The notes below the pieces were generated by a model. The model ran no database searches. It was not told the origin of the DNA and saw nothing but the letters and a program-made list of their open reading frames with translations. DNA of 64,000 bases from Nitrospirota bacterium (GTDB lineage: Bacteria > Nitrospirota > UBA9217). Both the position numbers and the translations under genes were made by a program. Within the stretch, counting starts at the first letter, position 1; each line of letters begins with the position of its first letter. The stretch is from positions 256,001-320,000 of the forward strand of contig CAWIYV010000011.1 in assembly GCA_963840455.1 (NCBI GenBank). Reading direction: 5' to 3'. This document shows positions 1 to 64,000 of this stretch, piece by piece.

Positions 1-280
1 ACACCCCGATGTTGACGAAGCGCCAGATCACTTCGCCCACGACCACGGGAAACAGCGAGAACGGAATGAACAGGATCGCCGCCTGCGGCAGGTAGGTGAA
101 CCCCCCGACACCCAGGTGCTTGTAAATGATCTCCCCCGCGATCCAGCTTAGTGCCCCTTCCCGGTAGGCCGGTACGACCGTCCGGCCGCTCCCGTTGGCG
201 ATGATCGCGGCCGTTACCAACCATAATGCGGCCCAGCCGATCCACGCATTCCTCACCGCCCGTCCATCCTGGAAAGACAA
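1..280 (-). CDS. Membrane glycosyltransferase, GT87/DUF2029-like (N-terminal part; runs off the window edge)
   Basis: Hand translation from TTG at 280 (GGAGG upstream): MSFQDGRAVRNAWIGWAALWLVTAAII...GGFTYLPQAAILFIPFSLFP...; hydrophobic, with a Y-x-P...F-x-P motif typical of GT87. Not in the ORF track. Confidence 0.55.
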   Translation of the reverse strand, partial: MSFQDGRAVRNAWIGWAALWLVTAAIIANGSGRTVVPAYREGALSWIAGEIIYKHLGVGGFTYLPQAAILFIPFSLFPVVVGEVIWRFVNIGV

Positions 281-488
281 CTTTGAACCTCCACTCTCGT
301 CCGGAACTCCGCCAGTCTTCCGGAGCAAGGCCATAAAAAGTTTTTTCCCGTGCAGAGGCCCCGCACGGAACGCAATGCATGGTGTCCGGACGGACGCCCG
401 GTCCACAGACCAAGCCCGACTGTACCAGAGTTATGCATCCCTTTCAAGACAAATCAGGGTAGCAACGTTGACCCTATCGAGGAGGGAT

Positions 489-525
489 AAAAAAAGCGGG
501 CTTCAGGAAAACCTGAAACCCGCTC
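489..525 (-). terminator. Intrinsic terminator of the TPR gene
   Basis: AGCGGGcTTCAGG-aaaa-CCTGAAaCCCGCT hairpin preceded by an A-run on + (U-tract on -). Confidence 0.7.
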
Positions 526-553
526 TTCGTTCCCTGTCCGGCTATTGCGGCTG

Positions 554-1108
554 CTACTTGCCCTTCAGCTTCTGGATCTCCCCGCGGATGTCCGCGGCAT
601 TGGGCGCGTTCGGGGCAAGCTCGAGGTACTTCTCGAACGACTTGATCGCCTCCGCCTTCCGGCCCAGGTCATAGGCGTAGACCACGCCGGCGTTCATCTG
701 GGCCATGGGATGCCTCGGGTCTATCTTGCTTGCCTTCTGGTATTCCTCGATGGCCTTCTGCGGCTGGCCCACCCCGCGGTAGCATGTCCCCATGTCGACG
801 CGTACGTCCACGTTCTTCGGGTCGAGGTCCAGTGCCCGCTGATAGGAGATGATCGCCTCGGCGAACCGCTGAGCGTCCATCTGGGCGTTCCCCAGGGCGA
901 TCCAGGCGTTCGCGTTCCCGGCATTCGCTTTCGCGATTGCCTCGAGCTGTTGGATCTCCGCCGGGTTCTTGACCATGGCTGGCGGGGCCACCACCTGCTT
1001 CTGCCCGGCCTGACCCTGGCTCCATTGCGATTGCTGCTGCTTGCATCCGGCAAATACCGCGGCAATGAGCAAGATAAATACAACAAGAGCGGTCGGTTTC
1101 CTGTTCAT
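554..1108 (-). CDS. TPR-repeat lipoprotein
   Basis: Signal peptide with lipobox FAGC, followed by TPR repeats (AWIALGN..., YQRALDLDP, YQKASKIDP); likely start is MNRKP at 1108. Confidence 0.8.
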   Translation of the reverse strand: MNRKPTALVVFILLIAAVFAGCKQQQSQWSQGQAGQKQVVAPPAMVKNPAEIQQLEAIAKANAGNANAWIALGNAQMDAQRFAEAIISYQRALDLDPKNVDVRVDMGTCYRGVGQPQKAIEEYQKASKIDPRHPMAQMNAGVVYAYDLGRKAEAIKSFEKYLELAPNAPNAADIRGEIQKLKGK

Positions 1109-1181
1109 GTAATGTGCCCTCCGTGGGGGGACGGCCGGTGCCCGGCCATTGGCCATCGGGCCGGCACCCATCCCATTATAG

Positions 1182-1297
1182 TTGGATCCAGGAGCGCTCG
1201 CAAATCCCACGGCCTGCTGCGCAGTTAGCGAGCGATGAGAATAGCGATGCGTCCTTAAGGATCAAAACTCCCTGCAGATCGATGCAGGGATCTTTGA
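1182..1297 (+). mobile_element. Two-hairpin dispersed element, copy A (degenerate)
   Basis: Aligns by eye with 5679-5794 and 13166-13283 (ATCCAGGAGC...TTAGCGAGCGA...AGGATC...CCCTGCAG..TGCAGGGA). Confidence 0.75.
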
Positions 1298-1305
1298 TTC
1301 CGCGG

Positions 1306-1334
1306 TTTATACCATGTTTCGCAGTGTTTGTCAA
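1306..1334 (-). promoter_or_regulatory. sigma70 promoter of the TPR gene
   Basis: TTGACA-17-TATAAA on the minus strand. Confidence 0.7.
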
Positions 1335-1389
1335 TTTCCGCTTCCGCAGCCCGCAGGGCCGCCGGCCTGCCCGATCAGGAAATAATCTG

Positions 1390-1418
1390 TTGACAATAGC
1401 CGTGTTCTCGGGTATAGT
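1390..1418 (+). promoter_or_regulatory. sigma70 promoter of rho
   Basis: TTGACA-17-TATAGT. Confidence 0.75.
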
Positions 1419-1725
1419 CATCGTCAGCATTCACGCATCTTTTCAACTTCTAACCCAACTAACCCCTTTATTACCAAGAACCCAGCGAACCAACCGGTCA
1501 ACAACCCGTGGCAAACGTGGACCAATCTGAAAGGTAATCTACAGCCGTACGTACAGACATAACCAGGCGTTGATGGAACACGAGCCGTGATCCGCTGATG
1601 ACATTCTCTTGCCTTGCCTGAAACCACCAGACCAGGAGCAGAACTCACCGCCGTTTCCGACCCGTACCCCGCCCACACCATGCCCTCTCTGCCCATCTGC
1701 AGACCGCGGCCCAAGGAGTAGAACC

Positions 1726-2973
1726 ATGAACCTCGTAGAGCTCAAAGGAAAAAGCATCGCCGAACTTGCCACCATGGCGGATGAACTGAAGGTCGAAGGC
1801 GCGAGCGGCATGCGCAAACAGGACCTGATCTTTGCGATCCTGAACGCCCAGACCGAGAAGAACGGCATGATTTTCGGCGAAGGCGTCCTCGAGATCCTGC
1901 CCGACGGCTTCGGCTTTCTGCGGGCGCCGGACTACAACTACCTGCCCGGTCCCGACGACATCTATGTCTCCCCCTCCCAGATCAGGCGGTTCAATATCCG
2001 GACCGGCGATACCGTCTCCGGCCAGATCCGGCCGCCCAAGGAAGGGGAGCGCTATTTCGCCCTCCTCAAGGTCGACGCCGTCAACTACGAGGACCCCGAG
2101 ATATCCCGCACCAAGATCCTGTTCGACAACCTCACGCCCTATTATCCGGAAAAGAAGATCAAGCTTGAACATGCACCGACCGACTACACCACGCGCGCTA
2201 TGGATCTGGTCACGCCCATCGGCATGGGCCAGCGCGGCATGATCGTGGCGCCGCCGCGCACCGGCAAGACCATGCTCCTCCAGGCCATCGCCAAGGCCAT
2301 CCTGAAGAACCACAAGGACATCAAGCTCATCGTGCTGCTCATCGACGAGCGGCCGGAGGAAGTGACCGACTGGGCGCGCCAGGTGAACACCGAGATCATC
2401 GCGTCCACCTTCGATGAACCGCCCCAGAGGCACGTGCAGGTCGCCGATATGGTGATCGAGCGGGCCAAGCGGCTCGTGGAGCACAAGAAGGACGTGGTCA
2501 TCCTGCTCGACAGCATCACCCGCCTCGCGCGGGCGCACAACGCAATCATCCCGGCCAGCGGCAAGGTGCTTTCCGGCGGCCTGGACGCCAACGCGCTCCA
2601 GCGGCCCAAGCGGTTCTTCGGTGCGGCCCGGAGCATCGAGACCGGAGGCAGCCTCACCATCCTCGCCACGGCCCTGGTGGACACGGGCAGCCGCATGGAC
2701 GACGTGATCTTCGAGGAATTCAAGGGCACCGGCAACATGGAGCTCCACCTCGACCGGAAACTGGTCGAAAAGCGTGTTTTCCCGGCCATCGACATCAACG
2801 CCTCCGGCACCCGGAAGGAAGAGCTGCTGGTGGACAAGGACGACCTGAACCGCATGTGGGTGCTTCGCAAGGTCCTGAACCCCCTCTCCACGGTGGAGAG
2901 CATGGAGTTCCTGCTGGAGAAGCTTAAACAGAACAAAACGAACCGGGACTTCCTGGATTCCATGAACAAGTAA
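1726..2973 (+). CDS. rho: Transcription termination factor Rho
   Basis: [26 protein letters not shown], Walker [20 protein letters not shown]; RBS AAGGAG before ATG 1726. Confidence 0.98.
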
Positions 2974-3229
2974 CAATTCTTCCCCCGGACGATATTGCAA
3001 CCCTGAGATTGGCGAAGCGTTTCAATCGGCTCAAGGTACCTGTCGGGATCCCTTACAGACCTGAGAACGAAAGAGCCTCAAATTTTTCTCTTGTATTTTT
3101 AACAGGTTTGGTATATTATTTCCGCCTTGCTTAATAAAAGCAGGACGAACCGCTGGTGAACGGGGGTAACCCCTGATGAATCAAGACGATCATTCACCTG
3201 AGGCCACATCAGTTTACGGAGGTTGTTCC

Positions 3230-3430
3230 ATGAAAGACGGTATCCACCCCACCTACAAGACTACGACTGTCCATTGCGCCTGCGGCGTGTCGTTCCTCAC
3301 CCGCTCCACCAGGGAGAACGTGAAGCTCGACATCTGCTCGAACTGCCACCCGTTCTTCACGGGAAAGCAGAAGCTCATGGACCTCGAGGGCCGCGTCGAC
3401 AAGTTCCGCAAGAAGTACAAAAAGGCGTAG
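3230..3430 (+). CDS. rpmE: 50S ribosomal protein L31 (Zn-binding type)
   Basis: [29 protein letters not shown]. Confidence 0.97.
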
Positions 3431-3479
3431 TCCGGCGCACGTCTCTCCCGCTGATACTTCCCCCCACGAGGTCCCGATC

Positions 3480-4382
3480 TTGTCGGAAAAACTGTCCATA
3501 GGCGGCCAGGCGGTCCTGGAAGGCGTCATGATGCGGTCGCCGCACGCCTTCACCGTGGCCGTGCGCAAGGGCGGCAAGCCCGGTGCGGAAATCGCCCTCC
3601 TGAAGGAGACGATCCTGCCCATCGGAGAACGGTTCCCCCTTCTCAAAAAGGCGGTTCTCCGCGGTTCGGTCGCGCTCTTCGAGGCCATGGTGCTCGGCGT
3701 CCGGGCGCTCAACTTTTCCGCGAATGAAGCAATAGAGAACGAGGAAGGCAAGCAGGAGGAGATCAGCCCCCTTGCCCTGGCCGGCACGATGGTCCTGGCG
3801 CTGGCGTTCGCCCTCGGGCTCTTCCTGGCGCTCCCCCTCCTGCTCACGCAGCTGCTCGGTACGCAGTACAGCGCTTTCAAGGGAAATGTTCTCTTTAACC
3901 TGACCGACGGCGCGATCCGGGTGGGCCTGTTCCTGGGGTACGTGTCCGGCATCTCGTTCATGAAGGATATCCGCCGGGTCTTCGAATACCATGGCGCCGA
4001 GCACAAGGCCATCGGGGCCTACGAAGCCGGGGAGCCGCTCACCGTGGAGAATGCGCGGAAATACACCTGCATCCACCCGCGCTGCGGAACGAGCTTCCTC
4101 ATGGTGGTCATGGTGCTTTCCATCATGCTCTTCTCGATGATCCCGGGTAGCTGGCCCCTCTGGGCCAAGGCTGCCTCGCGGCTCGTCCTGCTTCCGGTCG
4201 TCGCGGGTTTGTCGTACGAGTTCATCAAGTATAGCGCGAAGAAGCGCGGCAACAAGATCATCGAGGCGCTCATCTATCCGGGGCTGCTTCTGCAGCGTCT
4301 CACGACGAGGGAGCCGTCGGACGACCAGCTCGAAGTGGCCATCAGGGCCATGGACGAGGCCCTTGCCATGGAACCCCGCTGA
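3480..4382 (+). CDS. DUF1385 (YqhQ-like) membrane protein
   Basis: IGGQAVLEGVMMR, YHGAEHK, HPRCGTSF, LTTREP; usual rpmE-prfA neighbourhood. Confidence 0.9.
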   Translation: MSEKLSIGGQAVLEGVMMRSPHAFTVAVRKGGKPGAEIALLKETILPIGERFPLLKKAVLRGSVALFEAMVLGVRALNFSANEAIENEEGKQEEISPLALAGTMVLALAFALGLFLALPLLLTQLLGTQYSAFKGNVLFNLTDGAIRVGLFLGYVSGISFMKDIRRVFEYHGAEHKAIGAYEAGEPLTVENARKYTCIHPRCGTSFLMVVMVLSIMLFSMIPGSWPLWAKAASRLVLLPVVAGLSYEFIKYSAKKRGNKIIEALIYPGLLLQRLTTREPSDDQLEVAIRAMDEALAMEPR

Positions 4383-4396
4383 GGCGGGGTTTTTTG
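4372..4396 (+). terminator. Intrinsic terminator
   Basis: AACCCCGC-tgag-GCGGGGTT followed by a T-run. Confidence 0.8.
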
Positions 4397-4415
4397 TTTC
4401 AGAACCATAATCGGG

Positions 4416-4508
4416 AACACGAATGACACGAATGGACGAATATCACGAATAAGACCCTTGAACAGTCGTTATTCGTGCCATTCGGCAGTTATTCGTGTAA
4501 TTCGTGTT
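4416..4508. repeat. Mirrored tandem-repeat hairpin (CACGAAT x4 / ATTCGTG x4)
   Basis: Left arm of ~9-nt-period units; right arm is their reverse complement. Confidence 0.8.
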
Positions 4509-4534
4509 AAACTTTTTTCCTGGATCATTTTATC

Positions 4535-5602
4535 ATGTTCAAGAAATTAGAGGCTGTTGCCGAAAAATACGACGAGCTGACCAGGCTTTTGGCCGATCCC
4601 TCTGTCGCCTCCGACCACCAGAAGTACCAGAAATATTCGAAAGAGCGGTCGGAGATCGAAGAGGTGGTCCAGCACTACCGCGCCTACAACGATCTCCTCC
4701 GCCAGCTCAAGGAGGCCGAGGAGATCAGCCAGGACAAGTCCGCTGACCCCGAGATGCGCCAGATGGCCGAGCTGGAGCTGAAGGAGCTCGGACCGAAGAG
4801 CCAGCAGATGGAGCAGGGCCTCCGGCTCATGCTCGTGCCCAGGGACCCGCGGGATGAGAAGAACATCTTCCTCGAGATCCGCGCCGGCGCCGGCGGCGAC
4901 GAGGCGGGCCTCTTCGCGGCCGAGCTCTTCCGCATGTACTCGCGGTATGCCGAAAAGAAGCGTTGGAAGCTGACGCTCCTCGATATGAGCACCACCGGCG
5001 TCGGCGGGGCCAAGGAGGTCATCGCCCAGATCCAGGGCAAGGGCGTGTTCAGCAGGCTCAAGTATGAGAGCGGCGTGCACCGCGTCCAACGCGTCCCTTC
5101 CACGGAGTCAAGCGGCAGGATCCACACCTCCACCGTGACCGTTGCCGTGATCCCCGAGGCAGAGGACGTGGACGTCCAGATCGAGCAGAAGGACCTCCGG
5201 ATCGACACCTACTGCTCGTCAGGCCCCGGCGGACAGAGCGTGAACACCACCTACTCCGCCGTGCGCATCACCCACATCCCGACCGGCGAAGTGGTCGCCT
5301 GCCAGGACGAGCGGTCCCAGCTCAAGAACCGCGAGAAGGCCATGAAAATCCTCCGCTCGCGGCTGCTGGAGAAGGAGCGGGAGCGGCAAGATGCCGAAGC
5401 CGCCAAGGACCGCAAGGCCCAGGTGGGCACCGGAGACCGGAGCGAGAAGATCCGGACCTATAACTTCCCCCAGAGCCGGGTCACGGACCACCGCGTCGGC
5501 ATCTCACTGTACAAGATCGACGCGGTCATGGACGGCGACATCGATGAGTTCATCGACGCCCTGACCGCGCACGATAACGCGGAAAGGCTTAAAAATCTGT
5601 AA
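4535..5602 (+). CDS. prfA: Peptide chain release factor 1
   Basis: GGQ motif ([10 protein letters not shown]), PST (PxT) motif in VQRVPSTE, upstream of prmC. Confidence 0.97.
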
Positions 5603-5606
5603 GATC

Positions 5607-5680
5607 ATTTCGGATTGCTGAATGCGGATTTCGGCGCACGGGTCTTCAATCTACAATTCGCTATTCGAAATCCGCAATTA
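5607..5680. repeat. Mirrored heptamer-repeat hairpin (ATTTCGG/ATGCGG vs AATCCGC/ATTCG)
   Basis: 7-nt periodic arms in inverted orientation. Confidence 0.65.
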
Positions 5681-5839
5681 GAATCCAGGAGCGGAGCGCA
5701 TTCCCCGTAGCTTGCTGCGGGGTTAGCGAGCGATTAGAATAACAATATTCCTTGAGGATCGAAGCTCTATGCCTCTTGCAGTAGGGAGCTTAAATCCAGG
5801 AGCGAGCGCATTCCCCGTAGCTTGCTGCGGGAGCTTCAA
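5679..5839 (+). mobile_element. Two-hairpin element copy B followed in tandem by a short one-hairpin copy B'
   Basis: AATCCAGGAGC(G)GAGCGCATTCCCCGTAGCTTGCTGCGGG occurs twice (about 5682 and 5793); ends in GGGAGCTTCAA. Confidence 0.85.
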
Positions 5840-5843
5840 TACC

Positions 5844-6704
5844 GTGACCATCGCTGAAGCGATACAGAAAGCAGCAGCGCGGCTGTCAGCACACAAGGTA
5901 CCGAACGCGCGCCTTGATGCAGAGGTGCTCTTCTGCCACGCCGTGGGCAGAGACCGCGCCTGGCTCCTCGTCCATATGCAGGACACGCTCGACGACCAGG
6001 GCCTGCGCATCTTCGAGCAGAGCATCGACCGGCGGTCCGTGCGTGAGCCGCTTCAGTATATTACCGGTGCCCAGGAGTTCTGGGGTCTGCCCTTCAAAGT
6101 GACTCCCGCCGTGCTCATCCCGCGTCCCGAGACCGAGTTCGTCGTCGAAGCGGCGCTGAAGGCCGTCAGCGGCATCCCGGCGCCGGTCATCATCGACCTC
6201 GGCACCGGTTCGGGGTGCATCGCGGTAAGCCTCGCGAGCGGTCTCCAGCAAGCGCAGGTCTTCGCCGTTGACCGGTCGGAGAAAGCACTGGAGATTGCCC
6301 GGCAGAACGCGCAGCGAAACGGCGTTGCAGACCGGGTCCGCTTCCTCGAGGGAGACCTGTTCGGTCCCTTCGAGGAACTGGACCTGCGCGGTCGGGTCGA
6401 TGTGATCGCAACGAACCCGCCGTATGTGAAAACCGGCGACCTGACAGGCCTCCAGCCTGAGGTGAAGGATTTCGAACCCGAGATGGCGCTCATCGCGGGA
6501 CCGGAAGGGACCGAGTCAGCGGAGAAGATAATCCTGCAGGCGCCGGATTACCTGAAGGAGCGCTGCCCGCTCATCATGGAGATAGGGGTCGGACAGACGG
6601 AAGCACTCAAAAAGATCATCCAGGGAACCGGCCGGTACAGGTCGATCGAGGTCCTGAAGGATCTGGCGGGAATCGAGAGAGTGATCGTAGCCGAAAAGAA
6701 GTAG
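5844..6704 (+). CDS. prmC: Release factor glutamine methyltransferase
   Basis: VLIPRPETE, DLGTGSGCIA, NPPY; GTG start at 5844 (the ORF-track extension lies inside the repeat). Confidence 0.95.
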   Translation: MTIAEAIQKAAARLSAHKVPNARLDAEVLFCHAVGRDRAWLLVHMQDTLDDQGLRIFEQSIDRRSVREPLQYITGAQEFWGLPFKVTPAVLIPRPETEFVVEAALKAVSGIPAPVIIDLGTGSGCIAVSLASGLQQAQVFAVDRSEKALEIARQNAQRNGVADRVRFLEGDLFGPFEELDLRGRVDVIATNPPYVKTGDLTGLQPEVKDFEPEMALIAGPEGTESAEKIILQAPDYLKERCPLIMEIGVGQTEALKKIIQGTGRYRSIEVLKDLAGIERVIVAEKK

Positions 6705-6753
6705 AACGTGCCTGCAGGCTGGCATGCCTGCAGGCTGACAAGCTGACACTACC

Positions 6754-8001
<1,248 letters not shown>

Positions 8002-8226
8002 CATGGGGACACGGTGACTGGGAGACACGGGAAAAAGACAGGATCTTTGACACTGATTTACACTGAGAACGGCCTATGAAGAAACATGATAAGTCGTTTG
8101 CAGTATCATGACCTTTCATATTTCAAATCTGCCGTTATCCGTGTCAAAGGTTCTTTTTGCGTACTTGGCTTGCCGTATCCGTTTTCATCCGTGTTCATCT
8201 GTGATTAAAAGATAACTGAGGCCGTT

Positions 8227-9519
8227 ATGAAAATTCTTGATTCAAAACAAAAAGACATCGTCGCCGAGCTGAAGCGCCTCATCGACCGCGGCGAGACAGC
8301 CACCGAAGAGGTCGCCGCAACGGTCAAGGAGGTCGTGGAACGGGTCCGCAAGGAAGGCGATCCAGCGGTCCTGGCCTATACCGAGAAGTTCGACCGCGTA
8401 AAGCTGACCCTCAAGGACATCCGGGTGACGCCGGATGAGGTGAAGGACGCATACTCCCGCGTGGACCCGAAAAAGGTGGACGCCCTGAAGCTCGCGGCAC
8501 GGAACATCCGCTCCTTCCATGAGAAGCAGAAGGTCTCCTCCTGGGTGAGCCAGGAGGCCGACGGTGTGATCCTCGGCCAGCTCGCGCGGCCCATCCGGAG
8601 CGCCGGGGTGTATGTTCCGGGCGGCAAGGCCTGCTATCCCTCGTCGGTGCTGATGAACGTGATCCCCGCCAAAGTCGCGGGCGTCGAGCAGCTTGTCATG
8701 TGCTCGCCCGTGCCGGGCGGCGTGCTGAACCCCTACATCCTCGTGGCCGCGGACATCGCGGGCGTATCGGAGATCTACAAGATCGGCGGCGCCCAGGCGA
8801 TCGCGGCCCTGGCCTACGGCACGGCCACGGTCCCCAAGGTGGACAAGATCGTGGGTCCCGGCAACATCTATGTCGCCACGGCGAAGCGCTACGTCTTCGG
8901 CCAGGTGGACATCGACATGATCGCAGGACCGAGCGAGGTCCTGGTCATCGCCGACGATTCAGCGGACCCGTCCTTCGTGGCTGCCGACCTCCTGTCGCAG
9001 GCCGAGCATGACGAACTGGCCTCGGCCATTCTCGTCACCACCTCGCGCGCACTCGCTGAGAGGGTTGATGCGGAAATGGGGCACCAGATGGCGACCCTCA
9101 TCCGGAAAGAGATAGCCCGCAAGGCCATCGACCGCTTCGGCGCCATCGTGATCGTTGAGACGCTGCAGGAGGCGGCAGAGGTGTCGAACGCCATCGCGCC
9201 CGAGCACCTCGAGCTCTCGGTGGAGAAGCCCTTCGAGCTCCTGGCGCTGATCAGGAACGCCGGCGCCATCTTCCTGGGCCATTTTACGCCCGAGTCCGTG
9301 GGCGACTACGTCGCCGGACCGAACCATGTGCTGCCTACGGGCGGCACAGCGCGGTTCTTCTCGCCCCTTTCGACGGACAGCTTCATGAAGAAATCGAGCC
9401 TCATCTTCTACACGAAAGAGGGCCTCGACAAGGTCGGCGAGGCGGTTATGCAGATCGCCGACGTGGAAGGGCTCGAAGCGCATGGGAACACTATCCGGGT
9501 GAGAATGGCGAAGAAGTAA
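8227..9519 (+). CDS. hisD: Histidinol dehydrogenase
   Basis: [44 protein letters not shown]. Confidence 0.98.
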
Positions 9520-9530
9520 CAGAATCCTGA

Positions 9531-9615
9531 GCGGTCAGGAGTCAGAAGTCAGGGGTCAGGAGAAGGGTGATGATCACCATTCTTCCGGCTTCCAGCTCCT
9601 GGCTCTTGGCTCCTC
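9531..9615. repeat. Mirrored heptamer-repeat hairpin (GTCAGRR x4 / TYCTGGC x4)
   Basis: gtcagga gtcagaa gtcaggg gtcagga ... ttccggc ttccagc tcctggc tcttggc. Confidence 0.75.
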
Positions 9616-9634
9616 GTTTACCAAGGAGCATACA

Positions 9635-10555
9635 ATGCCGACAAAAACAAAGAAGAAGCCATCACCGCCTGCTGCCCCCGCCGGCCAGAAGCTCAAGCTC
9701 GGCCTTCCCAAGGGCAGCCTTCAGGAATCGACCTTCAAGCTCTTCGGCAAGGCCGGCTACCGCGTTCAGGTGAGCTCGCGGAGCTACTACCCAAGCATCG
9801 ACGACCCGGACATCGAATGCATCATGGTCCGCGCCCAGGAGATGGCGAGATACGTGGACAACGGCATCTTCGACGTGGGTCTGACCGGCAAGGACTGGAT
9901 CCTGGAACAGAACGCCGACGTCGTCGAGATCGCTGAGCTTCGCTATGCCAAGGGCGGGCTCAATCCCGTCCGCTGGGTCGTTGCCGTGCCTGAGGACTCT
10001 CCCATCAAGACGGTGAAGGACCTGATGGGCAAACGCGTCGCCACCGAGCTCGTGGGCTACACCAAGCGGTATCTGAAGTCGAAAGGAGTCACCGCGGACA
10101 TTGAATTCTCCTGGGGCGCCACGGAAGTGAAGCCGCCGAAGCTCGCTGACGCCATCGTGGAGCTGACCGAGACAGGCAGCTCGCTCAAGGCCAACAAGCT
10201 CCGCATCGTCGAGACCATGCTCGAATCCACCACGCGGCTCATCGCGAACAAGAAGGCCTGGCAGGACCCGTGGAAGCGGAAGAAGATCGAGAACATGGCC
10301 ATGCTGCTCCAGGGCGCCCTCGCCGCCGAGGAGAAGGTTGGCCTCAAGATGAATGTCCCGAAAAAGGCACTGGCGGAGATCACGAGCATCCTCCCGGCCA
10401 TGCACTCGCCCACGATCTCTCAGCAGACCGATCCGGCGTGGGTGAGCCTGGAGGTCATGCTCGACGAGAAGCAGGCCCGGAACCTCATCCCCCGGCTCAA
10501 GCGACGGGGAGCCTCGGGGATCATCGAGTATCCGCTCAACAAAGTGATCCCCTAA
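9635..10555 (+). CDS. hisG: ATP phosphoribosyltransferase (long form)
   Basis: [36 protein letters not shown]-terminal regulatory domain. Confidence 0.96.
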
Positions 10556-10560
10556 AACCT

Positions 10561-10590
10561 GCGGGCGGCCGATCTGGCCGCCCGTTGCAT
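10561..10590. repeat. REP-like palindrome / possible bidirectional terminator
   Basis: GGGCGGCC-gatct-GGCCGCCC; near-identical inverted copy at 21963-21983. Confidence 0.6.
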
Positions 10591-10627
10591 GTCTGACCCG
10601 CAGTTCGCCCTCCCGATGGGCCGCCCG

Positions 10628-11086
10628 TCACGAACGGCCGCCGGATGAGACTGAAGGTCTCAGGGGCATCATGTCGCCTTTCAGATGCAGCTCGGGGCGA
10701 TGGCGACGGGAAAGGGCCGCATCCTCCAGCGCCGCGTTTATAATGCGCCTCAGGACAGGGTGACTGACCGGCCGGGCAACGAATTCATAAGCACCGGCAT
10801 TGATCGCCTTCAAATAGGCTTCCACAGAGTGACGCCCGCTGATCATGATGACCGGAAGCTCCGGAACGAGCTTCCTCATGGAGACAATAAGCTCCCTGCC
10901 ATCCATGTCCGCAAGCCGGTCATCGATCACTGCAATGTCGATCCAGATGCCTTCCTGCAAGGCGGCGATCGCGGACCTGCCAGTCCTTCGTTCGATGGCA
11001 GCCGGGAAACCGCCTTTCCCCGCAAAGGCATGGGCAACGATCTTCGCCACGTACCCTTCACTATCGACAACAAGCATCACGCCCAT
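10628..11086 (-). CDS. Single-domain response regulator (atypical receiver)
   Basis: CheY-like pattern (LVVD, IAVID, VIMISG, AGAYEF); the conserved KP is replaced by RP. Confidence 0.75.
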   Translation of the reverse strand: MGVMLVVDSEGYVAKIVAHAFAGKGGFPAAIERRTGRSAIAALQEGIWIDIAVIDDRLADMDGRELIVSMRKLVPELPVIMISGRHSVEAYLKAINAGAYEFVARPVSHPVLRRIINAALEDAALSRRHRPELHLKGDMMPLRPSVSSGGRS

Positions 11087-11130
11087 CTCTCCTCCCTGGC
11101 CTTCGTAATTCCCTGCCCGCCGGGCCTCCG

Positions 11131-12144
11131 CTATAGCGTCGTCTGAAGATCAAGATGGTCCTGTTTCATCATCTGCCGGAGCTTAGCGAGCCCCGAAGAC
11201 TCGATCTGCCGGACGCGTTCCCGCGTGACCCCGGACATCCGGCCGATATGGTCCAGGGTCTTCGGATCGTCGCCGCGAAGCCCGAACCGCAGTTCCAGCA
11301 CTTTCTGCTCGGTCTCATTCAATCCGCGCAGCCATTCATCAACAAGCTCGCGCCTGCCGGATTCGTGCGTTGCGACGGCCGGGGACACGGCATTCCCGTC
11401 CGCGAGAAGCCCCCCGAACGTTTCCCCATCCCCGTCCCCGATGAGCAGGTCCAGCGAATAGGTCCCCTGAACAACCTGCGACAGCCGTCGCACCCTGTCG
11501 ACCGTCACCCTCATGGACCGGGCGATCTCTTCAGGCATCGGCTCGCGCGCGAGCTTCATCGCGAGACGCTGCACGACCCGATTGTACTGTCCCAGGCGTT
11601 CCGCGACATGGACCGGCAGCCGGATGGTCCTTGACTGATTCACGATGGCCCTGGCAATGGCTTGACGGATCCACCAGATCGCATACGTGCTGAACTTGAA
11701 CCCGCGGCGGTACTGAAACTTCTCGACAGCGCGGATCAGTCCGAGATTGCCCTCTTCGATAATGTCCGCGAATAAAAGTCCCCGATTGATGTAACGTTTC
11801 CCGATGGCAACGACGAGCCGCAGGTTCGATTCGATCATCTTCGTCCGGGCCGCCTCATCACCCTGCTCGATCCGCTCCCCCAGCTCCTGCTCCTCCTCCC
11901 GCGACAGCAGCGGATACGTCCTGATCTCCTTGAGATAGAGCTTGATGGCTTCCAGATCGTCGTAGCCGCGCTCCCGTTGTTCGCCCCGCGCGTCGCCGTC
12001 CTCGCCGGCACCCTGCTCGACGGCCGGTCTTTCATGGTCTTCGTCATAGTCGTCCTGTTGATCGTCATCGACGTCATCAGCGGCCATTGCGGGATCCGGC
12101 CACTGATAGACAGATTCCTCCTCAAGTAGCATGGTTGTCTTCAT
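11131..12144 (-). CDS. Group 2 / RpoS-like sigma70 factor
   Basis: Region 1.2 [12 protein letters not shown], region 2 [32 protein letters not shown], region 4 TRERVRQIE; no region 1.1, acidic N-terminus. Confidence 0.9.
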
Positions 12145-12189
12145 GCTGTTCTCCTCTCACGATCTCCCTGTCCGGTACATCTCCACGCT

Positions 12190-12576
12190 TCATTGCTGGC
12201 AGTTATGCAGTGGGTCGAGTTCGTTTCTGACCGTCGTAGCGATGGTCTTCCCGTCGAAGGGCTTTTCGATCCACCGGTTCACGCCGAGCGACGCCAGAAG
12301 CTCCACGGCCTTCCGGGAGCAATCGTCGGTCGTTACCATGATCGGCATGCCGGGTCTCTGCCGCCGGACCTGATCGATCAGTTCATACCCGTTCATGTCC
12401 GGCAGGTCAACCTCCGTGATCAGCATGTCGATCGGCCAGGACCGTACGATATCGAGCGCGCCAATGCCCGTGCCTGATGCATGCATCGAAACGCCCGGCA
12501 GCCTGCTTTGCAGGCAATCCCTCACCGCGTCAAGGATCCTGGGGTTATCGTCTACCAGTAGGACATTCTTCATCAT
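12190..12576 (-). CDS. Single-domain response regulator (phosphoacceptor Asp appears to be Glu)
   Basis: VLLVDD...DMLITEVDLPDMNG...EKPF. Confidence 0.8.
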   Translation of the reverse strand: MMKNVLLVDDNPRILDAVRDCLQSRLPGVSMHASGTGIGALDIVRSWPIDMLITEVDLPDMNGYELIDQVRRQRPGMPIMVTTDDCSRKAVELLASLGVNRWIEKPFDGKTIATTVRNELDPLHNCQQ

Positions 12577-12833
12577 TGGCCGCCTCCTCGGTTCTTGGGT
12601 TCTTGCGCATCATAATGGCCGTCATTCTTTAGAGAGAGGCTTCCGGTCCGGTCCTTTCCCCGATCGGCCAGTTCACCGGCATCCTCGGCAGCCCTTCGCT
12701 TGCAATAGAATAGACACATTTGGTGCCTGTCTATGGAACAGTAGTTTGTGTACTCGAACTCGCTCGGCTGATAGCTATACGATGAGGCCCGGCAGGCCGG
12801 GGCTTTTCCCTCGTCGAGGTAGCGGCATTTCAT
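12573..12833 (-). CDS. Small Cys-rich protein
   Basis: GGAGG RBS then MKCRYL...; four-Cys pattern shared with 12938-13144. Confidence 0.7.
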   Translation of the reverse strand: MKCRYLDEGKAPACRASSYSYQPSEFEYTNYCSIDRHQMCLFYCKRRAAEDAGELADRGKDRTGSLSLKNDGHYDAQEPKNRGGGQ

Positions 12834-12937
12834 GGTTCGTTCCTCCGTGTGCTCATGGTCCGCCCCCCTGGACCGTGCTCCTGCATCTTCCTGCCAGCCC
12901 GCTTCGCGGGCCTGCGCCGCCCCTGCCGGATAAGTGG

Positions 12938-13144
12938 TCAGTTCCCCGGATGTCGCCATACGTGCTCCTTTGTCCCGCTGTACTGCCGCTGCTGGTAGTT
13001 ATTACAGAGCGTATGCCAGGGGACCGAGCAGAACGATGCCCGCTCCGCTCCGCTGGGGATATAGGTGTCCCGGAGGGCAGCGCAGGACTTCATGTAGTTG
13101 CCGATGAAATAGGGACAGGTCACAGCATGATGCAGGTCCTTCAT
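12938..13144 (-). CDS. Small Cys-rich protein (paralogue of 12573-12833)
   Basis: C-x10-C-x6-Y-x-PS-x2-E-x3-(F/Y)C-x4-H-x2-C-x2-Y present in both; RBS AAGGGGA. Confidence 0.7.
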   Translation of the reverse strand: MKDLHHAVTCPYFIGNYMKSCAALRDTYIPSGAERASFCSVPWHTLCNNYQQRQYSGTKEHVWRHPGN

Positions 13145-13165
13145 AACGGATCCCCTTTTGTCGGA

Positions 13166-13283
13166 ATGAATCCAGGAGCAAGCGCTAACCCAGTAGCTGG
13201 CTACGGGATTAGCGAGCGATTAGAATAAATAGTACTGCCCTGAGGATCGAGGATTCCCTCCAGCTTGATGCAGGGAGCTTCAA
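13166..13283 (+). mobile_element. Two-hairpin element copy C
   Basis: ATGAATCCAGGAGC...TTAGCGAGCGATTAGAATAA...TGAGGATCGA...GCAGGGAGCTTCAA. Confidence 0.8.
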
Positions 13284-13384
13284 TGGTGAAGCGCGTTGTC
13301 CCGGCCTGCGCCCGGCACTGGCGGACGTGCCTGTATGCGCATTGTCAATGATGCAATTTTGATCTTTTCAAGGGAAAATCGCTA

Positions 13385-13445
13385 TAGGACGGGGATGAAA
13401 GATGGATAGGACGAAGGGAAAAGCACTGTAGGACCGGGTCTTACA
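13385..13445. promoter_or_regulatory. Putative NarL/UvrY-type regulator binding array
   Basis: TAGGAC at 13385, 13407 and 13429 (22-bp period); imperfect palindrome TGTAGG-N7-CTTACA at 13427-13445. Confidence 0.6.
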
Positions 13446-13484
13446 GGAGACGGGCACAGAACCGTACCGGGTCATGCGGTAAGA

Positions 13485-14117
13485 TCATTCGAGCAGGTGG
13501 TGCTGGATCGCATACCGGGTGATGTCCGCGTTGTTCTTGAAGCCCATCTTGGACAGCACCCGCGACCGGTAGGTGCTGACGGTCTTGATGCTGATCGCGA
13601 GCTCCCCGCCGATATCCTTGGCGGTCTTGCCCATGGCAAGCATGCGCATGATCTGCAGCTCCCGGTCGGACAACAGTTCGTGCGGCGCCCGGTCCGCGGG
13701 CCTGCCGATGTCAATGGCCATGCGTTCTGCGAGAGTATCGCTCACATAGATGCCGCCTTCCAGGATCTTCGTGACCGCGGCGACCATGGCGTCGGCGGCC
13801 GTTTCCTTCGTCAGGTAGCCCGACGCTCCGGCCTTGAGCGCCCGAACTGCGTACTGTTCTTCGGGGTACATGCTGAGCATCAGCACCGGGAGCTTCGGCC
13901 GCTCCTCCTTGATGGTCTTGAGCACCTCGAGGCCCGTGTTCCCCGGCATGGAGATATCGAGCAGCACGAGCCGGTACGTGCCTTTCCGGATACAGGCAAG
14001 GGCCTCCTTGCCGTTCGCCGCCTCGTCCACGCCGTCGATGCCGTCCATCTCCTCCAGGATCTGGCGCAATCCCCGCCGGACGATCGCATGGTCGTCAGCG
14101 ATAAGCACCCTGGTCAT
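13485..14117 (-). CDS. NarL/UvrY-family response regulator
   Basis: IADDH receiver, YAVRALKAGASGYLTK, LuxR HTH LSDRE...SIKTVSTYR. Confidence 0.93.
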   Translation of the reverse strand: MTRVLIADDHAIVRRGLRQILEEMDGIDGVDEAANGKEALACIRKGTYRLVLLDISMPGNTGLEVLKTIKEERPKLPVLMLSMYPEEQYAVRALKAGASGYLTKETAADAMVAAVTKILEGGIYVSDTLAERMAIDIGRPADRAPHELLSDRELQIMRMLAMGKTAKDIGGELAISIKTVSTYRSRVLSKMGFKNNADITRYAIQHHLLE

Positions 14118-17100
14118 GGGCGTGCCTCCTTCCCGCTTTCCTGGACCCCGTCCGGCGGCTGTTCGTCCGACGGGGCCGGCGATCCGGCCGGGAACGCTCC
14201 GCCGGTCGATTGCCGGGTTCCGGACAGCGGTATCGAGACCATGAGGGTCGTTCCCCGGCCCTTGCCGCCGCTGATGCTGAAGTCTCCTCCGAGGAACCGG
14301 ACGCGCTCCCGCATGCCCATCAATCCATAGGACGACGGATCGCCGGCCTTGCGGGCCGGAATGCCCTTTCCGTCATCCTGGACGGTCATGCGGAACCGCT
14401 CCCCCTCCAGGTCCAGCGAAACAACGACGTTTGTTGCCTTCGCATGCCGTGCCACGTTCGTCAGGGACTCCTGGAGCACGCGATAGATGACCGTGGACCG
14501 GGTGCGGTCCATCGTTATGGAAGGGGGCCGGGACAGGACCCGGCACGTCACGCCGCTCCGCTTCTCGAACTCCCTGGCCGCCCACTCAATGGCGGCCTGC
14601 ATCCCGAAGTCGTCCAGCACCGATGGCCGCAGTTCCGACGTGATCCGCTTGACCGAATCGATCGCTCCGTTGATCAGTCCGAGCATTTCCGTTGTCCGTT
14701 CCCGGACAGCTGCGTTCCCGGACGGATGGTTCCGCTTCAGCCATGCAATGTCCATCTTCAGGGCGGTCATGGCCTGCCCGAGCTGGTCATGGACCTCCCG
14801 TGCGATGTGGGCGCGTTCGCCCTCCCGGACAGCCTCGACGTGGGCCTGCAGGTTTCGGAGCTCGCTCGTGCGCTCCCCGACCCGCTGCTCCAGCTCCTCG
14901 TTCAGCAGCAGGAGCGCCTTCTCCGCCTGTTTGCGCGCCGTAACGTCGAGGACCTGCGACATGACCGAGGACATCTTTCCCGTATCGTCCTGTAGCACGG
15001 AATTATACCACTCGCAGTGAATGACCTGTCCGTACTTGGTATAGTTGCGATTAGCCGATGCGACCTTGCGGGACACGCCGTCGGTCAGCTTTTTTACGGT
15101 CTTCTCGACGATCGGGGCGTCCTCCTCGTAGATCATCTTCAGTTCCAGGATCGGTCTGCCGACCGTCTCCGCGGCGCTCCACCCGAAGATGCGCTCCGCC
15201 TCGCCCGTCCACCGGGTCACGATGAAGTTCCTGTCCCACTCGATCACGGCAAGCGGTGAATTCTCCGCATGGAACCGCAGGCGCTCCTCGCTCTCGCGCA
15301 GCGCCTGCTCGGCGCTCTTTATCTGTCGTATATCCAGGTTGATCCCGGCCCAATACTGCACCGCGCCTTGTTCATCCCGCACGGGAACGCCGCGGGCCAG
15401 GACCGGATACCATTGTCCGTCCACGCCGCGGAACCGGTGCTCGATGTCCCAGTTCCCCCCGGTGCGGACGCATTCCTTCCATGCGGCGATCGTTCGCTCC
15501 GCATCGTCGGGATGGAGCACCTCGCCCCAGCCAAAGCTGGAACACTGTTCCTGCGTAAGCCCCACCAACTTCAGGAAGGAATCGCTTGCGTAGATGTTGC
15601 GGCCTTCAGGGTCGCAGATCCAGATGCCGAAATCGATACTCTCACCGATGGCGCGATAGAGCCGTTCGCTCTTGCGGAGCGACTCCTCAGCCAGCTTGAG
15701 CGCTGTGATATCCTGGACGGACACGGCGCATCCGACGATCTTTCCTTCGGAATCGCGGACCGGCGAGGCACTGTTGATGACATATGCATCGGACCCGTCG
15801 AACCTCCTGATCCGCATCACCTGTCCGGACACGATCTCGCCCCGTTGCACGGCAATGGCCGATGCCCATTCACCGGGTTGAACGGGCTTCCCCGTGTCTG
15901 CCCACCATGCCTGGTAAGCGGTATAGTCCTCAACGGACCGTATTGCCGGCCTAGGTCCGCCCCATATGAGGTCATATCCGCGGTTGGAACGCACATTGCC
16001 GCCCTGCGCATCGGTAATAGCCACGCCGACCGGCAGCGCCTCCATGACAGCCGCGAGAAGACGCTTCTCGTTCTCTGCAGCCTCGCGGGCCAGTTCCTTT
16101 TCCTCGGTCCGCTGTCGCAGCACATCCTCCGCATGCTTGCGCTCGGTGATGTCATAGGCGTAAATGCGCGCGACATTGAACTGGGGGGCAAGTAATATGA
16201 CCGCGCCGAAGACCCTCTCCTTGATGACGATCTCACGATACAGGGTTTTTTCTCGTGACCTGTCCCAACTTTCCAGAATATCTTTCAGATCCGGGGGGAA
16301 GAAGGCCACGACATTCGCCTCGTCCATCCCGAGGGCTTTCAGGGTCTTTACCATGGCCGGATTGAAGAAGGTGATCCTGCCGGAAGCGTCCACTTCCAGG
16401 ATCGGGTTCGGATTCAACTGAGGGAACGAAGCAAGATGCGCAGTCCGCTCCTCTATCCGCTTGCGCTCGGTGATGTCGCGGCTGAAAAAGGCCACTGCTG
16501 TAATCTTCCCTGTGTCGTCGCGCACGGGATACACGGTATGGTCGAAGATCATGCCCGCCCGTTCGTCTTCGAAGCGGACCGGACCGCCGGTGCGCACAAC
16601 GTCTTCAACCTTCTTCTTGCGTGATGCCGCCAATTCAGGGCCTATCAAATTCTGCCATTTCGTCCCGACAACTTCATCGACATGCATACCCAGCCGCTGG
16701 GCGGCAGTGGCATTAGCCGCAAGGATATCGCCCTGAAGACCAAACAGCCAGATGGACTCGTCAGCGGCATTGATGAGCGCACTGGCCTTCAACTCATGGT
16801 CCCGCAGGGCCTTTTCGGACAGCGTGCGCTCCGTAATATCGGTGATCGCATTTGCGAAACGGTTGTACCCGGCCGGAAAAGACAGGACATGGTGGTACCG
16901 CCGGGTGAACTTTGCATAGGCCTCGAATTCCACCGATTTCTGATTGGCGACCACCGCCGCGAACCGCGGCAAGTATTCCGGAATGGCTTCCGGGGAAACA
17001 TCGCTCATGCGGCTACCCACGATACGTTCGCGGGGTACACCCGTATGCTTTGTATACGCGTCGTTCACCTCCAGCACGCGCCAGTCCACGGGCTTGCCAT

Positions 17101-18136
17101 GATTATCATACAGCAGCTCATAGAGCGCGAATCCCTCCGCCATGTTCTCGAACAGCAGGCGGTATTTTTCTTCGCTCCTGCCAAGCGTCTGCGCAGCATT
17201 CCTGCGCTCGGTGATATTATCAAAGACCGCCGTAAAGTGGTCCCGCTCCGTACTGTACACCGAGATGGACAGCCACATTTCCAGCGGCTTGAACTCGATC
17301 TCGAACTTTTCGATCCTGCCGGTCGCGGCAACGCGTCCGTAGGTCTCCAGCAGTTCCGGATGGGACTCCCTGATCCCGGGGATCACGTCGGTGGCCCTCA
17401 TGCCGACCACGTCCTTCAGGCCGGTCAGCCGTTCGAATGCGCTGTTGACGGAGAGATAGACAAAGTCCACTGGCCGCCCGCTCCTGTCATATACCATTCT
17501 GCAGTATGCGTAGCCGTCCAGCATGTTCTCGAACAGCGACCGGTAACGCAGTTCGCTTTCCTGAAGAGCTGCCTTCGCATTCCTTCGGCCGGTGATGTCG
17601 CTGATCGCCGTCCGGACGGCTACGGCCTTCCCGTCAGGGTCTTCAACGGCAATGCTTTCGAGCAGAGCAAAAAAATCGGTCCCCTTCCTCCGTTTGAGCC
17701 TGATCTCGATCGACTGCTTCGTCCGTTCCTCCGATACCTCGGAGCAATGCCGCTGGAATGCATCTCGGTCGTCCTTGGAAACGAAGGCCGAAAAGGGCTT
17801 CTTCACCAGGGAACGCCTCTCGATGCCCAGCAGGTTGGCAGCGGTGAGATTGACCTCGCGGACCACGCCTGCCTTGTCGAAGGTGAGATAGCCGACCGGC
17901 GCGAAGTCGTAGAGGTCGGCATATCTGTTGCGTGATGCCTCAAGCTCTTCCTGGGTCTTGCGCAGCTCCTCGTTCTGCATCTCCAGCTCGATCTGGTGCG
18001 TGCCGAGTTCGTGGACCATGTCGCGCGTTCCCCTGGCGGAGAGCTTCTGAGGCCGCTCCAGTTGCGTGCTGAGCTTTTTTTCCGCTTTTTTGCGGAGGGC
18101 CGCGACGTTGCCTGGCGCTGTTCTTGGTTTTTTCAT
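14114..18136 (-). CDS. Cytoplasmic multi-PAS histidine kinase (HisKA_3)
   Basis: Repeated PAS/PAC units ending in DITERK-like linkers; H-box ERAHIAREVHDQLGQ; N box ESLTNVARHA; G box DDGKG; no TM segment. Confidence 0.93.
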   Translation of the reverse strand: MKKPRTAPGNVAALRKKAEKKLSTQLERPQKLSARGTRDMVHELGTHQIELEMQNEELRKTQEELEASRNRYADLYDFAPVGYLTFDKAGVVREVNLTAANLLGIERRSLVKKPFSAFVSKDDRDAFQRHCSEVSEERTKQSIEIRLKRRKGTDFFALLESIAVEDPDGKAVAVRTAISDITGRRNAKAALQESELRYRSLFENMLDGYAYCRMVYDRSGRPVDFVYLSVNSAFERLTGLKDVVGMRATDVIPGIRESHPELLETYGRVAATGRIEKFEIEFKPLEMWLSISVYSTERDHFTAVFDNITERRNAAQTLGRSEEKYRLLFENMAEGFALYELLYDNHGKPVDWRVLEVNDAYTKHTGVPRERIVGSRMSDVSPEAIPEYLPRFAAVVANQKSVEFEAYAKFTRRYHHVLSFPAGYNRFANAITDITERTLSEKALRDHELKASALINAADESIWLFGLQGDILAANATAAQRLGMHVDEVVGTKWQNLIGPELAASRKKKVEDVVRTGGPVRFEDERAGMIFDHTVYPVRDDTGKITAVAFFSRDITERKRIEERTAHLASFPQLNPNPILEVDASGRITFFNPAMVKTLKALGMDEANVVAFFPPDLKDILESWDRSREKTLYREIVIKERVFGAVILLAPQFNVARIYAYDITERKHAEDVLRQRTEEKELAREAAENEKRLLAAVMEALPVGVAITDAQGGNVRSNRGYDLIWGGPRPAIRSVEDYTAYQAWWADTGKPVQPGEWASAIAVQRGEIVSGQVMRIRRFDGSDAYVINSASPVRDSEGKIVGCAVSVQDITALKLAEESLRKSERLYRAIGESIDFGIWICDPEGRNIYASDSFLKLVGLTQEQCSSFGWGEVLHPDDAERTIAAWKECVRTGGNWDIEHRFRGVDGQWYPVLARGVPVRDEQGAVQYWAGINLDIRQIKSAEQALRESEERLRFHAENSPLAVIEWDRNFIVTRWTGEAERIFGWSAAETVGRPILELKMIYEEDAPIVEKTVKKLTDGVSRKVASANRNYTKYGQVIHCEWYNSVLQDDTGKMSSVMSQVLDVTARKQAEKALLLLNEELEQRVGERTSELRNLQAHVEAVREGERAHIAREVHDQLGQAMTALKMDIAWLKRNHPSGNAAVRERTTEMLGLINGAIDSVKRITSELRPSVLDDFGMQAAIEWAAREFEKRSGVTCRVLSRPPSITMDRTRSTVIYRVLQESLTNVARHAKATNVVVSLDLEGERFRMTVQDDGKGIPARKAGDPSSYGLMGMRERVRFLGGDFSISGGKGRGTTLMVSIPLSGTRQSTGGAFPAGSPAPSDEQPPDGVQESGKEARP

Positions 18137-18510
18137 AGCTCGTTTCCGTTAACCATCGCTCTACGACCGGTCTTTTTCGTCATCGTTCATGCGGAGTTTT
18201 CTCATCCAGGGCGCGAAGCCTGCGGAGCTCTTCCGGATCGCTGTCAGCGTTCATTGCTCTCGCGCGTTTGTTTTCCAGGCCACTCTCCCCCCGGAATAAT
18301 GAGACCTTCTGTACGCGAGATCAGGGCCTGTGCGGGAGCAGGATCAAGGATGGTGCAAATTCCGTATTGAATTATAGTACGCGGTATGCCAAAAGTAAAC
18401 GTTTTCATCCTCGCTATCCCGGGTCAGCCGGGGGACGGGCGGATGAGCGATCCTGTGCCCTTCCCGGAGAGCGGCCGTTCACCGCCTGATGTCTCCGGGA
18501 ATATTTCCCC

Positions 18511-18539
18511 TTGACAGAAATTGTAGCGTGCGTTACACT
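18511..18539 (+). promoter_or_regulatory. sigma70 promoter of the chr operon with an overlapping palindromic operator
   Basis: TTGACA-17-TACACT; TGTAGCG-tg-CGTTACA at 18522-18537. Confidence 0.75.
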
Positions 18540-18568
18540 CATATCATAAGTTACTTAGGAGGTGTGCC

Positions 18569-18787
18569 ATGAAGACCCTGTTCAGATATATGATCGACCG
18601 GTTGACCGAAGCAGCCATGCTCGAAGAGGGGGTCCAGCTCGAACCAGCCCCTGCCGCCGTTTGCGATCCCTTTACCGAATCGCTCGAAGAGAACCTTGTG
18701 GAGGTCGCCTTTGCCGAAGCAGCGGACTACGACGATATCCACACGGCGATCCTGAACGAGCACCTGCGGCGCTGCGCCGCCGCCTGA
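18569..18787 (+). CDS. Small acidic hypothetical protein
   Basis: Strong RBS AGGAGG; first ORF of the chr operon. Confidence 0.65.
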   Translation: MKTLFRYMIDRLTEAAMLEEGVQLEPAPAAVCDPFTESLEENLVEVAFAEAADYDDIHTAILNEHLRRCAAA

Positions 18788-18791
18788 TGCC

Positions 18792-19773
18792 ATGACCGGA
18801 AAACCATCCCCGGAATGGCTGCTGATCTTCTACAGCGTACCCGCGCACCCCGTGAGCGGCAGGATGAAGATGTGGCGCAGGCTCGCCAAGGCAGGTGCGG
18901 TGCAGCTCAAGGGCGCTGTCTACATCCTTCCGGCGAACGATGAGCACCAGGAGCTTTTCCAGTGGATCATCGGAGAGGTCAAGTCCCTCGGCGGCGACGG
19001 TTCTTTTGTGCGCACGCCGCGCATCGAGACGCTCAAGGACGCCGAGGTGCGGAGTCTCTTTAACGCTCAACGGGACGCGGAGTACCGGGAGCTGGATAAG
19101 CTCCTCGACGATATGGACCGCAAAGTTCAGAGCGCCCGCAAAGGCGCCGTGGGAGGGATCCGGGACAGCGTCGCCGGACCTCTGGCAACGCTCCGGAAGA
19201 CCTACGACGAGATCAGAAGCAGGGACTTCTTCGACGCCCCCTCGGGCAAAGCGACGGAGAGGCGCATCCGGTCCCTCGAAGCTCTGCTCAAGGGGCTGCA
19301 GGAGCCCGAGGCAAAGGAACACGGCCCCCTTGTCCGGAAGGATCCGAAAGCGTACCGCCGGAAGGTCTGGGTGACCCGCAAGCGGCCCTTCATCGACCGC
19401 ATGGCCTCCGCCTGGCTCATTAGACGCTTTGTGGACCCCGCGGCAATGTTCCGTTTCATCGACGAAAAGGATGCCGACAGGCTCTCGACGGGCGAGATCG
19501 CCTTTGACCTGCAGGGCGGCGAGTTCACGCATCATGGAGAGCTCTGCACCTTTGAGGTCCTGGTGCGGTCCTTCGGCATCAAGGACAAGGCCGTCAGAAA
19601 GATCGCCGAGATCGTCCACGACCTGGATGTGAAGGATGACCGGTACGGCAATTCTGCAGGAAGCGGCATCGAAGAGGTCCTGACCGGCATCAGGAAGACC
19701 GATCAAGGAAGACGCCGATATGCTCGAGAAAGGCATGGCCGTGTTCGAGATGATGTATCAATCCAGGACCTAG
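18792..19773 (+). CDS. chrB: Chromate resistance regulator ChrB, with an apparent +1 frameshift at about 19698-19701
   Basis: RMKMWRRL..GAV.LK..VY.LP; WVTRKRPFIDRMASAWLIRRFVD; FD..GGEFTH..CTFE; the plausible C-terminus IKEDADMLEKGMAVFEMMYQSRT* (stop 19771-19773) lies in another frame. Confidence 0.8.
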
Positions 19774-19798
19774 CACGCCCTGCAAGGGAGAACCGGTC

Positions 19799-21067
19799 AT
19801 GTCAGCAGATGAGATCACGTTTCGAGAGTCAGTGCGGTACTGGTTCAAGCTGGGGTTCATCAGCTTCGGCGGCCCGACCGGCCAGATCGCCATGATGCAC
19901 AAGGAGGTTGTGGAGAACAAGAAATGGCTCCCTGAGGACCAATTTCTCCATGCCCTGAACTTCTGCATGCTGCTGCCCGGCCCGGAAGCCCAGCAGCTTG
20001 CGACCTATATTGGCTGGAGGCTCCACGGGGCCCGCGGCGCTCTCGCCGCCGGCATTCTTTTCGTCCTGCCCTCCATCTTCATACTCTGGGGCCTGAGCTG
20101 GGCCTATGTTGCCCTCGGCACCCTTCCCTCGGTCGCGGGACTCCTGTTCGGGCTGAAAGCGGCTGTTGTCGCCATCGTCGCCGAGGCGGTGATCCGTATC
20201 GGAAAGAAGTCTCTCAAGAACGGCCTTCTCATCGGCCTTGCGGCCCTGTCGTTCGCGGCAATCTTCTTCCTGAACACTCCCTTCCCCGTGATCGTTGCTG
20301 TTGCCGGCATCATTGGCTATGCTCTGAACACCCGCCTCACCGGTGCTGGAGCGGCTGCACAACAGACTCCGTACGGGACACCGCGGACCTTATCGAACGG
20401 CTGGCTCAGGGTGGTGAGGATCGCGGCCATCGGCCTTTTGCTCTGGTTCCTGCCGCTCATTCTCGTTGGACTGTGGCGAGGATGGGACGACATCCTGGTG
20501 GACATCGGCATTCTGTTCAGCAAGGCGGCGGTCGTGACCTTCGGCGGCGCCTATGCCGTCCTGGGCTATATCGGCCAGCAGGCTGTGACCGTCCACGGCT
20601 GGCTCCTGCCCGAGCAGATGATGGACGGCCTCGGCCTTGCCGAGACCACGCCCGGCCCGCTCATCATGGTGAACCAGTTCGTTGCCTATGTCTCGGCCTA
20701 CACGCATGCTCCGGGGCTTGCCCCGGCGCTCGCCGGCGCCATTGCGGGCCTGCTTGCCACGTGGGTCACCTTCACACCCTCCATGCTCTGGATCTTCATC
20801 GGCGCGCCGTACATCGAGACGCTCCGGAGGAACGCGAAGCTCGCCTCGGCCCTCGCGGCCATCACGGCCGCAGTCGTGGGTGTGGTGCTGAACCTGGGCG
20901 TCACCTTCACCTACCACGCGCTCTTCCCGGAGACCGGCGGGTTCGAGTGGTTCACTCTCGCGACCGCACTCGTCGCCTTCTTAGGCATGCAGTACCAAAA
21001 GTGGCCCATGGTCCCGGTGATCATCGGGTCGGCAGTGACAGGACTCTTCTGGAAGATGGTCGGATAA
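19799..21067 (+). CDS. chrA: Chromate efflux transporter ChrA (long, two-domain)
   Basis: SFGGPTGQIA, LLPGPEAQQ, TFGGAYAV, ETTPGP. Confidence 0.95.
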   Translation: MSADEITFRESVRYWFKLGFISFGGPTGQIAMMHKEVVENKKWLPEDQFLHALNFCMLLPGPEAQQLATYIGWRLHGARGALAAGILFVLPSIFILWGLSWAYVALGTLPSVAGLLFGLKAAVVAIVAEAVIRIGKKSLKNGLLIGLAALSFAAIFFLNTPFPVIVAVAGIIGYALNTRLTGAGAAAQQTPYGTPRTLSNGWLRVVRIAAIGLLLWFLPLILVGLWRGWDDILVDIGILFSKAAVVTFGGAYAVLGYIGQQAVTVHGWLLPEQMMDGLGLAETTPGPLIMVNQFVAYVSAYTHAPGLAPALAGAIAGLLATWVTFTPSMLWIFIGAPYIETLRRNAKLASALAAITAAVVGVVLNLGVTFTYHALFPETGGFEWFTLATALVAFLGMQYQKWPMVPVIIGSAVTGLFWKMVG

Positions 21068-21091
21068 CAGGGCGAAAAGGAGGAAAGGACG

Positions 21092-21376
21092 ATGCCGTCA
21101 ATCGAAAAACACCTGAAAGCGAGCCTGGACGCGAGAGGAAAGGACTTCAAGGCGGTCCATGAGTGGCTCGACGGCGACCCCGCCAAGAAGGCGGAGCGCC
21201 ACGACATCACGCGGATCTTCGAATTTGGCACGATGTTCGAGCAGCAGTACGGGAAAGAAGCGCGGGAGGAATATATCCGCCACCTCCATGACGATGTGAA
21301 GGCCAAGTTCGACCATCTCCGGCACGACATGGAAAAGCAGATGACCGACACGCTGGCTTATTTCGGCGTAAAATAG
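21092..21376 (+). CDS. Small hypothetical protein with His/Asp motifs
   Basis: RBS GGAGGA; KH..., VHEWLD, RHD, HLHDD. Confidence 0.7.
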   Translation: MPSIEKHLKASLDARGKDFKAVHEWLDGDPAKKAERHDITRIFEFGTMFEQQYGKEAREEYIRHLHDDVKAKFDHLRHDMEKQMTDTLAYFGVK

Positions 21377-21386
21377 GAGGCGCACC

Positions 21387-21938
21387 ATGGGATACACCGT
21401 TCAGCAGGCGGACATCGACATCCTGCGAAAGGCCGGCATGTCGGATGACGATGTCACCCACAGCGTTCACGTTGCGGAAAAGGCGCTCGAGATAGCCCGG
21501 CGTATCGGCGGGAACAGCATCGACCAGGAGCTCGTGGGACGGGGAGCGTTGTTCCACGACCTCGGAAAGACGAAGACGCACGAGATGGAGCACGGCAAGA
21601 TCGGCGCGGAGCTGGGCAAAGAGATCGGGCTGCCTGACGAGATCACGGCCATCATGGAAAAGCATATCCGGGGAGGCCTGACCGAAGGCGAAGCCCGGGA
21701 GCTCGGGCTGCCGGTGAAGGACTACACGCTCCGGAGGCTCGAAGAGCGGATCGTGATTTACGCGGACCGGCTCGTGGACATCATCCACGACGGCATCGTG
21801 AAGATCGCAACTGAACGTGAGGCCGAGGCCCGATTCGAGGACATCCTTCGGAACTATCCCAAGTACGGCAAGAACCAGATCACCCTGGACCGGTACCTTG
21901 GTTACCACCGGGAGATCGAGGACCTGATGAAGCGCTGA
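21387..21938 (+). CDS. HD-domain phosphohydrolase (HDIG-type)
   Basis: HSVHV...LFHDLGK...HGKIG...KH...YAD. Confidence 0.85.
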   Translation: MGYTVQQADIDILRKAGMSDDDVTHSVHVAEKALEIARRIGGNSIDQELVGRGALFHDLGKTKTHEMEHGKIGAELGKEIGLPDEITAIMEKHIRGGLTEGEARELGLPVKDYTLRRLEERIVIYADRLVDIIHDGIVKIATEREAEARFEDILRNYPKYGKNQITLDRYLGYHREIEDLMKR

Positions 21939-21955
21939 TCGCTTGTCGGCATCGC

Positions 21956-21990
21956 ACAGCAAGGGCGGCCGGATCGGCCGCCCTTGCTGT
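21956..21990. terminator. Palindrome / REP-like terminator
   Basis: ACAGCAAGGGCGGCC-ggatc-GGCCGCCCTTGCTGT. Confidence 0.7.
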
Positions 21991-22129
21991 GCTCATTCGA
22001 TGCTTTTTTGTTATCACCCTCGCCAGATCTCAAGACCCTGATCCCGTCAGTTTCATCCCCCATTTTCCGTGCTCACAGGGGCCAACGCAACATCATGTCT
22101 GTCCTGTGCCAGGCTTAGGCTTTACCTGT

Positions 22130-22328
22130 CTACCCAATGTTACTGTCCCATGGTATTCGTTCGGGTATGATAACTTCAACGGTCAGATGCTGCGCAAGCT
22201 TTGCTTCGCCGGGAGTGAACAGCCGCTTGAGCAGGCGGATATCAGCGCCTGACCAGGTCGACGGGAACCCGATCGCCTGTTTGTCCAGATGCCGCTGGAG
22301 AAGTCGGTAGAGGGCGTCTTCAAGTCAT
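22130..22328 (-). pseudogene. Truncated, frameshifted N-terminus of a 4Fe-4S ferredoxin-domain protein
   Basis: ATG ACT T GAA GAC... then EDALYRLLQRHLDKQAIGFPSTWSGADIRLLKRLFTPGEAKLA, which I recall as the N-terminus of a common anaerobe 4Fe-4S dicluster family; the frame stops soon after. Confidence 0.55.
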
Positions 22329-22367
22329 GCGGGCGTTCATGCTGCAAAAAGAAAAGAATCACAATGC

Positions 22368-22426
22368 ATTGAACGACGAGTTGAGCCCCGCGCTGTAGAG
22401 CGCGGGACTCGAACGACTTGTTATTT
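22368..22426 (-). mobile_element. attC site (59-base element)
   Basis: Minus strand AAATAAC AAGTC GTTCGAGT CCCGCGCT ctac AGCGCGGG GCTCAAC TCGTC GTTCAAT: R'' overlaps the ORF stop, L''/L' boxes, central palindrome, R' GTT; 59 bp. Confidence 0.8.
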
Positions 22427-23140
22427 TCGCCCGAGAAGTTCTTTGATTTGTGCTTTCACTTTCGATACGAACGTGGGGTACTTCTTATTGCCATAGGAAA
22501 GTTGCTCTGCGATGTCTTTTTCCGCCTGCTGGTCCAAGCGCCTAATCAATTCTTTCTTCTCTTTTTCGTTTAATGTTGATTTGACAGATAACGACTCAAT
22601 ATTGATTACTATTGGAACAAAGAAAATATCCTCAGGCAAGGATACTTCCCAACCGTCGCACATTTGGCAAAGTGTAGCAACATATCTTCCTTTAATCTGC
22701 TTGAGAATGCCGTTCTCCTGAATAAATTCAACCGAGTCGATATTCTGATCAAGAAGCTTCGTGCCCTTATCGTCTTGAAACTTGAAAAGCTTGAGCAGGT
22801 TTTCTGAATGATCACCGTCACCACCATAGCGACATTGAAATGTTATGATATTATGGCCGTCTTTATCATATGCAAAATCTATCCTCGGATGACCGTAGAA
22901 CTTCTTAGGATAATCTTTGTGGCTTACGTCAAACATTGCTGTAACGCTCATATCTTTATTCCGCTTGATCTGCAAATACAACTTCGCATTCGGATCGCGA
23001 TATGTTTCCGAAGCTATGTTCTGAATTGAAACTATCAGATCTGGCGAGCTGACTTCAAGCAGGGTCTGCCACGCATTTTCAGTAGAAAACACAGTGGCAG
23101 GTATAAGAAGTAAAAAGATAGAGAGGATGAATTTATTCAT
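22421..23140 (-). CDS. AT-rich secreted hypothetical protein (integron-type gene cassette)
   Basis: Signal-peptide-like N-terminus, CxxC (CQMC); stop lies inside the attC R''; GTTATTC just upstream of the RBS. Confidence 0.8.
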   Translation of the reverse strand: MNKFILSIFLLLIPATVFSTENAWQTLLEVSSPDLIVSIQNIASETYRDPNAKLYLQIKRNKDMSVTAMFDVSHKDYPKKFYGHPRIDFAYDKDGHNIITFQCRYGGDGDHSENLLKLFKFQDDKGTKLLDQNIDSVEFIQENGILKQIKGRYVATLCQMCDGWEVSLPEDIFFVPIVINIESLSVKSTLNEKEKKELIRRLDQQAEKDIAEQLSYGNKKYPTFVSKVKAQIKELLGRK

Positions 23141-23220
23141 TATGTTTTATCCTCGAATAACCAATGATTGTCTAGCCGTCTCTGGCTAGTAAAACACGAA
23201 ATTCCGTTCTTTACCAGCCT

Positions 23221-23236
23221 AGCAAAAGGGATGCCA
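23221..23236 (-). promoter_or_regulatory. sigma54 (-24/-12) promoter facing the cassette
   Basis: TGGCATCCCTTTTGCT, GG-N10-GC. Confidence 0.65.
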
Positions 23237-23370
23237 AATTATGTGCGGCAGCTCTGGAACAAGTAGACATCCACATCTTCAGTTTGAAATGTGTACGCTT
23301 TGCCCGGTTATCAATATGCACATCAACAGGAAGGATCCAGCACTGCTATTTTCAACCTGATCTTACACAA

Positions 23371-23781
23371 TTAATTAGGATATTCAATTGTGACAATTCC
23401 ACTGGCATCCCCATTATAAAAATTTATGACAGAGATCTGCCATAGAGATCCCTTGTTGATATCCGCTGATGTGACGTTATAATTTATCGTATTAGGGGAA
23501 ATGCCATCATTCCTTGCGTAATATCCAACCTGCCCTGGCCCATTCAAAATAAGAGCCAATGTATTTGTTGTCCCTGTCCAAACTGCTGAGGCTGTAATAG
23601 TGCCAGCTGAATTTACTGTAAAGCCGCCGATATAAATAGAATTGCCACTGGTTGAGCTACCAAGTGATATTGTGCTAGATACAGTGTTAATAGACACATG
23701 AGAATTATTGTCTGTACCGCATGCCGTAAACGAAGCCACTATTAAGACACATCCCGCAACAATTAGCTGATATTTCGTCAT
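23371..23781 (-). CDS. AT-rich lipoprotein, beta-rich
   Basis: Lipobox FTAC; S/T/N/G-rich pattern suggesting a beta-sandwich. Confidence 0.7.
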   Translation of the reverse strand: MTKYQLIVAGCVLIVASFTACGTDNNSHVSINTVSSTISLGSSTSGNSIYIGGFTVNSAGTITASAVWTGTTNTLALILNGPGQVGYYARNDGISPNTINYNVTSADINKGSLWQISVINFYNGDASGIVTIEYPN

Positions 23782-24121
23782 AAGCTTTTCGCTCCCACCA
23801 TTATTATTTTATGCGTTCAATATTGATTATTGAGACACAGCATGTGCGAATAAGTATAATAATATGCTTGTAAAGTACAGACGAAAAATGGGGTATTTTA
23901 TGGGTAGATGATTATCGAATACAGTTTGCAACTTTAAGTATTGCAAGGAATGTTAACTTCAACATCTTCAGGAAGATGATCGCGCTCAACCTGAACAGAC
24001 CTGAACCGGGAGAGTTGGACGACCAGGGAAAGTATAGCGAACGACACGAATTAGATAAAGAAGAAAAGAAGGGTATTTTCGGGGGATGTACTTCTGCAAC
24101 AGATTGCTACGGTGAGGGCGT

Positions 24122-25492
24122 TTATCCTACTACATTATATTCCCTCACCCGGAGTTTGGCACCGAGCTCGTCGGTGATCCTGCGGCAGGCCTCTACGTCC
24201 ACGCCCGGGACCGTGACGACCGTAGCAGCCACGTCGGGGATGTACTTTGTTGCTTCGCGGATGAATTCCTTCACCGCGTCATACGCGGCAGGGCCGAACT
24301 TGGGCTGGGAGATCTTCTCGTAGAGCTCGGCGTTCTGCGCGTTCAGACTGACGCTCACCGCATCCACGAGGCCGGCAAGCTCAGGCAGGATGTTCCGCTT
24401 GTGAATGAGGTTCCCGTGGCCGTTGGTATCGATGCGCACCTTGCCACCCTGCTTTTTCACTTGCGTCGCCACGGCCTTGACCACGTCAAGCCGGAGCAAT
24501 GGCTCGCCGTAGCCGCAGAACACGATCTCGTCGTACTTCTTCGGATCGCCGATCTCCCTGATCAGCTCCTCCGCCGTGGGCTCGTCCTTCAGCCGCAGGT
24601 TGTGGCCCTTCACGAAGTCGGTGAAATAGCGCACGCAGAACGTGCAGGCCGAGGTGCAGCGGTTGGTCACGTTGAGGTAGAGCGAGTTCCTGATGGGATA
24701 GGTGATCTTTCCCTGCTTCGGCATCTCACCGATGCCGAAGAGCTGCATGGCGTTGAAGCTCGTGATCCTGGCCACATCATCGAAGGTCAGCCCCTTTACC
24801 TTCGCGATCTCCTCGGCCGTATAGCGCACGTAGGCAGGTTCGTTCCGCTTGCCGCGGAATTGCTGGGGCGCCAGGTAGGGCGCATCGGTCTCGATCAGGA
24901 GCTGCTCGATGGGGACCTGCTTCACCACATCGCGGAGCGCCTGCGCCTTCGGGAAGGTCACGGGACCGGCGATGGAGATGTGGAACCCCAGGTCCATCAC
25001 CTGCTTCGCATATTCGATATCGCCGGAGAAGCAGTGCATCACGCCGCCGAGAGCCGGGTCCCAGTCTTCCTTGAGGATCCTGATCGTGTCCTCATGGGCG
25101 TCGCGGTCATGGACGATGATGGGGAGCTTCAGCTCCTTCGCTTCATGCAGCATGTCGCGGAACTTCCGCTGCTGCACGACCCGCTGGGTGTGCTCGTAGT
25201 AGTAGTCGAGCCCGATCTCCCCGTAGGCCACGACCTTCTTGTGCTGGGCGAAGTGGCGCAGGATCTCGTAGGCGGGATGGAGGATGTCCTTAGCCTCGTG
25301 GGGGTGGATGCCGATGGCAGCGTAGATGAAGTCGTACTTGTCCGCGAGCATGACCGCGTCGCGGCATGACTCCACCGTGGTGCCGATGGTGACAATGTAT
25401 TCGACGCCCGCGTCTTTTGCCCGTTTGATGACGTCGTCGCGGTCGTCATTGAACTCGCGCATCTCAAGATGCGCGTGCGTGTCGATCAGCAT
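24122..25492 (-). CDS. tatD: TatD DNase fused to a TatD-associated radical SAM domain
   Basis: DTHAH, GIHPH, GEIGLD, ETDAPY; C-terminal YLNVTNRCTSACTFC (CxxxCxxC), FCGYGEP. Confidence 0.92.
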   Translation of the reverse strand: MLIDTHAHLEMREFNDDRDDVIKRAKDAGVEYIVTIGTTVESCRDAVMLADKYDFIYAAIGIHPHEAKDILHPAYEILRHFAQHKKVVAYGEIGLDYYYEHTQRVVQQRKFRDMLHEAKELKLPIIVHDRDAHEDTIRILKEDWDPALGGVMHCFSGDIEYAKQVMDLGFHISIAGPVTFPKAQALRDVVKQVPIEQLLIETDAPYLAPQQFRGKRNEPAYVRYTAEEIAKVKGLTFDDVARITSFNAMQLFGIGEMPKQGKITYPIRNSLYLNVTNRCTSACTFCVRYFTDFVKGHNLRLKDEPTAEELIREIGDPKKYDEIVFCGYGEPLLRLDVVKAVATQVKKQGGKVRIDTNGHGNLIHKRNILPELAGLVDAVSVSLNAQNAELYEKISQPKFGPAAYDAVKEFIREATKYIPDVAATVVTVPGVDVEACRRITDELGAKLRVREYNVVG

Positions 25493-25542
25493 GCTGTTAA
25501 TCTACCTCACCAAGTATCAGAATACGTACAAAATCCTTTTTC

Positions 25543-25772
25543 AGCCACGAATGTACACGAATTTTCGCGAATGTTAATAATTAAAGAAAGAACGTACAGG
25601 TTGGCTGCAAAAGTTAAACACGCAAATAAGAAATTGGGGCCATTTCGAGACGCTTGCGCTTTTTTGCGGCAAAAAAATAGTTGCGGTTAACTGAGCGAAG
25701 CGTCATATTCCTATGAGTCAGCCCGACTTTTGAGAGGTCTTAATCCGTGGTAATTCGTGTACATTCGTGGCT
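25543..25772. repeat. Perfect 21-bp inverted repeat enclosing ~190 bp with a nested imperfect IR
   Basis: AGCCACGAATGTACACGAATT (25543-25563) / AATTCGTGTACATTCGTGGCT (25752-25772). Confidence 0.85.
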
Positions 25773-25783
25773 AAACAGTCCTG

Positions 25784-27784
25784 CTACTTTACTTTCGCGC
25801 CGGGCTTGATCTCCCGGTCCGGCGTGACCACCGAGAGCATGTCGCCGGCGCTCGCGGCAAGCAGCATGCCCTGGGACTCGACGCCCATGAGCTTCGCCGG
25901 CTTGAGATTTGCCACGATCACGATGCTCTTGTCCAGGAGCTGTTCAGGCGCATAGCTCTTGCCGATGCCCGCCACGACCTGCCGCGTCTCCGTGCCGATG
26001 TCCACCCGGAGCTTCACGAGCTTCTCGGACTTCTCCACGCGCTCGGCGGCGATGATCTTCCCGACCCGGAGCTGGACCTTTGCGAAATCCTCGATGCCGA
26101 TAAGCTCAGGCTCGGCTGTTTTTTGATCGGTCTGCGGTGTTGACGTTCCTGTTTCCATCCGTTTTTCCCCTTTGCTGCCTTTATCCGCGTGCATCAGCTT
26201 TGATCCGCGTCCAATGTCTTTCTTCGTCTCTATCCTCGGGAAGAGCTGCTCGCCGGGCTGGATCGCCGATCCGGGCTTCAGACCGCCCCACTCCTGTTCG
26301 TCGCTCATGCGGCAGGAGGATATCGCTTTCCCCACGCCGACGCTGTTCCAGATCTTCTGGCTCGTCCCCGGGATGACCGGGTAGAGCATGAGGCCGATGA
26401 GCCTGAGCGACTCAGCGAGGTTGTACAGCACGCTCGCGAGCCGCTCCATATCGTTCTTCTTGGCAAGCGACCAGGGCGCGTTCTCCTCCACATAGCGGTT
26501 GGCCCGAGTCACGAGCTGCCAGCCGGTTTGGAGATAGCGGTTGAAGGCAAGCGTCGCCAGGTCCGTTTCGATCTGGGCGGGAAGTCCCGCCGCGGTCTCG
26601 CGCAGCTCCCGGTCATGCGGCTGTTCCGGACCCGCTGCCGGCACCTTCCCGTCGAAGTACTTCCCCACCATGGTCATGACGCGGGAAAGGAGGTTCCCCA
26701 GGTCGTTCGCCAGCTCGGTGTTGAAGCGGGTGATAAAGGTCTCGGTCGAGAAGTCGCCGTCCAGGCCGAAGGGCACCTCGCGCAGGACGAAGTACCGGAA
26801 GGCGTCGGCGCCGTAGGTGTCCACCATCTCGTTCGGGTCCACGACATTGCCGATGGATTTGGACATCTTCCTGCCGTCCCGCGTCCACCAGCCGTGGGCG
26901 AAGATGTTGCCCGGCAGCGGCAGCCCGGCGCCCATGAGCATGGTGGACCAGTACACGCTGTGGGTGGTCAGGATGTCCTTGCCCACGAGGTGATGGTCAG
27001 CCGGCCACCAGAACCGCTCGCGCGCAACAGGGTCGGACGAGCCATCGGCCTTCGGGCTCAGGTACCGCGTGGCCGAGTAATAGTTCGTCAGGGCGTCGAA
27101 CCAGACATAGGTGACATAGTCCCGGTCGAAGGGAAGTTCTATGCCCCAGGCCAGCCGCGCCTTGGGGCGGGAGATGCAGAGGTCGCCGAGCGCCTGGTGC
27201 TTCAGGAACCCGAGCACCTCGTTCCTCCTGCTCTCGGGCCGGATGTAGCCGGGGTGCTTTTCGATGTGTTCGATCAGCCTCGCCTGGTATTTGCTCATCA
27301 GGAAGAAGTAATTGTCTTCCTTGATCTGCTCGACCGGCCTCCCGCAGTCCGGGCACTTTCCCTCGTGGATGTCCTTCTCCGTCCAGAACCGCTCGTCGGG
27401 CGTGCAGTACCATCCCTCGTAGGTCCGGCGTTCGATCTCGCCCTTGTCAAAGAGCTTCTGCAGCAGCTCCTGCACGACGGCAATATGCTCCTTGTCCGTG
27501 GTGCGGATGAAGGCGTCGTTCGTGATCTCGAGCTTCTCCCAGAGCCGCTTGAAGTTCAGGGATAGAAGATCTGCGTGCTCCTTCGGCGTTCGGCCCTTTT
27601 CCACGGCCGCCTTCTCCACCTTCTGGCCGTGCTCGTCGGTCCCGGTCAGGAAAAAGACTGAATCGCCCTTCTGGCGGTGGTAGCGCGCCATCACGTCGGC
27701 GGCAATGGTCGTGTAGGCGTGGCCGATATGCGGCACGTCGTTCACGTAGTAGATGGGAGTGGTGATATAGAATTTCCCGGACAT
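25784..27784 (-). CDS. metG: Methionine--tRNA ligase with C-terminal tRNA-binding domain
   Basis: YITTPIYYVN, HIGH, KMSKS, C-terminal OB-fold (EDFAKVQLRVG...ESQGM); start MSGKF at 27784. Confidence 0.97.
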   Translation of the reverse strand: MSGKFYITTPIYYVNDVPHIGHAYTTIAADVMARYHRQKGDSVFFLTGTDEHGQKVEKAAVEKGRTPKEHADLLSLNFKRLWEKLEITNDAFIRTTDKEHIAVVQELLQKLFDKGEIERRTYEGWYCTPDERFWTEKDIHEGKCPDCGRPVEQIKEDNYFFLMSKYQARLIEHIEKHPGYIRPESRRNEVLGFLKHQALGDLCISRPKARLAWGIELPFDRDYVTYVWFDALTNYYSATRYLSPKADGSSDPVARERFWWPADHHLVGKDILTTHSVYWSTMLMGAGLPLPGNIFAHGWWTRDGRKMSKSIGNVVDPNEMVDTYGADAFRYFVLREVPFGLDGDFSTETFITRFNTELANDLGNLLSRVMTMVGKYFDGKVPAAGPEQPHDRELRETAAGLPAQIETDLATLAFNRYLQTGWQLVTRANRYVEENAPWSLAKKNDMERLASVLYNLAESLRLIGLMLYPVIPGTSQKIWNSVGVGKAISSCRMSDEQEWGGLKPGSAIQPGEQLFPRIETKKDIGRGSKLMHADKGSKGEKRMETGTSTPQTDQKTAEPELIGIEDFAKVQLRVGKIIAAERVEKSEKLVKLRVDIGTETRQVVAGIGKSYAPEQLLDKSIVIVANLKPAKLMGVESQGMLLAASAGDMLSVVTPDREIKPGAKVK

Positions 27785-27848
27785 GGATGCTCGCAATGAT
27801 TGAGGCCGCTCCGTCGAGCGGCGTTGTTCCTGTACCCTGTACCCTGTC

Positions 27849-29216
27849 TTACACCCCGCCGCCGGCAGGCCCGCCCGTCTGCGGTCCTTCTCCCCCGCCC
27901 TGCTTCTTTTTCTTCTTGTCCCTCCAGAACCGCCGCCTGCGCTTCCCGCCGCCCGTCTTCTCGCCCTGCTGCGGGGCCTGGCCTTCCTGGCCCTGCGGTT
28001 CCTGGCCCTCGACGGCCGGTCCGGCTGCCTGCGGTTTTGGCTGCTGTTGTTGCTGCGGCTTCTGTTGCTGCTTCTGTTGCGGTTTCTGCTTTTGCTGCTG
28101 TTTCTGTTGCTGTTTCTGCTTCTCCCGCTGCTGCTCCTGCGGAGGCCGCTGCTTCTGGTCTTGGCCTCCCTCTTTCTTCTTCTCCGGCTTCCGGCCGTCG
28201 CGCTGCTGCTGGGACTGCTGCTCGCGCTTCTGCTCCTGCCTCCTGCGCTCGTCCTCGCGGCGCGAACGCTCCTCGGCCTGTCGGCGTTCCTCCGCCTCCT
28301 GCCGCTGCTCCGCAAGCCGGGTCTCCTCGGCCTCCCGCTTCTCCCGGACTGAGGCCTCCTTCATCGCCGCAATGTCCTTCTTGATCTCATCGTACACGGG
28401 GAACTCGTAGGAGAGGCAGCAAAGCAGCCGGCCGCAGACCCCCGAGATCTTCGCCGGGTTCAGCACCATGTCCTGCTTTTTCGCCATCCTGATGGAGACG
28501 GGCTCGAACCCGCGCAGGTACGAGGAGCAGCAGAGCTCCCGGCCGCAGGGGCCGAAGCCGCCGATGATCCTCGCCACGTCCCGCACGCCCACCTGGCGCA
28601 TCTCGATCCTGCTGCGGAGCTTGTGCGCGAGGTCCTTCACCAGTTCGCGGAAATCAATGCGGTTCTCGGAGAAGAAATAGAAGGTCACGCGGGTGGCGTC
28701 GAAAGATGATTCGGCGCGGATCAGCTTCATCGGGAGCTCGCGCTCCGCGATCATGTCCTGGCAGACCTTGAAGGCCTCGGCCTCCCGGGCGCGGTTCTTG
28801 TCCTCCTTCCGGAGGTCCTCTTCCGTCGCCTTCCGGACCACCTTGCGGTGGCCCTTGGGCTGCTGCCTCGGCCGTTCCGCCGGGGCTGGAAGCTCCGTCA
28901 CGCCGGCCGGGGCAGCAGCGGCCGCGGCTGCTGCTGCGGCAACATCGCCGGGCGTCTGGATATCGATCTCGATCTCCTCTTCCTCGGCTTCGGCGGGCTT
29001 TCCCTGTTTCCCGTCCCGGTCCTGCGGCGGTTGCTCCTGGGTTGCCTGCGGCACGGAAGGGAGCTCATCGGCGTCACGGAGACGAACAATGCGGGCAAAG
29101 CCCAGACCCCGATCAGATTCGACGATCACCGGGTCACCGACAAAAAGCTCGATGCCCGTCGCGTCGAAATCATAGATCCTTGAATTGTCACGGAAGCGCA
29201 CACCTGCGATCTTCAT
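27849..29216 (-). CDS. PSP1/YaaT (RicT-like) protein with a long Gln/Lys-rich tail
   Basis: RIDFRELVKDL, IEMRQVGVRD, GPCGRELCC, KISGVCGRLLCCLSYE; holB-PSP1-metG synteny. Confidence 0.92.
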   Translation of the reverse strand: MKIAGVRFRDNSRIYDFDATGIELFVGDPVIVESDRGLGFARIVRLRDADELPSVPQATQEQPPQDRDGKQGKPAEAEEEEIEIDIQTPGDVAAAAAAAAAAPAGVTELPAPAERPRQQPKGHRKVVRKATEEDLRKEDKNRAREAEAFKVCQDMIAERELPMKLIRAESSFDATRVTFYFFSENRIDFRELVKDLAHKLRSRIEMRQVGVRDVARIIGGFGPCGRELCCSSYLRGFEPVSIRMAKKQDMVLNPAKISGVCGRLLCCLSYEFPVYDEIKKDIAAMKEASVREKREAEETRLAEQRQEAEERRQAEERSRREDERRRQEQKREQQSQQQRDGRKPEKKKEGGQDQKQRPPQEQQREKQKQQQKQQQKQKPQQKQQQKPQQQQQPKPQAAGPAVEGQEPQGQEGQAPQQGEKTGGGKRRRRFWRDKKKKKQGGGEGPQTGGPAGGGV

Positions 29217-29385
29217 TCGTATATGTGGAGAACGTCCTTCCGGGGATGGACAGGACGCATATGCTCCTCTCGAGATCCCGCGCCGGGCATGCCTTCCCGG
29301 TCAGCGGCAAGCACAATAATACCCTTTTCCCGCGCGAGGCACAATCTTTTTTCGGTGATAAGCAGGCGATGCCGCCCGGCGCGCA

Positions 29386-30420
29386 TCAGGGCCGGGCGAG
29401 CTTCAGGAAGAGATTTTCGGCCACCAGTTGGGCGCTGACACGCCGCTCCAGCAGGGTCCTGCAGCGGTTGAACAGCTCCATGTCCTGAAGGACCTTCTCA
29501 AGGACGAAGGGGCCCGGTGAACCCGCCCTGCTTTCCTCGGCCCCGGCAAAGACCAGCAGGCGCGCGTCCCCGGTCTCGTGGAACACCAGGAGGTCCCGGA
29601 GCCGCTCGATGCCGATGTCGAGAAGCCGGTCGAACCCGTCCCGGTCCCTGGCGATGCCGTCGGCGAGGGTGAGGATCTCGTCATCCCGCATGCCGGCGAG
29701 GCCCTCACGGAGGGCCAGGAACCGCTCCCGCTCCGCCTTCTCCTTCTGCACGTCCATCGCGAGCGCGCGGCCGAGGCTGCCCCGGGAGAGGGCCGCAATG
29801 AACCATGCGTCCTCCTCGGACAGGCCCCGGTTCTCCCGGATCACTTCAGCCAGGGTATGCCGCGGCAGCGGCTGGAACACAAGCGCCTGGCAGCGGGACC
29901 GGATCGTAGGCAGGAGGCTCTGGGGCAGGGAGGTGATCAGGATGATGAGGGAGTCGCCCGGCGGTTCCTCGAGGGTCTTCAGGAAGGCGTTCTGCGACGC
30001 TTCGTTCATCGTTTCAGCGCCGTCCACGATCAGGACCTTCTTGCGCCCCTCGGAAGGCTTCAGCGAAATGCTTTCCTGCGCCCGCCGGATCTGGTCGATC
30101 TTGATCTCGTCGCTGGCCTTCTCGATCTCCTTGCTGCTCCATGTCGAAAGCAGCTGTTCGTCACGGCTCTCGGGCATCACGACGCGGACATCAGGATGGA
30201 TGCCGCCCGCGATCCTGCGGCAGGCCGGGCAGGCGCCGCACCCGCCGGCGGGCCCGGGGGTCTCGCAGTTCAGCGCCGCGGCCAGCGCATACGCCGTCAG
30301 CCGCTTGCCGATGCCCGGTTCTCCCGAGAACAGGTAGGCGTGCGCCAGGGCACCGTTCGCAAGGGCCCGCTTGAGGATGTCGACCTGGCGGTCATGGCCG
30401 ATGATGGAGGAAAATTGCAT
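29386..30420 (-). CDS. holB: DNA polymerase III delta-prime subunit
   Basis: HAYLFSGEPGIGK, CGACPAC, HPD, NAFLKTLEEPP, TIRSRC; downstream of tmk. Confidence 0.93.
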   Translation of the reverse strand: MQFSSIIGHDRQVDILKRALANGALAHAYLFSGEPGIGKRLTAYALAAALNCETPGPAGGCGACPACRRIAGGIHPDVRVVMPESRDEQLLSTWSSKEIEKASDEIKIDQIRRAQESISLKPSEGRKKVLIVDGAETMNEASQNAFLKTLEEPPGDSLIILITSLPQSLLPTIRSRCQALVFQPLPRHTLAEVIRENRGLSEEDAWFIAALSRGSLGRALAMDVQKEKAERERFLALREGLAGMRDDEILTLADGIARDRDGFDRLLDIGIERLRDLLVFHETGDARLLVFAGAEESRAGSPGPFVLEKVLQDMELFNRCRTLLERRVSAQLVAENLFLKLARP

Positions 30421-30486
30421 ATCGGAAATGGTAAATAAGGCCGGGGTGTTTATTTTTTACCTTTACAATTTACACCTTGCCATTTG

Positions 30487-31140
30487 CTATTTGCTTTTTA
30501 CTTGACCCAACACCTCATCAACGATCGTCCTGATGTCCTCCTGGACCTCCTCGGGCGACCGGGCCGCGTTCACCGTGCGGATGCGCTCGGGTTCCTCCTT
30601 CGCCAGTTGGAGGTAGCCGTTGCGTACCATGCTGTGGAACGCAATGTCCTCGTTCTCGAACCGCGCCTCCCCGTGAAGTCCCTGGCTCGTGTTCCTGCCC
30701 CGCGCGCGGCCGAGCCCTGTTTCCGCCGGAAGGTCGAGCAGGACCGTAAGCCGCGGCCGGAGCCCTGCCGTCACGATACGGTCCAGTTCCCGGATGACCG
30801 GGACCGACAGCCCCCTCCCGTATCCCTGGTACGCGATCGTCGCGTCGGAGAAGCGGTCGCATAGAACGATCCTGCCCACCGCGAGCGCGGGGCGGATCAC
30901 CTCACGGAGATGCTGGGCACGGCTCGCCGCGTACAGGAGGAGCTCCGCCGTGGGGTCCAGCAGCCGGTTGAGCGGATCCAGGAGGATCCTGCGAACCTGG
31001 TCCCCGATGGGCGTACCCCCCGGCTCCCGGGTGAGCGTCACCGGCCGTCGTTGTTCTGTAAGATGTTGCAAGAGACGGGAGATCTGGGTCGATTTGCCGG
31101 AGCCCTCGATGCCCTCGAAGGTAATGAATACCCCCGGCAT
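30487..31140 (-). CDS. tmk: Thymidylate kinase
   Basis: FITFEGIEGSGKST, REPGG, CDRF. Confidence 0.97.
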   Translation of the reverse strand: MPGVFITFEGIEGSGKSTQISRLLQHLTEQRRPVTLTREPGGTPIGDQVRRILLDPLNRLLDPTAELLLYAASRAQHLREVIRPALAVGRIVLCDRFSDATIAYQGYGRGLSVPVIRELDRIVTAGLRPRLTVLLDLPAETGLGRARGRNTSQGLHGEARFENEDIAFHSMVRNGYLQLAKEEPERIRTVNAARSPEEVQEDIRTIVDEVLGQVKSK

Positions 31141-31141
31141 G

Positions 31142-33022
31142 CTACTTGAGCTCCAGGACTACATCGTTCGCGGCCTTGAGGGCGGGATTTGACGTGAACA
31201 GGATCACCTGGGTCTTCGTACCCAGGACCCGGAGAAGATGACAGGCGGCCTGCTGCCGGGCGGGGTCCATGCCAATGAAGGGATCGTCAAGGATGAAGGG
31301 GATCCTCCGCTTGCCCGCGATGGCCTCGACCAGCCCCGCACGCAGGCAGAAGCAGACCATCTCCCGCGTGCCGTGGCTCAATGTGCCATAGGCGAGCTTC
31401 GCACCATGCTTGTCGTGAACGAGGGGCAAACCGTCAGGACCTACTTCGACCCTGACATACTTCCCTGCGCTCACCGTCAGCAGGTTCCGCTGCGCAGCGC
31501 TTTCCACGGCCGGAACCAGTGTTTCTATTTCAATGCCGCTCACGCGGCTCGCCACGGCGATCTCGGCGAGGACGTTCATGCCGGCCCCCGCAGGCTGCGT
31601 CGGCATGACCTCTCCACGCATATCCAGGCCCGAGAACTCCAGGTCCGGCGCGGCCTGAGCATGCTCCGCTTCAACCCGCTCGATCTCCTGCCGCACGCTG
31701 TAGGTGTCAACGGCATTGTGGGCGAGGGCCTTCGCCGCCTTATCAAGCACCGCGACCTCCTCCTGCTGCTTTGCCAGCTCCGCCTTCAAGTCGTCGACAT
31801 TCACGCCGCCCGTCATCAGCTGCTGCTGTTCCTTGAGGTCATGGTACATGGACTGGAAATAACGGTAGTTGTCGGCCTTCTCCTTGAGCTCCGAAGCGGA
31901 CTTTGTATCCGTGGCTTTCATGAACTTCATGATGGTCGCACCGCTGTCCTGGAACTTCTTCTCGATCTCGGCGCGCTCCTTCACGAGGCCGTCGATCTCC
32001 TTCTGGACCTCCGTGCGCTGCGAATTCTTGCGGGAACTGTTGTACCAGCCGGCGGCGATCAGCAGGAGCGCCGCGAGGACGCCGATGGGGAAGTAGATTT
32101 CCGAACCTTCGAGCGGAAACAGGCCGGACAGGAGCGCCAGGCCGCCGATGGCGACGCCGGCGAGGAAAAGCTTGTCCATCACGAGGTTCGCCTGCGGGAT
32201 TGCGTCGCGCTGCATCGTGAGCGACTCGATGTCCTGCGCCAGCTCCTCGGTCTTCACCATCTTCTCGCCCTGGTCGCGTTCGTGGGCGCTGATCAGGTCG
32301 GGAAGGTTCTCGGGAAGCGTTTCGCAGGCCTTGAGGTTCTCGATCTCCGCCGCGAGTTCCTCCATGCGCTTCCATGCGTCCGTCATGCTCTCCAGCTTCT
32401 TCGCGATCTCGCCCAGCCTGATCTTCGCGGCGTCAAGTTTGTACTCCGCGTCGGCAGCTTCCTCGGCCTTCCGCATGGTCTCGCGGAGCTCGGCGAGCCG
32501 CGCTTCGTGGCCGGACGACCTCCCGGCAGGGGGTGCAGGCCTTCCCTTGGCAGCGGGCGGGTTAGCCGGCAGGTTGTGGGTCGCCTGGCCGGAGCATGCC
32601 TCGCGCCGGAACGCGAACAGCCGTCCGTAGTCCTCCTCGGAGATGCCGGGCATGAGGCCCGCCATGAACTGGGAAGTCGTGTCCCAGTCCTTGTGCATGA
32701 GCGTGAACTCTTTCGTGCCGGGATTGTACTTGGAAAGATTGACGGCGCGTTTCGAAAAGTCCTGGATCACCCGGTAGTAGGAGCTGTCATCCGAAAAGAC
32801 CACCAGCGCGCCGCGGGAGGCGTCGGGTACGATGCGGGAGACCAGCAACTCCATCTTGCCCCGATGGTTGACCGGGTTGAGAAGGCGAATGATCGTGTCG
32901 ACGGCCGTCGTCTTGCCGGCCTCGTTGCCGGCGGCGACGAAATTGAAACCGCCCTGGAACCGCACGCGCGCCAGCTCTTGAAAGCCGCGTATTCCCTGCA
33001 ACACCAGTTCCACCAGGAACAT
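31142..33022 (-). CDS. SMC/Rad50-like split ABC ATPase (YhaN-like) with coiled coil and two TM helices
   Basis: N-terminal Walker A GNEAGKTT; coiled coils; central hydrophobic hairpin; C-terminal LSHGT signature, FILDDPF Walker B, QVILFT. Confidence 0.8.
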   Translation of the reverse strand: MFLVELVLQGIRGFQELARVRFQGGFNFVAAGNEAGKTTAVDTIIRLLNPVNHRGKMELLVSRIVPDASRGALVVFSDDSSYYRVIQDFSKRAVNLSKYNPGTKEFTLMHKDWDTTSQFMAGLMPGISEEDYGRLFAFRREACSGQATHNLPANPPAAKGRPAPPAGRSSGHEARLAELRETMRKAEEAADAEYKLDAAKIRLGEIAKKLESMTDAWKRMEELAAEIENLKACETLPENLPDLISAHERDQGEKMVKTEELAQDIESLTMQRDAIPQANLVMDKLFLAGVAIGGLALLSGLFPLEGSEIYFPIGVLAALLLIAAGWYNSSRKNSQRTEVQKEIDGLVKERAEIEKKFQDSGATIMKFMKATDTKSASELKEKADNYRYFQSMYHDLKEQQQLMTGGVNVDDLKAELAKQQEEVAVLDKAAKALAHNAVDTYSVRQEIERVEAEHAQAAPDLEFSGLDMRGEVMPTQPAGAGMNVLAEIAVASRVSGIEIETLVPAVESAAQRNLLTVSAGKYVRVEVGPDGLPLVHDKHGAKLAYGTLSHGTREMVCFCLRAGLVEAIAGKRRIPFILDDPFIGMDPARQQAACHLLRVLGTKTQVILFTSNPALKAANDVVLELK

Positions 33023-33106
33023 ATCTCGTGCTCCTTTCCTGCCGTATACTTGATTGATAACTATAGCGCAAGTGAGAAAAATGTGCAACAGGGGAAATTT
33101 GTTATA

Positions 33107-34627
33107 TCACAATTTTTCAAGTGCATTCGCCAGGGCCTCGGCTTTTTCAAGGGTCTCGGCATACTCCCGCGCCGGATCGGAGTCGGCCACGATCCCTGCG
33201 CCCGTCTGGACGTAGGCGACGCCGTCCTTGATGATGAAAGTCCTGATGATGATGTTCAGGTCCAGGTCGCCGTTGTTCGCGAGATACCCCAGTGATCCGG
33301 TGTAGAGCCCGCGCGCCACAGGCTCCAGCTCGTCGATGATCTCCATACATCGCACCTTGGGCACGCCCGTGATGGTCCCGCCCGGGAACGCGGCGCGGAT
33401 GAGGTCGAAGCCGTCCCTCCCCGGCGCCAGTTCGCCCCGCACGTTCGACACGATATGGATCACGTGGGAATAGTCCTCGACCACCATCAGCTCGTCCACG
33501 GAAACGGTCCCGTAGGCGCACACCTTGCCGAGGTCGTTCCGCTCGAGGTCCAGCAGCATGATGTGCTCGGCCCGTTCCTTTTCGTTCGTCAGGAGCTCGG
33601 CGGTGAGGTCCCGCGTCTCTGAGAAGTCCCGCCCTCGCCGCCGCGTCCCCGCAATGGGCCGGGTATCGGCGATGCGCCCCGTGAGCCGCACCAGCCTCTC
33701 CGGCGAAGAGCTGACGACCGTGAGGCCGTCGAACTCGGCGTAGGCCGCAAAGGGGGAAGGATTGATCGCGCGCAGGACCGCGTAGAGACCAAGCGGATCG
33801 AGGCCGCCGATCACCGCCGAGAACCGCTGGGACAGGTTCGCCTGGTAGATGTCGCCGGCCGCGATGTACTCCTTGCATCGCCGCACCATGGACTCGAAGC
33901 GTTGCTGCGTCAAAGAAGGCTCGAGGCGGACACGGGGGGATGCGCTCTGCTCCGGCAAGGACCGATGACCGGCACGTGCTACAAGCTTTTCGGCGGCTCC
34001 TGTCAGCCGCTCCGCCGCCTCATCGTACAATCTCCCCCACTGGTCCGGCTCGGGTTTCCGGAAGCCCATCTCCTGCTCCCGCGCCCCGGGGTTCACGATC
34101 ACCCATACCCTGCCCGCCAGGTGGTCGAAGGCGACCACCAGGTCCACGAACAGGAAGCACGCCTCGGGGGTCCCGAGGTCGTCCAGTGCCGTCCGCGGAA
34201 GCTTTTCGATCTGGTGGACGAACTCGTATGAGAAGAAGCCCACGGCCCCTCCCGTGAAGGGAGGCAGTCCCTCAACTCGCTCCGTGCGGTAGTTCGCCAT
34301 CAGTTCGCGGAGCTTCGGGAGCGGCTTACGCTTCAGAGAGGCGCGTTTGCCGTATTTGCCCTGCGGGGCTACCGTCCAATTCAGGTCCACCGTATCACCG
34401 TGTGACCGGAAGATGAGGTAGGGGTCCGCGGTCACGAAGGAGTACTGTCCCGTTCTCCCGTTGACCCGGGCGCTCTCCAGGAGCACGGGATGACCGAGCG
34501 GACGCAGGGCGTGCACGGCGGAAAGCGGCGTGACCGCAGCCACGTCAAGCTCTGCATGCAGCGGAATGATCCTGCCGTTACTTACCGCGGTCAGGAACTC
34601 TTCCCGTGATGGCGTGATCTTCTTCAT
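33107..34627 (-). CDS. Chorismate-utilising enzyme (anthranilate synthase component I / PabB family)
   Basis: LLES, GGAVGFFSYE, GDIYQANLS, SSSPE, RPIAGT, DLERNDL, PGGTITGVPK; PIAGT rather than PIKGT leans towards TrpE. Confidence 0.88.
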   Translation of the reverse strand: MKKITPSREEFLTAVSNGRIIPLHAELDVAAVTPLSAVHALRPLGHPVLLESARVNGRTGQYSFVTADPYLIFRSHGDTVDLNWTVAPQGKYGKRASLKRKPLPKLRELMANYRTERVEGLPPFTGGAVGFFSYEFVHQIEKLPRTALDDLGTPEACFLFVDLVVAFDHLAGRVWVIVNPGAREQEMGFRKPEPDQWGRLYDEAAERLTGAAEKLVARAGHRSLPEQSASPRVRLEPSLTQQRFESMVRRCKEYIAAGDIYQANLSQRFSAVIGGLDPLGLYAVLRAINPSPFAAYAEFDGLTVVSSSPERLVRLTGRIADTRPIAGTRRRGRDFSETRDLTAELLTNEKERAEHIMLLDLERNDLGKVCAYGTVSVDELMVVEDYSHVIHIVSNVRGELAPGRDGFDLIRAAFPGGTITGVPKVRCMEIIDELEPVARGLYTGSLGYLANNGDLDLNIIIRTFIIKDGVAYVQTGAGIVADSDPAREYAETLEKAEALANALEKL

Positions 34628-34761
34628 ACAATCAGCAGTTATCAACATCCTCTGCGAAGAACAGGATATCTGCCCGATAAAGTTAAAAAAGTGTAGACAC
34701 AATTCCCGGGGGGGTCAAGGAATATTTATTTAAGAATTATTCTTATGAACTTGACAGGGTG

Positions 34762-34770
34762 TGCTATACT
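34762..34770 (+). promoter_or_regulatory. Extended -10 promoter upstream of the ncRNA candidate
   Basis: TG-c-TATACT; a divergent TTGACC-17-TACACT serves the trpE/pabB gene. Confidence 0.5.
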
Positions 34771-34807
34771 ATGTTCAGGAAGAGAGCAGAGCAGAATCCC
34801 GGTCTTT

Positions 34808-35144
34808 GAAATAGACAAGTGAAAGAGGCGTTGCCGAACCAACACCCTAGCGTGTATATAGGTAACCCGTTAAAAGGGGAATAAAGCAGCGGAAGAACGG
34901 ATACCGAAGCCGGAAAGCGGACCGCAATTTGAGCGGTAAGACTGCCGGTATGGGTTCCACGGGTCCGCAAAGCCGTATTAGCTGATATCCCCGAAGCCCC
35001 GGCGTGGCGGGAGTTAAGCAGCATGCTTCACCGGTCCTGCAGGGCAGGACCATCGAAGTGGTCGTAGAGTACCCCGAGCCGCCGGGACTCAACGGAATGC
35101 AACCAATCGGTTCGGTGGCAACGCCTTTTTTATTTGTCTATTTT
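34808..35144 (+). ncRNA. Unidentified structured non-coding RNA (~340 nt)
   Basis: 28-bp closing stem 34808-34835/35117-35144 (24 WC + 4 G-U) plus at least 8 nested internal helices; no credible ORF. Confidence 0.75.
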
Positions 35145-35173
35145 CTTCTCACTGTTCCACATCCCTCATGCAT

Positions 35174-35202
35174 TTGACAGCCGCCGCTTCTCCTGCTATC
35201 AT
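35174..35202 (+). promoter_or_regulatory. sigma70 promoter of glgC
   Basis: TTGACA-17-TATCAT. Confidence 0.7.
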
Positions 35203-35247
35203 TTTTTTGTTACTTTCTGATATTCCCTATACGGCTAAGGAAGAACC

Positions 35248-36498
<1,251 letters not shown>

Positions 36499-36536
36499 AG
36501 CTCACCAACCCCTGCATCACCCGCTTCACGTGATCC

Positions 36537-37907
36537 TCACTTCGACAGCCCCAGCTTCTTCCTCAGCGTCAGCCGGTTGATGCCCAGCAGGCGCGCCGCC
36601 TCGGACTGATTCTCCCGCGCATGCGCAAGCGCGTATTCCAGGAGATGTTTGTCGACCTCGGCGTGCACCTTTTCATAAAGGTTCTTCTCCTTCCGCTGCA
36701 GCGCATCCTTCACAAAGGGGACCACCGCAGATGCAAGGGCGCCCGCGTGCCCCTGCTCCGGCCTCGTGAGGGAATGGGCGCCCAGGTCCCTGAGCTCATA
36801 GGTGGTGAGATACTCGGTCTTGCACAGTGCGATGGCGGAGCGGAGCGTATTCTCGAGCTCGCGGATGTTGCCGGGCCAGTCATAGGCAAGCAGGCCGTCG
36901 AGGAACGCCCTGGTCACGCCCTTGATCGCTTTCTGCGCCGTGTGGGCGTGCCGGTAGAACAGGCACTGCACCAGCGGGGCGATGTCCTTCTTCCGCTCCC
37001 GGAGCGGCGGGACATGGATCGACGCAACGCGCAGCCGATGGTACAGGTCCTCCCGGAACTTCCCCTCCCGCACCATGGCGGCCAGGTCCCGGTTCGTCGC
37101 CGAGATCACCCGGACGTTCACCTGCACCTCCTTCGTGCTCCCCACGGGATAGAAGGACTGCGTTTGCAGGAACCGGAGGAGCTTCCCCTGGAGCGGCAGC
37201 GGCAGTTCCCCCACCTCGTCGAAGAACACGCATCCGTTGTCGGCGGTCCTGAGCATGCCCTCCTTCGACGCCACGGCGCCGGTAAAGGCGCCGCGCTCGT
37301 AGCCGAAGAGCTCGGATTCGAGCAGCGCCTCGGGCACGGCCGCAGAGTTGATCACCACGAAGGGCTTGCCGAACCGGGACGACAGCTGGGCGATGGCCTC
37401 GGCCACCAGTTCCTTCCCGGTTCCCGTCTCTCCGGTGACCAGCACGGGCACCTCCACCTGGGCGATGCGCGCCACCTTCTCGCAGAGGCTCATGATCAGC
37501 GTCGAACGGCCGACGATGACACATGTTGCCGCAGGCGCGATGAGGTCCTTATCGATCAGGACCACATGCGCCATTTCCGCCCGCAGGTCATTGAGCTCGG
37601 TCAGGACCCGATCGATCCGCTCCTTGTGGAGCGGGCGCCGCATGATCTCGTAAGCCCCGAAGGTCGCGGCCTCCATGACCGGCCCGGTCCGCTCCTGCTC
37701 CGTAAGCGCGATGACAAAGGTCTTTCCAGCATATTCCCGTACCTGCTCTGCTCCGGCGGTATCGATGTCGACGAACACGAACGGTCCGCCACCCTCCGCC
37801 GCTGCCGGCCCGGGCTTGGCAATGACGACCTTGTAGCCCTTTGGAAGCAGCTGCGGGAACTCCCTGGCGAGAATGTGGTCCGACGTTACGAGCAGCATGG
37901 TCTGCAT
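36537..37907 (-). CDS. sigma54-dependent enhancer-binding protein with a degenerate receiver domain
   Basis: GETGTGKE, ESELFGYERGAFTGA, FREDLYHRL, WPGNIREL, Fis-type HTH; the N-terminus lacks the acidic DD pair. Confidence 0.92.
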   Translation of the reverse strand: MQTMLLVTSDHILAREFPQLLPKGYKVVIAKPGPAAAEGGGPFVFVDIDTAGAEQVREYAGKTFVIALTEQERTGPVMEAATFGAYEIMRRPLHKERIDRVLTELNDLRAEMAHVVLIDKDLIAPAATCVIVGRSTLIMSLCEKVARIAQVEVPVLVTGETGTGKELVAEAIAQLSSRFGKPFVVINSAAVPEALLESELFGYERGAFTGAVASKEGMLRTADNGCVFFDEVGELPLPLQGKLLRFLQTQSFYPVGSTKEVQVNVRVISATNRDLAAMVREGKFREDLYHRLRVASIHVPPLRERKKDIAPLVQCLFYRHAHTAQKAIKGVTRAFLDGLLAYDWPGNIRELENTLRSAIALCKTEYLTTYELRDLGAHSLTRPEQGHAGALASAVVPFVKDALQRKEKNLYEKVHAEVDKHLLEYALAHARENQSEAARLLGINRLTLRKKLGLSK

Positions 37908-38006
37908 AAGAACACCTCTGTATATTTAATAAACAACTTGTATACATATAAACCACAAGGACTGTCCTGTCAATGGGAAACGCCCGATTTCCTGCCCTTT
38001 TCGCCC

Positions 38007-38022
38007 TGGCACGAGGCTTGCT
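38007..38022 (+). promoter_or_regulatory. sigma54 promoter of the sulfite-reductase-like gene
   Basis: TGGCACGAGGCTTGCT, close match to TGGCAC-N5-TTGC. Confidence 0.85.
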
Positions 38023-38130
38023 ATATATCCGGCGAGAACAGCGATAGCGCGTGGCAGGTCTTTTCTCTCCCCTTGGACCTGCCCCGCGCCTTTCGCCTGA
38101 TCCTTATCGCATCCTGCGAGGTGAACAGTC

Positions 38131-39288
38131 ATGAGCGAACTTGCCATCGAAAGAAAAGTGGATCTCGACGAGCTCAAGCGTGTCGGCATTATTGCGCAGA
38201 ACCAGAAGGACACCTACCTTATCCGGCTCAGGACCGTGGGCGGCGATTTGGGCGCTGATGAGCTAAAGACTATTACCCGCGTGGCAGAAAAGTACGGCCG
38301 CGGCGAGGTCCACCTCACGACGCGCCAGGCCGTGGAGATCCCCTTCGTGCATATCGATGATCTCGAAGCGGCGCGCACTGAGCTCGAGGAGAACGGCATC
38401 GTGCTCGGCGTATGCGGCCCACGGGGCCGCGGCATCGTGACCTGCCCTGGCACGGCGGTCTGCACATCGGCCATCATGGAGACCAAGGAGCTGGCCGCGG
38501 AGCTCGACAGCGCCTACTTCCGCCAGCCCGCTCCGCACAAGTTCAAGATCGGCGTCTCGGGCTGCCCGAACAGCTGCTCCAAGCCCATCGAGAACGACAT
38601 CGGCGTCATGGGCGGCGTCCTGCCCGGATGGGACAGGGACGCCTGCATCTCCTGCCGGCTCTGCGTCAGCATCTGCCCGGTCAATGCCATTGAGGAGAAG
38701 GACTCGGCGTTCGTCCTGAACGAGAAGAAGTGCATCTACTGCGGCCTTTGCATCAAGAACTGCTCGACCTCGGCATGGACAGCGAAGCAGACCGGCTACA
38801 CCCTGTTCCTTGGCGGCACCTTGGGCAAGAAGCCCAGGCTCGGCACGCGGGCGAAGGTCCTGATCGAAACAAAAGAAGAGCTCCTCGGGCATATTGAGAG
38901 CGCCTTCAAGTTCTATCTAGCGCACGGGAAGAAGAAGGAGCGCTTTGGCCACACCCTGGACCGCATCGGCGTTGACAAGGCCATAGCCGATATCTTTTCT
39001 AAAAAGGGCGGGGCTAATACCTCGGCTGACGCGCCACAGACCGCCTGCGGGCCGAAGAGCGCATTCCTCGACCTCCTCGGCGTCTGCTGCCCCATGAACT
39101 TCGTGCGAGCAAAGCTCGCCATCGAGAAGATAGATCCCGGCGAACGGCTCGAGATCCTGCTCGACGATGGAGAACCGATCGTCAACGTGAGCAGGAGTCT
39201 GAAGGACGAGGGGCACCGGGTCCTGAAGGTGGAGCCGGAGAACGGCCACTTCCGGCTGCTGGTAGAAAAACGGCAAGCATACGCATGA
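38131..39288 (+). CDS. Siroheme sulfite/nitrite reductase-like protein with a 2x[4Fe-4S] ferredoxin, fused to a C-terminal TusA/SirA sulfur carrier
   Basis: LTTRQ, CPGTAVC, SGCPNSC; CISCRLCVSICP and CIYCGLCIKNC; C-terminal LDLLGVCCPMNFVRAKL. Confidence 0.88.
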   Translation: MSELAIERKVDLDELKRVGIIAQNQKDTYLIRLRTVGGDLGADELKTITRVAEKYGRGEVHLTTRQAVEIPFVHIDDLEAARTELEENGIVLGVCGPRGRGIVTCPGTAVCTSAIMETKELAAELDSAYFRQPAPHKFKIGVSGCPNSCSKPIENDIGVMGGVLPGWDRDACISCRLCVSICPVNAIEEKDSAFVLNEKKCIYCGLCIKNCSTSAWTAKQTGYTLFLGGTLGKKPRLGTRAKVLIETKEELLGHIESAFKFYLAHGKKKERFGHTLDRIGVDKAIADIFSKKGGANTSADAPQTACGPKSAFLDLLGVCCPMNFVRAKLAIEKIDPGERLEILLDDGEPIVNVSRSLKDEGHRVLKVEPENGHFRLLVEKRQAYA

Positions 39289-39854
39289 TAAAAAGACGAT
39301 GGACAGCGAAGGATGCATTCTTGCCGCGGAAGCAGGAAGAGACTGACGATCCGGAGATACCCATGAAACGCCGGCTGTTCCTGTCCGGGAGCAATGCGGT
39401 CCGCCTGTTGTCAAACCTGCGCGCCGGGACAGGAATCTTCGTGCTGGCCAATGACGTGGACCGGACCCGTCGGTAAGGACCGTAGTGCGTATGTGGGCCG
39501 TGTCCTGAGGCGAGGAGGAGGTGCCGACCATTGTGCTGATACAAGCGGGAGCGCAGATGCCCTTCCTTATATAAATGGGTCTTCTCCTTCGCAAGTGGGT
39601 CGAGTATGCACGGCGATGACTTTTTCTGCACCCCGGCTCACAGGTCCGCGCAGGCATGCACTGCCGGTTCTGATACCAGGTCTATTCAGGCATCGCAGCT
39701 CTTCCCCTCGCCCGGCACAGCCGGGCTCGGCCGTGTCTGCCTGTCTTCGTGGTGGCACTGGCTATTACTGCTTCCGCATGCGTGTGCGTGGACCTGTTCA
39801 CGGGATGCAGGGGCCTTGGGAAAGGCAGAAGCTTGAGGCTTTACCCAAACCCCG

Positions 39855-40020
39855 CACGTCTCTGGAGCGGACCTATGCGTTTCTTGGGCACCCATCTTGG
39901 CCTAAGGCCGCGTCCCGCAGGGCGATGCGCATGTTCGAGGCCGACGGCCGAGTTTGCGCGATCGAGCGGACGTGGCCTTAGATGGGTCAAGAAAGGCATT
40001 AAGGACGCGAAAGAGATGTG
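39855..40020. repeat. Long imperfect palindrome (MITE/REP-like)
   Basis: ATGCgTTTCTTG..CCCATCT..AAGGCCgCGTCC ... GGACGtGGCCTT AGATGGG .CAAGAAAgGCAT; outer CACGTCTCT/AGAGATGTG. Confidence 0.7.
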
Positions 40021-40227
40021 CAAAAACATCCACAAGCAACCAGACACAATTGTCAGACACGTACTGCTCTAACAGACAAAGAGCTGTCATTTCACCCACT
40101 CAATAAGGAGAGGATCCTTATAAATCATCTAAACTCCTATACTCCGCGACGGTCCCTGTCGACCTTCCTCGATCGATCGTGTATTATGGTATATTCAATG
40201 ACAGGCGACCGGGTCGGGGGAGATGCT

Positions 40228-41388
40228 GTGGACGTCTATCTGGACAATAACGCTTCGACGAGGTTGGCTCCGGAGGTACTGGAGGCCATGCTGCCCTATC
40301 TGCGGGATCAGTACGGCAATGCCTCTTCCGCCCACTCACGGGGCCGGGAAGCGAAGAAGGCATTGGACCGCTCCCGGGAGACGCTTGCCCGCGTGCTCGG
40401 CGCATCGCAAGCAGAGTGCATCTGCTTCACCGGTTCGGGCACGGAGGCGATCAACCTGGCCATCAAGGGGGCCGCGTCCGCCCGGCGCGGGAAAGGGAAC
40501 CACATTGTCACGTCTGCCGTCGAGCATCCCGCGGTGCTGAATACCTGCAAAGCGATCCGGCCGCTCGGGTACGAAGTGACCTATGTGAAACCCGATTCGA
40601 CCGGCCGGGTCGCCGCCGGCTCCGTTGCCGAGGCGCTGAGGGCCGACACGATTCTGGTGTCGATCATGCAGGCCAATAACGAGACCGGGACCATTAATCC
40701 CGTCCGGGAGATCGGAACAATAGCGAAGGAGCGGAACGTCCTTTTTCATACCGACGCGGTTCAGAGCTTCTGCAGGCTTCCCGTCACCGTGGACGATCTG
40801 CACGTGGACCTGCTGTCGATATCGGCCCACAAGGTCCACGGCCCCAAGGGCGTGGGCGCGCTCTATATCCGGGAGGGGATCACGATCCATCCCCTGATCC
40901 ATGGCGGACGTCACGAGGGTAACCTTCGCGCCGGCACCGAGAACGTTGCGGGGATCGCCGGCATGGGCGAGGCAGTGCGGCTCAGCTGGCCGGCCCTGGA
41001 GAGGAACGGCCGCCGGATGAAGGCGCTCCGGGACAGGCTGGAGCATGGCCTGCGGGAGCGGGTCTCCGGCGTGACGCTCAACGGCCACCCGGACGAGAGG
41101 CTTCCCAATACGGTGAACCTGTCCTTCGAGAACATCGAGGCCCAGGCCTGCATCCTCGAGCTGGACCGCAGGGGAGTGGCGGTCTCGTCGGGATCGGCGT
41201 GCACCTCAGGCTCGGGTAAACCTTCCCACGTGCTTCTGGCCATGGGTATTCCCTGCGAGGCCTGCCGCGGTTCCCTCCGTTTTTCCCTGGGGACATTGAC
41301 CACCGACGAGGAGATCGATTACGTTCTTGAGATCGTGCCCGACGTCGTTTCGAAGCTGAGGGCCGCTTCGACCGCCGCAACAGCGTAA
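40228..41388 (+). CDS. iscS: Cysteine desulfurase (IscS/NifS class I)
   Basis: YLDNNAST, HTDAVQ, SAHKVHGPKG, SSGSACTS. Confidence 0.92.
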   Translation: MDVYLDNNASTRLAPEVLEAMLPYLRDQYGNASSAHSRGREAKKALDRSRETLARVLGASQAECICFTGSGTEAINLAIKGAASARRGKGNHIVTSAVEHPAVLNTCKAIRPLGYEVTYVKPDSTGRVAAGSVAEALRADTILVSIMQANNETGTINPVREIGTIAKERNVLFHTDAVQSFCRLPVTVDDLHVDLLSISAHKVHGPKGVGALYIREGITIHPLIHGGRHEGNLRAGTENVAGIAGMGEAVRLSWPALERNGRRMKALRDRLEHGLRERVSGVTLNGHPDERLPNTVNLSFENIEAQACILELDRRGVAVSSGSACTSGSGKPSHVLLAMGIPCEACRGSLRFSLGTLTTDEEIDYVLEIVPDVVSKLRAASTAATA

Positions 41389-41437
41389 ACGACGTTGATG
41401 AGATTGTCTTTTTCTCCTGGTATCATGCCTTCCACGT

Positions 41438-42367
41438 ATGAAGCCATCGTCACCTGAGAGGCGCAAGGCGCCAGCTGTATCGGCCCTGGACCTGATCGGC
41501 AATACGCCGCTCGTCCGGATCAGTAAGCTCGCCGCCCATCTCAACCCGGAAGTCCGTGTCTTTGCCAAGCTCGAGCGCGGTAACCCCGGCGGCTCAATCA
41601 AGGACCGCGCCGCCTTCCGCATGATCGAGGACGCCGAGGCTTCGGTCCTCCTGACCCATGACAGGGTCATCCTGGACTCCTCATCGGGCAACACCGGCAT
41701 CGCCTACGCCATGATCGGCGCGGTGAAAGGCTACCGCGTCAAGATCGTGATCCCCGAGAACGCCAGCGTCGAACGGAAGAAGATCATAGCCGGGTTCGGA
41801 GCGGAGCTGGTCTTCTCCAGCCCCTTCGAAGGCGCTGACGGCGCCATCAGGCTGGCAAAGGAGATCATCGAGGAGCACCCGGACCGCTACTTCCAGCCCG
41901 ACCAGTACAACAACCCCTCGAACCCGAAGGCCCATGAGCTCACCACCGGCCCCGAGGTCATCAGGCAGACCAACGGCAGCGTCACCCATTTCATCGCCTG
42001 CGTCGGAACCGGCGGCACGATCATGGGAACGGGACGTGCGCTCAGGAAGTTCGACCCCGCCATACGGGTCCTCTCCGTCCATCCCGACGACGCCATGCAC
42101 GGCATCGAAGGCACGAAGTACCTCGAAGAAGGCGCCATCGTGCCGGGTATCTTCGATAAGAACTTTCCCGACGAGCGGCTCATCGTTGGCACCGACGCGG
42201 CCTTCGACATGACGAAACGGCTGGCGTGCGAGGAAGGTCTGTTCGTGGGCACATCATCGGGCGCTGCACTTGCAGCGTCGCTGAGAGTCGCGGAAAAGCT
42301 GAAGCAGGGCGTTATTGTCGTACTGTTCCCCGACGGCGGGGATCGGTATTTGAGCAGGGAGATCTGA
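41438..42367 (+). CDS. cysM: PLP-dependent cysteine synthase (CysM-like)
   Basis: IGNTPLV, NPGGSIKDR, SSGNTG, GTGGT, PDGGDRYLS. Confidence 0.85.
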   Translation: MKPSSPERRKAPAVSALDLIGNTPLVRISKLAAHLNPEVRVFAKLERGNPGGSIKDRAAFRMIEDAEASVLLTHDRVILDSSSGNTGIAYAMIGAVKGYRVKIVIPENASVERKKIIAGFGAELVFSSPFEGADGAIRLAKEIIEEHPDRYFQPDQYNNPSNPKAHELTTGPEVIRQTNGSVTHFIACVGTGGTIMGTGRALRKFDPAIRVLSVHPDDAMHGIEGTKYLEEGAIVPGIFDKNFPDERLIVGTDAAFDMTKRLACEEGLFVGTSSGAALAASLRVAEKLKQGVIVVLFPDGGDRYLSREI

Positions 42368-42372
42368 AGACC

Positions 42373-42822
42373 ATGCGCCTATCACAGGAATCCATCGAAG
42401 CGATCTCGAAGCAGGCCGTCGCTGAGTATCCCTCCGAGTGCTGCGGCATCGTGACCGGCACCGCGGCAACGCAACGCGTCCACCCCTGCAAGAACAGGCA
42501 GGACGAGCTCCACGCGAAAGACCCGGAGCACCATCCGCGCACCAGCCGCGAGGCCTACGACATCGACCGGAAGGAGATGGAGCGGGTCTTCGCGGACGCG
42601 GCAGCGGCAGGCGAACAAATCCTCTGCTTCTACCACTCGCACATCGACTGCGGCGCTTATTTTTCCCAGATGGACAAGGACGTATTGACGGTCTTCGGCG
42701 AGCCGGAGCATCCGGAGGCGGTGCATGTGGTGGTCTCGGTGCAGGACCGGCACGTGAAGGAGATCGCAGGATACCGCTGGGACGGCGCGACACAGAACTT
42801 TGTGATCCTGTCGGTCGCCTAA
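42373..42822 (+). CDS. JAMM/M67 (Mec-like) sulfur-carrier peptidase
   Basis: YPSECCG, FYHSHID..AYFSQMD (HxH-x7-S-x2-D). Confidence 0.88.
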   Translation: MRLSQESIEAISKQAVAEYPSECCGIVTGTAATQRVHPCKNRQDELHAKDPEHHPRTSREAYDIDRKEMERVFADAAAAGEQILCFYHSHIDCGAYFSQMDKDVLTVFGEPEHPEAVHVVVSVQDRHVKEIAGYRWDGATQNFVILSVA

Positions 42823-42848
42823 GACTAAGGCAGGAATTTCCATAACGT

Positions 42849-42933
42849 TGTCATTGCGAGCGACCGAAGAGGAGTGCGGCAATCTCGCCGCAAAACAAGA
42901 GATTGCTTCGTCGCTGCGCTCCTTGCAATGCCA
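42849..42933. repeat. GTCATTGCGAG...GCAATCT...AGATTGCTTCG...GCAATG palindromic element
   Basis: Nested inverted repeats; resembles a widespread intergenic palindrome family (recollection). Confidence 0.75.
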
Positions 42934-43052
42934 TAAGAGTAAGTGTGTTTGTCATCGGATTTCCCCGCACGCCGCCCCCCGTTTCGGTGTCAGCCTTCCG
43001 CCTGCCTCAGTCCTCTTCCCCGGCGACCGCAGCATGATCCGCATCCAAGATG

Positions 43053-43103
43053 TTGAAGATCCCTGCAGCAGGCTGCGGGGAATGCGCTCGCTCCTGGATT
43101 CAA
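43053..43103 (-). mobile_element. Short one-hairpin element copy D
   Basis: Minus strand TTGAATCCAGGAGCGAGCGCATTCCCCGCAGCCTGCTGCAGGGATCTTCAA, near-identical to 5790-5839. Confidence 0.85.
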
Positions 43104-43210
43104 CGATGATCATGCGGAGCGCGTGCCGCGCCTTGTCCTGCACAGTATGGGCCAAATGCGCTATACTTTGTGCAGAGGAGGTCGATCGACGCTCCGGAAA
43201 TGTGCATGCG

Positions 43211-43819
43211 ATGAAGACATCCATCAACATCGTCCTCGTTGATTTCGGCGGCGTGCTTGCTGAAGAGGGGTTCCGGGAGGGGCTCCGGGAGATCGCGAAG
43301 CAGAACGGCCTCGATCCTGACCGGTTCTACGCCGACGCGGACCGCATCATCGCCGAGACCGGCTACCTGACCGGCCAAGCAAGCGAGGGAGACTTCTGGG
43401 CCGCCGTCAGGGACCAGACCGGGATCAAGGGAGCCGACAGTGACCTGCGGAGCGAGATCGTCCGGCGGTTCGTGCTCCATCCCTTCATGCTCGCATGGGT
43501 GGATCACGTGCGCGACAGCGGCCGCTTCGTTGCCATCCTGAGCGACCAGACGAATTGGCTCGACGAGATCGACGAGAAAACAGACCTGTACAGCCACTTC
43601 GACGCGGTGTTCAACTCCTTCCATGTCCACAAGAGCAAGCGCGACGCGTCGCTGTTCCGCGACGTCTGCTCGGCGCTCGGCGAGGCGCCCGCATGCGTCC
43701 TGTTCATCGACGACAACCGGCAGCACATCGACCGGGCTTCCGGCGCAGGACTCAAGACCCTCCTGTACACGAACCAGGAGGATTTTGAGCGTAAGATCGC
43801 CCAGTCTGTTGTCCCCTAG
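43211..43819 (+). CDS. HAD-superfamily phosphatase
   Basis: DFGGV, ILSD, K, FIDD motifs. Confidence 0.85.
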   Translation: MKTSINIVLVDFGGVLAEEGFREGLREIAKQNGLDPDRFYADADRIIAETGYLTGQASEGDFWAAVRDQTGIKGADSDLRSEIVRRFVLHPFMLAWVDHVRDSGRFVAILSDQTNWLDEIDEKTDLYSHFDAVFNSFHVHKSKRDASLFRDVCSALGEAPACVLFIDDNRQHIDRASGAGLKTLLYTNQEDFERKIAQSVVP

Positions 43820-43837
43820 CCTCAGCCAGGCGCTGGA

Positions 43838-43872
43838 AAAAAAAGACCCGGACGGAATTTCCGCCCGGGTCG
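43838..43872 (-). terminator. Intrinsic terminator
   Basis: A-run followed by GACCCGGaCGGAA-t-TTCCGcCCGGGTC. Confidence 0.7.
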
Positions 43873-43897
43873 CAGCATGAACGCGGTGAACCGCGGG

Positions 43898-44272
43898 CTA
43901 CAGGACCTTCTTCATCTCATTGCCGCAGGCGCACTTGCCCGGGTTCTGGCTGATCGTTCCGCAGTTGCAGTCCCCGCTGCAGGCGCATGCATACTTGCCC
44001 TTGGTCGGAAAAGCCCGTTCCTTGTCCCACCCGGCGGCCTTCAGCATCGCCGCATCACCCTCGACCTTGACCACCGTTGCCTTCACCATCTTGTTGCCGC
44101 AAGTGCAGTTGGTCTCGGTCTTCGACATCGTCTTGCAGGCGCATTTCTCGCCGCAATTGCAGGCATAGACCGAGTCCCCCGCTTTCAGGTCCATCTTGCT
44201 CTTGTCAGCAGCGAAGATCAGACCCGCCGCGGCAAGGGACAACACCACCATGATGATGACCGTTCTTTTCAT
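43898..44272 (-). CDS. Secreted Cys-rich protein with two 6-Cys repeats
   Basis: Signal peptide; YACNCGEKCACK...CTCGNKM and YACACSGDCNCG...CACGNEM. Confidence 0.8.
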   Translation of the reverse strand: MKRTVIIMVVLSLAAAGLIFAADKSKMDLKAGDSVYACNCGEKCACKTMSKTETNCTCGNKMVKATVVKVEGDAAMLKAAGWDKERAFPTKGKYACACSGDCNCGTISQNPGKCACGNEMKKVL

Positions 44273-44396
44273 ACCTTCCTCCTCGAGTGGATGAATTGTC
44301 GATGCAATGAGGCCGCATCGTTCTCTAAATATAGCAGGCAGTAACTCACCTGTAAAGGTCCGGCAAGGATTTCCGTTGCCACGCTGCGGTCACGAC

Positions 44397-45308
44397 CTAC
44401 CGCAGGATCTCGTACATGTCCTCGAAGGCGGCCTTCATGGCATTATCATAGGTAACGATCGATCCACCATGCTCCTTGATGAACCGTTCAGCGGCCTTCC
44501 GGTCGCCGAAGGCCCACTTGCCCCGGATGGACATGACGCCCATCCGATCCCCTCCCAGCACCCAGAAGGCCGCTTCTGCATCGATCAGGACCCGGGTGTC
44601 ATAATCGCCCACCAGGGAAGCCGACACGCCTTTATGCGGGTTCAGGGCCAGATCGATGCCCGTGCAGTGGATGCTGCAGGTCGGCACTGCCGTGCCGTCG
44701 TCGTAGCGGATCAGCATCCTGCTGAAACCGAACTTCTCCCGATCCATGCCGCAGTACTTGCATTCCCGATGCTCTTTGCGGTCGTCGACGGCCGGGCCCG
44801 CAGGGGTCCGGGCCGCCTCCGGCCTCTGCCGGCGAGAGCGCTCACGGACCATCTTGATGTCAGAATACATATCCTCGAACGTTGCCTTCATGGCTGCATC
44901 GTAGGTCGCCAGGCTGCCGCCGTGGTCCCTGATGAATGACTCAGCATCTGTTTTCTTCTGGAAGGACCATTTGGCACGCTGCGTCATGACGCCGCTGCGG
45001 TCCCCTCCGATCACCCAGACAGCGCTCTTAGCGGGGATCAACTGCCTGCCGGCATGATCAGCGACAAAGACCTCGCGAACGCGCTTGTGCCTGTTCACGG
45101 CAAGGTCCGCGCCGGTGCAGTGGATGCTGCAGGTCCCCACCGGACCCTCTTGATAGTCGATCAGCATCCTGCTGTGGGCATACTGCTGCCGATCCATCCC
45201 GCAGATGGGGCAGGCCGGATGGCTTTGGATGTCCTCGATGACTGCTGCGGGACCGGCCCCGATGAGCAAACAACCAGCAAGAGCTATACATACGACAGCG
45301 GTTCTCAA
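44397..45308 (-). CDS. Tandem NosL-domain exported protein
   Basis: Two CxxCGM...TCSIHC...A.WV.GGD..GVM...F...A..F...HGG repeats; start uncertain. Confidence 0.85.
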   Translation of the reverse strand: MRTAVVCIALAGCLLIGAGPAAVIEDIQSHPACPICGMDRQQYAHSRMLIDYQEGPVGTCSIHCTGADLAVNRHKRVREVFVADHAGRQLIPAKSAVWVIGGDRSGVMTQRAKWSFQKKTDAESFIRDHGGSLATYDAAMKATFEDMYSDIKMVRERSRRQRPEAARTPAGPAVDDRKEHRECKYCGMDREKFGFSRMLIRYDDGTAVPTCSIHCTGIDLALNPHKGVSASLVGDYDTRVLIDAEAAFWVLGGDRMGVMSIRGKWAFGDRKAAERFIKEHGGSIVTYDNAMKAAFEDMYEILR

Positions 45309-45402
45309 CAGATCCTCCTGTGCCGGTGATCGAGCATCCTTGTGGTTCGTAGGGAGCCTTCCCGTGTTACGCTTCCGCTCGACAACAAGCCTTCCGGTGA
45401 CA

Positions 45403-46035
45403 TCATCCGATCTTCATGATGATCGCATCAAGCGGTTTTCTCGGACGCGCCTGCGGGTGCTCGTCGGGCACGCCAATCGGCAACAGCGCCGCAATGAACT
45501 TCTCCTTGCCATAGCCCAGCAGTTTCTCGAACGCCTCCTGCGCCACGAGCGGGCCGGTCATCCAGCACGAGCCGTAGCCGAGAGCGTGTATGGCAAGCAG
45601 CATGTGCTCGATCGCGGCGGCGACGCTCTGGAGTCCGGGGAGAGGCCGCAGCCGCTTAATGTCCTCGGCCGGATAGCCCATCCTGGCGAGCAGCTTGTCC
45701 GTTCCTGCGTCGTAGCCTTCCATGAACACCGCGATAACGACCGGCGCGTTCTCGAAGAAGGTGTAGTAGGTTCCTTTGTACGCCGCGAGTCGCTGCGCCT
45801 GCTTCTCGTCCTCGGCATAAGGAATCATCCGGTCGACCATCTCCCGCACGGCCGCGGCCATCTTCTTCAAGGTCTCTTTATCTTTGATGACGAGGAAGCT
45901 CCAGGGCTGGGTGTTGTTCGCTGACGGCGCGAGCCTCCCCGCTTCAAGGATCTTCCGGATGTCCTCGTCCGGCACCGGCGCCTGCTTGAACCGGCGGATG
46001 CTTGTGCGTCCGTTGATCGCGTCAAAGAGGTCCAT
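45403..46035 (-). CDS. Nitroreductase family protein
   Basis: RTSIRRF, APSANNTQPW, GYGSCW, R.RKP. Confidence 0.9.
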   Translation of the reverse strand: MDLFDAINGRTSIRRFKQAPVPDEDIRKILEAGRLAPSANNTQPWSFLVIKDKETLKKMAAAVREMVDRMIPYAEDEKQAQRLAAYKGTYYTFFENAPVVIAVFMEGYDAGTDKLLARMGYPAEDIKRLRPLPGLQSVAAAIEHMLLAIHALGYGSCWMTGPLVAQEAFEKLLGYGKEKFIAALLPIGVPDEHPQARPRKPLDAIIMKIG

Positions 46036-46043
46036 GGCCTTCT

Positions 46044-46445
46044 CTACTTCGCCTCGTCCTTGCCGTTTCCCTTCGCCTTTGCCTTCGATCGTTCGTACAG
46101 GCCGTTCAGGTCCTCAAGGGACTTATCCATGTTCTTCTTCGCCTTTTCCCATGTTTCGTTCGAGGACTTCCTGAGCTCATTCAGGCTGCCCTTGGCCTCC
46201 CCCTGCTGCTTCTTGAACTCCTCGTAGAGCTTGTTCAGCTCGGCCTGCGTCTTTCCCTCGGCCTTCTTGGCCTCCGACGAGAGCTCATTCATCTTCTTGT
46301 CCAGCTCCGTCAGTCTCTTTTCCGCCGCCTTTTCTTCCTCCTGCCGCTGCGTGGCAGCCGCCGGTGTCTCCGCCTTGACCGTCGCGAGGGAAAATACTGC
46401 CAGCACTGCAGTGCAAATAATCGCCATACCGAATTTTCCTAACAT
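46044..46445 (-). CDS. Secreted K/E-rich helical hypothetical protein
   Basis: Signal peptide, coiled-coil composition, AGAGG RBS. Confidence 0.75.
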   Translation of the reverse strand: MLGKFGMAIICTAVLAVFSLATVKAETPAAATQRQEEEKAAEKRLTELDKKMNELSSEAKKAEGKTQAELNKLYEEFKKQQGEAKGSLNELRKSSNETWEKAKKNMDKSLEDLNGLYERSKAKAKGNGKDEAK

Positions 46446-46966
46446 TGGTCGTACCTCTCTTTCTTTCCACTCAATACATTATATTAATGCACGCCTATTG
46501 ATTCCAGTGCTCCGTGAAGTTGTGTTCTTCCTGTTCTCGTGTCGTCAAGAATTTTCTATTATACAAATATGCAAAGTTCACCTACTAGAGTGGAATGGAC
46601 GATTCATCAACAGACGTGCATTATTCTGGTTCTAGTTTACACATCAATGTGACAGCTGAGACATGGACCTCAGCCCCTCGATTTAGAACGACAAGTTATT
46701 TCTTCGTAATTATTCCTTATTGAAATTGATGGTGGCGACGGTAATTTAATAGTTTGTCCAACCCCTCCATCTTCCGTGATTCTTTTTTCGAGATATTTCG
46801 ACATACCCCAAATAACTACCCCGAAAATGCTGGATGTTGTAAAACACTATTGCATGGCATAAGACCTAGTTGGACTAATCCGGTCTTCGTAGCACATCGC
46901 ACATCTATCCTCTACGTTTATTAAATATCGTTGGAAAGTCTTTATGATCTTCAGCAATAGGTTACC

Positions 46967-47683
46967 TTATCTGGCAACCTTGAGTTTCTCGGCGAAGTAT
47001 ACGGGCAACCCGCTCATCACAATCGCCTGTGATGCTTTCTCCACATCATAAGGGACACGCAGAAATTCAACCTTTACCGTCTCGGCGGTTATATCCATCA
47101 AGGCAACACAGGCCCTCGGATCGCCGTCTTTCGGCTTGCCAACACTCCCCGCATTGATGAAGATTTTCCCGCCTTGGTCCCTACGGTAGGGCTTATGCGT
47201 ATGGCCGTAGATGAGAATGTCGGCATTGACTTTTTCGGCCATTTCATGGAAGAACTTCTCCGGCCGGTTCTCAAACCAATAGAGGTTGTTCTTTCGCGGC
47301 GTCGCATGAAAGAGCGCTATTTTTTTACCATGAATCGCTAAGAGGATCTCGGGCGGAAGGTTTCCCAAAAACTCCTTTGTTTTCTTCGTAGCATGTGCCT
47401 TTGTCCAGGCGAATGACAGGTTCGCCATCTCTTCCTGCACAGGGTCTTCGGCCTTACACCCGCAATGCTCGCGGTCATGCGCTACAGTCTCGTCGTAGTT
47501 TCCCTGTACGCCTTCAATAGTATGCTCTATCATGAATTCGACGACCTCGTTCACAAAGGGCGAATACCCGCCCAGATCGCCGAGGTGGTAGATTTTCTCC
47601 GAACCCGCAACCTGCGCCGCAGCATAAGCCGCGTTCAGGGCCTCGATATTTCCGTGTATGTCACCGAATACGGCGAACTTCAT
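46967..47683 (-). CDS. Calcineurin-like metallophosphoesterase
   Basis: GDIHGN, LGD, GNYD, GHTH, NAGSVGKPKDGDPRA; CGC motif. Confidence 0.9.
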   Translation of the reverse strand: MKFAVFGDIHGNIEALNAAYAAAQVAGSEKIYHLGDLGGYSPFVNEVVEFMIEHTIEGVQGNYDETVAHDREHCGCKAEDPVQEEMANLSFAWTKAHATKKTKEFLGNLPPEILLAIHGKKIALFHATPRKNNLYWFENRPEKFFHEMAEKVNADILIYGHTHKPYRRDQGGKIFINAGSVGKPKDGDPRACVALMDITAETVKVEFLRVPYDVEKASQAIVMSGLPVYFAEKLKVAR

Positions 47684-47771
47684 CTGATTACCTCAAGAAA
47701 CTTGGTCTGACGAACTGCATCAGAATAGTTGCCCTTGAGCGAGAACATGACGATGGTAGATAATATCGTGT

Positions 47772-48470
47772 TCACTCCTCATCGCTGAAACTGTATCCGA
47801 CGCCGCGGACGGTCCGGATATAATTGACGGCGCCTGCCTGTTCCAGTTCCGCCCTGAGCCTCCGGATATGCACATCCACGGTCCGTGATTCGATGAACGC
47901 ATCTCCCTTCCAGACGGCACCAAGGATCTGGTCGCGGCTGAAGACCTTGCCTTTCCGCTCCATCAGGAAGCGGAGCAAACGGAACTCAGTGGGCGAGAGC
48001 TCCACGACCTGCTCCCCGGCCTTGACGCGGTGGCGCTCTAGGTCAACCTCGATGCCGCCGGCGCGGAGCACCTTCCTGCCGGTCATGGCGCCCTCCACGC
48101 GGCGGAGCACGCTCTTGACCCGGGCCACGAGCTCACGGACGCTGAAGGGCTTCGTGATGTAGTCGTCGGCGCCCGTCTCAAGGCCCATCACCTTGTCCAT
48201 CTCTTCGGACCGCGCGGTCAGCATGATGATGGGGATGTGGGCGGTCTCGGGATCGTTCTTGAAGATGCGGCAGAGCTCCATGCCCGAGAGCCCGGGCAAC
48301 ATGAGGTCCAGCAGAATCAGCTGGTAGGGCCGCTCGCGCACCATGCGGAGCGCCGCATCTCCGGTCTGGGCCTCTTCGACCCAAAAACCTTCCTTCTTGA
48401 GGTTGTAGGTGACGAGCTGCAGGATGTCCTGCTCGTCGTCCACGACCAGGATGCGCTGTTTCGGCTCCAT
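47772..48470 (-). CDS. phoB: PhoB-like OmpR-family response regulator
   Basis: Receiver plus winged helix (LSPTEFRLL, SRDQIL..VW, RTVDVHIRRLR, TVRGVGY); next to Pho boxes and pstS. Confidence 0.85.
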   Translation of the reverse strand: MEPKQRILVVDDEQDILQLVTYNLKKEGFWVEEAQTGDAALRMVRERPYQLILLDLMLPGLSGMELCRIFKNDPETAHIPIIMLTARSEEMDKVMGLETGADDYITKPFSVRELVARVKSVLRRVEGAMTGRKVLRAGGIEVDLERHRVKAGEQVVELSPTEFRLLRFLMERKGKVFSRDQILGAVWKGDAFIESRTVDVHIRRLRAELEQAGAVNYIRTVRGVGYSFSDEE

Positions 48471-48539
48471 GGGAGGATAGTACGGGAAATTTTTCACCGG
48501 GGCAAGTGGAAATCCCTCTCACCCTCACACTTCATCAGT

Positions 48540-48584
48540 CTGTCACATCCCTGTAACGGAACGGCAACAATTGGCTGGTATGGT
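48540..48584 (+). promoter_or_regulatory. Pho-box promoter 1
   Basis: CTGTCAC 48540, CTGTAAC 48551, CGGCAAC 48562 (11-bp period); -10 TATGGT 10 bp downstream. Confidence 0.8.
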
Positions 48585-48615
48585 AACGCTCAATAGCGTG
48601 GGGAACAGCTTTACC

Positions 48616-49038
48616 ATGAACACCTTCAACAAATTTATCGACATCCTGATCAAGTGCATGATCCCCCTGGTCATCATGGCCCTGCTCTTGGGCATTGCCC
48701 GGGTGGTCCTCGACCTGCGCGTGGTCTTTGCCAGCCCCACGGTCGCTGTGGGATTCGACCTCCTGATCACGAACATCCTGTCCCTTTTTGTGGTCATCGA
48801 GCTTCTGAAGAGCGTTCTAGATTACTTCGAGAATCACCGGATCAAGCTGACCTTCATCACCGACGCGGCGCTGGTCTTCGTCCTGCGGGAGATTATGATC
48901 GGCCTCTTCCAGCACGCCATGGAGGCCCGCGAGGTGCTTGCGCTGGCGGCGCTCATCTTGGTGATTGGCGGCGTCCGGACCCTGGCGGTCCTGTTCTCAC
49001 CTGACCGGCACGAGCCGGCGGAACGGAGCGCGCCATGA
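48616..49038 (+). CDS. PsiE-family phosphate-starvation-inducible membrane protein
   Basis: Four TM segments; LFVVIELLKS..YF..H.I, DAALVFVLREI. Confidence 0.8.
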   Translation: MNTFNKFIDILIKCMIPLVIMALLLGIARVVLDLRVVFASPTVAVGFDLLITNILSLFVVIELLKSVLDYFENHRIKLTFITDAALVFVLREIMIGLFQHAMEAREVLALAALILVIGGVRTLAVLFSPDRHEPAERSAP

Positions 49039-49127
49039 ACCGGAAGTTGGTCGACACGGTCGAACGGATCGCGCTCACTCTCAGCCTGATAGGTGGCGTC
49101 CTGATCATCGTCTATCACTGGCTGTGA
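49035..49127 (+). CDS. 30-aa single-TM peptide
   Basis: ATGA overlap with the psiE stop; MNRKLVDTVERIALTLSLIGGVLIIVYHWL. Confidence 0.5.
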   Translation: MNRKLVDTVERIALTLSLIGGVLIIVYHWL

Positions 49128-49172
49128 TCGCCGCGGTCAGGCGCATTCATTCATACTCCCGGGAGGTATCCC

Positions 49173-49304
49173 ATGCTGCTCCTGATCACGACTGTCTGTG
49201 TTGTGGTGCTCGCCGCGGCGCTGGCCGTTCGCGCACCAAGCACCTTCCTCTTCGACCTCATCAATGACAGCCTCTGCCATGAGATCACGGAATCCCGGCG
49301 CTAA
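49173..49304 (+). CDS. 43-aa hydrophobic peptide
   Basis: GGGAGG RBS; MLLLITTVCVVVLAAALAVRAPSTFLFDLINDSLCHEITESRR. Confidence 0.5.
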   Translation: MLLLITTVCVVVLAAALAVRAPSTFLFDLINDSLCHEITESRR

Positions 49305-50550
49305 CTGCCCTCGGTTCCCGCCCGGCTTTCAATGGGGCGTGGCTACCTCCGCGTTTCAGCTCGAGGGCTCGCCCCACGCCGACTGGACCGGATGGGATGA
49401 CGCCCTGCGAACCCATCCTGGCGTGACGAACCACTACGAGCTGTACAGAGACGACCTTCGTCTCTTGAAGGACCTGGGCGTGAACGCGTACCGTTTCTCG
49501 ATCGAGTGGAGCAGGATCCAGCCTCGCAAGGACACCTGGGACGAGGCAGCCATCCTCCATTATCAGGAGATCGTGGACATCATCCGCGGCTATGGCATCG
49601 AGCCGATGGTCACGCTCCATCACTTCACCCACCCCCGCTGGTTCCTCGAGCAGCATCCCTGGCATAAGAATTCGAGCAGGGAAAAGTTCTTGCGCTTCGT
49701 TGAGAAGATCGCGTCGTCGATCACTGGCGTCCGGGACTGGATCACTTTTAACGAGCCCTATGTGATCCTGTTGGGCGGCTACCTGGAAGGTTGCACGCCG
49801 CCGGGGATCCGGGACGTCAAGCTCTCCATGATGGCCCTGCGAAACATTTTCATCAGCCATGGCAAGGCCTACGACATCATTCGTGCCCATGTCCCCGGCG
49901 CCCGCGTCAGCATCGCCCACAACATGTCGGTCTTCGCGCCTTGGAAGCGATGGAATCCCCTGGACCGGCTGCTTTCCCGAACAGCAAAATATTTCTACAA
50001 TCACTCCATCATCGACGCGTTCCGGACCGGGACCTTCGTAATCAAGTTCCCTTTTTCCCGTCCCCTGACGATCGAGCTCCCCATCAAGGGAAAGCTGGAC
50101 TTTTTCGGCGTAAACTACTATACCCGGATCCACCTCCGGTTCAATCCCTTCAGGAAGATGGGCGTCGAGCTCAGGAATCGCGATCTCGATGGCAGGGGTC
50201 TGACCAATATGGGATGGGAGATCCATCCGCGGGGGTTGGCCCGCGTCCTGCGGTACGCCGCGCGCCTCAACGTGCCGCTCGTGATCACTGAGAATGGGAT
50301 CGCTACACATGACAGCCAGTTGAAAACCCGCTACCTCCGCGAACACGTGGACGTGATCGAAGAGTGCCTGCGCAACGGCCTCGATATACGGGGCTACTTC
50401 TACTGGACACTGATCGACAACTACGAATGGCTTCACGGCCTCGACGCGCGGTTCGGGCTTTACCGTGTGGACTTCGAGACGCTTCGACGCGCCCCCACTT
50501 CGGCGGCTACCTACTACACCTATCTCATCGAAAGCCGTTCAGAATTGTAA
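49279..50550 (+). CDS. Glycoside hydrolase family 1 (beta-glucosidase)
   Basis: WGVATSAFQLEG, YRFSIEWSRI, TFNEP, ITENG, DNYEW..G...RFG; start uncertain. Confidence 0.92.
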   Translation: MRSRNPGANCPRFPPGFQWGVATSAFQLEGSPHADWTGWDDALRTHPGVTNHYELYRDDLRLLKDLGVNAYRFSIEWSRIQPRKDTWDEAAILHYQEIVDIIRGYGIEPMVTLHHFTHPRWFLEQHPWHKNSSREKFLRFVEKIASSITGVRDWITFNEPYVILLGGYLEGCTPPGIRDVKLSMMALRNIFISHGKAYDIIRAHVPGARVSIAHNMSVFAPWKRWNPLDRLLSRTAKYFYNHSIIDAFRTGTFVIKFPFSRPLTIELPIKGKLDFFGVNYYTRIHLRFNPFRKMGVELRNRDLDGRGLTNMGWEIHPRGLARVLRYAARLNVPLVITENGIATHDSQLKTRYLREHVDVIEECLRNGLDIRGYFYWTLIDNYEWLHGLDARFGLYRVDFETLRRAPTSAATYYTYLIESRSEL

Positions 50551-50600
50551 CGTTTTATTTATCTACCTGTTATATTCCTGTAACAAAGCTAAGGTATCAT
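50545..50600 (+). promoter_or_regulatory. Pho-box promoter 2
   Basis: TTGTAAC 50545, CTGTTAT 50567, CTGTAAC 50578; -10 TATCAT 10 bp downstream. Confidence 0.8.
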
Positions 50601-50720
50601 GCCGCCCATGAACAACCGTATGACAAACCTTCCGACAGCACCCGAGGACGCTGCGCCGCATGACGGCAATGAGAACGCGGGTGGCATGCTTCTAACCAAT
50701 CAACGCTCAAGGAGGATACT

Positions 50721-51932
50721 ATGGCAAACCTGTTCTGGCTCTGCGCGGGCCTGACGGCCGTCGGCCTCGTGATCCATGCGCTCCAGATTATCGCGGTCAG
50801 GCGGTCTCTGGCGCCAAGCACCGATGCCGACCAACCCTGCCCCCCAGCACCCCTTCCTCCCATCTCGGTCCTGAAGCCCCTCAAGGGTCTGGACGACAAC
50901 CTCTTTGATAACCTCGACAGCTTCTGCCGCCAGTCCTATCAGGCCTATGAGATCATCTTTTCGCTGCAAGACCACAACGATCCGGCCTACAAGATCGCCC
51001 GCATGGTGAAAGACCGGCACCCGGACAAGGATATCCGGATAGTTATCGAATCCTGCAGTCGAGGCATGAATCCCAAGGTGAACAACCTGATCCCTGCTTA
51101 CCGGGCCAGCCGGTTCGATACCGTCCTGATCAGTGACAGCAATGTCTTGGTTGGACCGGATTACCTGCGGTCGATCGGCCGCCATCTAAACGACCCTTCC
51201 GTGGGACTGGTAACGAGCCTCATTCGCGGCACTGGCGGACGGACCTTCGGGTCCCTCTTCGAGAACCTGCACCTCAATTCGTTCATTATCGGCAGCGTCT
51301 GTTTCCTCGACCGGTTCCTCCGGATGCCCTGCGTAATCGGCAAGTCTATGCTCATGCGCAAGAAAGACCTGGAGGCTATCGGCGGGTTCGACGCGGTCAA
51401 GGACGTGCTGGCTGAGGACTTCATCATCGGAAGGAACATGCATGCGGCTGGCCGCCGCGTCGTCGTCGACAACTACCTGATCAATAATGAAAACCAGTAC
51501 TGGGGTGTCCGCCGGTTCCTGAACCGTCACACAAGGTGGGCCAAGCTGAGGTGGAAGATTGGCGGTGCGCGATACCTGGTCGAGCTCCTGGCGAACCCCA
51601 TCTTCATCGCCTGCCTCCCGCTGATCTGGAATGGCTTTACCGGCCCTGCTATCACGCTGGCGCTGTGCGCCGCGGTACTCAAGATCGCCGGCGACCATCA
51701 TCTCGGACTAAGGACAGGCGCCGCCCTATCCTGCGCCGCCTACCTGATCGTGCCGGTCAAAGACCTGCTCATCGGTGTCCTCTGGTTCGTACCGCTCCTG
51801 TCCGACACCGTAATCTGGCGCGGGAACCGGTACCGGATCGTGGAGGATACCCGCCTTGTCCCCGTCGAGGAGACCGGCCTCCTGTCGTGGCGCTATCGCC
51901 TTGCAAGTTCGATTCGGGAGCGCTTCGCATGA
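50721..51932 (+). CDS. Ceramide glucosyltransferase / HpnI-like GT21 enzyme
   Basis: N-terminal TM, SVLKPLKG, NPKVNNL, ISDSN, GKSM, LAEDF, RHTRW, WRG. Confidence 0.88.
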   Translation: MANLFWLCAGLTAVGLVIHALQIIAVRRSLAPSTDADQPCPPAPLPPISVLKPLKGLDDNLFDNLDSFCRQSYQAYEIIFSLQDHNDPAYKIARMVKDRHPDKDIRIVIESCSRGMNPKVNNLIPAYRASRFDTVLISDSNVLVGPDYLRSIGRHLNDPSVGLVTSLIRGTGGRTFGSLFENLHLNSFIIGSVCFLDRFLRMPCVIGKSMLMRKKDLEAIGGFDAVKDVLAEDFIIGRNMHAAGRRVVVDNYLINNENQYWGVRRFLNRHTRWAKLRWKIGGARYLVELLANPIFIACLPLIWNGFTGPAITLALCAAVLKIAGDHHLGLRTGAALSCAAYLIVPVKDLLIGVLWFVPLLSDTVIWRGNRYRIVEDTRLVPVEETGLLSWRYRLASSIRERFA

Positions 51933-51958
51933 CCGGAATGACCCAGCAGGCTGGCCGT

Positions 51959-52014
51959 TCGTCATGCAATGTTCATCCTCCTGTAATGCTTCTGTAACCG
52001 GCCCGTGATAACGT
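51959..52014 (+). promoter_or_regulatory. Pho-box promoter 3
   Basis: TCGTCAT 51959, TGTTCAT 51970, CTGTAAT 51981, CTGTAAC 51992; -10 TAACGT 10 bp downstream. Confidence 0.75.
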
Positions 52015-52022
52015 ATTGCACA

Positions 52023-52715
52023 ATGCTCCTGTGTGATTTTCATATCCATACGAACTACTCCGACGGCTCCCTGGAGCTGGAGAAGACGGTGGACATATTC
52101 GGGCAGGCCGGCTTCGATGTGATTGCGATCACGGACCATGTTGTGAATGGGGACAATACAATCGGGAAGGTGACCCGCGCACTTGACCTCTCCGTCACCG
52201 GCGCAAACTTCGACGGTTATCTTGCGCACATCCGGAGCGAGGCAGCGCGCGCCTGGGACAAGTACGGCATGTTGGTGATTCCGGGCGTGGAGATCAGCAA
52301 AAACTACTTCTCTTCGGAACGTTCGGCCCACATCCTCCTTCTTGACATCAAAGAATTCGTCCCCGCCTGCTTGGACTACGAGGAGCTGTTCCGGGAGGCG
52401 CGGCGGCAGGACACGATCACAGTGGCATGCCATCCGCACACCACGCCGAAGATAGCCGAGAAGGACACTCTGTACCTCTGGAACAACCGCGAGAAGTACG
52501 CCAAGCACATCGATGCCTGGGAAGTGGCGAACCGTGACGACGTTTTCAACGTGGTGAGCCTGAAGCGGTATCCCTACATCGCGAACAGTGATTTCCACAA
52601 GGCACGCCACCTCTACTCGTGGAAGACGCTGCTGAACTGCGACAAGAACGTCGAGGCAGTGAAGCAGTGCATACGCCACAACCGCGGCGTGGCGATAACG
52701 TTGTTCAGGAACTGA
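52023..52715 (+). CDS. PHP-domain phosphoesterase
   Basis: DFHIHTNYSDG, AITDH, PGVE, CHPH, NSDFH. Confidence 0.88.
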   Translation: MLLCDFHIHTNYSDGSLELEKTVDIFGQAGFDVIAITDHVVNGDNTIGKVTRALDLSVTGANFDGYLAHIRSEAARAWDKYGMLVIPGVEISKNYFSSERSAHILLLDIKEFVPACLDYEELFREARRQDTITVACHPHTTPKIAEKDTLYLWNNREKYAKHIDAWEVANRDDVFNVVSLKRYPYIANSDFHKARHLYSWKTLLNCDKNVEAVKQCIRHNRGVAITLFRN

Positions 52716-52731
52716 TCCCGAGGAAGGAACG

Positions 52732-53820
52732 ATGCACGAACTGGTGTTGATCGTAGAGGACGAAAAGGACATCGCGCAGCTTTTGCGTTACAACCTACAG
52801 AAGGCGGGGTACCGCACCGTCGTCGCCTACGACGGCGACCAGGCGCTCAGCGTCGAGCGGTTCGGCAAGCCCGACCTGGTCCTCCTGGACATCATGCTGC
52901 CCGAACGCGACGGATGGGAGGTCTGCCGGCGCATGCGCGCAAGCGAGCAGTCTGAGACGACGCCCATCATCATGATCACGGCCCTGGACGCAGAAGAGTC
53001 CCGCCTCCGCGGCCTCCAAATCGGTGCTGACGACTACATCACCAAGCCGTTCTCGGTTCGCGAGGTGCTGCTCAAGGTCCGGAAACTGCTCGACCGGTCC
53101 AATGAGCTCCGGGCCCACCGCGTGCGCCGCTGCGAGGCCGAGTCCCAGATCTCCTACCTCGTCCATGAGCTAAAGAATAGCCTGTCGATCATCGGTGGAT
53201 ACACCTTGCTTGCAAGCGAGCGGGATGACGGGTGCGGCTACTGGGAACGCATTTCCATGACAACGGAATATATGGACCAGATTCTCAGCGATGCGTCGAT
53301 CCTTGTCCGCCTGGAAAAGGGTGCCTCCCCTCCTCCCTTGGAGCAGTTCGCCCTCCATGAGGTAATCGAGGACACGCTGGGTGCGCTCCGGCTCACCACA
53401 GGCGACAGAGGAGTTACTTTGCATCTTGCCGGCGGGACTGGTTGCCGGGTCTGGGGCGAACAGCGCGCTGTCCGTCAGATCGCGACAAACTTGCTCTCGA
53501 ACGCGGTCAAGTATAACCGCACGGGAGGCGCAGTCTGGGTCCGGATTGACGAACAGGGCAGCGGGGTCGACCTGTCGGTGACAGATGAGGGGCCCGGGAT
53601 AGCGCCGGATCAACGGCAGCGGATTTTCGAGAAGTACTACCGCTGCCCAGGGTCGGAGCATGTCAAGGGATCGGGGATTGGCCTCTACGTCGTCAAAATG
53701 CTTACCGAGAGTATCGGCGGTACCGTTCGCGTCGCCTCGGACAAGGCGGGCGGCACCACGTTCACGGTCTCCTTCTGCAGGGCGGATGATGCCGTTCCGG
53801 CCATCCGGTCCGCCAGGTGA
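52732..53820 (+). CDS. Receiver-histidine kinase hybrid (no TM sensor)
   Basis: OmpR-like receiver, H-box VHELKNSL, NLLSNAVKY, DEGPGI, GSGIGL. Confidence 0.9.
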   Translation: MHELVLIVEDEKDIAQLLRYNLQKAGYRTVVAYDGDQALSVERFGKPDLVLLDIMLPERDGWEVCRRMRASEQSETTPIIMITALDAEESRLRGLQIGADDYITKPFSVREVLLKVRKLLDRSNELRAHRVRRCEAESQISYLVHELKNSLSIIGGYTLLASERDDGCGYWERISMTTEYMDQILSDASILVRLEKGASPPPLEQFALHEVIEDTLGALRLTTGDRGVTLHLAGGTGCRVWGEQRAVRQIATNLLSNAVKYNRTGGAVWVRIDEQGSGVDLSVTDEGPGIAPDQRQRIFEKYYRCPGSEHVKGSGIGLYVVKMLTESIGGTVRVASDKAGGTTFTVSFCRADDAVPAIRSAR

Positions 53821-53867
53821 GCTGGCACACGGGCACCCGGCATTTCAACGACCACAAGGAGGTCCCT

Positions 53868-54290
53868 ATGGGAAACCGCAAGAAACGCATTCTGGTCATC
53901 GACGACGATACCGACCACCTGTTCCTTGCCCGGGAATTCCTTGCCCGGGAGGGATACGAGGTGCTGACGCACCAGAGCCCCTTCGGGGTCACCGGGCTGA
54001 TCCAGGCCGCAGAACCTGACCTGGTGCTGCTGGACGTCAATATGCCGTCGCTTCCCGGCGATGACCTCGCAGCGTTCATCAAGGCCGACGAGCGAACGCG
54101 ACACGTTCCTATTGTCCTTTACTCGTCCACTGACGAGGACCACCTCAGGAGCACGGTCGTGCGGCACCGCCTGGACGGGTACATCGCCAAAGGCGACACC
54201 GCCGATCTTCGTATGAAGGTTGGGTACTTTCTGCAAATGCACGTGTGTGACATCGTCTCGCACCGCAGGTCTCTATACGCCGTCGAGTAG
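53868..54290 (+). CDS. Single-domain response regulator
   Basis: LVIDDD, LLDVNMP, K; RBS AAGGAGG. Confidence 0.88.
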   Translation: MGNRKKRILVIDDDTDHLFLAREFLAREGYEVLTHQSPFGVTGLIQAAEPDLVLLDVNMPSLPGDDLAAFIKADERTRHVPIVLYSSTDEDHLRSTVVRHRLDGYIAKGDTADLRMKVGYFLQMHVCDIVSHRRSLYAVE

Positions 54291-54355
54291 ATCCATTTAG
54301 CAGCTGCCGCCGGCGCGTTCCAACATGATCCGTAGCCGCATGAGATGACCCATGA

Positions 54356-54400
54356 TTGTCATATTCTTGTAATCGGATTGTAACAACCACAGCGTATAGT
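54356..54400 (+). promoter_or_regulatory. Pho-box promoter 4
   Basis: TTGTCAT 54356, TTGTAAT 54367, TTGTAAC 54378; -10 TATAGT 10 bp downstream. Confidence 0.85.
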
Positions 54401-54435
54401 GGTGAAGTTTAAAATATCATAAGGAGGAATTGAAG

Positions 54436-55446
54436 ATGAAGAAAACAGTAGCAATCATTATGGTGCTGATGCTTGCCGCCGGTATCGGTGTGGTGCAAGC
54501 GGCAGAGACCTTGAACGGCGCCGGGGCAACCTTCCCCTACCCGATCTACTCTGCCTGGGCGTTCGATTACAACAAGGTCAGTGGCGTGCAGCTCAACTAC
54601 CAGTCCATCGGCTCGGGCGGCGGGATCAAGCAGATCACCGAGCGCACCGTGGACTTCGGCGCTTCGGACAAGCCGCTCAAGCCAGAGGAGCTCGCCAAGG
54701 ACAAGCTCCTGCAGTTCCCAGCGGTCGTGGGCGGTGTGGTCTTTGTCGTGAACATCGAGGGAATCAAGGAAGGCCAGCTGAAGCTCGACGGCGACACGGC
54801 ATGCAAAATCTTCCTGGGCGATATCAAGAAGTGGAACGACAAGCAGATTGCGGGCATGAACGCCGGACTGAAGCTGCCGGACGCCGAGATCACGGTCGTG
54901 CGCCGCTCCGATGGTTCGGGCACCACAGCCATCTTCACCGATTATCTGAATGGCGTCTGCCCAGCCTGGAAGGACAAGGTCGGCAGCGGAACCTCGGTCA
55001 ACTGGCCGGTCGGTATCGGCGGCAAGGGGAACGAAGGTGTTTCGAACTACGTCATCAAGACGGCGAACTCCATCGGCTACGTGGAATTCGCCTATGCCAA
55101 GCAGAACAAGATGGTCCACACGAAGCTCAAGAACAAGGCCGGGTCCTTCGTGGAACCGAACTTCGAGAGCTTCGAGGACGCTGCCGAGACCGGGACCTTT
55201 GATCCGCAGCAGGGCTTCTACCTTTGGCTGACCAACGCGCCGGGCAAGAACGCCTGGCCGATCGCCGGCGCTACCTTCATCCTGCTCGCCAAAGAAAAGA
55301 CCGACTCGAACAAAAAGGTCGTGAAGTTCTATGACTGGGCGTTCCAGAACGGCGACGCCAAGGCGAAGGAGCTCGTATACGTGCCCCTGCCGAAGACCCT
55401 AAAAGACAAGATCCGGGGCTATTGGAAGGCGAACGGAATCATGTAA
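54436..55446 (+). CDS. pstS: Phosphate ABC transporter substrate-binding protein
   Basis: GAGATFP, YQSIGSGGG, DFGASD, RSDGSGTT, GKGNEGV. Confidence 0.96.
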   Translation: MKKTVAIIMVLMLAAGIGVVQAAETLNGAGATFPYPIYSAWAFDYNKVSGVQLNYQSIGSGGGIKQITERTVDFGASDKPLKPEELAKDKLLQFPAVVGGVVFVVNIEGIKEGQLKLDGDTACKIFLGDIKKWNDKQIAGMNAGLKLPDAEITVVRRSDGSGTTAIFTDYLNGVCPAWKDKVGSGTSVNWPVGIGGKGNEGVSNYVIKTANSIGYVEFAYAKQNKMVHTKLKNKAGSFVEPNFESFEDAAETGTFDPQQGFYLWLTNAPGKNAWPIAGATFILLAKEKTDSNKKVVKFYDWAFQNGDAKAKELVYVPLPKTLKDKIRGYWKANGIM

Positions 55447-55474
55447 CGACTGTACGGGACGAGAGTAAACAGAC

Positions 55475-55509
55475 GAGCTGGGTACATAAAAGTACCTGGC
55501 TCTTTTTTT
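55475..55509 (+). terminator. Intrinsic terminator after pstS
   Basis: GAGCTGGGTAC-ataaaa-GTACCTGGCTC followed by a T-run. Confidence 0.8.
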
Positions 55510-55950
55510 ACTAAAACGATTTTCCAGACACCGCTGAAGCGTGTGTTAATTGTGCCCGATGTGTTCAGGCCGAGCGTGGAGGACTCAAGGATCGTCCGTG
55601 CCATGCCCCTGAAACCGTGGCCACTCACCACGTTTGTCGTAGTCAATGCGCCGCAGGGCCGACAGCACGGGATTATTTGACATGGGACGCTGAAGTGAAC
55701 GGGCATAGGGAAACACATAGCGGGCGGCGGCATTGAACCCGCATCCGAATTCCATCAGCATTCGATGATACTCTTCTTCTCGTTGAAAATTACATATTTC
55801 ATCACGATACCAAAAGTGCAGTTAACAGGAAGTAGATCACCCGCCGACTATAACATACTATCAGTTAGCCAAACAGCCCTAGGATCTCACCCCAGACTGA
55901 ACGGGCAGTACTTCCCAAAGTTGATGATCAGCGGCGTATGTACGGCACAC

Positions 55951-56220
55951 CTACTTCGCGGATTTCGCCTTTTCCCGCTCGTTCAGATCGTTCAGGTTCT
56001 TTTTGCCTTTTGTCGTTTCCTTCTTGAACCCGTCAAAAGCCCGGTTGACACCATCCCGGAAATTTCCATCTTTGTTCTTATCCTTTGAGTCCTTATTCTC
56101 CTCCGCAGCCTTCTTGTCCTTCTTCGCGGCAGAATCCTCCGCCAGTCCCCGCTGCGGAACGCCAAGCAAAAGCGTTGCAGCAACGAGACAGAACGCCATG
56201 ACCTTGATTCTGTTCACCAT
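55951..56220 (-). CDS. Small secreted Lys/Asp-rich protein
   Basis: AGGAGG RBS, signal peptide MVNRIKVMAFCLVAATLLLG. Confidence 0.7.
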   Translation of the reverse strand: MVNRIKVMAFCLVAATLLLGVPQRGLAEDSAAKKDKKAAEENKDSKDKNKDGNFRDGVNRAFDGFKKETTKGKKNLNDLNEREKAKSAK

Positions 56221-56372
56221 GGTCTCCTCCTGATTCTTCGCCTGGCCGTAAACGCTCCCGGCCGTTGAACTATTATGCCTGCCTGCCCCTGTCCCGTCAA
56301 GGGCCAGAGACAGCAAAGGCCCCCCGGTATCCCGGGAGGCCTCAGTATTGATGACAACTTGTTCGGCCGGAC

Positions 56373-57401
56373 CTACACCATCCCCGCCAGGTCGCGGATG
56401 AGCTTCTCCGAATCCTTCCACCCCAGGCAGGGGTCGGTGATGGACTTTCCGTAGACGCTCTCCGTCACCTTCTGGCTGCCCTCCTCGATGAAGCTCTCGA
56501 TCATGAAGCCGCGGACCATGTCCTTGAGCAGGGGCGAGTGCCGGCGGCTCTGCATCACTTCCATGGCGATGCGGGGCTGCTCGGCGTACTTCTTGTTGGA
56601 GTTGGCGTGGTTCGTGTCCACGATGATCGTGGCGTTGGCGAGCCCCCGCTTCTTGTAGGTCTCGGCGAAGAAGATGAGGTCCTCGTAGTGGTAGTTCGGC
56701 ACGGTCACGCCGTGGGGGTCTACGGCGCCGCGCAGCACGGCGTGGGCAAGCGGGTTGCCCAGGGTCTTGACCTCCCATCGGTTGTAGCTGAACACGTGCG
56801 GCGCCTGGGCCGCCTGGATGGAGTTGAGCGTGACATCTATGTCGCCCGACGTGGGGTTCTTCATGCCCACCGGGATGTCGAGGCCGCTGCACGTGAGCCG
56901 GTGCCCCTGGTTCTCCACGGAGCGTGCGCCCACGGCGACATAGGAGAGCACGTCCTCGAGGTAGGGATAGTTGCCGGGATAGAGCATCTCATCGGCCGCC
57001 GGGAGCCGCGATTCCTTGAGCGCCCGGAGGTGCATCTTCCGGATGGCGTTGATGCCCTCGACGATGTTCGGCTCCTCGGAGAGAATTGGCTGGTGGGCCA
57101 TGCCCTTGTACCCGATGCCGGTGGTGCGCGGCTTGTTGGTGTAGATCCGGGGGATGATGATGATCCTGTCCTTCACGTCCTCCTGGACCTTCGCCAGACG
57201 GCCGATGTAGTCGCACACGGCGTCCTCGTCGTGCGCCGAGCAGGGGCCGATGATCAGGACGAACTTCTTGCTCTCCCGCGTAAAAACCTCTTTGATCTCC
57301 TGATCGCGTTTCCGCTTGACGACCGACAGGTCCAGGGAAAGCGGCATGGCCGCCAGGATGTCCTTGGGCTGCGGGATCTCCCGCACGTATTCGAAGCTCA
57401 T
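56373..57401 (-). CDS. DAHP synthase class I (AroF/G/H type)
   Basis: IIGPCS, KPRTT, VGARS, VGMKN, VLRG, DTNHANS, MIESF, SITDPC. Confidence 0.93.
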   Translation of the reverse strand: MSFEYVREIPQPKDILAAMPLSLDLSVVKRKRDQEIKEVFTRESKKFVLIIGPCSAHDEDAVCDYIGRLAKVQEDVKDRIIIIPRIYTNKPRTTGIGYKGMAHQPILSEEPNIVEGINAIRKMHLRALKESRLPAADEMLYPGNYPYLEDVLSYVAVGARSVENQGHRLTCSGLDIPVGMKNPTSGDIDVTLNSIQAAQAPHVFSYNRWEVKTLGNPLAHAVLRGAVDPHGVTVPNYHYEDLIFFAETYKKRGLANATIIVDTNHANSNKKYAEQPRIAMEVMQSRRHSPLLKDMVRGFMIESFIEEGSQKVTESVYGKSITDPCLGWKDSEKLIRDLAGMV

Positions 57402-57425
57402 GGTCTACCTCTCAACATGGATACG

Positions 57426-57500
57426 TTACCACGAGGACACCAGGACACAAGGAAGACCAACCGGTTCGGATCACCTTCGTGCCTTTATGCCTTCGTGGTA
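57426..57500. repeat. Mirrored tandem-repeat hairpin (CACNAGG / CCTTNGTG units)
   Basis: TTACCACGAGGACACCAGGACACAAGG ... CCTTCGTGCCTTTATGCCTTCGTGGTAA. Confidence 0.7.
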
Positions 57501-57625
57501 AATAGTCTTTATTCCAGGTGAGGAGCAGTATAAAAGCCGGAGGTCCTCCAAGTCAAGCCCAAATCGCCGTGACTGCCGAAAAAACACTGTTTTTTTCGTC
57601 GCCGATATTGTATATAATGCCTGTC

Positions 57626-58471
57626 ATGGGAAAAAGGAAAAAAGGAAGCCGCTTCGACCGGATCGTCCTCTGGGGGATCGTCGTTTCCGTGGTTGCCATC
57701 GCCCTGTTGCTCTGGGGGCCCTTCCAGAAGATGAGAAAGGCCCCCGAACGCAAGCCGCCGGTTGCCGGAAAGAAGCAGGACCGCGAAGGCCGGGAGCACC
57801 TTATCACCGCGGTCATTGCCGTCGTGATCGACGACCTCGGCCAGGACCTGAAGCCCGCGCAGGAGGTCCTCGGCATGCCTGACCGGATCACCCTGGCGGT
57901 CATGCCCCGCCTGCCGCAGTCAAAGAAGATCGCCGAGCTGGCTCGCCAGGGCAGCAGGGAGGTCCTGGTCCACATCCCCATGGAGGCGAAGGTCCGCGCT
58001 GAAAAACGCGACGCGCCGGGAACGCTGCGGCTGGACATGACGCCCATGGAGTTCATTGCCGCCGTGAACGAGGACCTCGACTCCGTGCCCGGCGCTGCCG
58101 GCATCAACAACCACGAGGGCTCGGCCCTGACCGAGAACAAACAGGCCATGACCTTCCTGATGTCGGAACTGAAGGCGCGGAACCTCTTCTTCCTTGACAG
58201 CTTGACGAACGCAAAGAGCACAGCCTTCTCCGTTGCGAAGGAGTTCGGCCTCAAGGCGGCGAAGCGCGACGTGTTCCTCGACAACGAAAGCGACCGTCCC
58301 GCGAAGATCCGCAAGCAGTTCGACGAACTGACCCGCGTGGCGAAACAGAACGGCAGGGCCATCGGCATCGGCCATCCGCACCCGGCGACGATCGCCGAGC
58401 TCCGGAAGTGGCTCGCGAAGATCGATGACGAAGGCATCGAGATCGTGCCGGTCTCGGCACTGGTAAAATAA
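57626..58471 (+). CDS. Divergent polysaccharide deacetylase (YibQ family)
   Basis: N-terminal TM; VIDDLG, HIPME, NNHEGS, FLDS.T, DVFLD, IGHP. Confidence 0.9.
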   Translation: MGKRKKGSRFDRIVLWGIVVSVVAIALLLWGPFQKMRKAPERKPPVAGKKQDREGREHLITAVIAVVIDDLGQDLKPAQEVLGMPDRITLAVMPRLPQSKKIAELARQGSREVLVHIPMEAKVRAEKRDAPGTLRLDMTPMEFIAAVNEDLDSVPGAAGINNHEGSALTENKQAMTFLMSELKARNLFFLDSLTNAKSTAFSVAKEFGLKAAKRDVFLDNESDRPAKIRKQFDELTRVAKQNGRAIGIGHPHPATIAELRKWLAKIDDEGIEIVPVSALVK

Positions 58472-58475
58472 CAGC

Positions 58476-58553
58476 GGAAGGGGCAAGGGGTCAGGGGAAC
58501 GCATGACGGCCCTGCCCTCGCTCCTTCCCTTCACCGTTCACCCCTCACCCCTA
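58476..58553. repeat. Mirrored heptamer-repeat hairpin
   Basis: AAGGGGC AAGGGGT CAGGGG ... CCTTCAC CGTTCAC CCCTCAC CCCT. Confidence 0.65.
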
Positions 58554-58563
58554 ACCGATCATC

Positions 58564-59568
58564 ATGCTCACCCTCGGCATAGAAACGTCCTGCGATGAGA
58601 CCGCGGCAGCGGTGCTCCGGGAAACGACCGTCCTTGCGAATGTCGTATCGTCCCAGATTGCGCTGCACGAGAAGTACGGCGGCGTGGTGCCCGAGCTCGC
58701 GTCGCGGGAGCACCTCCGGAACCTCATGCCCGTCGTTCGCGAGGCGCTTGACCGGGCGGGCGTGACGATCAAGGACATCAACCTCGTCGCCGTGACCTCA
58801 GCCCCCGGCCTCATCGGCGCGCTGCTCGTTGGCGTCTCCGCTGCCAAGGCCATGGCCTACAGTCTCGGCATCCCCTTCATCGGCGTGCACCACGGCGAGG
58901 CTCACATCCTCGCCGCGCACCTGGAATATCCCGGCCTCGGCTATCCCTACATCGCGCTGCTCGCTTCGGGCGGACACACCGCTCTCTACCACGTACGGGA
59001 ATTCGGTTCCTATCGTTTGCTGGGACAGACGCGGGACGACGCGGTGGGAGAGGCCTTCGACAAGGTGGCCAAGCTGCTCGACCTCCCCTACCCCGGCGGA
59101 CCGGTCATCGACCGGCTGGCGCAGGAGGGAGACCAGCAGGCGGTCCGCTTTCCCCGGGGACAGCGGGAGGGACACGACTTCAGCTTCAGCGGCCTCAAGA
59201 CCGCTGTGCGGAACCACGTGTCGCTTTTCCGGTCCAGGGACGCCGGGCTTGACCGGTCGCTCAAGGTGAAGGACATTGCCGCGAGCTTCCAGGCTGCGGC
59301 AGTGGATATGCTGGTGGAGAAAACGATCAAGGCGGCAACAGAGCACGGTGTCACTACGGTCGTGGTGGCGGGAGGCGTGGCAGCAAACAGCTCGCTCAGA
59401 AAAGAAATGCGGCAGGCTTGCGAAAAGGCCGGCATTACGCTCACGCTGCCGGGCATGGATCTCTGCGTCGACAATGCGGCCATGGTGGCGCTGGCGGGCT
59501 ATCTTCATTACCAACGGGGGGACCGGTCGAACCTTGACCTCAATCCAGCAGCGAGCGCTACCCTGTAG
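58564..59568 (+). CDS. tsaD: tRNA N6-adenosine threonylcarbamoyltransferase
   Basis: GIETSCDET, GGVVPELASREH, HHGEAH, SGGHT, GEAFDK, FSFSGLKT, DNAAM. Confidence 0.97.
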   Translation: MLTLGIETSCDETAAAVLRETTVLANVVSSQIALHEKYGGVVPELASREHLRNLMPVVREALDRAGVTIKDINLVAVTSAPGLIGALLVGVSAAKAMAYSLGIPFIGVHHGEAHILAAHLEYPGLGYPYIALLASGGHTALYHVREFGSYRLLGQTRDDAVGEAFDKVAKLLDLPYPGGPVIDRLAQEGDQQAVRFPRGQREGHDFSFSGLKTAVRNHVSLFRSRDAGLDRSLKVKDIAASFQAAAVDMLVEKTIKAATEHGVTTVVVAGGVAANSSLRKEMRQACEKAGITLTLPGMDLCVDNAAMVALAGYLHYQRGDRSNLDLNPAASATL

Positions 59569-59610
59569 TTCGTTCCAGGGTGAGCGAGCGATGAGCATAT
59601 CGCTTCCATG

Positions 59611-59655
59611 AGGGTCGCAGCATCAAGCTGTTAGTACTTGGATGCTGCGATCCCC
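59611..59655. terminator. Hairpin between convergent genes
   Basis: GGGTCGCAGCATC-AAG...CTT-GGATGCTGCGATCC. Confidence 0.55.
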
Positions 59656-59667
59656 GGGCCAGCATGG

Positions 59668-60048
59668 CTATTTGACCGCGTAAGGAGAAAAGGGTTGCTT
59701 TCTGAGTAGTTTCAGCAGGATGATGGAATAGACGAAGTTCGGCCCCTCTTCCTTCCGCACGAGCTGGTAGAAATCGCAGGTCTCGCAGTTCTTGTATTTA
59801 TTGGCAAAGGTCCCCTGCACCACGCCCTTGCAGAGCGTTCCGCTGATGACCCAGCAGGCCCTTCCCGCGTTCGTGCCCTCGTGCACGTCATCAAGCGCCG
59901 TCTCCATGCTGGCGGGGCACAGCCCCATGTCCTTGACATGCGGGCCTTGCGGCTGCCGTCCGCATTTCTTATATTCCCAGCAGTTCAGCTTCCTTGTGCT
60001 CGGGGTCGTGCCCGGCTTCGCAGGTGCATCCAAGATGTCGCTTTTCAT
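59668..60048 (-). CDS. Cys-rich two-CW-motif protein
   Basis: NCWEYKKCGR...CPA...GRACWVISGTLC...CETCDFY. Confidence 0.8.
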   Translation of the reverse strand: MKSDILDAPAKPGTTPSTRKLNCWEYKKCGRQPQGPHVKDMGLCPASMETALDDVHEGTNAGRACWVISGTLCKGVVQGTFANKYKNCETCDFYQLVRKEEGPNFVYSIILLKLLRKQPFSPYAVK

Positions 60049-60171
60049 TTTTTCCTCCCCCGTGTGGGATCATCGTATATTCAATTCCCGATCTTCAGGA
60101 ACGAATGCCGGCCCCGAGGTCCTCGTGCCTCCCCGAGACCGGCCGGCCATCCCCATGGCGCCGATGTTCAT

Positions 60172-61905
60172 CTAGAATTCCTCGAACTCCGCATCCCTGC
60201 TGTCGCCGTTCTTCCCCTTCTTGCCGTTGCCTCCCCCATGCGTTCCCAGGTCAAGGTGCACACCCGCGGTCCTGCTTCCCGCGTGGGCATAGGCCATTTC
60301 GGGCCGCGGCTGACACGGACGGGCGGTCTGCACGTGGTCAAGCGCCTTGACCTTTGTCGGTGATGACGGCAGCTCAGGACCGGTGGTCCCGCCGTTCCCG
60401 TTGATCTTGAAGAAGGAAATGGTCTTGAGCAGCACATCGGCCTGTGAAGAAAGTTCCTGGGACGTGGAGGATATCTCCTCGGCGGCCCCGGCGTTCTGCT
60501 GGATCACGTGGTTCAGCTGCTGGATCGACGAGTTGATCTGGTCCGTGCCTGAGGCCTGCTCCTTGGAGGCAGCGGTGATCTCCTGCACCAGCTCCGCGGT
60601 CTTCTGGATGTCGGGCACCAGCTTCATGAGCATCGTTCCGGCGCGCTCGGCGACGTCCACGCTCGAGCCGGAAAGATGGCCGATCTCCACGGCCGCCGTG
60701 TGGCTCCGCTCAGCGAGCTTCCGCACCTCGGCGGCCACCACGGCGAAGCCCCTGCCGTGCTCGCCTGCCCGGGCCGCTTCGATGGCGGCGTTCAGGGCAA
60801 GCAGGTTCGTCTGGCGCGCGATCTCCTCGATGATCGTGATCTTCTCGGCGATGTTCTTCATGGCGTGGACCGCCTCGGCGACCGCCTTGCCGCTCTCCAA
60901 TGCGTCCGCCGCCGATTTAAGGGCGATCTTCTCGGTCATCATGGCGTTGTCCGCGTTCTGCTTGATCGTTGCGTGCATCTCCTCGACCGACGACGAGGCC
61001 TCCTCGGCCGACGCCGCCTGCTCCGTGGTCCGCTGCGAGACCATTTCGGCGCCATGGGACAGCCGGACGCTGCCTTCCGCCACGGTTCCAGCCGCGGCCT
61101 TCACGCCGGCCACGATGCCCTGCATCCTGCCCACCATGTTCTTCATGGCCAGAAGCACCTGCCCGGTCTCATCGCGGTTCTGCACCTCGATGTTCACCGT
61201 CAGGTCTCCCTCTGCCAGGCTGTTGGACACCCGCACAGCCTCATTCAGCGCGCGGATCGTGTTCTTCGTGATCATCATGCTGACGAGAAGGATCACAGCC
61301 ACAATAGCGGCCGTGACCACGATATACTTTGCCGCCTCCTTCATGAACACGGCATGGACGTCGTCGAGGTAGATGCCGGAGCCGATGATCCAGCCCCAGG
61401 GAGCGAAGCCCTTTACGTAGGAGATCTTCGGAACCGGGTCCTTGAAGTTCGGCTTCGGCCAGAGATAATCTACGAATCCGGCGCCGTTCGCCTTCACCAT
61501 GTCCACGAAGACGATGAAAAGCCGTTTGCCGTTGGCGTCCTTATAATCGGACAGGTCCTTGCCGTCGAGCTCGCTCTTGTAGGGGTCCATGATCATAATG
61601 CGATCCATGTCGTTGATCCAGAAATATTCCTTCTCCCCGTAGCGAAGCTTTTTGACCAGTTCGACGACCGCGTACTGCGCCTCCGCTGTCGTCATTGTGC
61701 CTTGCTTCGCAAGGCCTTCGTAATGCTCGAGAATGCCGTAGACCGACTCGACCACATTCTTGGTCTTCACCTTCCGGTCCTCGAAGAGCTCCCTCTTCAT
61801 CGTGAAGAGTGAGAGCATGATGACCGCAGCGATGCCCACCAGCATCAGCCCGATAATGAAGAGTATCTTTGTTCTGAACTTCCTGCCCTTCTGGATTAGC
61901 TTCAT
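60172..61905 (-). CDS. Methyl-accepting chemotaxis protein (sCache_2 + HAMP)
   Basis: TM-Cache (YFWIND, DANGK, YLWPKP, PKISY)-TM; [27 protein letters not shown]; C-terminal EFEEF pentapeptide. Confidence 0.95.
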
Positions 61906-61963
61906 AGCTGCCTCCCGGTAACTTCGGGCAACGCCGGCAAATGCGCGACGGCGCGAGGATCGA

Positions 61964-62479
61964 TCACGTGCTCTGCTGCGGGGCCATCTCGGCGTTCTTG
62001 CGGAGCTCCTGAACCAGGTCGATCTCGTCAGAGGAGAACACGCGGTCAATATCGAGGATGATGTTGAACCGGTCGTTCTGACGGCCCATCCCCTTGATGA
62101 ACCCGGTATCGAGCTTCGTCCCGATGCGGGGTGCCGGCTTGATGCTCTCTTGATCGAGCTCGAGCACTTCCTGCACCGAGTCAGCGAGCAGGCCCAGCAC
62201 CGCCGGTTCATCGTTGACGATCGCCTCAACGATGATGATGCAGGTGCTCACGGTCACGCCCGCAGCAGGCATCCCGAACTTGAGCCGCAGGTCCACGACC
62301 GGGACCACGCTCCCCCGGAGATTGATCACACCCTGCAGGTATTCCGGCATGCGCGGCACCCGGGTGATGACCGTGTAATCCAGCACCTCGCGCACCTTGC
62401 TGATCTCCAGGGAGAATACCTCCTCCCCGAGCAGGAAGGCCAGGTACTGGGTCAATGCATGGACTGTCGGTGCGTTCAT
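61964..62479 (-). CDS. cheW: Chemotaxis coupling protein CheW
   Basis: [25 protein letters not shown]. Confidence 0.93.
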
Positions 62480-62503
62480 CGAGATCTCCCTTTGCTGCGG
62501 CGC

Positions 62504-63292
62504 TCAGCCCACCGCTCTCATGCCCGCCGCAGCGCATCCTGCCGCCAGCCACTGACCGGCTGGCCGTGGACGGCCGAGATAGTATCCCTGGGACATGGGG
62601 ACGCTCAGCGCCTTCATGGTCGCGAACTCCCCTGCCGTTTCGATCCCTTCGGCTATAAGCCGGGCGCCCATGCGCTCGGCCATGCGCGCCATGCTGTCCA
62701 CCAGAAGCTGCTTCCGTGGATTCCGGTCGATGTCCTGCACGAAGATCCGGTCCATCTTCAGGAACTCGGGCTCCAGGCAGAGCAGATGATAGAGATAGGG
62801 GGACCGGACGCCGATGTCATCGAGCGCAACGCGGATGCCGGCCTGCTGCAAGCGACGGATGCACCGTACCAGGTCCTCGGTCATCGCGTAGTTTGTTGTT
62901 TCCGACACCTCGAAGACGATGCGGCCGGGATCGATCCTCAGCATGCCCAGCAAGCCGGTGAACTCGCCGAGCAGTGTGGTCAGCTGGATGAGCGTCGAGC
63001 CCAGGATATTGATGAAGAGCAGGGCGTCGTTCGGAAGGTTCCTGCCGGTCCTGACCGCCGAGTCGATGCAGGCGCGGTCCAGTTTGAGGCGGACGTTCTC
63101 CGGGAGATAACCCACCTCGTTGAAGAGACGGCCGGGATCCGCCAGCGGCGTGTCCTCCGGGCCCCGGAGCAGCGACTCATAGCCGATGGCCTGCCCCGAA
63201 CCCGTATCGACGATGGGCTGGAACGCCGTTGAGTAGAATCCCCGGAGCATGAGGCTGTCGATGCTGCCGATAAGATCGTCAGGCGTTCTCAT
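62504..63292 (-). CDS. Stand-alone EAL-domain protein
   Basis: FQPI, YESLLR, FIN, EVSE, LDDIG, LKMD, AEGIE, QGY. Confidence 0.9.
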   Translation of the reverse strand: MRTPDDLIGSIDSLMLRGFYSTAFQPIVDTGSGQAIGYESLLRGPEDTPLADPGRLFNEVGYLPENVRLKLDRACIDSAVRTGRNLPNDALLFINILGSTLIQLTTLLGEFTGLLGMLRIDPGRIVFEVSETTNYAMTEDLVRCIRRLQQAGIRVALDDIGVRSPYLYHLLCLEPEFLKMDRIFVQDIDRNPRKQLLVDSMARMAERMGARLIAEGIETAGEFATMKALSVPMSQGYYLGRPRPAGQWLAAGCAAAGMRAVG

Positions 63293-63665
63293 GGTCCATC
63301 ACTCCCAGCGCGCTCAGGGCCACAGACAGGGTCTTGTACGAAACCGGCTTCTCGAAATAGTAATCCGCCTGAAGGTGATAGGCCTCCTTCATGACATCGG
63401 GGCCGCCGAATCCGGTCATGATGATGACCTTGGTGTTGCCGTCGCGTCCCTTGATGAAATCCAGGATCGCCAGGCCTTCACGGGACAGGATGCCGCCGAG
63501 GCGGATGTCGGCGATCACCGCGTCATAATCGGCGGCCTTCAGGAGTTCGATCGCCTGCTCGTAGGTCTCGGCAGTATCCACCCGGACCCCTGGTCCATGC
63601 AGCATCTTTCTCATGGGAAGCAGAAATGCGACCTCGTCGTCGACAAGCAGGATGTTCCTATTCAT
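63279..63665 (-). CDS. Single-domain response regulator
   Basis: LLVDDE, IADIRL, MTG, EKP. Confidence 0.88.
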   Translation of the reverse strand: MNRNILLVDDEVAFLLPMRKMLHGPGVRVDTAETYEQAIELLKAADYDAVIADIRLGGILSREGLAILDFIKGRDGNTKVIIMTGFGGPDVMKEAYHLQADYYFEKPVSYKTLSVALSALGVMDHENA

Positions 63666-63707
63666 GGAAACCCCTCCCTTTGAACACGCACTCATGATCA
63701 TCATAAG

Positions 63708-63826
63708 AGCAAGGTGCGTGCCATGTGAAGAGAAGGGCTTGAACCGTTATTATTCAATAAGTTATGGTTGGATGGCTCGGGAGGAAGTCTCACCGGTGAA
63801 ACAGGGGGCAGTCTCACGCGTGAGAT
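63708..63826 (-). promoter_or_regulatory. sigma54 promoter with two upstream palindromic enhancer-like sites
   Basis: TGGCACGCACCTTGCT (63723-63708); GTCTCAC-cg-GTGAAAC 63787-63802 and GTCTCAC-gc-GTGAGAT 63811-63826; IHF-like AT tract at about 63750-63765. Confidence 0.75.
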
Positions 63827-64000
63827 AGTGTTTGCATGCCAGCGGGAGTGGAGAGTATGGTCATGGAACGGAAGGCCGGCGACGATGAGACAACATGCGA
63901 TCTGAAACAAAAAAAACGTATTTTATCGAGAAGGTGGGAAGCGCTTCAACCATCATCCCCGAACGCTTCTATCGGGGGGCCAAATAGGACCAAGACATCA

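Follow-up and report, generated by a model that had tools for sequence, protein, structure and literature searches.

The region between the divergent trpE gene and a glgC-like gene raises the question of what it encodes. Positions refer to the window, which is the whole stretch of 64,000 nt that was analyzed. A sequence-only reading had proposed an undescribed, large, stand-alone noncoding RNA at this place. The analysis indicates that positions 34823-35131 of the plus strand encode a stand-alone, highly structured noncoding RNA of an undescribed family, and we hold with high confidence that this RNA is both real and new. The element and its surroundings are as follows.

33107-34627, minus strand: trpE (anthranilate synthase component I), with Pfam matches to Chorismate_bind (1.9e-88) and Anth_synt_I_N (2.7e-32)
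34713-34718, minus strand: putative trpE -35 element TTGACC, within the conserved motif GGTCAAGAyAAtTyT; predicted promoter role
34762-34770, plus strand: extended -10 promoter TGCTATACT; the form TGNTA[TC]ANT is conserved upstream of homologs
34823-35131, plus strand: mature structured RNA of ~309 nt, placed by a covariance-model match (34825-35131) and by RNA-contig ends and joints; the ends are approximate and strain-variable
35248-36498, plus strand: glgC-like nucleotidyl transferase, assigned by Pfam; not part of the element

Searches for Known RNAs and for Coding Capacity

The 64-kb window was searched with the Rfam 15 models at the gathering cut-off and at E ≤ 10. No match was obtained at the gathering cut-off in the whole 64 kb, and the sole match at E ≤ 10 was a chance match to Ysr209 outside the element, so that the element itself is without a match at either threshold. 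Eight divergent members likewise gave no Rfam match inside the element, and the paralog loci gave none. The failure of the sequence-only reading to recognize RNase P RNA, tmRNA, SRP RNA, or 6S RNA agrees with the Rfam models: all four are absent from the window, and their real copies lie elsewhere in the window genome with scores above the model cut-offs, namely RNase P RNA (RF00010) at C11:742801-743169 (279.9 bits), tmRNA (RF00023) at C11:703275-703624 (200 bits), 6S RNA (RF00013) at C7:28855-29031 (86.5 bits), and SRP RNA (RF00169) at C10:448447-448545 (74.3 bits). The models for OLE, ROOL, GOLLD, and raiA gave no match on the element. A full-text literature search found no paper describing such an RNA, and the main text of two genome surveys from the Breaker laboratory (PMC11109978 and PMC8632094) does not mention Nitrospirota, trpE, or Thermodesulfovibrio.

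A small protein gene was considered, since open reading frames of 57-86 amino acids overlap the element, but no open frame is conserved among homologs. Each of the six frames has some homolog with at most 20-29 open codons, and the homolog lengths fall into all classes modulo 3, which argues against coding.

Distribution, Copies, and Gene Neighborhood

In the set of genomes that was searched, the RNA family occurs solely in a single uncultured family of Nitrospirota. Covariance models found the element in 33 of 33 genomes of this family but in none of the 123 genomes drawn from 21 other families. The individual searches were as follows: BLASTN gave a match in 21/24 same-family genomes and in 0/16 genomes of other families; covariance model R1 gave 27/27 and 0/123, respectively, and model R2 gave the same result at E ≤ 0.01; and all five further same-family genomes were positive. 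The full-structure covariance model was used in a version with 68 pairs. A pattern scan of the genomes of 185,579 species returned 49 stretches, 46 of which are titled Nitrospirota, Nitrospirae, Nitrospiria, or Nitrospiraceae; the interior of the other three, which carry other titles, is not alignable to the element.

Upstream of the main copy, trpE is present in divergent orientation in 51 of 53 nonredundant loci and is the only conserved neighbor. In most loci, 132-198 nt separate its start codon from the closing helix of the RNA; in two loci, the distance is as much as 828 nt. The motif GGTCAAGAyAAtTyT recurs upstream of most homologs, beside the RNA promoter. Some genomes also contain divergent paralogs (type 2), with up to five copies per genome, and some of these have promoters of their own. 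The type-2 loci share no conserved neighboring protein, do not adjoin trp genes, and gave no informative Pfam match at the copies in the window genome.

These data bear on two ways in which the element might not be an RNA gene. The window contains a long terminal inverted repeat that could belong to a DNA element, and many dispersed copies would be expected of a MITE; however, the window genome has a single BLAST copy, viral contigs gave no match, and the synteny with trpE is fixed (51/53 loci), and therefore the element is not a MITE. The position of glgC directly after the element in the window would suit a riboswitch or another cis-regulatory leader, but glgC is downstream in just 9 of 53 loci and carries its own TTGACA-17-TATCAT promoter, and a U-tract follows the closing helix. 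The antitermination leader that had been listed among the possible roles is not supported, given the position and the promoter of glgC.

Consensus Fold

Covariation was analyzed in an alignment of 64 nonredundant homologs. The consensus fold has 79 pairs in 15 helices, and 86.9% of cells are paired across the 64 sequences, as compared with 33-47% in slid-partner controls. Changes on both sides occur in 57 of the 79 pairs and in 278 cells, as compared with 35.7 ± 2.9 pairs and 101.5 ± 8.0 cells in shuffles that do not fully remove phylogenetic signal; none of 500 shuffles reaches the observed values, and the covariation is clear. The minimum-free-energy fold of the window sequence has -153.1 kcal/mol (z = -4.5), and none of 100 shuffles is as good. 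Because the minus strand folds about equally well (z = -4.9), energy alone gives no strand; the plus strand is indicated by the G-U pairs (for example, AU 38/GU 15 and UA 50/UG 14 in P1), the upstream promoter, and the downstream U-tract. The elements of the fold, all on the plus strand, are listed in order from the closing helix inward.

34825-34835, plus strand: P1 5' strand, pairing with 35117-35127; its core GGCGUUGCC is invariant in sequence
35117-35127, plus strand: P1 3' strand GGCAACGCCUU; consensus helix 1
34808-34824, plus strand: genus-specific extension of P1, pairing with 35128-35144, partly outside the mature ends
34836-34840, plus strand: P2 5' strand GAACC, pairing with 35109-35113 (GGUUC); helix 2
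34843-34854, plus strand: P3 hairpin (CACC...CGUG); helix 3
34867-34871, plus strand: P4 5' strand CCGUU, pairing with 35091-35095 and closing the two inner domains; helix 4
34876-34992, plus strand: domain A, with stacked P5 (GGGG/CCCC), P6 (AGC/GCU), and P7 (GCGG/CCGU), followed by an arm; helices 5-10
34908-34950, plus strand: arm of domain A, ending in the conserved loop CAAkUUGAG
34995-35089, plus strand: domain B, with P10 (34995-35002/35081-35089) and P11 (35010-35013/35069-35073); helices 11-15
35025-35059, plus strand: hairpin arm of domain B, GCUUC...GAAGU around GGUCCUGC/GCAGGACC

The fold is branched: the hairpin P3 sits in a junction closed by P1 and P2, and the two multi-helix domains lie within P4. 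Unpaired purines are conserved in the junctions and internal loops, those of domain A being A-rich, and the peripheral hairpins are variable. P1 is 96% paired, and 5 of its 11 pairs never vary in the 64 sequences; it is invariant in sequence while the other helices covary, with changes on both sides in 4 of the 5 pairs of P2 and in 13 of the 15 pairs of helix 10 in domain A.

Most of the helices read from the single sequence recur in the family, and three inner ones have a different register there. The 28-bp pairing of 34808-34835 with 35117-35144 is present in the window and in its minimum-free-energy fold, with all four deviations being G-U on the plus strand, but family-wide just the inner ~11 bp (34825-34835/35117-35127) are conserved in the 64 homologs and the rest is genus-specific. 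This outer extension is kept, with compensatory changes, in all six sequences of the genus of the window; outside that genus, the same region is merely an A/G-rich leader opposite a U-rich trailer. GAACC/GGTTC is identical with consensus helix 2 and hence retains 5/5 pairs, as do CCGTT/AACGG and ACCGC/GCGGT; GGGGA/TCCCC retains 4/5 and GGTCCTGC/GCAGGACC 7/8. CCCGGCG/CGCCGGG corresponds to the same helix in the consensus, but just two of its seven pairs map through the alignment. Three proposed helices have no pair in the consensus and give way to covarying alternatives: CAGC/GCTG (0/4) to AGC/GCU, ACGG/CCGT (0/4) to GCGG/CCGU, and ATACCG/CGGTAT (0/6) to GCCGG/CCGGU. The crossing pairing GCGGACC/GGTCCGC, suggested as a pseudoknot or switch, is not conserved: between 31 and 61% of the 64 sequences can pair at its columns, like the slid controls. 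A scan of all column pairs for covariation added no helix, the pairs that it gave being scattered and mainly due to clade signal, and the alignment showed neither a conserved pseudoknot nor a long-range tertiary pairing. Pairing of the loop GUUGAG with CUCAAC was also considered and rejected; it would clash with P10 and P4, several members have mismatches in it, and the type-2 copies lack it.

Transcription Signals

Three further features flank the folded region.

34777-34822, plus strand: purine-rich 5' leader, probably removed; a start near 34777 is predicted from the -10 box
34803-34811, plus strand: leader box TCTTTGAAA, of which the TCTTT part is nearly invariant
35126-35131, plus strand: U-tract directly 3' of P1, conserved as CCTTTTTT in type-1 homologs

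The candidate extended -10 promoter noted earlier is confirmed by its conservation: TGNTA[TC]ANT is present in 53 of 55 type-1 homologs, 43-92 nt before the element. The TCTTT box lies within 45 nt of the closing helix, also in 53/55 homologs, and its commonest spacing is 23 nt before the element; we know of no counterpart of this leader box. A hairpin of the 5' purines with UCUUU is predicted in 41 of 54 leaders versus 58% of shuffled leaders, a modest excess. At the 3' end, GGCAACGCC is followed by TTTTTT, a terminator form that is conserved in type-1 homologs, and we infer that P1 and the U-tract together act as an intrinsic terminator. The 5' arm of this terminator stem would lie ~280 nt upstream, which is unusual.

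Contigs from RNA Libraries

The RNA evidence consists of assembled contigs of environmental libraries, which give neither levels nor strand and in which DNA may be present. Contigs from four runs of four studies fall within 34817-35145, some pieces with 0 differences, and the pieces with discrete ends lie on the element. Adapter-bearing ends were found at 34823, 35125, 35134(+4), and 35131(+8), at the base of the closing helix. Contig depth in the four runs was 0 in the leader bin (34770-34816), 0-72 in the flanking genes, and 10^2 to 7x10^5 in the element; neither such depths nor uncovered parts can validly show absence or expression level, and they were not counted.

Contigs of two of the four RNA runs, from two studies, contain head-to-tail joints that link 35129-35131 to 34820-34826. 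In run X13, the joints are 35130>34820 with four letters between (depth 278.5) and 35131>34822 (depth 69.4), and the termini have no adapter-type ends among those listed; in run X15, the joint is 35129>34826, again with four letters between (depth 189). These joints might mean that the RNA is matured to a covalently closed circle or is joined head to tail, its ends being held by the closing helix and ligated by RtcB or another RNA ligase, which would make it exonuclease-proof. In keeping with this, the ends are base-paired neighbors in P1 and the window genome encodes RtcB (558 bits). However, the contigs of runs X16 and X18 contain no joint and have linear, adapter-bearing ends (34823, 35125, and 35131-35138), and the same joints would be given by template switching of reverse transcriptase on a very abundant RNA or by ligase steps of library preparation. 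The evidence is from contigs, not reads, and RtcB requires a 3'-phosphate end, which termination does not produce. We give a circular or joined form a low probability.

Taken with the covariation, the promoter of its own (53/55), and the lack of a coding frame, the contigs with discrete ends give the RNA the general properties of a structured noncoding RNA gene: it is an independent gene product and not part of the neighboring genes. The G-U pairs and compensatory changes, like the contig ends, speak against an inverted repeat, a glgC leader, or a small protein gene, and we consider it very improbable that the element is any of these. The core of the sequence-only reading, an undescribed large stand-alone noncoding RNA, is thus supported by the lack of an Rfam match, the absence of dispersed copies, the covariation, and the RNA-library contigs. 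The fold is conserved and present in each examined genome of the family, and it has no match to a described family; therefore, the ~310-nt RNA probably represents a class of stable RNA that is new in bacteria.

Comparison with Known RNAs

Like OLE, ROOL, GOLLD, and the raiA motif RNA, the element is stand-alone, multi-helix, lineage-restricted, endowed with conserved unpaired nucleotides, supported by covariation, and abundant in RNA data. It differs from them in having no Rfam match, in its smaller size (~310 nt), in its phylum, and in a closing helix that would double as a terminator stem. According to PMC12286853, GOLLD, ROOL, and OLE form homo-oligomers. An analogous ribozyme or RNA-only assembly, with a junction core that is catalytic or self-assembling without a dedicated protein, would agree with the size, the many helices, the conserved unpaired purines and variable peripheral hairpins, the lack of a conserved protein neighbor, and the very many RNA-library contigs. 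We nevertheless consider it unlikely: no conserved pseudoknot or tertiary pairing was detected, several divergent paralogs per genome would be unusual for a catalytic RNA, and there is no homology to the four RNAs named. A conserved multi-junction core would be as readily expected of a ribozyme, a ligand sensor, or an RNA-only assembly as of a protein-binding or scaffold RNA.

The resemblance to 6S RNA and to CsrB-RsmY lies in an abundant stable RNA with a strong promoter of its own, ends paired in a closing stem, and paralogs within the genome. 6S RNA also shows conserved synteny with an unrelated gene, ygfA, as the element does with trpE. The fold here, however, is branched, whereas that of 6S RNA is one long helix around a central bubble, and bona fide 6S RNA is encoded elsewhere in the window genome; unlike CsrB-RsmY, the Nitrospirota RNA has no array of GGA hairpins. 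As in bacterial Y RNAs, a conserved helix joins the two ends of the RNA and is a possible protein-binding site, there are several paralogs, and the genome contains an RtcB gene, but no Y RNA model matches in the window and the Nitrospirota RNA is about three times larger. Ro/Rsr (TROVE, PF05731), the protein whose gene usually adjoins that of a Y RNA, gave 0 matches in the window genome, which is 100% complete.

Precursors of 4.5S/SRP RNA provide a parallel for the ends. In Escherichia coli p4.5S, RNase P removes the 5' leader, so that the mature RNA begins at the foot of the end-pairing helix; here also the ends pair in a helix and a 5' leader appears to be removed, although this leader has a conserved UCUUU box and the SRP RNA of the genome lies elsewhere. 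The Chlorobi-1, Bacteroidales-1, and Acido-1 motifs of Rfam are lineage-confined and sRNA-like, with promoter and terminator, and are mostly much smaller and simpler. The element shares with them the restriction to one lineage, the promoter, and a predicted terminator, but none of them matches it.

Possible Relation to Tryptophan Biosynthesis

The divergent trpE gene (51/53 loci), the lack of a conserved downstream gene, and the conservation of the motif with the putative trpE -35 element next to the RNA promoter could reflect a tie to tryptophan biosynthesis, in which the RNA senses Trp, anthranilate, chorismate, or tRNA-Trp, or is co-regulated with the trp operon through back-to-back promoters, and acts in trans on trp expression. 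The RNA, however, is on the strand opposite to trpE and outside the trpE mRNA, duplex predictions with the trpE 5' region (a crude method) share no common site, the paralogs are not beside trp genes, and the window gave no match to the known models of Trp or T-box RNAs. Conserved synteny without a functional link is, moreover, known for other stable RNAs. We consider such a tie improbable.

Proposed Biogenesis and Function

In the pathway that we propose, transcription would start ~45 nt before the mature 5' end, and the leader with its UCUUUGAAA box would be cut off, RNase P, RNase E, and RNase III being the candidate enzymes. The long-range closing helix GGCGUUGCC/GGCAACGCC with the U-tract would end the transcript, and both ends would be left base-paired. 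Paired ends would shield the RNA from exonucleases and would therefore explain its abundance. Paralogs with promoters of their own would permit dosage or condition-specific control.

By analogy with 6S RNA, CsrB, and Y RNAs, the RNA may bind or scaffold protein, a role that we advance tentatively, with the closing helix, which is invariant, and the purine-rich core of the junction, which is conserved, as the presumptive binding surfaces. No partner protein was identified: the paralog loci share no neighbor, and the sole conserved neighbor of the main copy is the gene of an enzyme, trpE. That the whole statement holds, namely a new noncoding RNA family together with this biogenesis and a protein-binding or scaffold function, has somewhat less than an even chance. 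Quite unlikely, in our estimate, is the combination of a maturation pathway of its own, in which the UCUUU-box leader is cut, the long-range helix terminates, and the paired ends are ligated to a circle, with a very abundant, lineage-defining ribonucleoprotein or RNA-only particle; if true, it would add to RNase P RNA, SRP RNA, tmRNA, and 6S RNA a "housekeeping" RNA of a new kind.

Significance

Few bacterial RNAs of unassigned function are so large and intricately folded, and earlier ones of this sort opened the way to new biochemistry. The RNA described here stands out by its very many environmental RNA-library contigs and its paralogs, and by unusual features of its proposed biogenesis: the conserved leader box, a closing helix that would serve also in termination, as its stem, and perhaps a head-to-tail joining of the ends. 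The 64-sequence alignment and the supported secondary structure model make it a well-delimited target for work on structure, partners, and ligands. It is universal in one widespread uncultured Nitrospirota lineage of wetland, soil, sediment, and groundwater, and it is a specific marker of this lineage in metatranscriptomes.

Consensus Fold and Covariation

On the + strand, the pairing of 34808-34835 with 35117-35144 closes the minimum-free-energy fold (−153.1 kcal/mol, z −4.5; none of 100 shuffles reached this stability), and all 28 base pairs described in an earlier, sequence-only reading are present, including four deviations that are each G-U on this strand. The minus strand folds about equally well (z −4.9), and the strand is therefore not decided by folding energy alone. 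G-U pairs are frequent in the closing helix P1 (AU 38/GU 15, UA 50/UG 14), and in combination with promoter and U-tract they fix the + strand. An RNAalifold consensus of 64 non-redundant sequences comprises 79 pairs in 15 helices; it was mapped onto an independent MAFFT alignment, in which the pairs were counted.

Main parts of the consensus structure (+ strand)
34825-35 / 35117-27, helix P1
GAACC/GGUUC, helix P2, which with P1 closes a junction holding hairpin P3 and helix P4
CCGUU/AACGG, helix P4, which closes domains A and B
34876-34992, domain A, inside P4
34995-35089, domain B, inside P4

Standard pairs occupied 86.9% of the cells, as compared with 33-47% when the 3' partners were slid by 1-3 columns. 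The covariation that the sequence-only reading had looked to as support was found: 57 pairs and 278 cells were changed on both sides, as compared with 35.7 ± 2.9 and 101.5 ± 8.0 in 500 shuffles, none of which reached the observed values, although kinship among sequences can exceed shuffles without any structure, so that the comparison with slid partners carries more weight.

Several helices first read from the single sequence recur in the family, namely CCGTT/AACGG (5/5 pairs), GGGGA/TCCCC (4/5), ACCGC/GCGGT (5/5), GGTCCTGC/GCAGGACC (7/8) and CCCGGCG/CGCCGGG, which is the same helix as P10; GAACC/GGTTC was equated with P2 without a numeric count. In place of CAGC/GCTG, ACGG/CCGT and ATACCG/CGGTAT the family has other, covarying registers, and the suggested pseudoknot is not upheld, being paired in only 31-61% of sequences. 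Only the inner ~11 bp of the 28-bp helix belong to the family. The outer part is kept with compensatory changes in 6/6 sequences of the window's genus, and outside this genus the region is simply a purine-rich leader facing a U-rich trailer. Five of the 11 pairs of P1 show no variation, and GGCGUUG / GCA.CG.C is invariant in 64/64 sequences, paralogs included, whereas the other helices covary freely, which suggests that the closed end is recognized by its sequence.

Genomic Locus

The trpE-glgC spacer of the window is 620 bases long and contains the RNA with its own signals.

Features of the locus
33107-34627, − strand, trpE, divergent neighbor (Pfam Chorismate_bind, 1.9e-88)
34762-34770, + strand, extended −10 box TGCTATACT (pattern TGNTA[TC]ANT)
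34803-34807, + strand, TCTTT leader box, window form TCTTTGAAA
35174-35202, + strand, near-consensus promoter TTGACA-17-TATCAT in front of glgC
35248-36498, + strand, glgC-like gene (Pfam), downstream neighbor

The extended −10 box, proposed earlier as a candidate, lies 43-92 nt 5' of the element in 53 of the 55 type-1 (main-copy) homologs, and the TCTTT box lies within 45 nt of P1, mostly at 23 nt, also in 53/55. TTTTTT directly follows P1 in type-1 copies, and the two together have the form of a putative intrinsic terminator whose 5' arm is ~280 nt upstream. No conserved reading frame was found across the homologs. The leaders of about half of the genera, judged by eye, carry a (G)GUUC(R) word 4-6 nt 5' of P1 (for example, loci L009, L013, L008 and L012); the window's genus lacks it. 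This word repeats the 3' strand of P2 and therefore could pair with GAACC in an alternative hairpin.

The upstream neighbor is a divergent trpE in 51 of 53 non-redundant loci, its start codon lying mostly 132-198 nt, and in two loci up to 828 nt, from P1. This fixed neighborhood would suit an RNA linked to tryptophan metabolism, a reading that we consider improbable. A motif, GGTCAAGAyAAtTyT, is conserved between trpE and the RNA promoter (34700-34730 and homologs); read in the minus direction, it corresponds to a putative −35 region of trpE, so that the two promoters would lie back to back. A role as glgC leader was rejected because glgC is downstream in only 9/53 loci; as the sequence-only reading had held, glgC has its own promoter. 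Convergent with glgC is a sigma-54-dependent transcriptional activator (36537-37907, − strand; Sigma54_activat 2.6e-65, HTH_8). Two long open frames that overlap on opposite strands (31142-33295) are both candidates for the gene downstream of trpE.

Overlapping open frames
31238-33295, + strand, 685 aa, no Pfam hit
31142-33088, − strand, 648 aa

Distribution and Paralogs

BLASTN found one copy in the window's genome and homologs in 21/24 genomes of the same family, as compared with 0/16 from ten other families of the phylum. A pattern made from the two conserved ends matched 49 stretches among 185,579 species (one genome per species), 46 of them in MAGs titled Nitrospirota, Nitrospirae, Nitrospiria or Nitrospiraceae, one as 'UBA9217'; the other three, titled Chloroflexota, Alphaproteobacteria and Pseudomonadota, have interiors that cannot be aligned and are attributed to chance. 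Covariance model R1, for which 50 non-redundant sequences were used, detected the RNA in 27/27 family genomes (E 1e-51 to 1e-90) and in 0/123 genomes of 21 other families, and model R2, whose training set also takes in paralogs, separated the genomes in the same way at E ≤ 0.01; these sets are samples, searched with the models within Nitrospirota, and absence refers to the families searched. All five additional genomes of the family were positive, among them one that was missed by BLAST and lay outside the earlier model searches. Viral contigs gave no match.

Both models also recover lower-scoring, full-length copies. The paralog in the window's genome, outside the window (G000:C11:825438-825744, L111:2039-2345), scores 53.7 bits with R1 and was part of the training of R2. 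Its promoter boxes are TTGACA / TGGTATACT, the −10 box stopping 5 nt short of the closing helix; it lacks the leader box, and its hairpin terminator is separate. Under strict filters, at least seven more genomes of the family have paralogs; laxer filters give up to five full-length copies per genome, some in tandem. One genome, G006, has six matches in all under these filters, three of them in a row.

Tandem copies in locus L014 (G006:C90)
438-747
833-1148
1314-1634

Tandem or multiple copies are also seen in G010:C12, G016 and G007:C67. No flanking protein is conserved among the paralog loci.

Contigs from RNA Libraries

A word index placed the element in 20 runs from 14 studies, six of the runs being RNA libraries. 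Four RNA runs, one from each of four studies (X13, X15, X16 and X18), supplied contigs that were aligned to 34300-35700 and fall on 34817-35145, some pieces with 0 differences from the window; the RNA evidence consists of contigs throughout, from which strand and level are not derivable. Sequencing-adapter letters stand directly before 34823 in X16 and behind 35125 in X18; they also follow 35134 with 4, and 35131 with 8, strain-specific letters intervening (X16, X18). These positions mark discrete ends of molecules, located at the foot of P1 and within the U-tract or just past it.

In two runs, each from a different study, some contigs run on from the 3' end into the 5' end: in X13 as 35130>34820 across 4 intervening letters (depth 278.5) and as 35131>34822 (depth 69.4), and in X15 as 35129>34826, again across 4 letters (depth 189). 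The joints skip the leader, which is therefore gone in the joined molecules. They may reflect a genuinely circular mature form, compatible with any proposed function, but template switching by reverse transcriptase on abundant RNA copies or ligase side reactions may equally explain them, and we regard circularity as rather doubtful.

Proposed Biogenesis and Relation to Known RNAs

Transcription would start near 34777 and stop at P1 and the U-tract, and the leader would be cut off near 34820-34823 by an endonuclease, with RNase P, E and III as candidates. Of these, RNase III would fit the long helix of the window's genus, and a 2-nt 3' overhang would result from ends at 34823 and 35131. The product would be protected, because both of its ends are predicted to be paired. 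Three features, an invariant helix, conserved internal loops rich in purines and several paralogs with different promoters, lead us to favor, tentatively, a protein-binding or scaffold RNA over a ribozyme or RNA-only assembly, which seems unlikely.

Consistent with the earlier suggestion that the RNA belongs to no described family, Rfam 15 gave no match within the 64-kb window at gathering thresholds and none on the element under permissive filters (E up to 10, 34650-35250), where the sole match, Ysr209 (21.5 bits, 35183-35221), is on the opposite strand and outside the element. Nor was there an Rfam match inside the element at eight loci of divergent homologs or at five paralog loci. RNase P RNA (279.9 bits), 6S RNA (86.5 bits), tmRNA (200 bits) and SRP RNA (74.3 bits) are at other sites in the window's genome. 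This genome encodes RtcB; no Ro/TROVE protein was found in it, and a Y-RNA system is therefore excluded. Full-text searches of the literature turned up no paper on such an RNA, and the names Nitrospirota, trpE and Thermodesulfovibrio are absent from the main texts of two genome-wide surveys of noncoding RNAs (PMC11109978 and PMC8632094).

Like other stand-alone stable bacterial noncoding RNAs, this RNA has its own promoter and a putative terminator. The general kind is known and the class is new; features of its biogenesis are unusual, and the head-to-tail junction signal is unexplained. The gene is independent and conserved, the branched fold of its RNA is conserved, the closed end is invariant, and RNA molecules have their ends there. 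The standing of the RNA as a real, previously undescribed family of structured RNA is well supported.

Follow-up and report, generated by a model that had tools for sequence, protein, structure and literature searches.

PlcP is a member of the calcineurin-like metallophosphoesterase family. According to the available portions of PMC4796936, plcP lies immediately upstream of an agt- or pgt-type glycosyltransferase gene, behind a Pho box, in Sinorhizobium, Phaeobacter, SAR11 and Mesorhizobium, and the logic proposed for these operons at phosphate starvation is conversion of phospholipid to diacylglycerol and then to glycolipid. Pgt of Agrobacterium tumefaciens and Mesorhizobium loti is a processive member of GT21 for which a Pho box is predicted; when phosphate is lacking, it produces glycosyl-diacylglycerols in beta linkage (PMC3972451 and PMC8231724, in the portions available).

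Here we describe a cluster of Pho-regulon genes from the chromosome of a Thermodesulfovibrionales-type Nitrospirota bacterium, located in a 64-kb stretch of DNA that was analysed as a whole (the window). The most likely function of the cluster is to exchange the phospholipids of the membrane for sugar lipids at phosphate starvation, and we consider it reasonably probable that it constitutes a PhoB-controlled module for phosphorus-free glycolipids with a PHP phosphoesterase, in the place of PlcP, and a GT21 glycosyltransferase as its core. As in the PlcP-Agt and PlcP-Pgt operons, the phosphoesterase gene is found immediately upstream of the lipid glycosyltransferase gene, here in related loci, and, like Pgt, the window enzyme belongs to CAZy family GT21. 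In contrast to those operons, the phosphoesterase is a TM0559-type PHP protein and not PlcP, a GH1 glycosidase and a REC-kinase module are added, the lineage is Nitrospirota, and in the window GT21 precedes PHP with a separate Pho box for each. The initial annotation knew of no described PhoB-controlled combination of GT21, GH1 and PHP. This holds for PHP and GH1 as partners of a Pho-controlled GT21, which were not found in print, but not for the Pho-box-controlled GT21 itself, already published as Pgt; as plcP-glycosyltransferase operons are also known, only the two partners appear to be new. No link of a TM0559-type PHP to phospholipid-to-glycolipid replacement was found in the literature searched.

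Gene content and Pho boxes of the cluster

Profile matches to Pfam and NCBIfam models bear out the gene identities named in the initial annotation (Table 1). phoB is divergent from psiE and is followed on its own strand by the metallophosphoesterase gene, and no pstCAB genes follow pstS, for which ATG 54436 is the most likely start. PsiE contains several hydrophobic segments and must start at ATG 48616, since the TTG at 48571 precedes the -10 box. Of the two peptides annotated after psiE, the 30-aa one is conserved, being found after psiE in five related loci (L035, L004, L047, L037 and L042; tblastn E 8e-6 to 1.3), whereas the 43-aa one (49173-49304) showed no conservation in related loci. 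G+C content of the core genes (57-62%) matches that of the window (59.8%), as expected of a regulon cluster rather than of a foreign island.

Table 1. Features of the Pho-regulon cluster, with window coordinates.
Feature	Position	Strand	Evidence
YfcE-type metallophosphoesterase	46967..47683	-	Pfam Metallophos_2 96.5 bits; TIGR00040 68.2 bits (cut-off 56.25); G+C 51.9%
phoB response regulator	47772..48497	-	TIGR02154 304.9 bits (cut-off 296.2)
Pho box and -10, psiE-peptide-GH1 promoter	48540..48584	+	48540 CTGTCAC, 48551 CTGTAAC, 48562 CGGCAAC, 10 bp, TATGGT; exact two-heptamer match at 48540; matrix 22.4 bits
psiE, phosphate-starvation-inducible membrane protein	48616..49038	+	Pfam PsiE 47 bits; ORF open from 48571
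30-aa hydrophobic peptide	49035..49127	+	Overlaps psiE stop codon
GH1 beta-glycosidase	49264..50550	+	Pfam GH1 264 bits; ORF open from 49198
Pho box and -10, GT21 promoter	50545..50600	+	50545 TTGTAAC, 50556 TATTTAT, 50567 CTGTTAT, 50578 CTGTAAC, 10 bp, TATCAT; 4 heptamers; matrix 21.2 bits
GT21 membrane glycosyltransferase, proposed glycolipid synthase	50721..51932	+	PF13506 163 bits
Pho box and -10, PHP-REC/HK-REC promoter	51959..52014	+	51959 TCGTCAT, 51970 TGTTCAT, 51981 CTGTAAT, 51992 CTGTAAC, 10 bp, TAACGT; 4 heptamers; exact pattern match; matrix 21.6 bits
TM0559-type PHP metallophosphoesterase, proposed lipid-acceptor supplier	52005..52715 (ORF), likely 52023..52715	+	Match to 2ANU
REC-HisKA-HATPase protein	52732..53820	+	Pfam domains; without sensor domain
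Stand-alone receiver protein	53817..54290	+	Pfam Response_reg 64.8 bits; overlaps preceding stop codon
Pho box and -10, pstS promoter	54356..54400	+	54356 TTGTCAT, 54367 TTGTAAT, 54378 TTGTAAC, 10 bp, TATAGT; 3 perfect heptamers; exact pattern match; matrix 24.8 and 15.5 bits
pstS phosphate-binding protein	54436..55446	+	NF008171 402 bits (cut-off 339); ORF open from 54430
Intrinsic terminator after pstS	55475..55512	+	11-bp stem, then T run

The four Pho-box promoters reported initially were confirmed, each consisting of three or four heptamers in an 11-bp register, with 10 bp between the last heptamer and a TAnnnT box. The pattern YTGTMAYN4YTGTMAY has four exact matches, every one of them on the + strand, compared with an expectation of 0.01, and none of 100 shuffles reaches four; the site at 50567 departs from this pattern by one mismatch, and the first heptamer of the GT21 box overlaps the GH1 stop codon. 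A weight matrix, built from 67 sites that all came from related loci and were chosen by match to the consensus of the initial annotation, gave five matches of at least 8 bits on both strands of the whole 64-kb window, all five inside the four promoters. The boxes probably stand in for a -35 element and are presumably bound by PhoB.

GT21 has a hydrophobic segment at its N-terminus and several more towards its C-terminus, and is only ∼30% identical to any of the annotated relatives compared; a Sinorhizobium fredii homologue to which no function is assigned shares 31% identity. PHP matches TM0559 of Thermotoga maritima, a structural-genomics PHP phosphoesterase to which no function is assigned (2ANU), over its full length (E 8.7e-66). 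It most likely starts at ATG 52023, leaving little or no leader, and no membrane segment is predicted. Residues H7, H9, D14, D38, H39, E90, H103, H137, H139, D190 and H192, which we take to be metal ligands, are invariant in 24 sequences, and the His, Asp and Glu positions conserved with TM0559 are intact in the window protein. No functional study of TM0559 was found among the titles and abstracts searched.

GH1 contains the NEP and ENG catalytic motifs but neither a signal peptide nor a membrane segment, and alignment with orthologues most likely places its start at ATG 49264 or 49279. The best solved relative is 1VFF, the BGPh enzyme of Pyrococcus horikoshii, aligned end to end with 286 bits, while ordinary beta-glucosidases reach 245 bits at most. 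BGPh associates with the membrane and acts preferentially on long-alkyl glucosides, and a close relative hydrolyses steryl glucosides (PMC4687101); BGPh itself is archaeal with no assigned natural substrate, and a hydrophobic surface has been described for it. SFR2, a plant enzyme that also belongs to family GH1, transglycosylates galactolipids (PMC4011751 and PMC11525325, in the portions available). An enzyme of this type most likely acts on lipid glycosides, making a glycolipid head group the likely target, although this is the weakest step of the scheme presented below.

Conservation of the PHP-GT21 pair and PHP fusion proteins

Conservation of the cluster elsewhere, left as a check by the initial annotation, was borne out by its nearest relatives, the best 80 of 323 confirmed loci. 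PHP is present in 79 of these 80 loci with 65-79% identity, and in 76 of the 80, all Nitrospirota, GT21 is the gene directly downstream of it. A Pho-box-like site precedes PHP in 67 of the 74 loci open to this test, judged by a best upstream score above the 95th percentile of background, and the layout of heptamer, 10 bp and TAnnnT is visible there; such a site also precedes 18 of the 24 pstS genes in related loci. The PHP and GT21 pair is the functional core of the module. Other members are less constant, GH1 occurring in 58 of 80 loci (missing from 13 of the 69 whose upstream sequence extends for 2.4 kb or more), a PsiE homologue upstream of GH1 in 12 of 52, and any Pho marker gene in 51 of 80. 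A metallophosphoesterase homologue (at least 55% identity) is found in nine of 80 loci, directly after GT21 in L002, L014 and L025.

Lipid-related genes share the directon of the PHP-GT21 pair in these loci, often after the pair. An OlsF-like gene directly follows GT21 in 21 loci (NF052615 end to end, 391-410 bits); 27 of 80 contain an aminolipid synthase gene of OlsF or OlsB type, and 12 of 80 a flippase-like gene (TIGR00374). The closest locus, L001, carries GH1-GT21-OlsF-flippase with no PHP on its 6.4-kb contig; a four-heptamer box, though degenerate, is found there in the position that the GT21 Pho box occupies in the window. The 64-kb window itself contains no OlsF, flippase or diacylglycerol-related gene.

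Among longer relatives of PHP, 117 of the best 120 carry glycosyltransferase domains, with 47-53% identity over 99-100% of PHP. These fusions of ∼660 aa have the TM0559-type PHP as their C-terminal domain and an N-terminal part which matches diglucosyl-diacylglycerol synthase (NF010135), plant MGD1 (structure 4wyi, E 1.7e-25) and a processive diacylglycerol beta-glucosyltransferase (9wde, E 3.6e-20). Sources are labelled Verrucomicrobiota or Acidobacteriota for some, with Pedosphaera, Limisphaerales and Sulfopaludibacter named, and the names given to the proteins by their sources are 'processive 1,2-diacylglycerol beta-glucosyltransferase' and 'PHP domain-containing protein'. In these fusions PHP is joined to a GT28/MGDG-synthase-like glycosyltransferase, presumably of GT-B fold, as opposed to GT21 in the cluster; a single protein, P0287, fuses PHP to GT21. 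The fusions, for which no paper was found in the literature searched, point to the same two-step chemistry, as judged from sequence, in one polypeptide.

A candidate glycolipid pathway and its alternatives

The PhoB-controlled glycolipid module proposed in the initial annotation is supported by conservation of the pair, its Pho box, the OlsF and flippase-like neighbours and the PHP fusions, while head-group removal and GH1 turnover are retained here in conditional form. At phosphate starvation, phosphorylated PhoB would bind the four Pho boxes and switch on psiE-peptide-GH1, GT21, PHP-REC/HK-REC and pstS. Soluble PHP would then take phosphate off phosphatidate, or the phospho-head group off phospholipids, freeing phosphorus and supplying a lipid acceptor, diacylglycerol or an ether analogue. 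GT21 would transfer hexose from a UDP-sugar to this acceptor, as suggested by its family and by published Pgt, yielding a phosphorus-free beta-glycolipid. Cytoplasmic GH1 may trim, transglycosylate or recycle the head group of the product; simple turnover fits poorly since GH1 would be induced together with the synthase.

Ceramide is an unlikely alternative as acceptor; the product would then be a phosphate-starvation glycosphingolipid, and PHP would free ceramide from a phosphosphingolipid or have another role. GT21 is the family of ceramide glucosyltransferases, the window protein matches the solved enzyme (26qf, E 3e-43) and many database names agree. Ceramide is accepted by Pgt as well (PMC3972451, in the portions available), its glycosylation is PhoB-dependent in Caulobacter (PMC6445935), and monoglycosyl ceramides correlate with Thermodesulfovibrionia in phosphate-limited serpentinite fluids (PMC10667739, which in addition cites a gene potential for sphingolipids in Thermodesulfovibrio). 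However, monoglycosyl diether glycerol lipids are linked to Thermodesulfovibrionia in the same lipidomics study, the fusion partners of PHP are glycosyltransferases of diacylglycerol type, and no serine-palmitoyltransferase-like family occurred among the annotated neighbours in the 80 loci, a survey that covered representative sequences from 31 of the most frequent ORF clusters. A hopanoid acceptor, also entertained initially, finds little support. HpnI is the best NCBIfam model for GT21 and the best plasmid matches are annotated HpnI genes of Burkholderia plasmids (30% identity), but the score of 272 bits falls short of the 310 required by the model, hpn and shc genes are absent both from the window and from the annotated neighbour families of the 80 loci, and the partners of GT21 are Pho genes, OlsF and PHP, making modification of bacteriohopanetetrol by an HpnI-like enzyme extremely improbable.

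A different role for PHP, hydrolysis of the UDP by-product or scavenging of nucleotides such as pAp with the GT21 acceptor coming from elsewhere, is likewise doubtful. A structure model of moderate quality (pLDDT 71.7) placed TM0559 on top in a fold search, followed by the nearest characterised relatives, which are nucleotide phosphoesterases (E 1e-6 to 3e-4, TM-score 0.31-0.45), namely the PHP domain of RNase AM (E 1.4e-6) and Cv1693, whose structure contains bound AMP (E 2.8e-4). The protein is soluble, NCBIfam models for nucleoside bisphosphate phosphatase and RNase RNM match weakly, and fusion to a UDP-sugar-using enzyme would equally fit UDP removal. Against this, the fold matches are weak and come from a moderate model, the family matches are far under cut-off (32 bits vs 400), and UDP hydrolysis gives no net phosphorus. 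It is quite improbable that unrelated Pho-regulon members merely lie side by side, with PHP and the metallophosphoesterase scavenging organic phosphate while GT21 and GH1 make and trim a beta-glucan or another envelope polysaccharide. GT21 presumably shares a (Q/R)xxRW-type motif with processive GT2 synthases, matches PgaC and NodC models weakly, and soluble beta-glucosides are the usual GH1 targets; yet PHP adjoins GT21 too regularly, its fusions to lipid glycosyltransferases recur, and the directon also includes genes for an aminolipid synthase and a flippase-like protein. The glycolipid reading is further favoured over a nucleotide role by synteny, which mirrors that of plcP followed by a glycosyltransferase (PMC4796936, in the portions available).

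PstS would raise phosphate uptake, and the REC-kinase and lone REC proteins may form a Pho-induced accessory phosphorelay. By NCBIfam, the REC part of the kinase is PhoB-like and its core PhoR/PnpS-like, and one protein, P0285, fuses PHP, REC, HisKA and HATPase in the order found in the cluster.

Pho-box promoters and gene content of the phoB cluster

Four intergenic sites in the phoB cluster each carry three to four heptamers on an 11-bp register, and the distance from the end of the box to the -10 hexamer is exactly 10 bp at all four (TATGGT, TATCAT, TAACGT and TATAGT; TAnnnT). The Pho-box consensus of E. coli comprises at least two direct 7-bp repeats of the CTGTCAT type with 11-bp periodicity, and a two-heptamer pattern based on this consensus gives four exact matches versus 0.01 expected. 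Both sequence hallmarks of a PhoB-dependent promoter are present, namely the heptamer periodicity and a box in the place of the -35 element, 10 bp before the -10, and a sigma-70 consensus scan of the four sites detected no -35/-10 promoter. When a Pho-box weight matrix trained solely on 67 sites from other genomes was run over both strands of the entire window, all five matches of at least 8 bits fell inside the four promoters. Direct reading, statistics and the matrix scan thus bear out the four promoters of the initial annotation, including their register and spacing. On sequence evidence the four Pho boxes are genuine and specific, and PhoB binding is predicted. Their positions fix the tabulated gene starts of psiE and PHP, the latter being nearly leaderless. 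No Pho box lies ahead of phoB on the minus strand (region 47772-48570).

ORF listing and family scans recovered every gene previously named in the cluster. Elsewhere the window holds ordinary chromosomal genes (rho, prfA, murA-like, hisD, hisG, metG, holB, tmk, trpE, tsaD and others), and the G+C content of the core cluster genes is the same as that of the window. What had been termed a PhoB island is therefore to be read as a Pho regulon cluster, and its interpretation as a foreign island was dropped. The best relatives of GT21 are Nitrospirota/Thermodesulfovibrionales proteins. Of the two peptides placed between psiE and GH1, the 30-aa ORF recurs behind psiE in relatives and was retained, the other was not. 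None of the Rfam RNA families reached its gathering score anywhere in the window. An sll1863-family stress protein gene and an intergenic region lie just outside the cluster.

Coordinates of features in the window
Feature	Coordinates	Strand	Remarks
Small ORF	12714-12797
chrB-chrA	18792-21067		chromate resistance pair
Low-G+C region	22000-24000		42.7% G+C; window 59.8%
ORF	22421-23140	-	no Pfam match
ORF	23371-23781	-	no Pfam match
TatD/radical-SAM ORF	24122-25492	-
Methionyl-tRNA synthetase ORF	25784-28315	-	843 aa
PSP1-domain ORF	27849-29216	-
Sulfur-related genes	38131-42822
sll1863-family gene	46044-46445	-
Intergenic region	46446-46966		520 bp, 39.5% G+C
YfcE-type metallophosphoesterase	46967-47683	-	follows phoB
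phoB	47772-48497	-	PhoB equivalog 304.9 bits, above cut-off
psiE	from 48616	+
30-aa ORF	49035-49127
43-aa ORF	at 49173
GH1		+	450 aa
GT21		+
PHP	from 52023	+
REC-HisKA-HATPase		+
Lone REC		+
pstS		+
Terminator	~55475-55502		clean, after pstS

Conservation of the module among related loci

A profile scan of genome contigs with the GT21 alignment confirmed 323 loci; the counts given here cover the best 80 of these, 77 of which bear Nitrospirota-lineage names in their titles, with gene presence scored by tblastn using the window proteins. PHP is found in 79 of the 80 loci (65-79% identity), and in 76 its gene immediately precedes GT21. Of the 80 loci, 58 have GH1; among the 69 with 2.4 kb or more of sequence upstream the count is 56, and 37 of these show the compact order GH1-PHP-GT21. 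The other cluster genes are less frequent (PstS 23, PhoB 18, PsiE 14, metallophosphoesterase 9). By this comparison, the window has a rearranged order, GH1-GT21-PHP. L001, the closest locus, reads GH1-GT21-OlsF-flippase, PHP being absent from its short contig.

Pho-box scores in the relatives exceed the 99th percentile of background upstream of the canonical Pho genes pstS (18/24 loci) and psiE (7/14), which by this measure behave as expected of Pho genes. Ahead of PHP the score tops the 95th percentile in 67 of 74 loci and the 99th in 16; in the sequences inspected, three heptamers are followed ~10 bp later by a TATNAT-like box and 20-40 nt after that by the ATG. GH1 (1/54) and OlsF (0/21) are without a Pho box of their own. 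The neighbourhood search thus confirms that the cluster is conserved elsewhere, with PHP adjoining GT21 and preceded by a Pho-box-like site. Three families of small ORFs (~70-90 aa, without a family match) also occur near GT21 or pstS in the relatives (examples at L061:12882-13151, L023:7749-7961 and L062:11290-11535), for one of which 13 of 15 members have strong Pho boxes. The gene just ahead of GH1 among 52 loci is most often psiE (12), EAL-GGDEF (10) or phoB/phoR (9). The EAL-GGDEF protein, which carries a CBS domain and lies immediately 5' of GH1 (for example in L003, L004 and L005), suggests that the cluster is connected with cyclic-di-GMP signalling.

Every ORF of the loci was assigned to a cluster, and family scans were run on representatives from 31 of the most frequent clusters. 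An OlsF-like gene of ~617 aa lies immediately 3' of GT21 in 21 loci, aligning over its whole length with OlsF, the bifunctional ornithine-lipid synthase, at scores (391-410 bits) that fall short of the cut-off, 620; OlsB-like and OlsA-like proteins are encoded as separate genes in six loci, such that OlsF or OlsB occurs in 27 of the 80. A flippase-like protein (TIGR00374) is found in 12 loci, and much of the remaining neighbour space is occupied by PstCAB, PhoU, a PhoH-PIN protein and PhoR-like kinases. These neighbours place GT21 in a Pho 'supercluster' that also includes genes for making another phosphorus-free lipid. The extra genes of the supercluster are missing from the window: a search of its 64 kb for OlsF, OlsB, the flippase, PhoR, PhoU, PstCAB, PhoH and the small Pho-box ORFs of the relatives returned only kinase-core and EAL-domain similarity and, for the small ORFs, a single weak match of 28 residues (E 5e-5) to the ORF at 12714, which is no clear homologue. 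The pstS gene of the window is solitary.

Candidate functions of PHP, GT21 and GH1

PHP is a full-length homologue (E 8.7e-66, residues 5-235) of TM0559, a Thermotoga maritima PHP protein (PDB 2ANU) without assigned function that is scarcely mentioned in the portions of the literature searched. The candidate metal ligands of PHP (His, Asp and Glu) do not vary across 24 sequences, a membrane segment is lacking, and a fold search with the PHP model places TM0559 on top; on full-length similarity and the conserved His/Asp/Glu residues it is classed as a TM0559-type protein. A protein atlas search with PHP returned generic 'PHP domain' clusters only. Longer PHP relatives gave 619 matches, with glycosyltransferase domains in 117 of the best 120. 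These fused proteins of ~660 aa end in a TM0559-type PHP, and their N-terminal region resembles diglucosyl-diacylglycerol synthase, the plant MGD1 structure and a processive diacylglycerol beta-glucosyltransferase. An exhaustive PHP profile search likewise returned such long proteins as 12 of its 19 best cluster representatives. Among 19 representatives scanned, Pfam recognised GT28/GT1-type domains in six, a PHP+GT21 fusion in one (P0287), PHP+REC+kinase in one (P0285), PHP alone in ten and nothing in one. Operon and fusion evidence thus join this PHP type to three glycosyltransferase families, two of which are known as lipid glycosyltransferases. TM0559-type PHPs occur as separate Pho-box-preceded genes beside GT21 in Nitrospirota and as MGDG-synthase-like fusions labelled Verrucomicrobiota or Acidobacteriota. 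In P0285 (646 aa) PHP is fused to REC-HisKA-HATPase in the order of the adjacent window genes (52023-53820), which hints at a functional link between the PHP enzyme and the phosphorelay.

PlcP, through which the diacylglycerol route in lipid remodelling is chiefly known, belongs to the calcineurin-like metallophosphoesterase family. In the published archetype, plcP lies immediately 5' of an agt or pgt-type glycosyltransferase gene with a Pho box ahead, and PlcP supplies diacylglycerol (PMC4796936); Pgt, a member of GT21 whose gene has a predicted Pho box, forms beta-linked glycosyl-diacylglycerols under phosphate deprivation (PMC3972451; PMC8231724). The Nitrospirota loci resemble this arrangement in that a phosphoesterase gene lies directly 5' of the glycosyltransferase gene (76/80) with a Pho-box-like site ahead (67/74). 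They differ in that the partner is PHP (PF02811) and not Metallophos, the nearby metallophosphoesterase being YfcE-type and linked in just 9 of 80 loci; in the window, gene order is reversed and GT21 and PHP each have their own box. Since the arrangement mirrors plcP-glycosyltransferase logic with PHP in the position of PlcP, PHP is proposed to produce the acceptor lipid, from phosphatidate or phospholipids, which GT21 would then glycosylate.

GT21 matches all 174 positions of PF13506 (163 bits), and the segments DDN, SDS, AED and RHTRW, which we take to be the catalytic motifs, are invariant in 17 sequences. By profile and motifs the window enzyme is assigned to the CAZy GT21 lipid glycosyltransferases (ceramide glucosyltransferase, Pgt, HpnI). 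In a plasmid collection, the GT21 query detected only HpnI and unannotated rhizobial homologues at ~30% identity, the neighbour genes of the Sinorhizobium fredii homologue included nothing informative, and the PHP query gave zero matches.

A diacylglycerol or ether-analogue acceptor fits the PHP-glycosyltransferase fusions. A hopanoid acceptor, as for HpnI, is a weak candidate because GT21 scores 272 bits against the HpnI equivalog cut-off of 310 and no hpn or shc genes occur in the window or among the annotated neighbour families of the 80 loci. Ceramide is a candidate acceptor as well: the GT21 family is named for ceramide glucosyltransferase, PhoB-controlled precedent exists in Caulobacter (PMC6445935), and in environmental lipidomics phosphate limitation is associated with glycosyl ethers and ceramides of anaerobic Nitrospirota, with both monoglycosyl diethers and monoglycosyl ceramides tracking Thermodesulfovibrionia in phosphate-limited fluids (PMC10667739). 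The lipid substrate proposed for PHP also has a live rival, hydrolysis of UDP or pAp, since the closest characterised structural relatives of PHP act on nucleotides; beyond TM0559 the fold search returned only these, at weak scores and on a moderate structure model.

GH1 carries the acid/base and nucleophile Glu in NEP (from residue 185) and ENG (from residue 365), and by these motifs is classed as a retaining beta-glycosidase; it lacks a signal peptide and scores below the BGL equivalog cut-off (290 bits versus 478.5). It aligns end to end with BGPh, the Pyrococcus horikoshii GH1 (1VFF), at 286 bits, compared with at most 245 for ordinary beta-glucosidases, 1VFF being the best among 106 solved GH1 sequences matching at E <=1e-40. 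The BGPh enzyme associates with membranes and favours glucosides with long alkyl chains, and one of its close relatives hydrolyses steryl glucosides (PMC4687101); on relative sequence similarity, activity on lipid glycosides is a candidate function of the window GH1. The plant GH1 enzyme SFR2 transglycosylates galactolipids (PMC4011751). As GH1 would be co-induced with the synthase, trimming or SFR2-like transglycosylation seems as likely a role as the simple turnover initially assigned to it. A 43-aa ORF was considered as a frameshifted membrane anchor of GH1 and rejected, as it is not conserved and orthologues begin 9-12 residues ahead of FPxxFQWG with an N-terminus that is not hydrophobic.

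The view of the cluster as an analogous glycolipid module built from different parts is partly supported, by its conserved logic and synteny and by the fusions, but Pho-controlled GT21 glycolipid synthesis as such was known before. Among the papers listed by searches of a literature that lies mostly outside subscription journals, neither a PHP-domain enzyme nor such a GH1 was found tied to Pho-controlled GT21 glycolipids, PHP was not treated together with glycolipids or phosphate starvation, and the term 'nitrospirae' was absent from the matches listed on Nitrospirae lipids under phosphate limitation. We tentatively suggest, at somewhat less than even confidence, that TM0559-type PHPs are unrecognised, widespread lipid phosphoesterases (phospholipase C or phosphatidate phosphatase) that pass diacylglycerol or diether glycerol straight on to glycolipid synthases, that GH1 is an SFR2-like lipid transglycosidase or trimming enzyme, and that the module is a candidate genetic source of the Thermodesulfovibrionia monoglycosyl diethers of phosphate-poor subsurface fluids. 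Exchange of phospholipids for phosphorus-free lipids is a major microbial answer to phosphate scarcity. If PHP does the work of PlcP, the structural-genomics orphan 2ANU and hundreds of PHP-glycosyltransferase fusions would gain a function, the cluster would exemplify substitution of an unrelated enzyme type within conserved operon logic, and gene markers would be available for glycolipid production in anaerobic Nitrospirota.

Other features of the window

The low-G+C region at 22000 may be a small acquired insert. The sulfur-related genes, a sulfite-reductase-like/TusA fusion and, after it, a class-V aminotransferase of the cysteine-desulfurase type, a PALP enzyme and a Prok-JAB protein, look like a sulfur-carrier-based cysteine or thiocarboxylate pathway. 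TatD-type DNase and radical-SAM domains are joined in a single ORF, an unusual fusion. In the methionyl-tRNA synthetase ORF the synthetase-domain match begins only at residue 191 and the ORF overlaps that of the PSP1-domain protein, so that the true start may lie downstream of the one listed.
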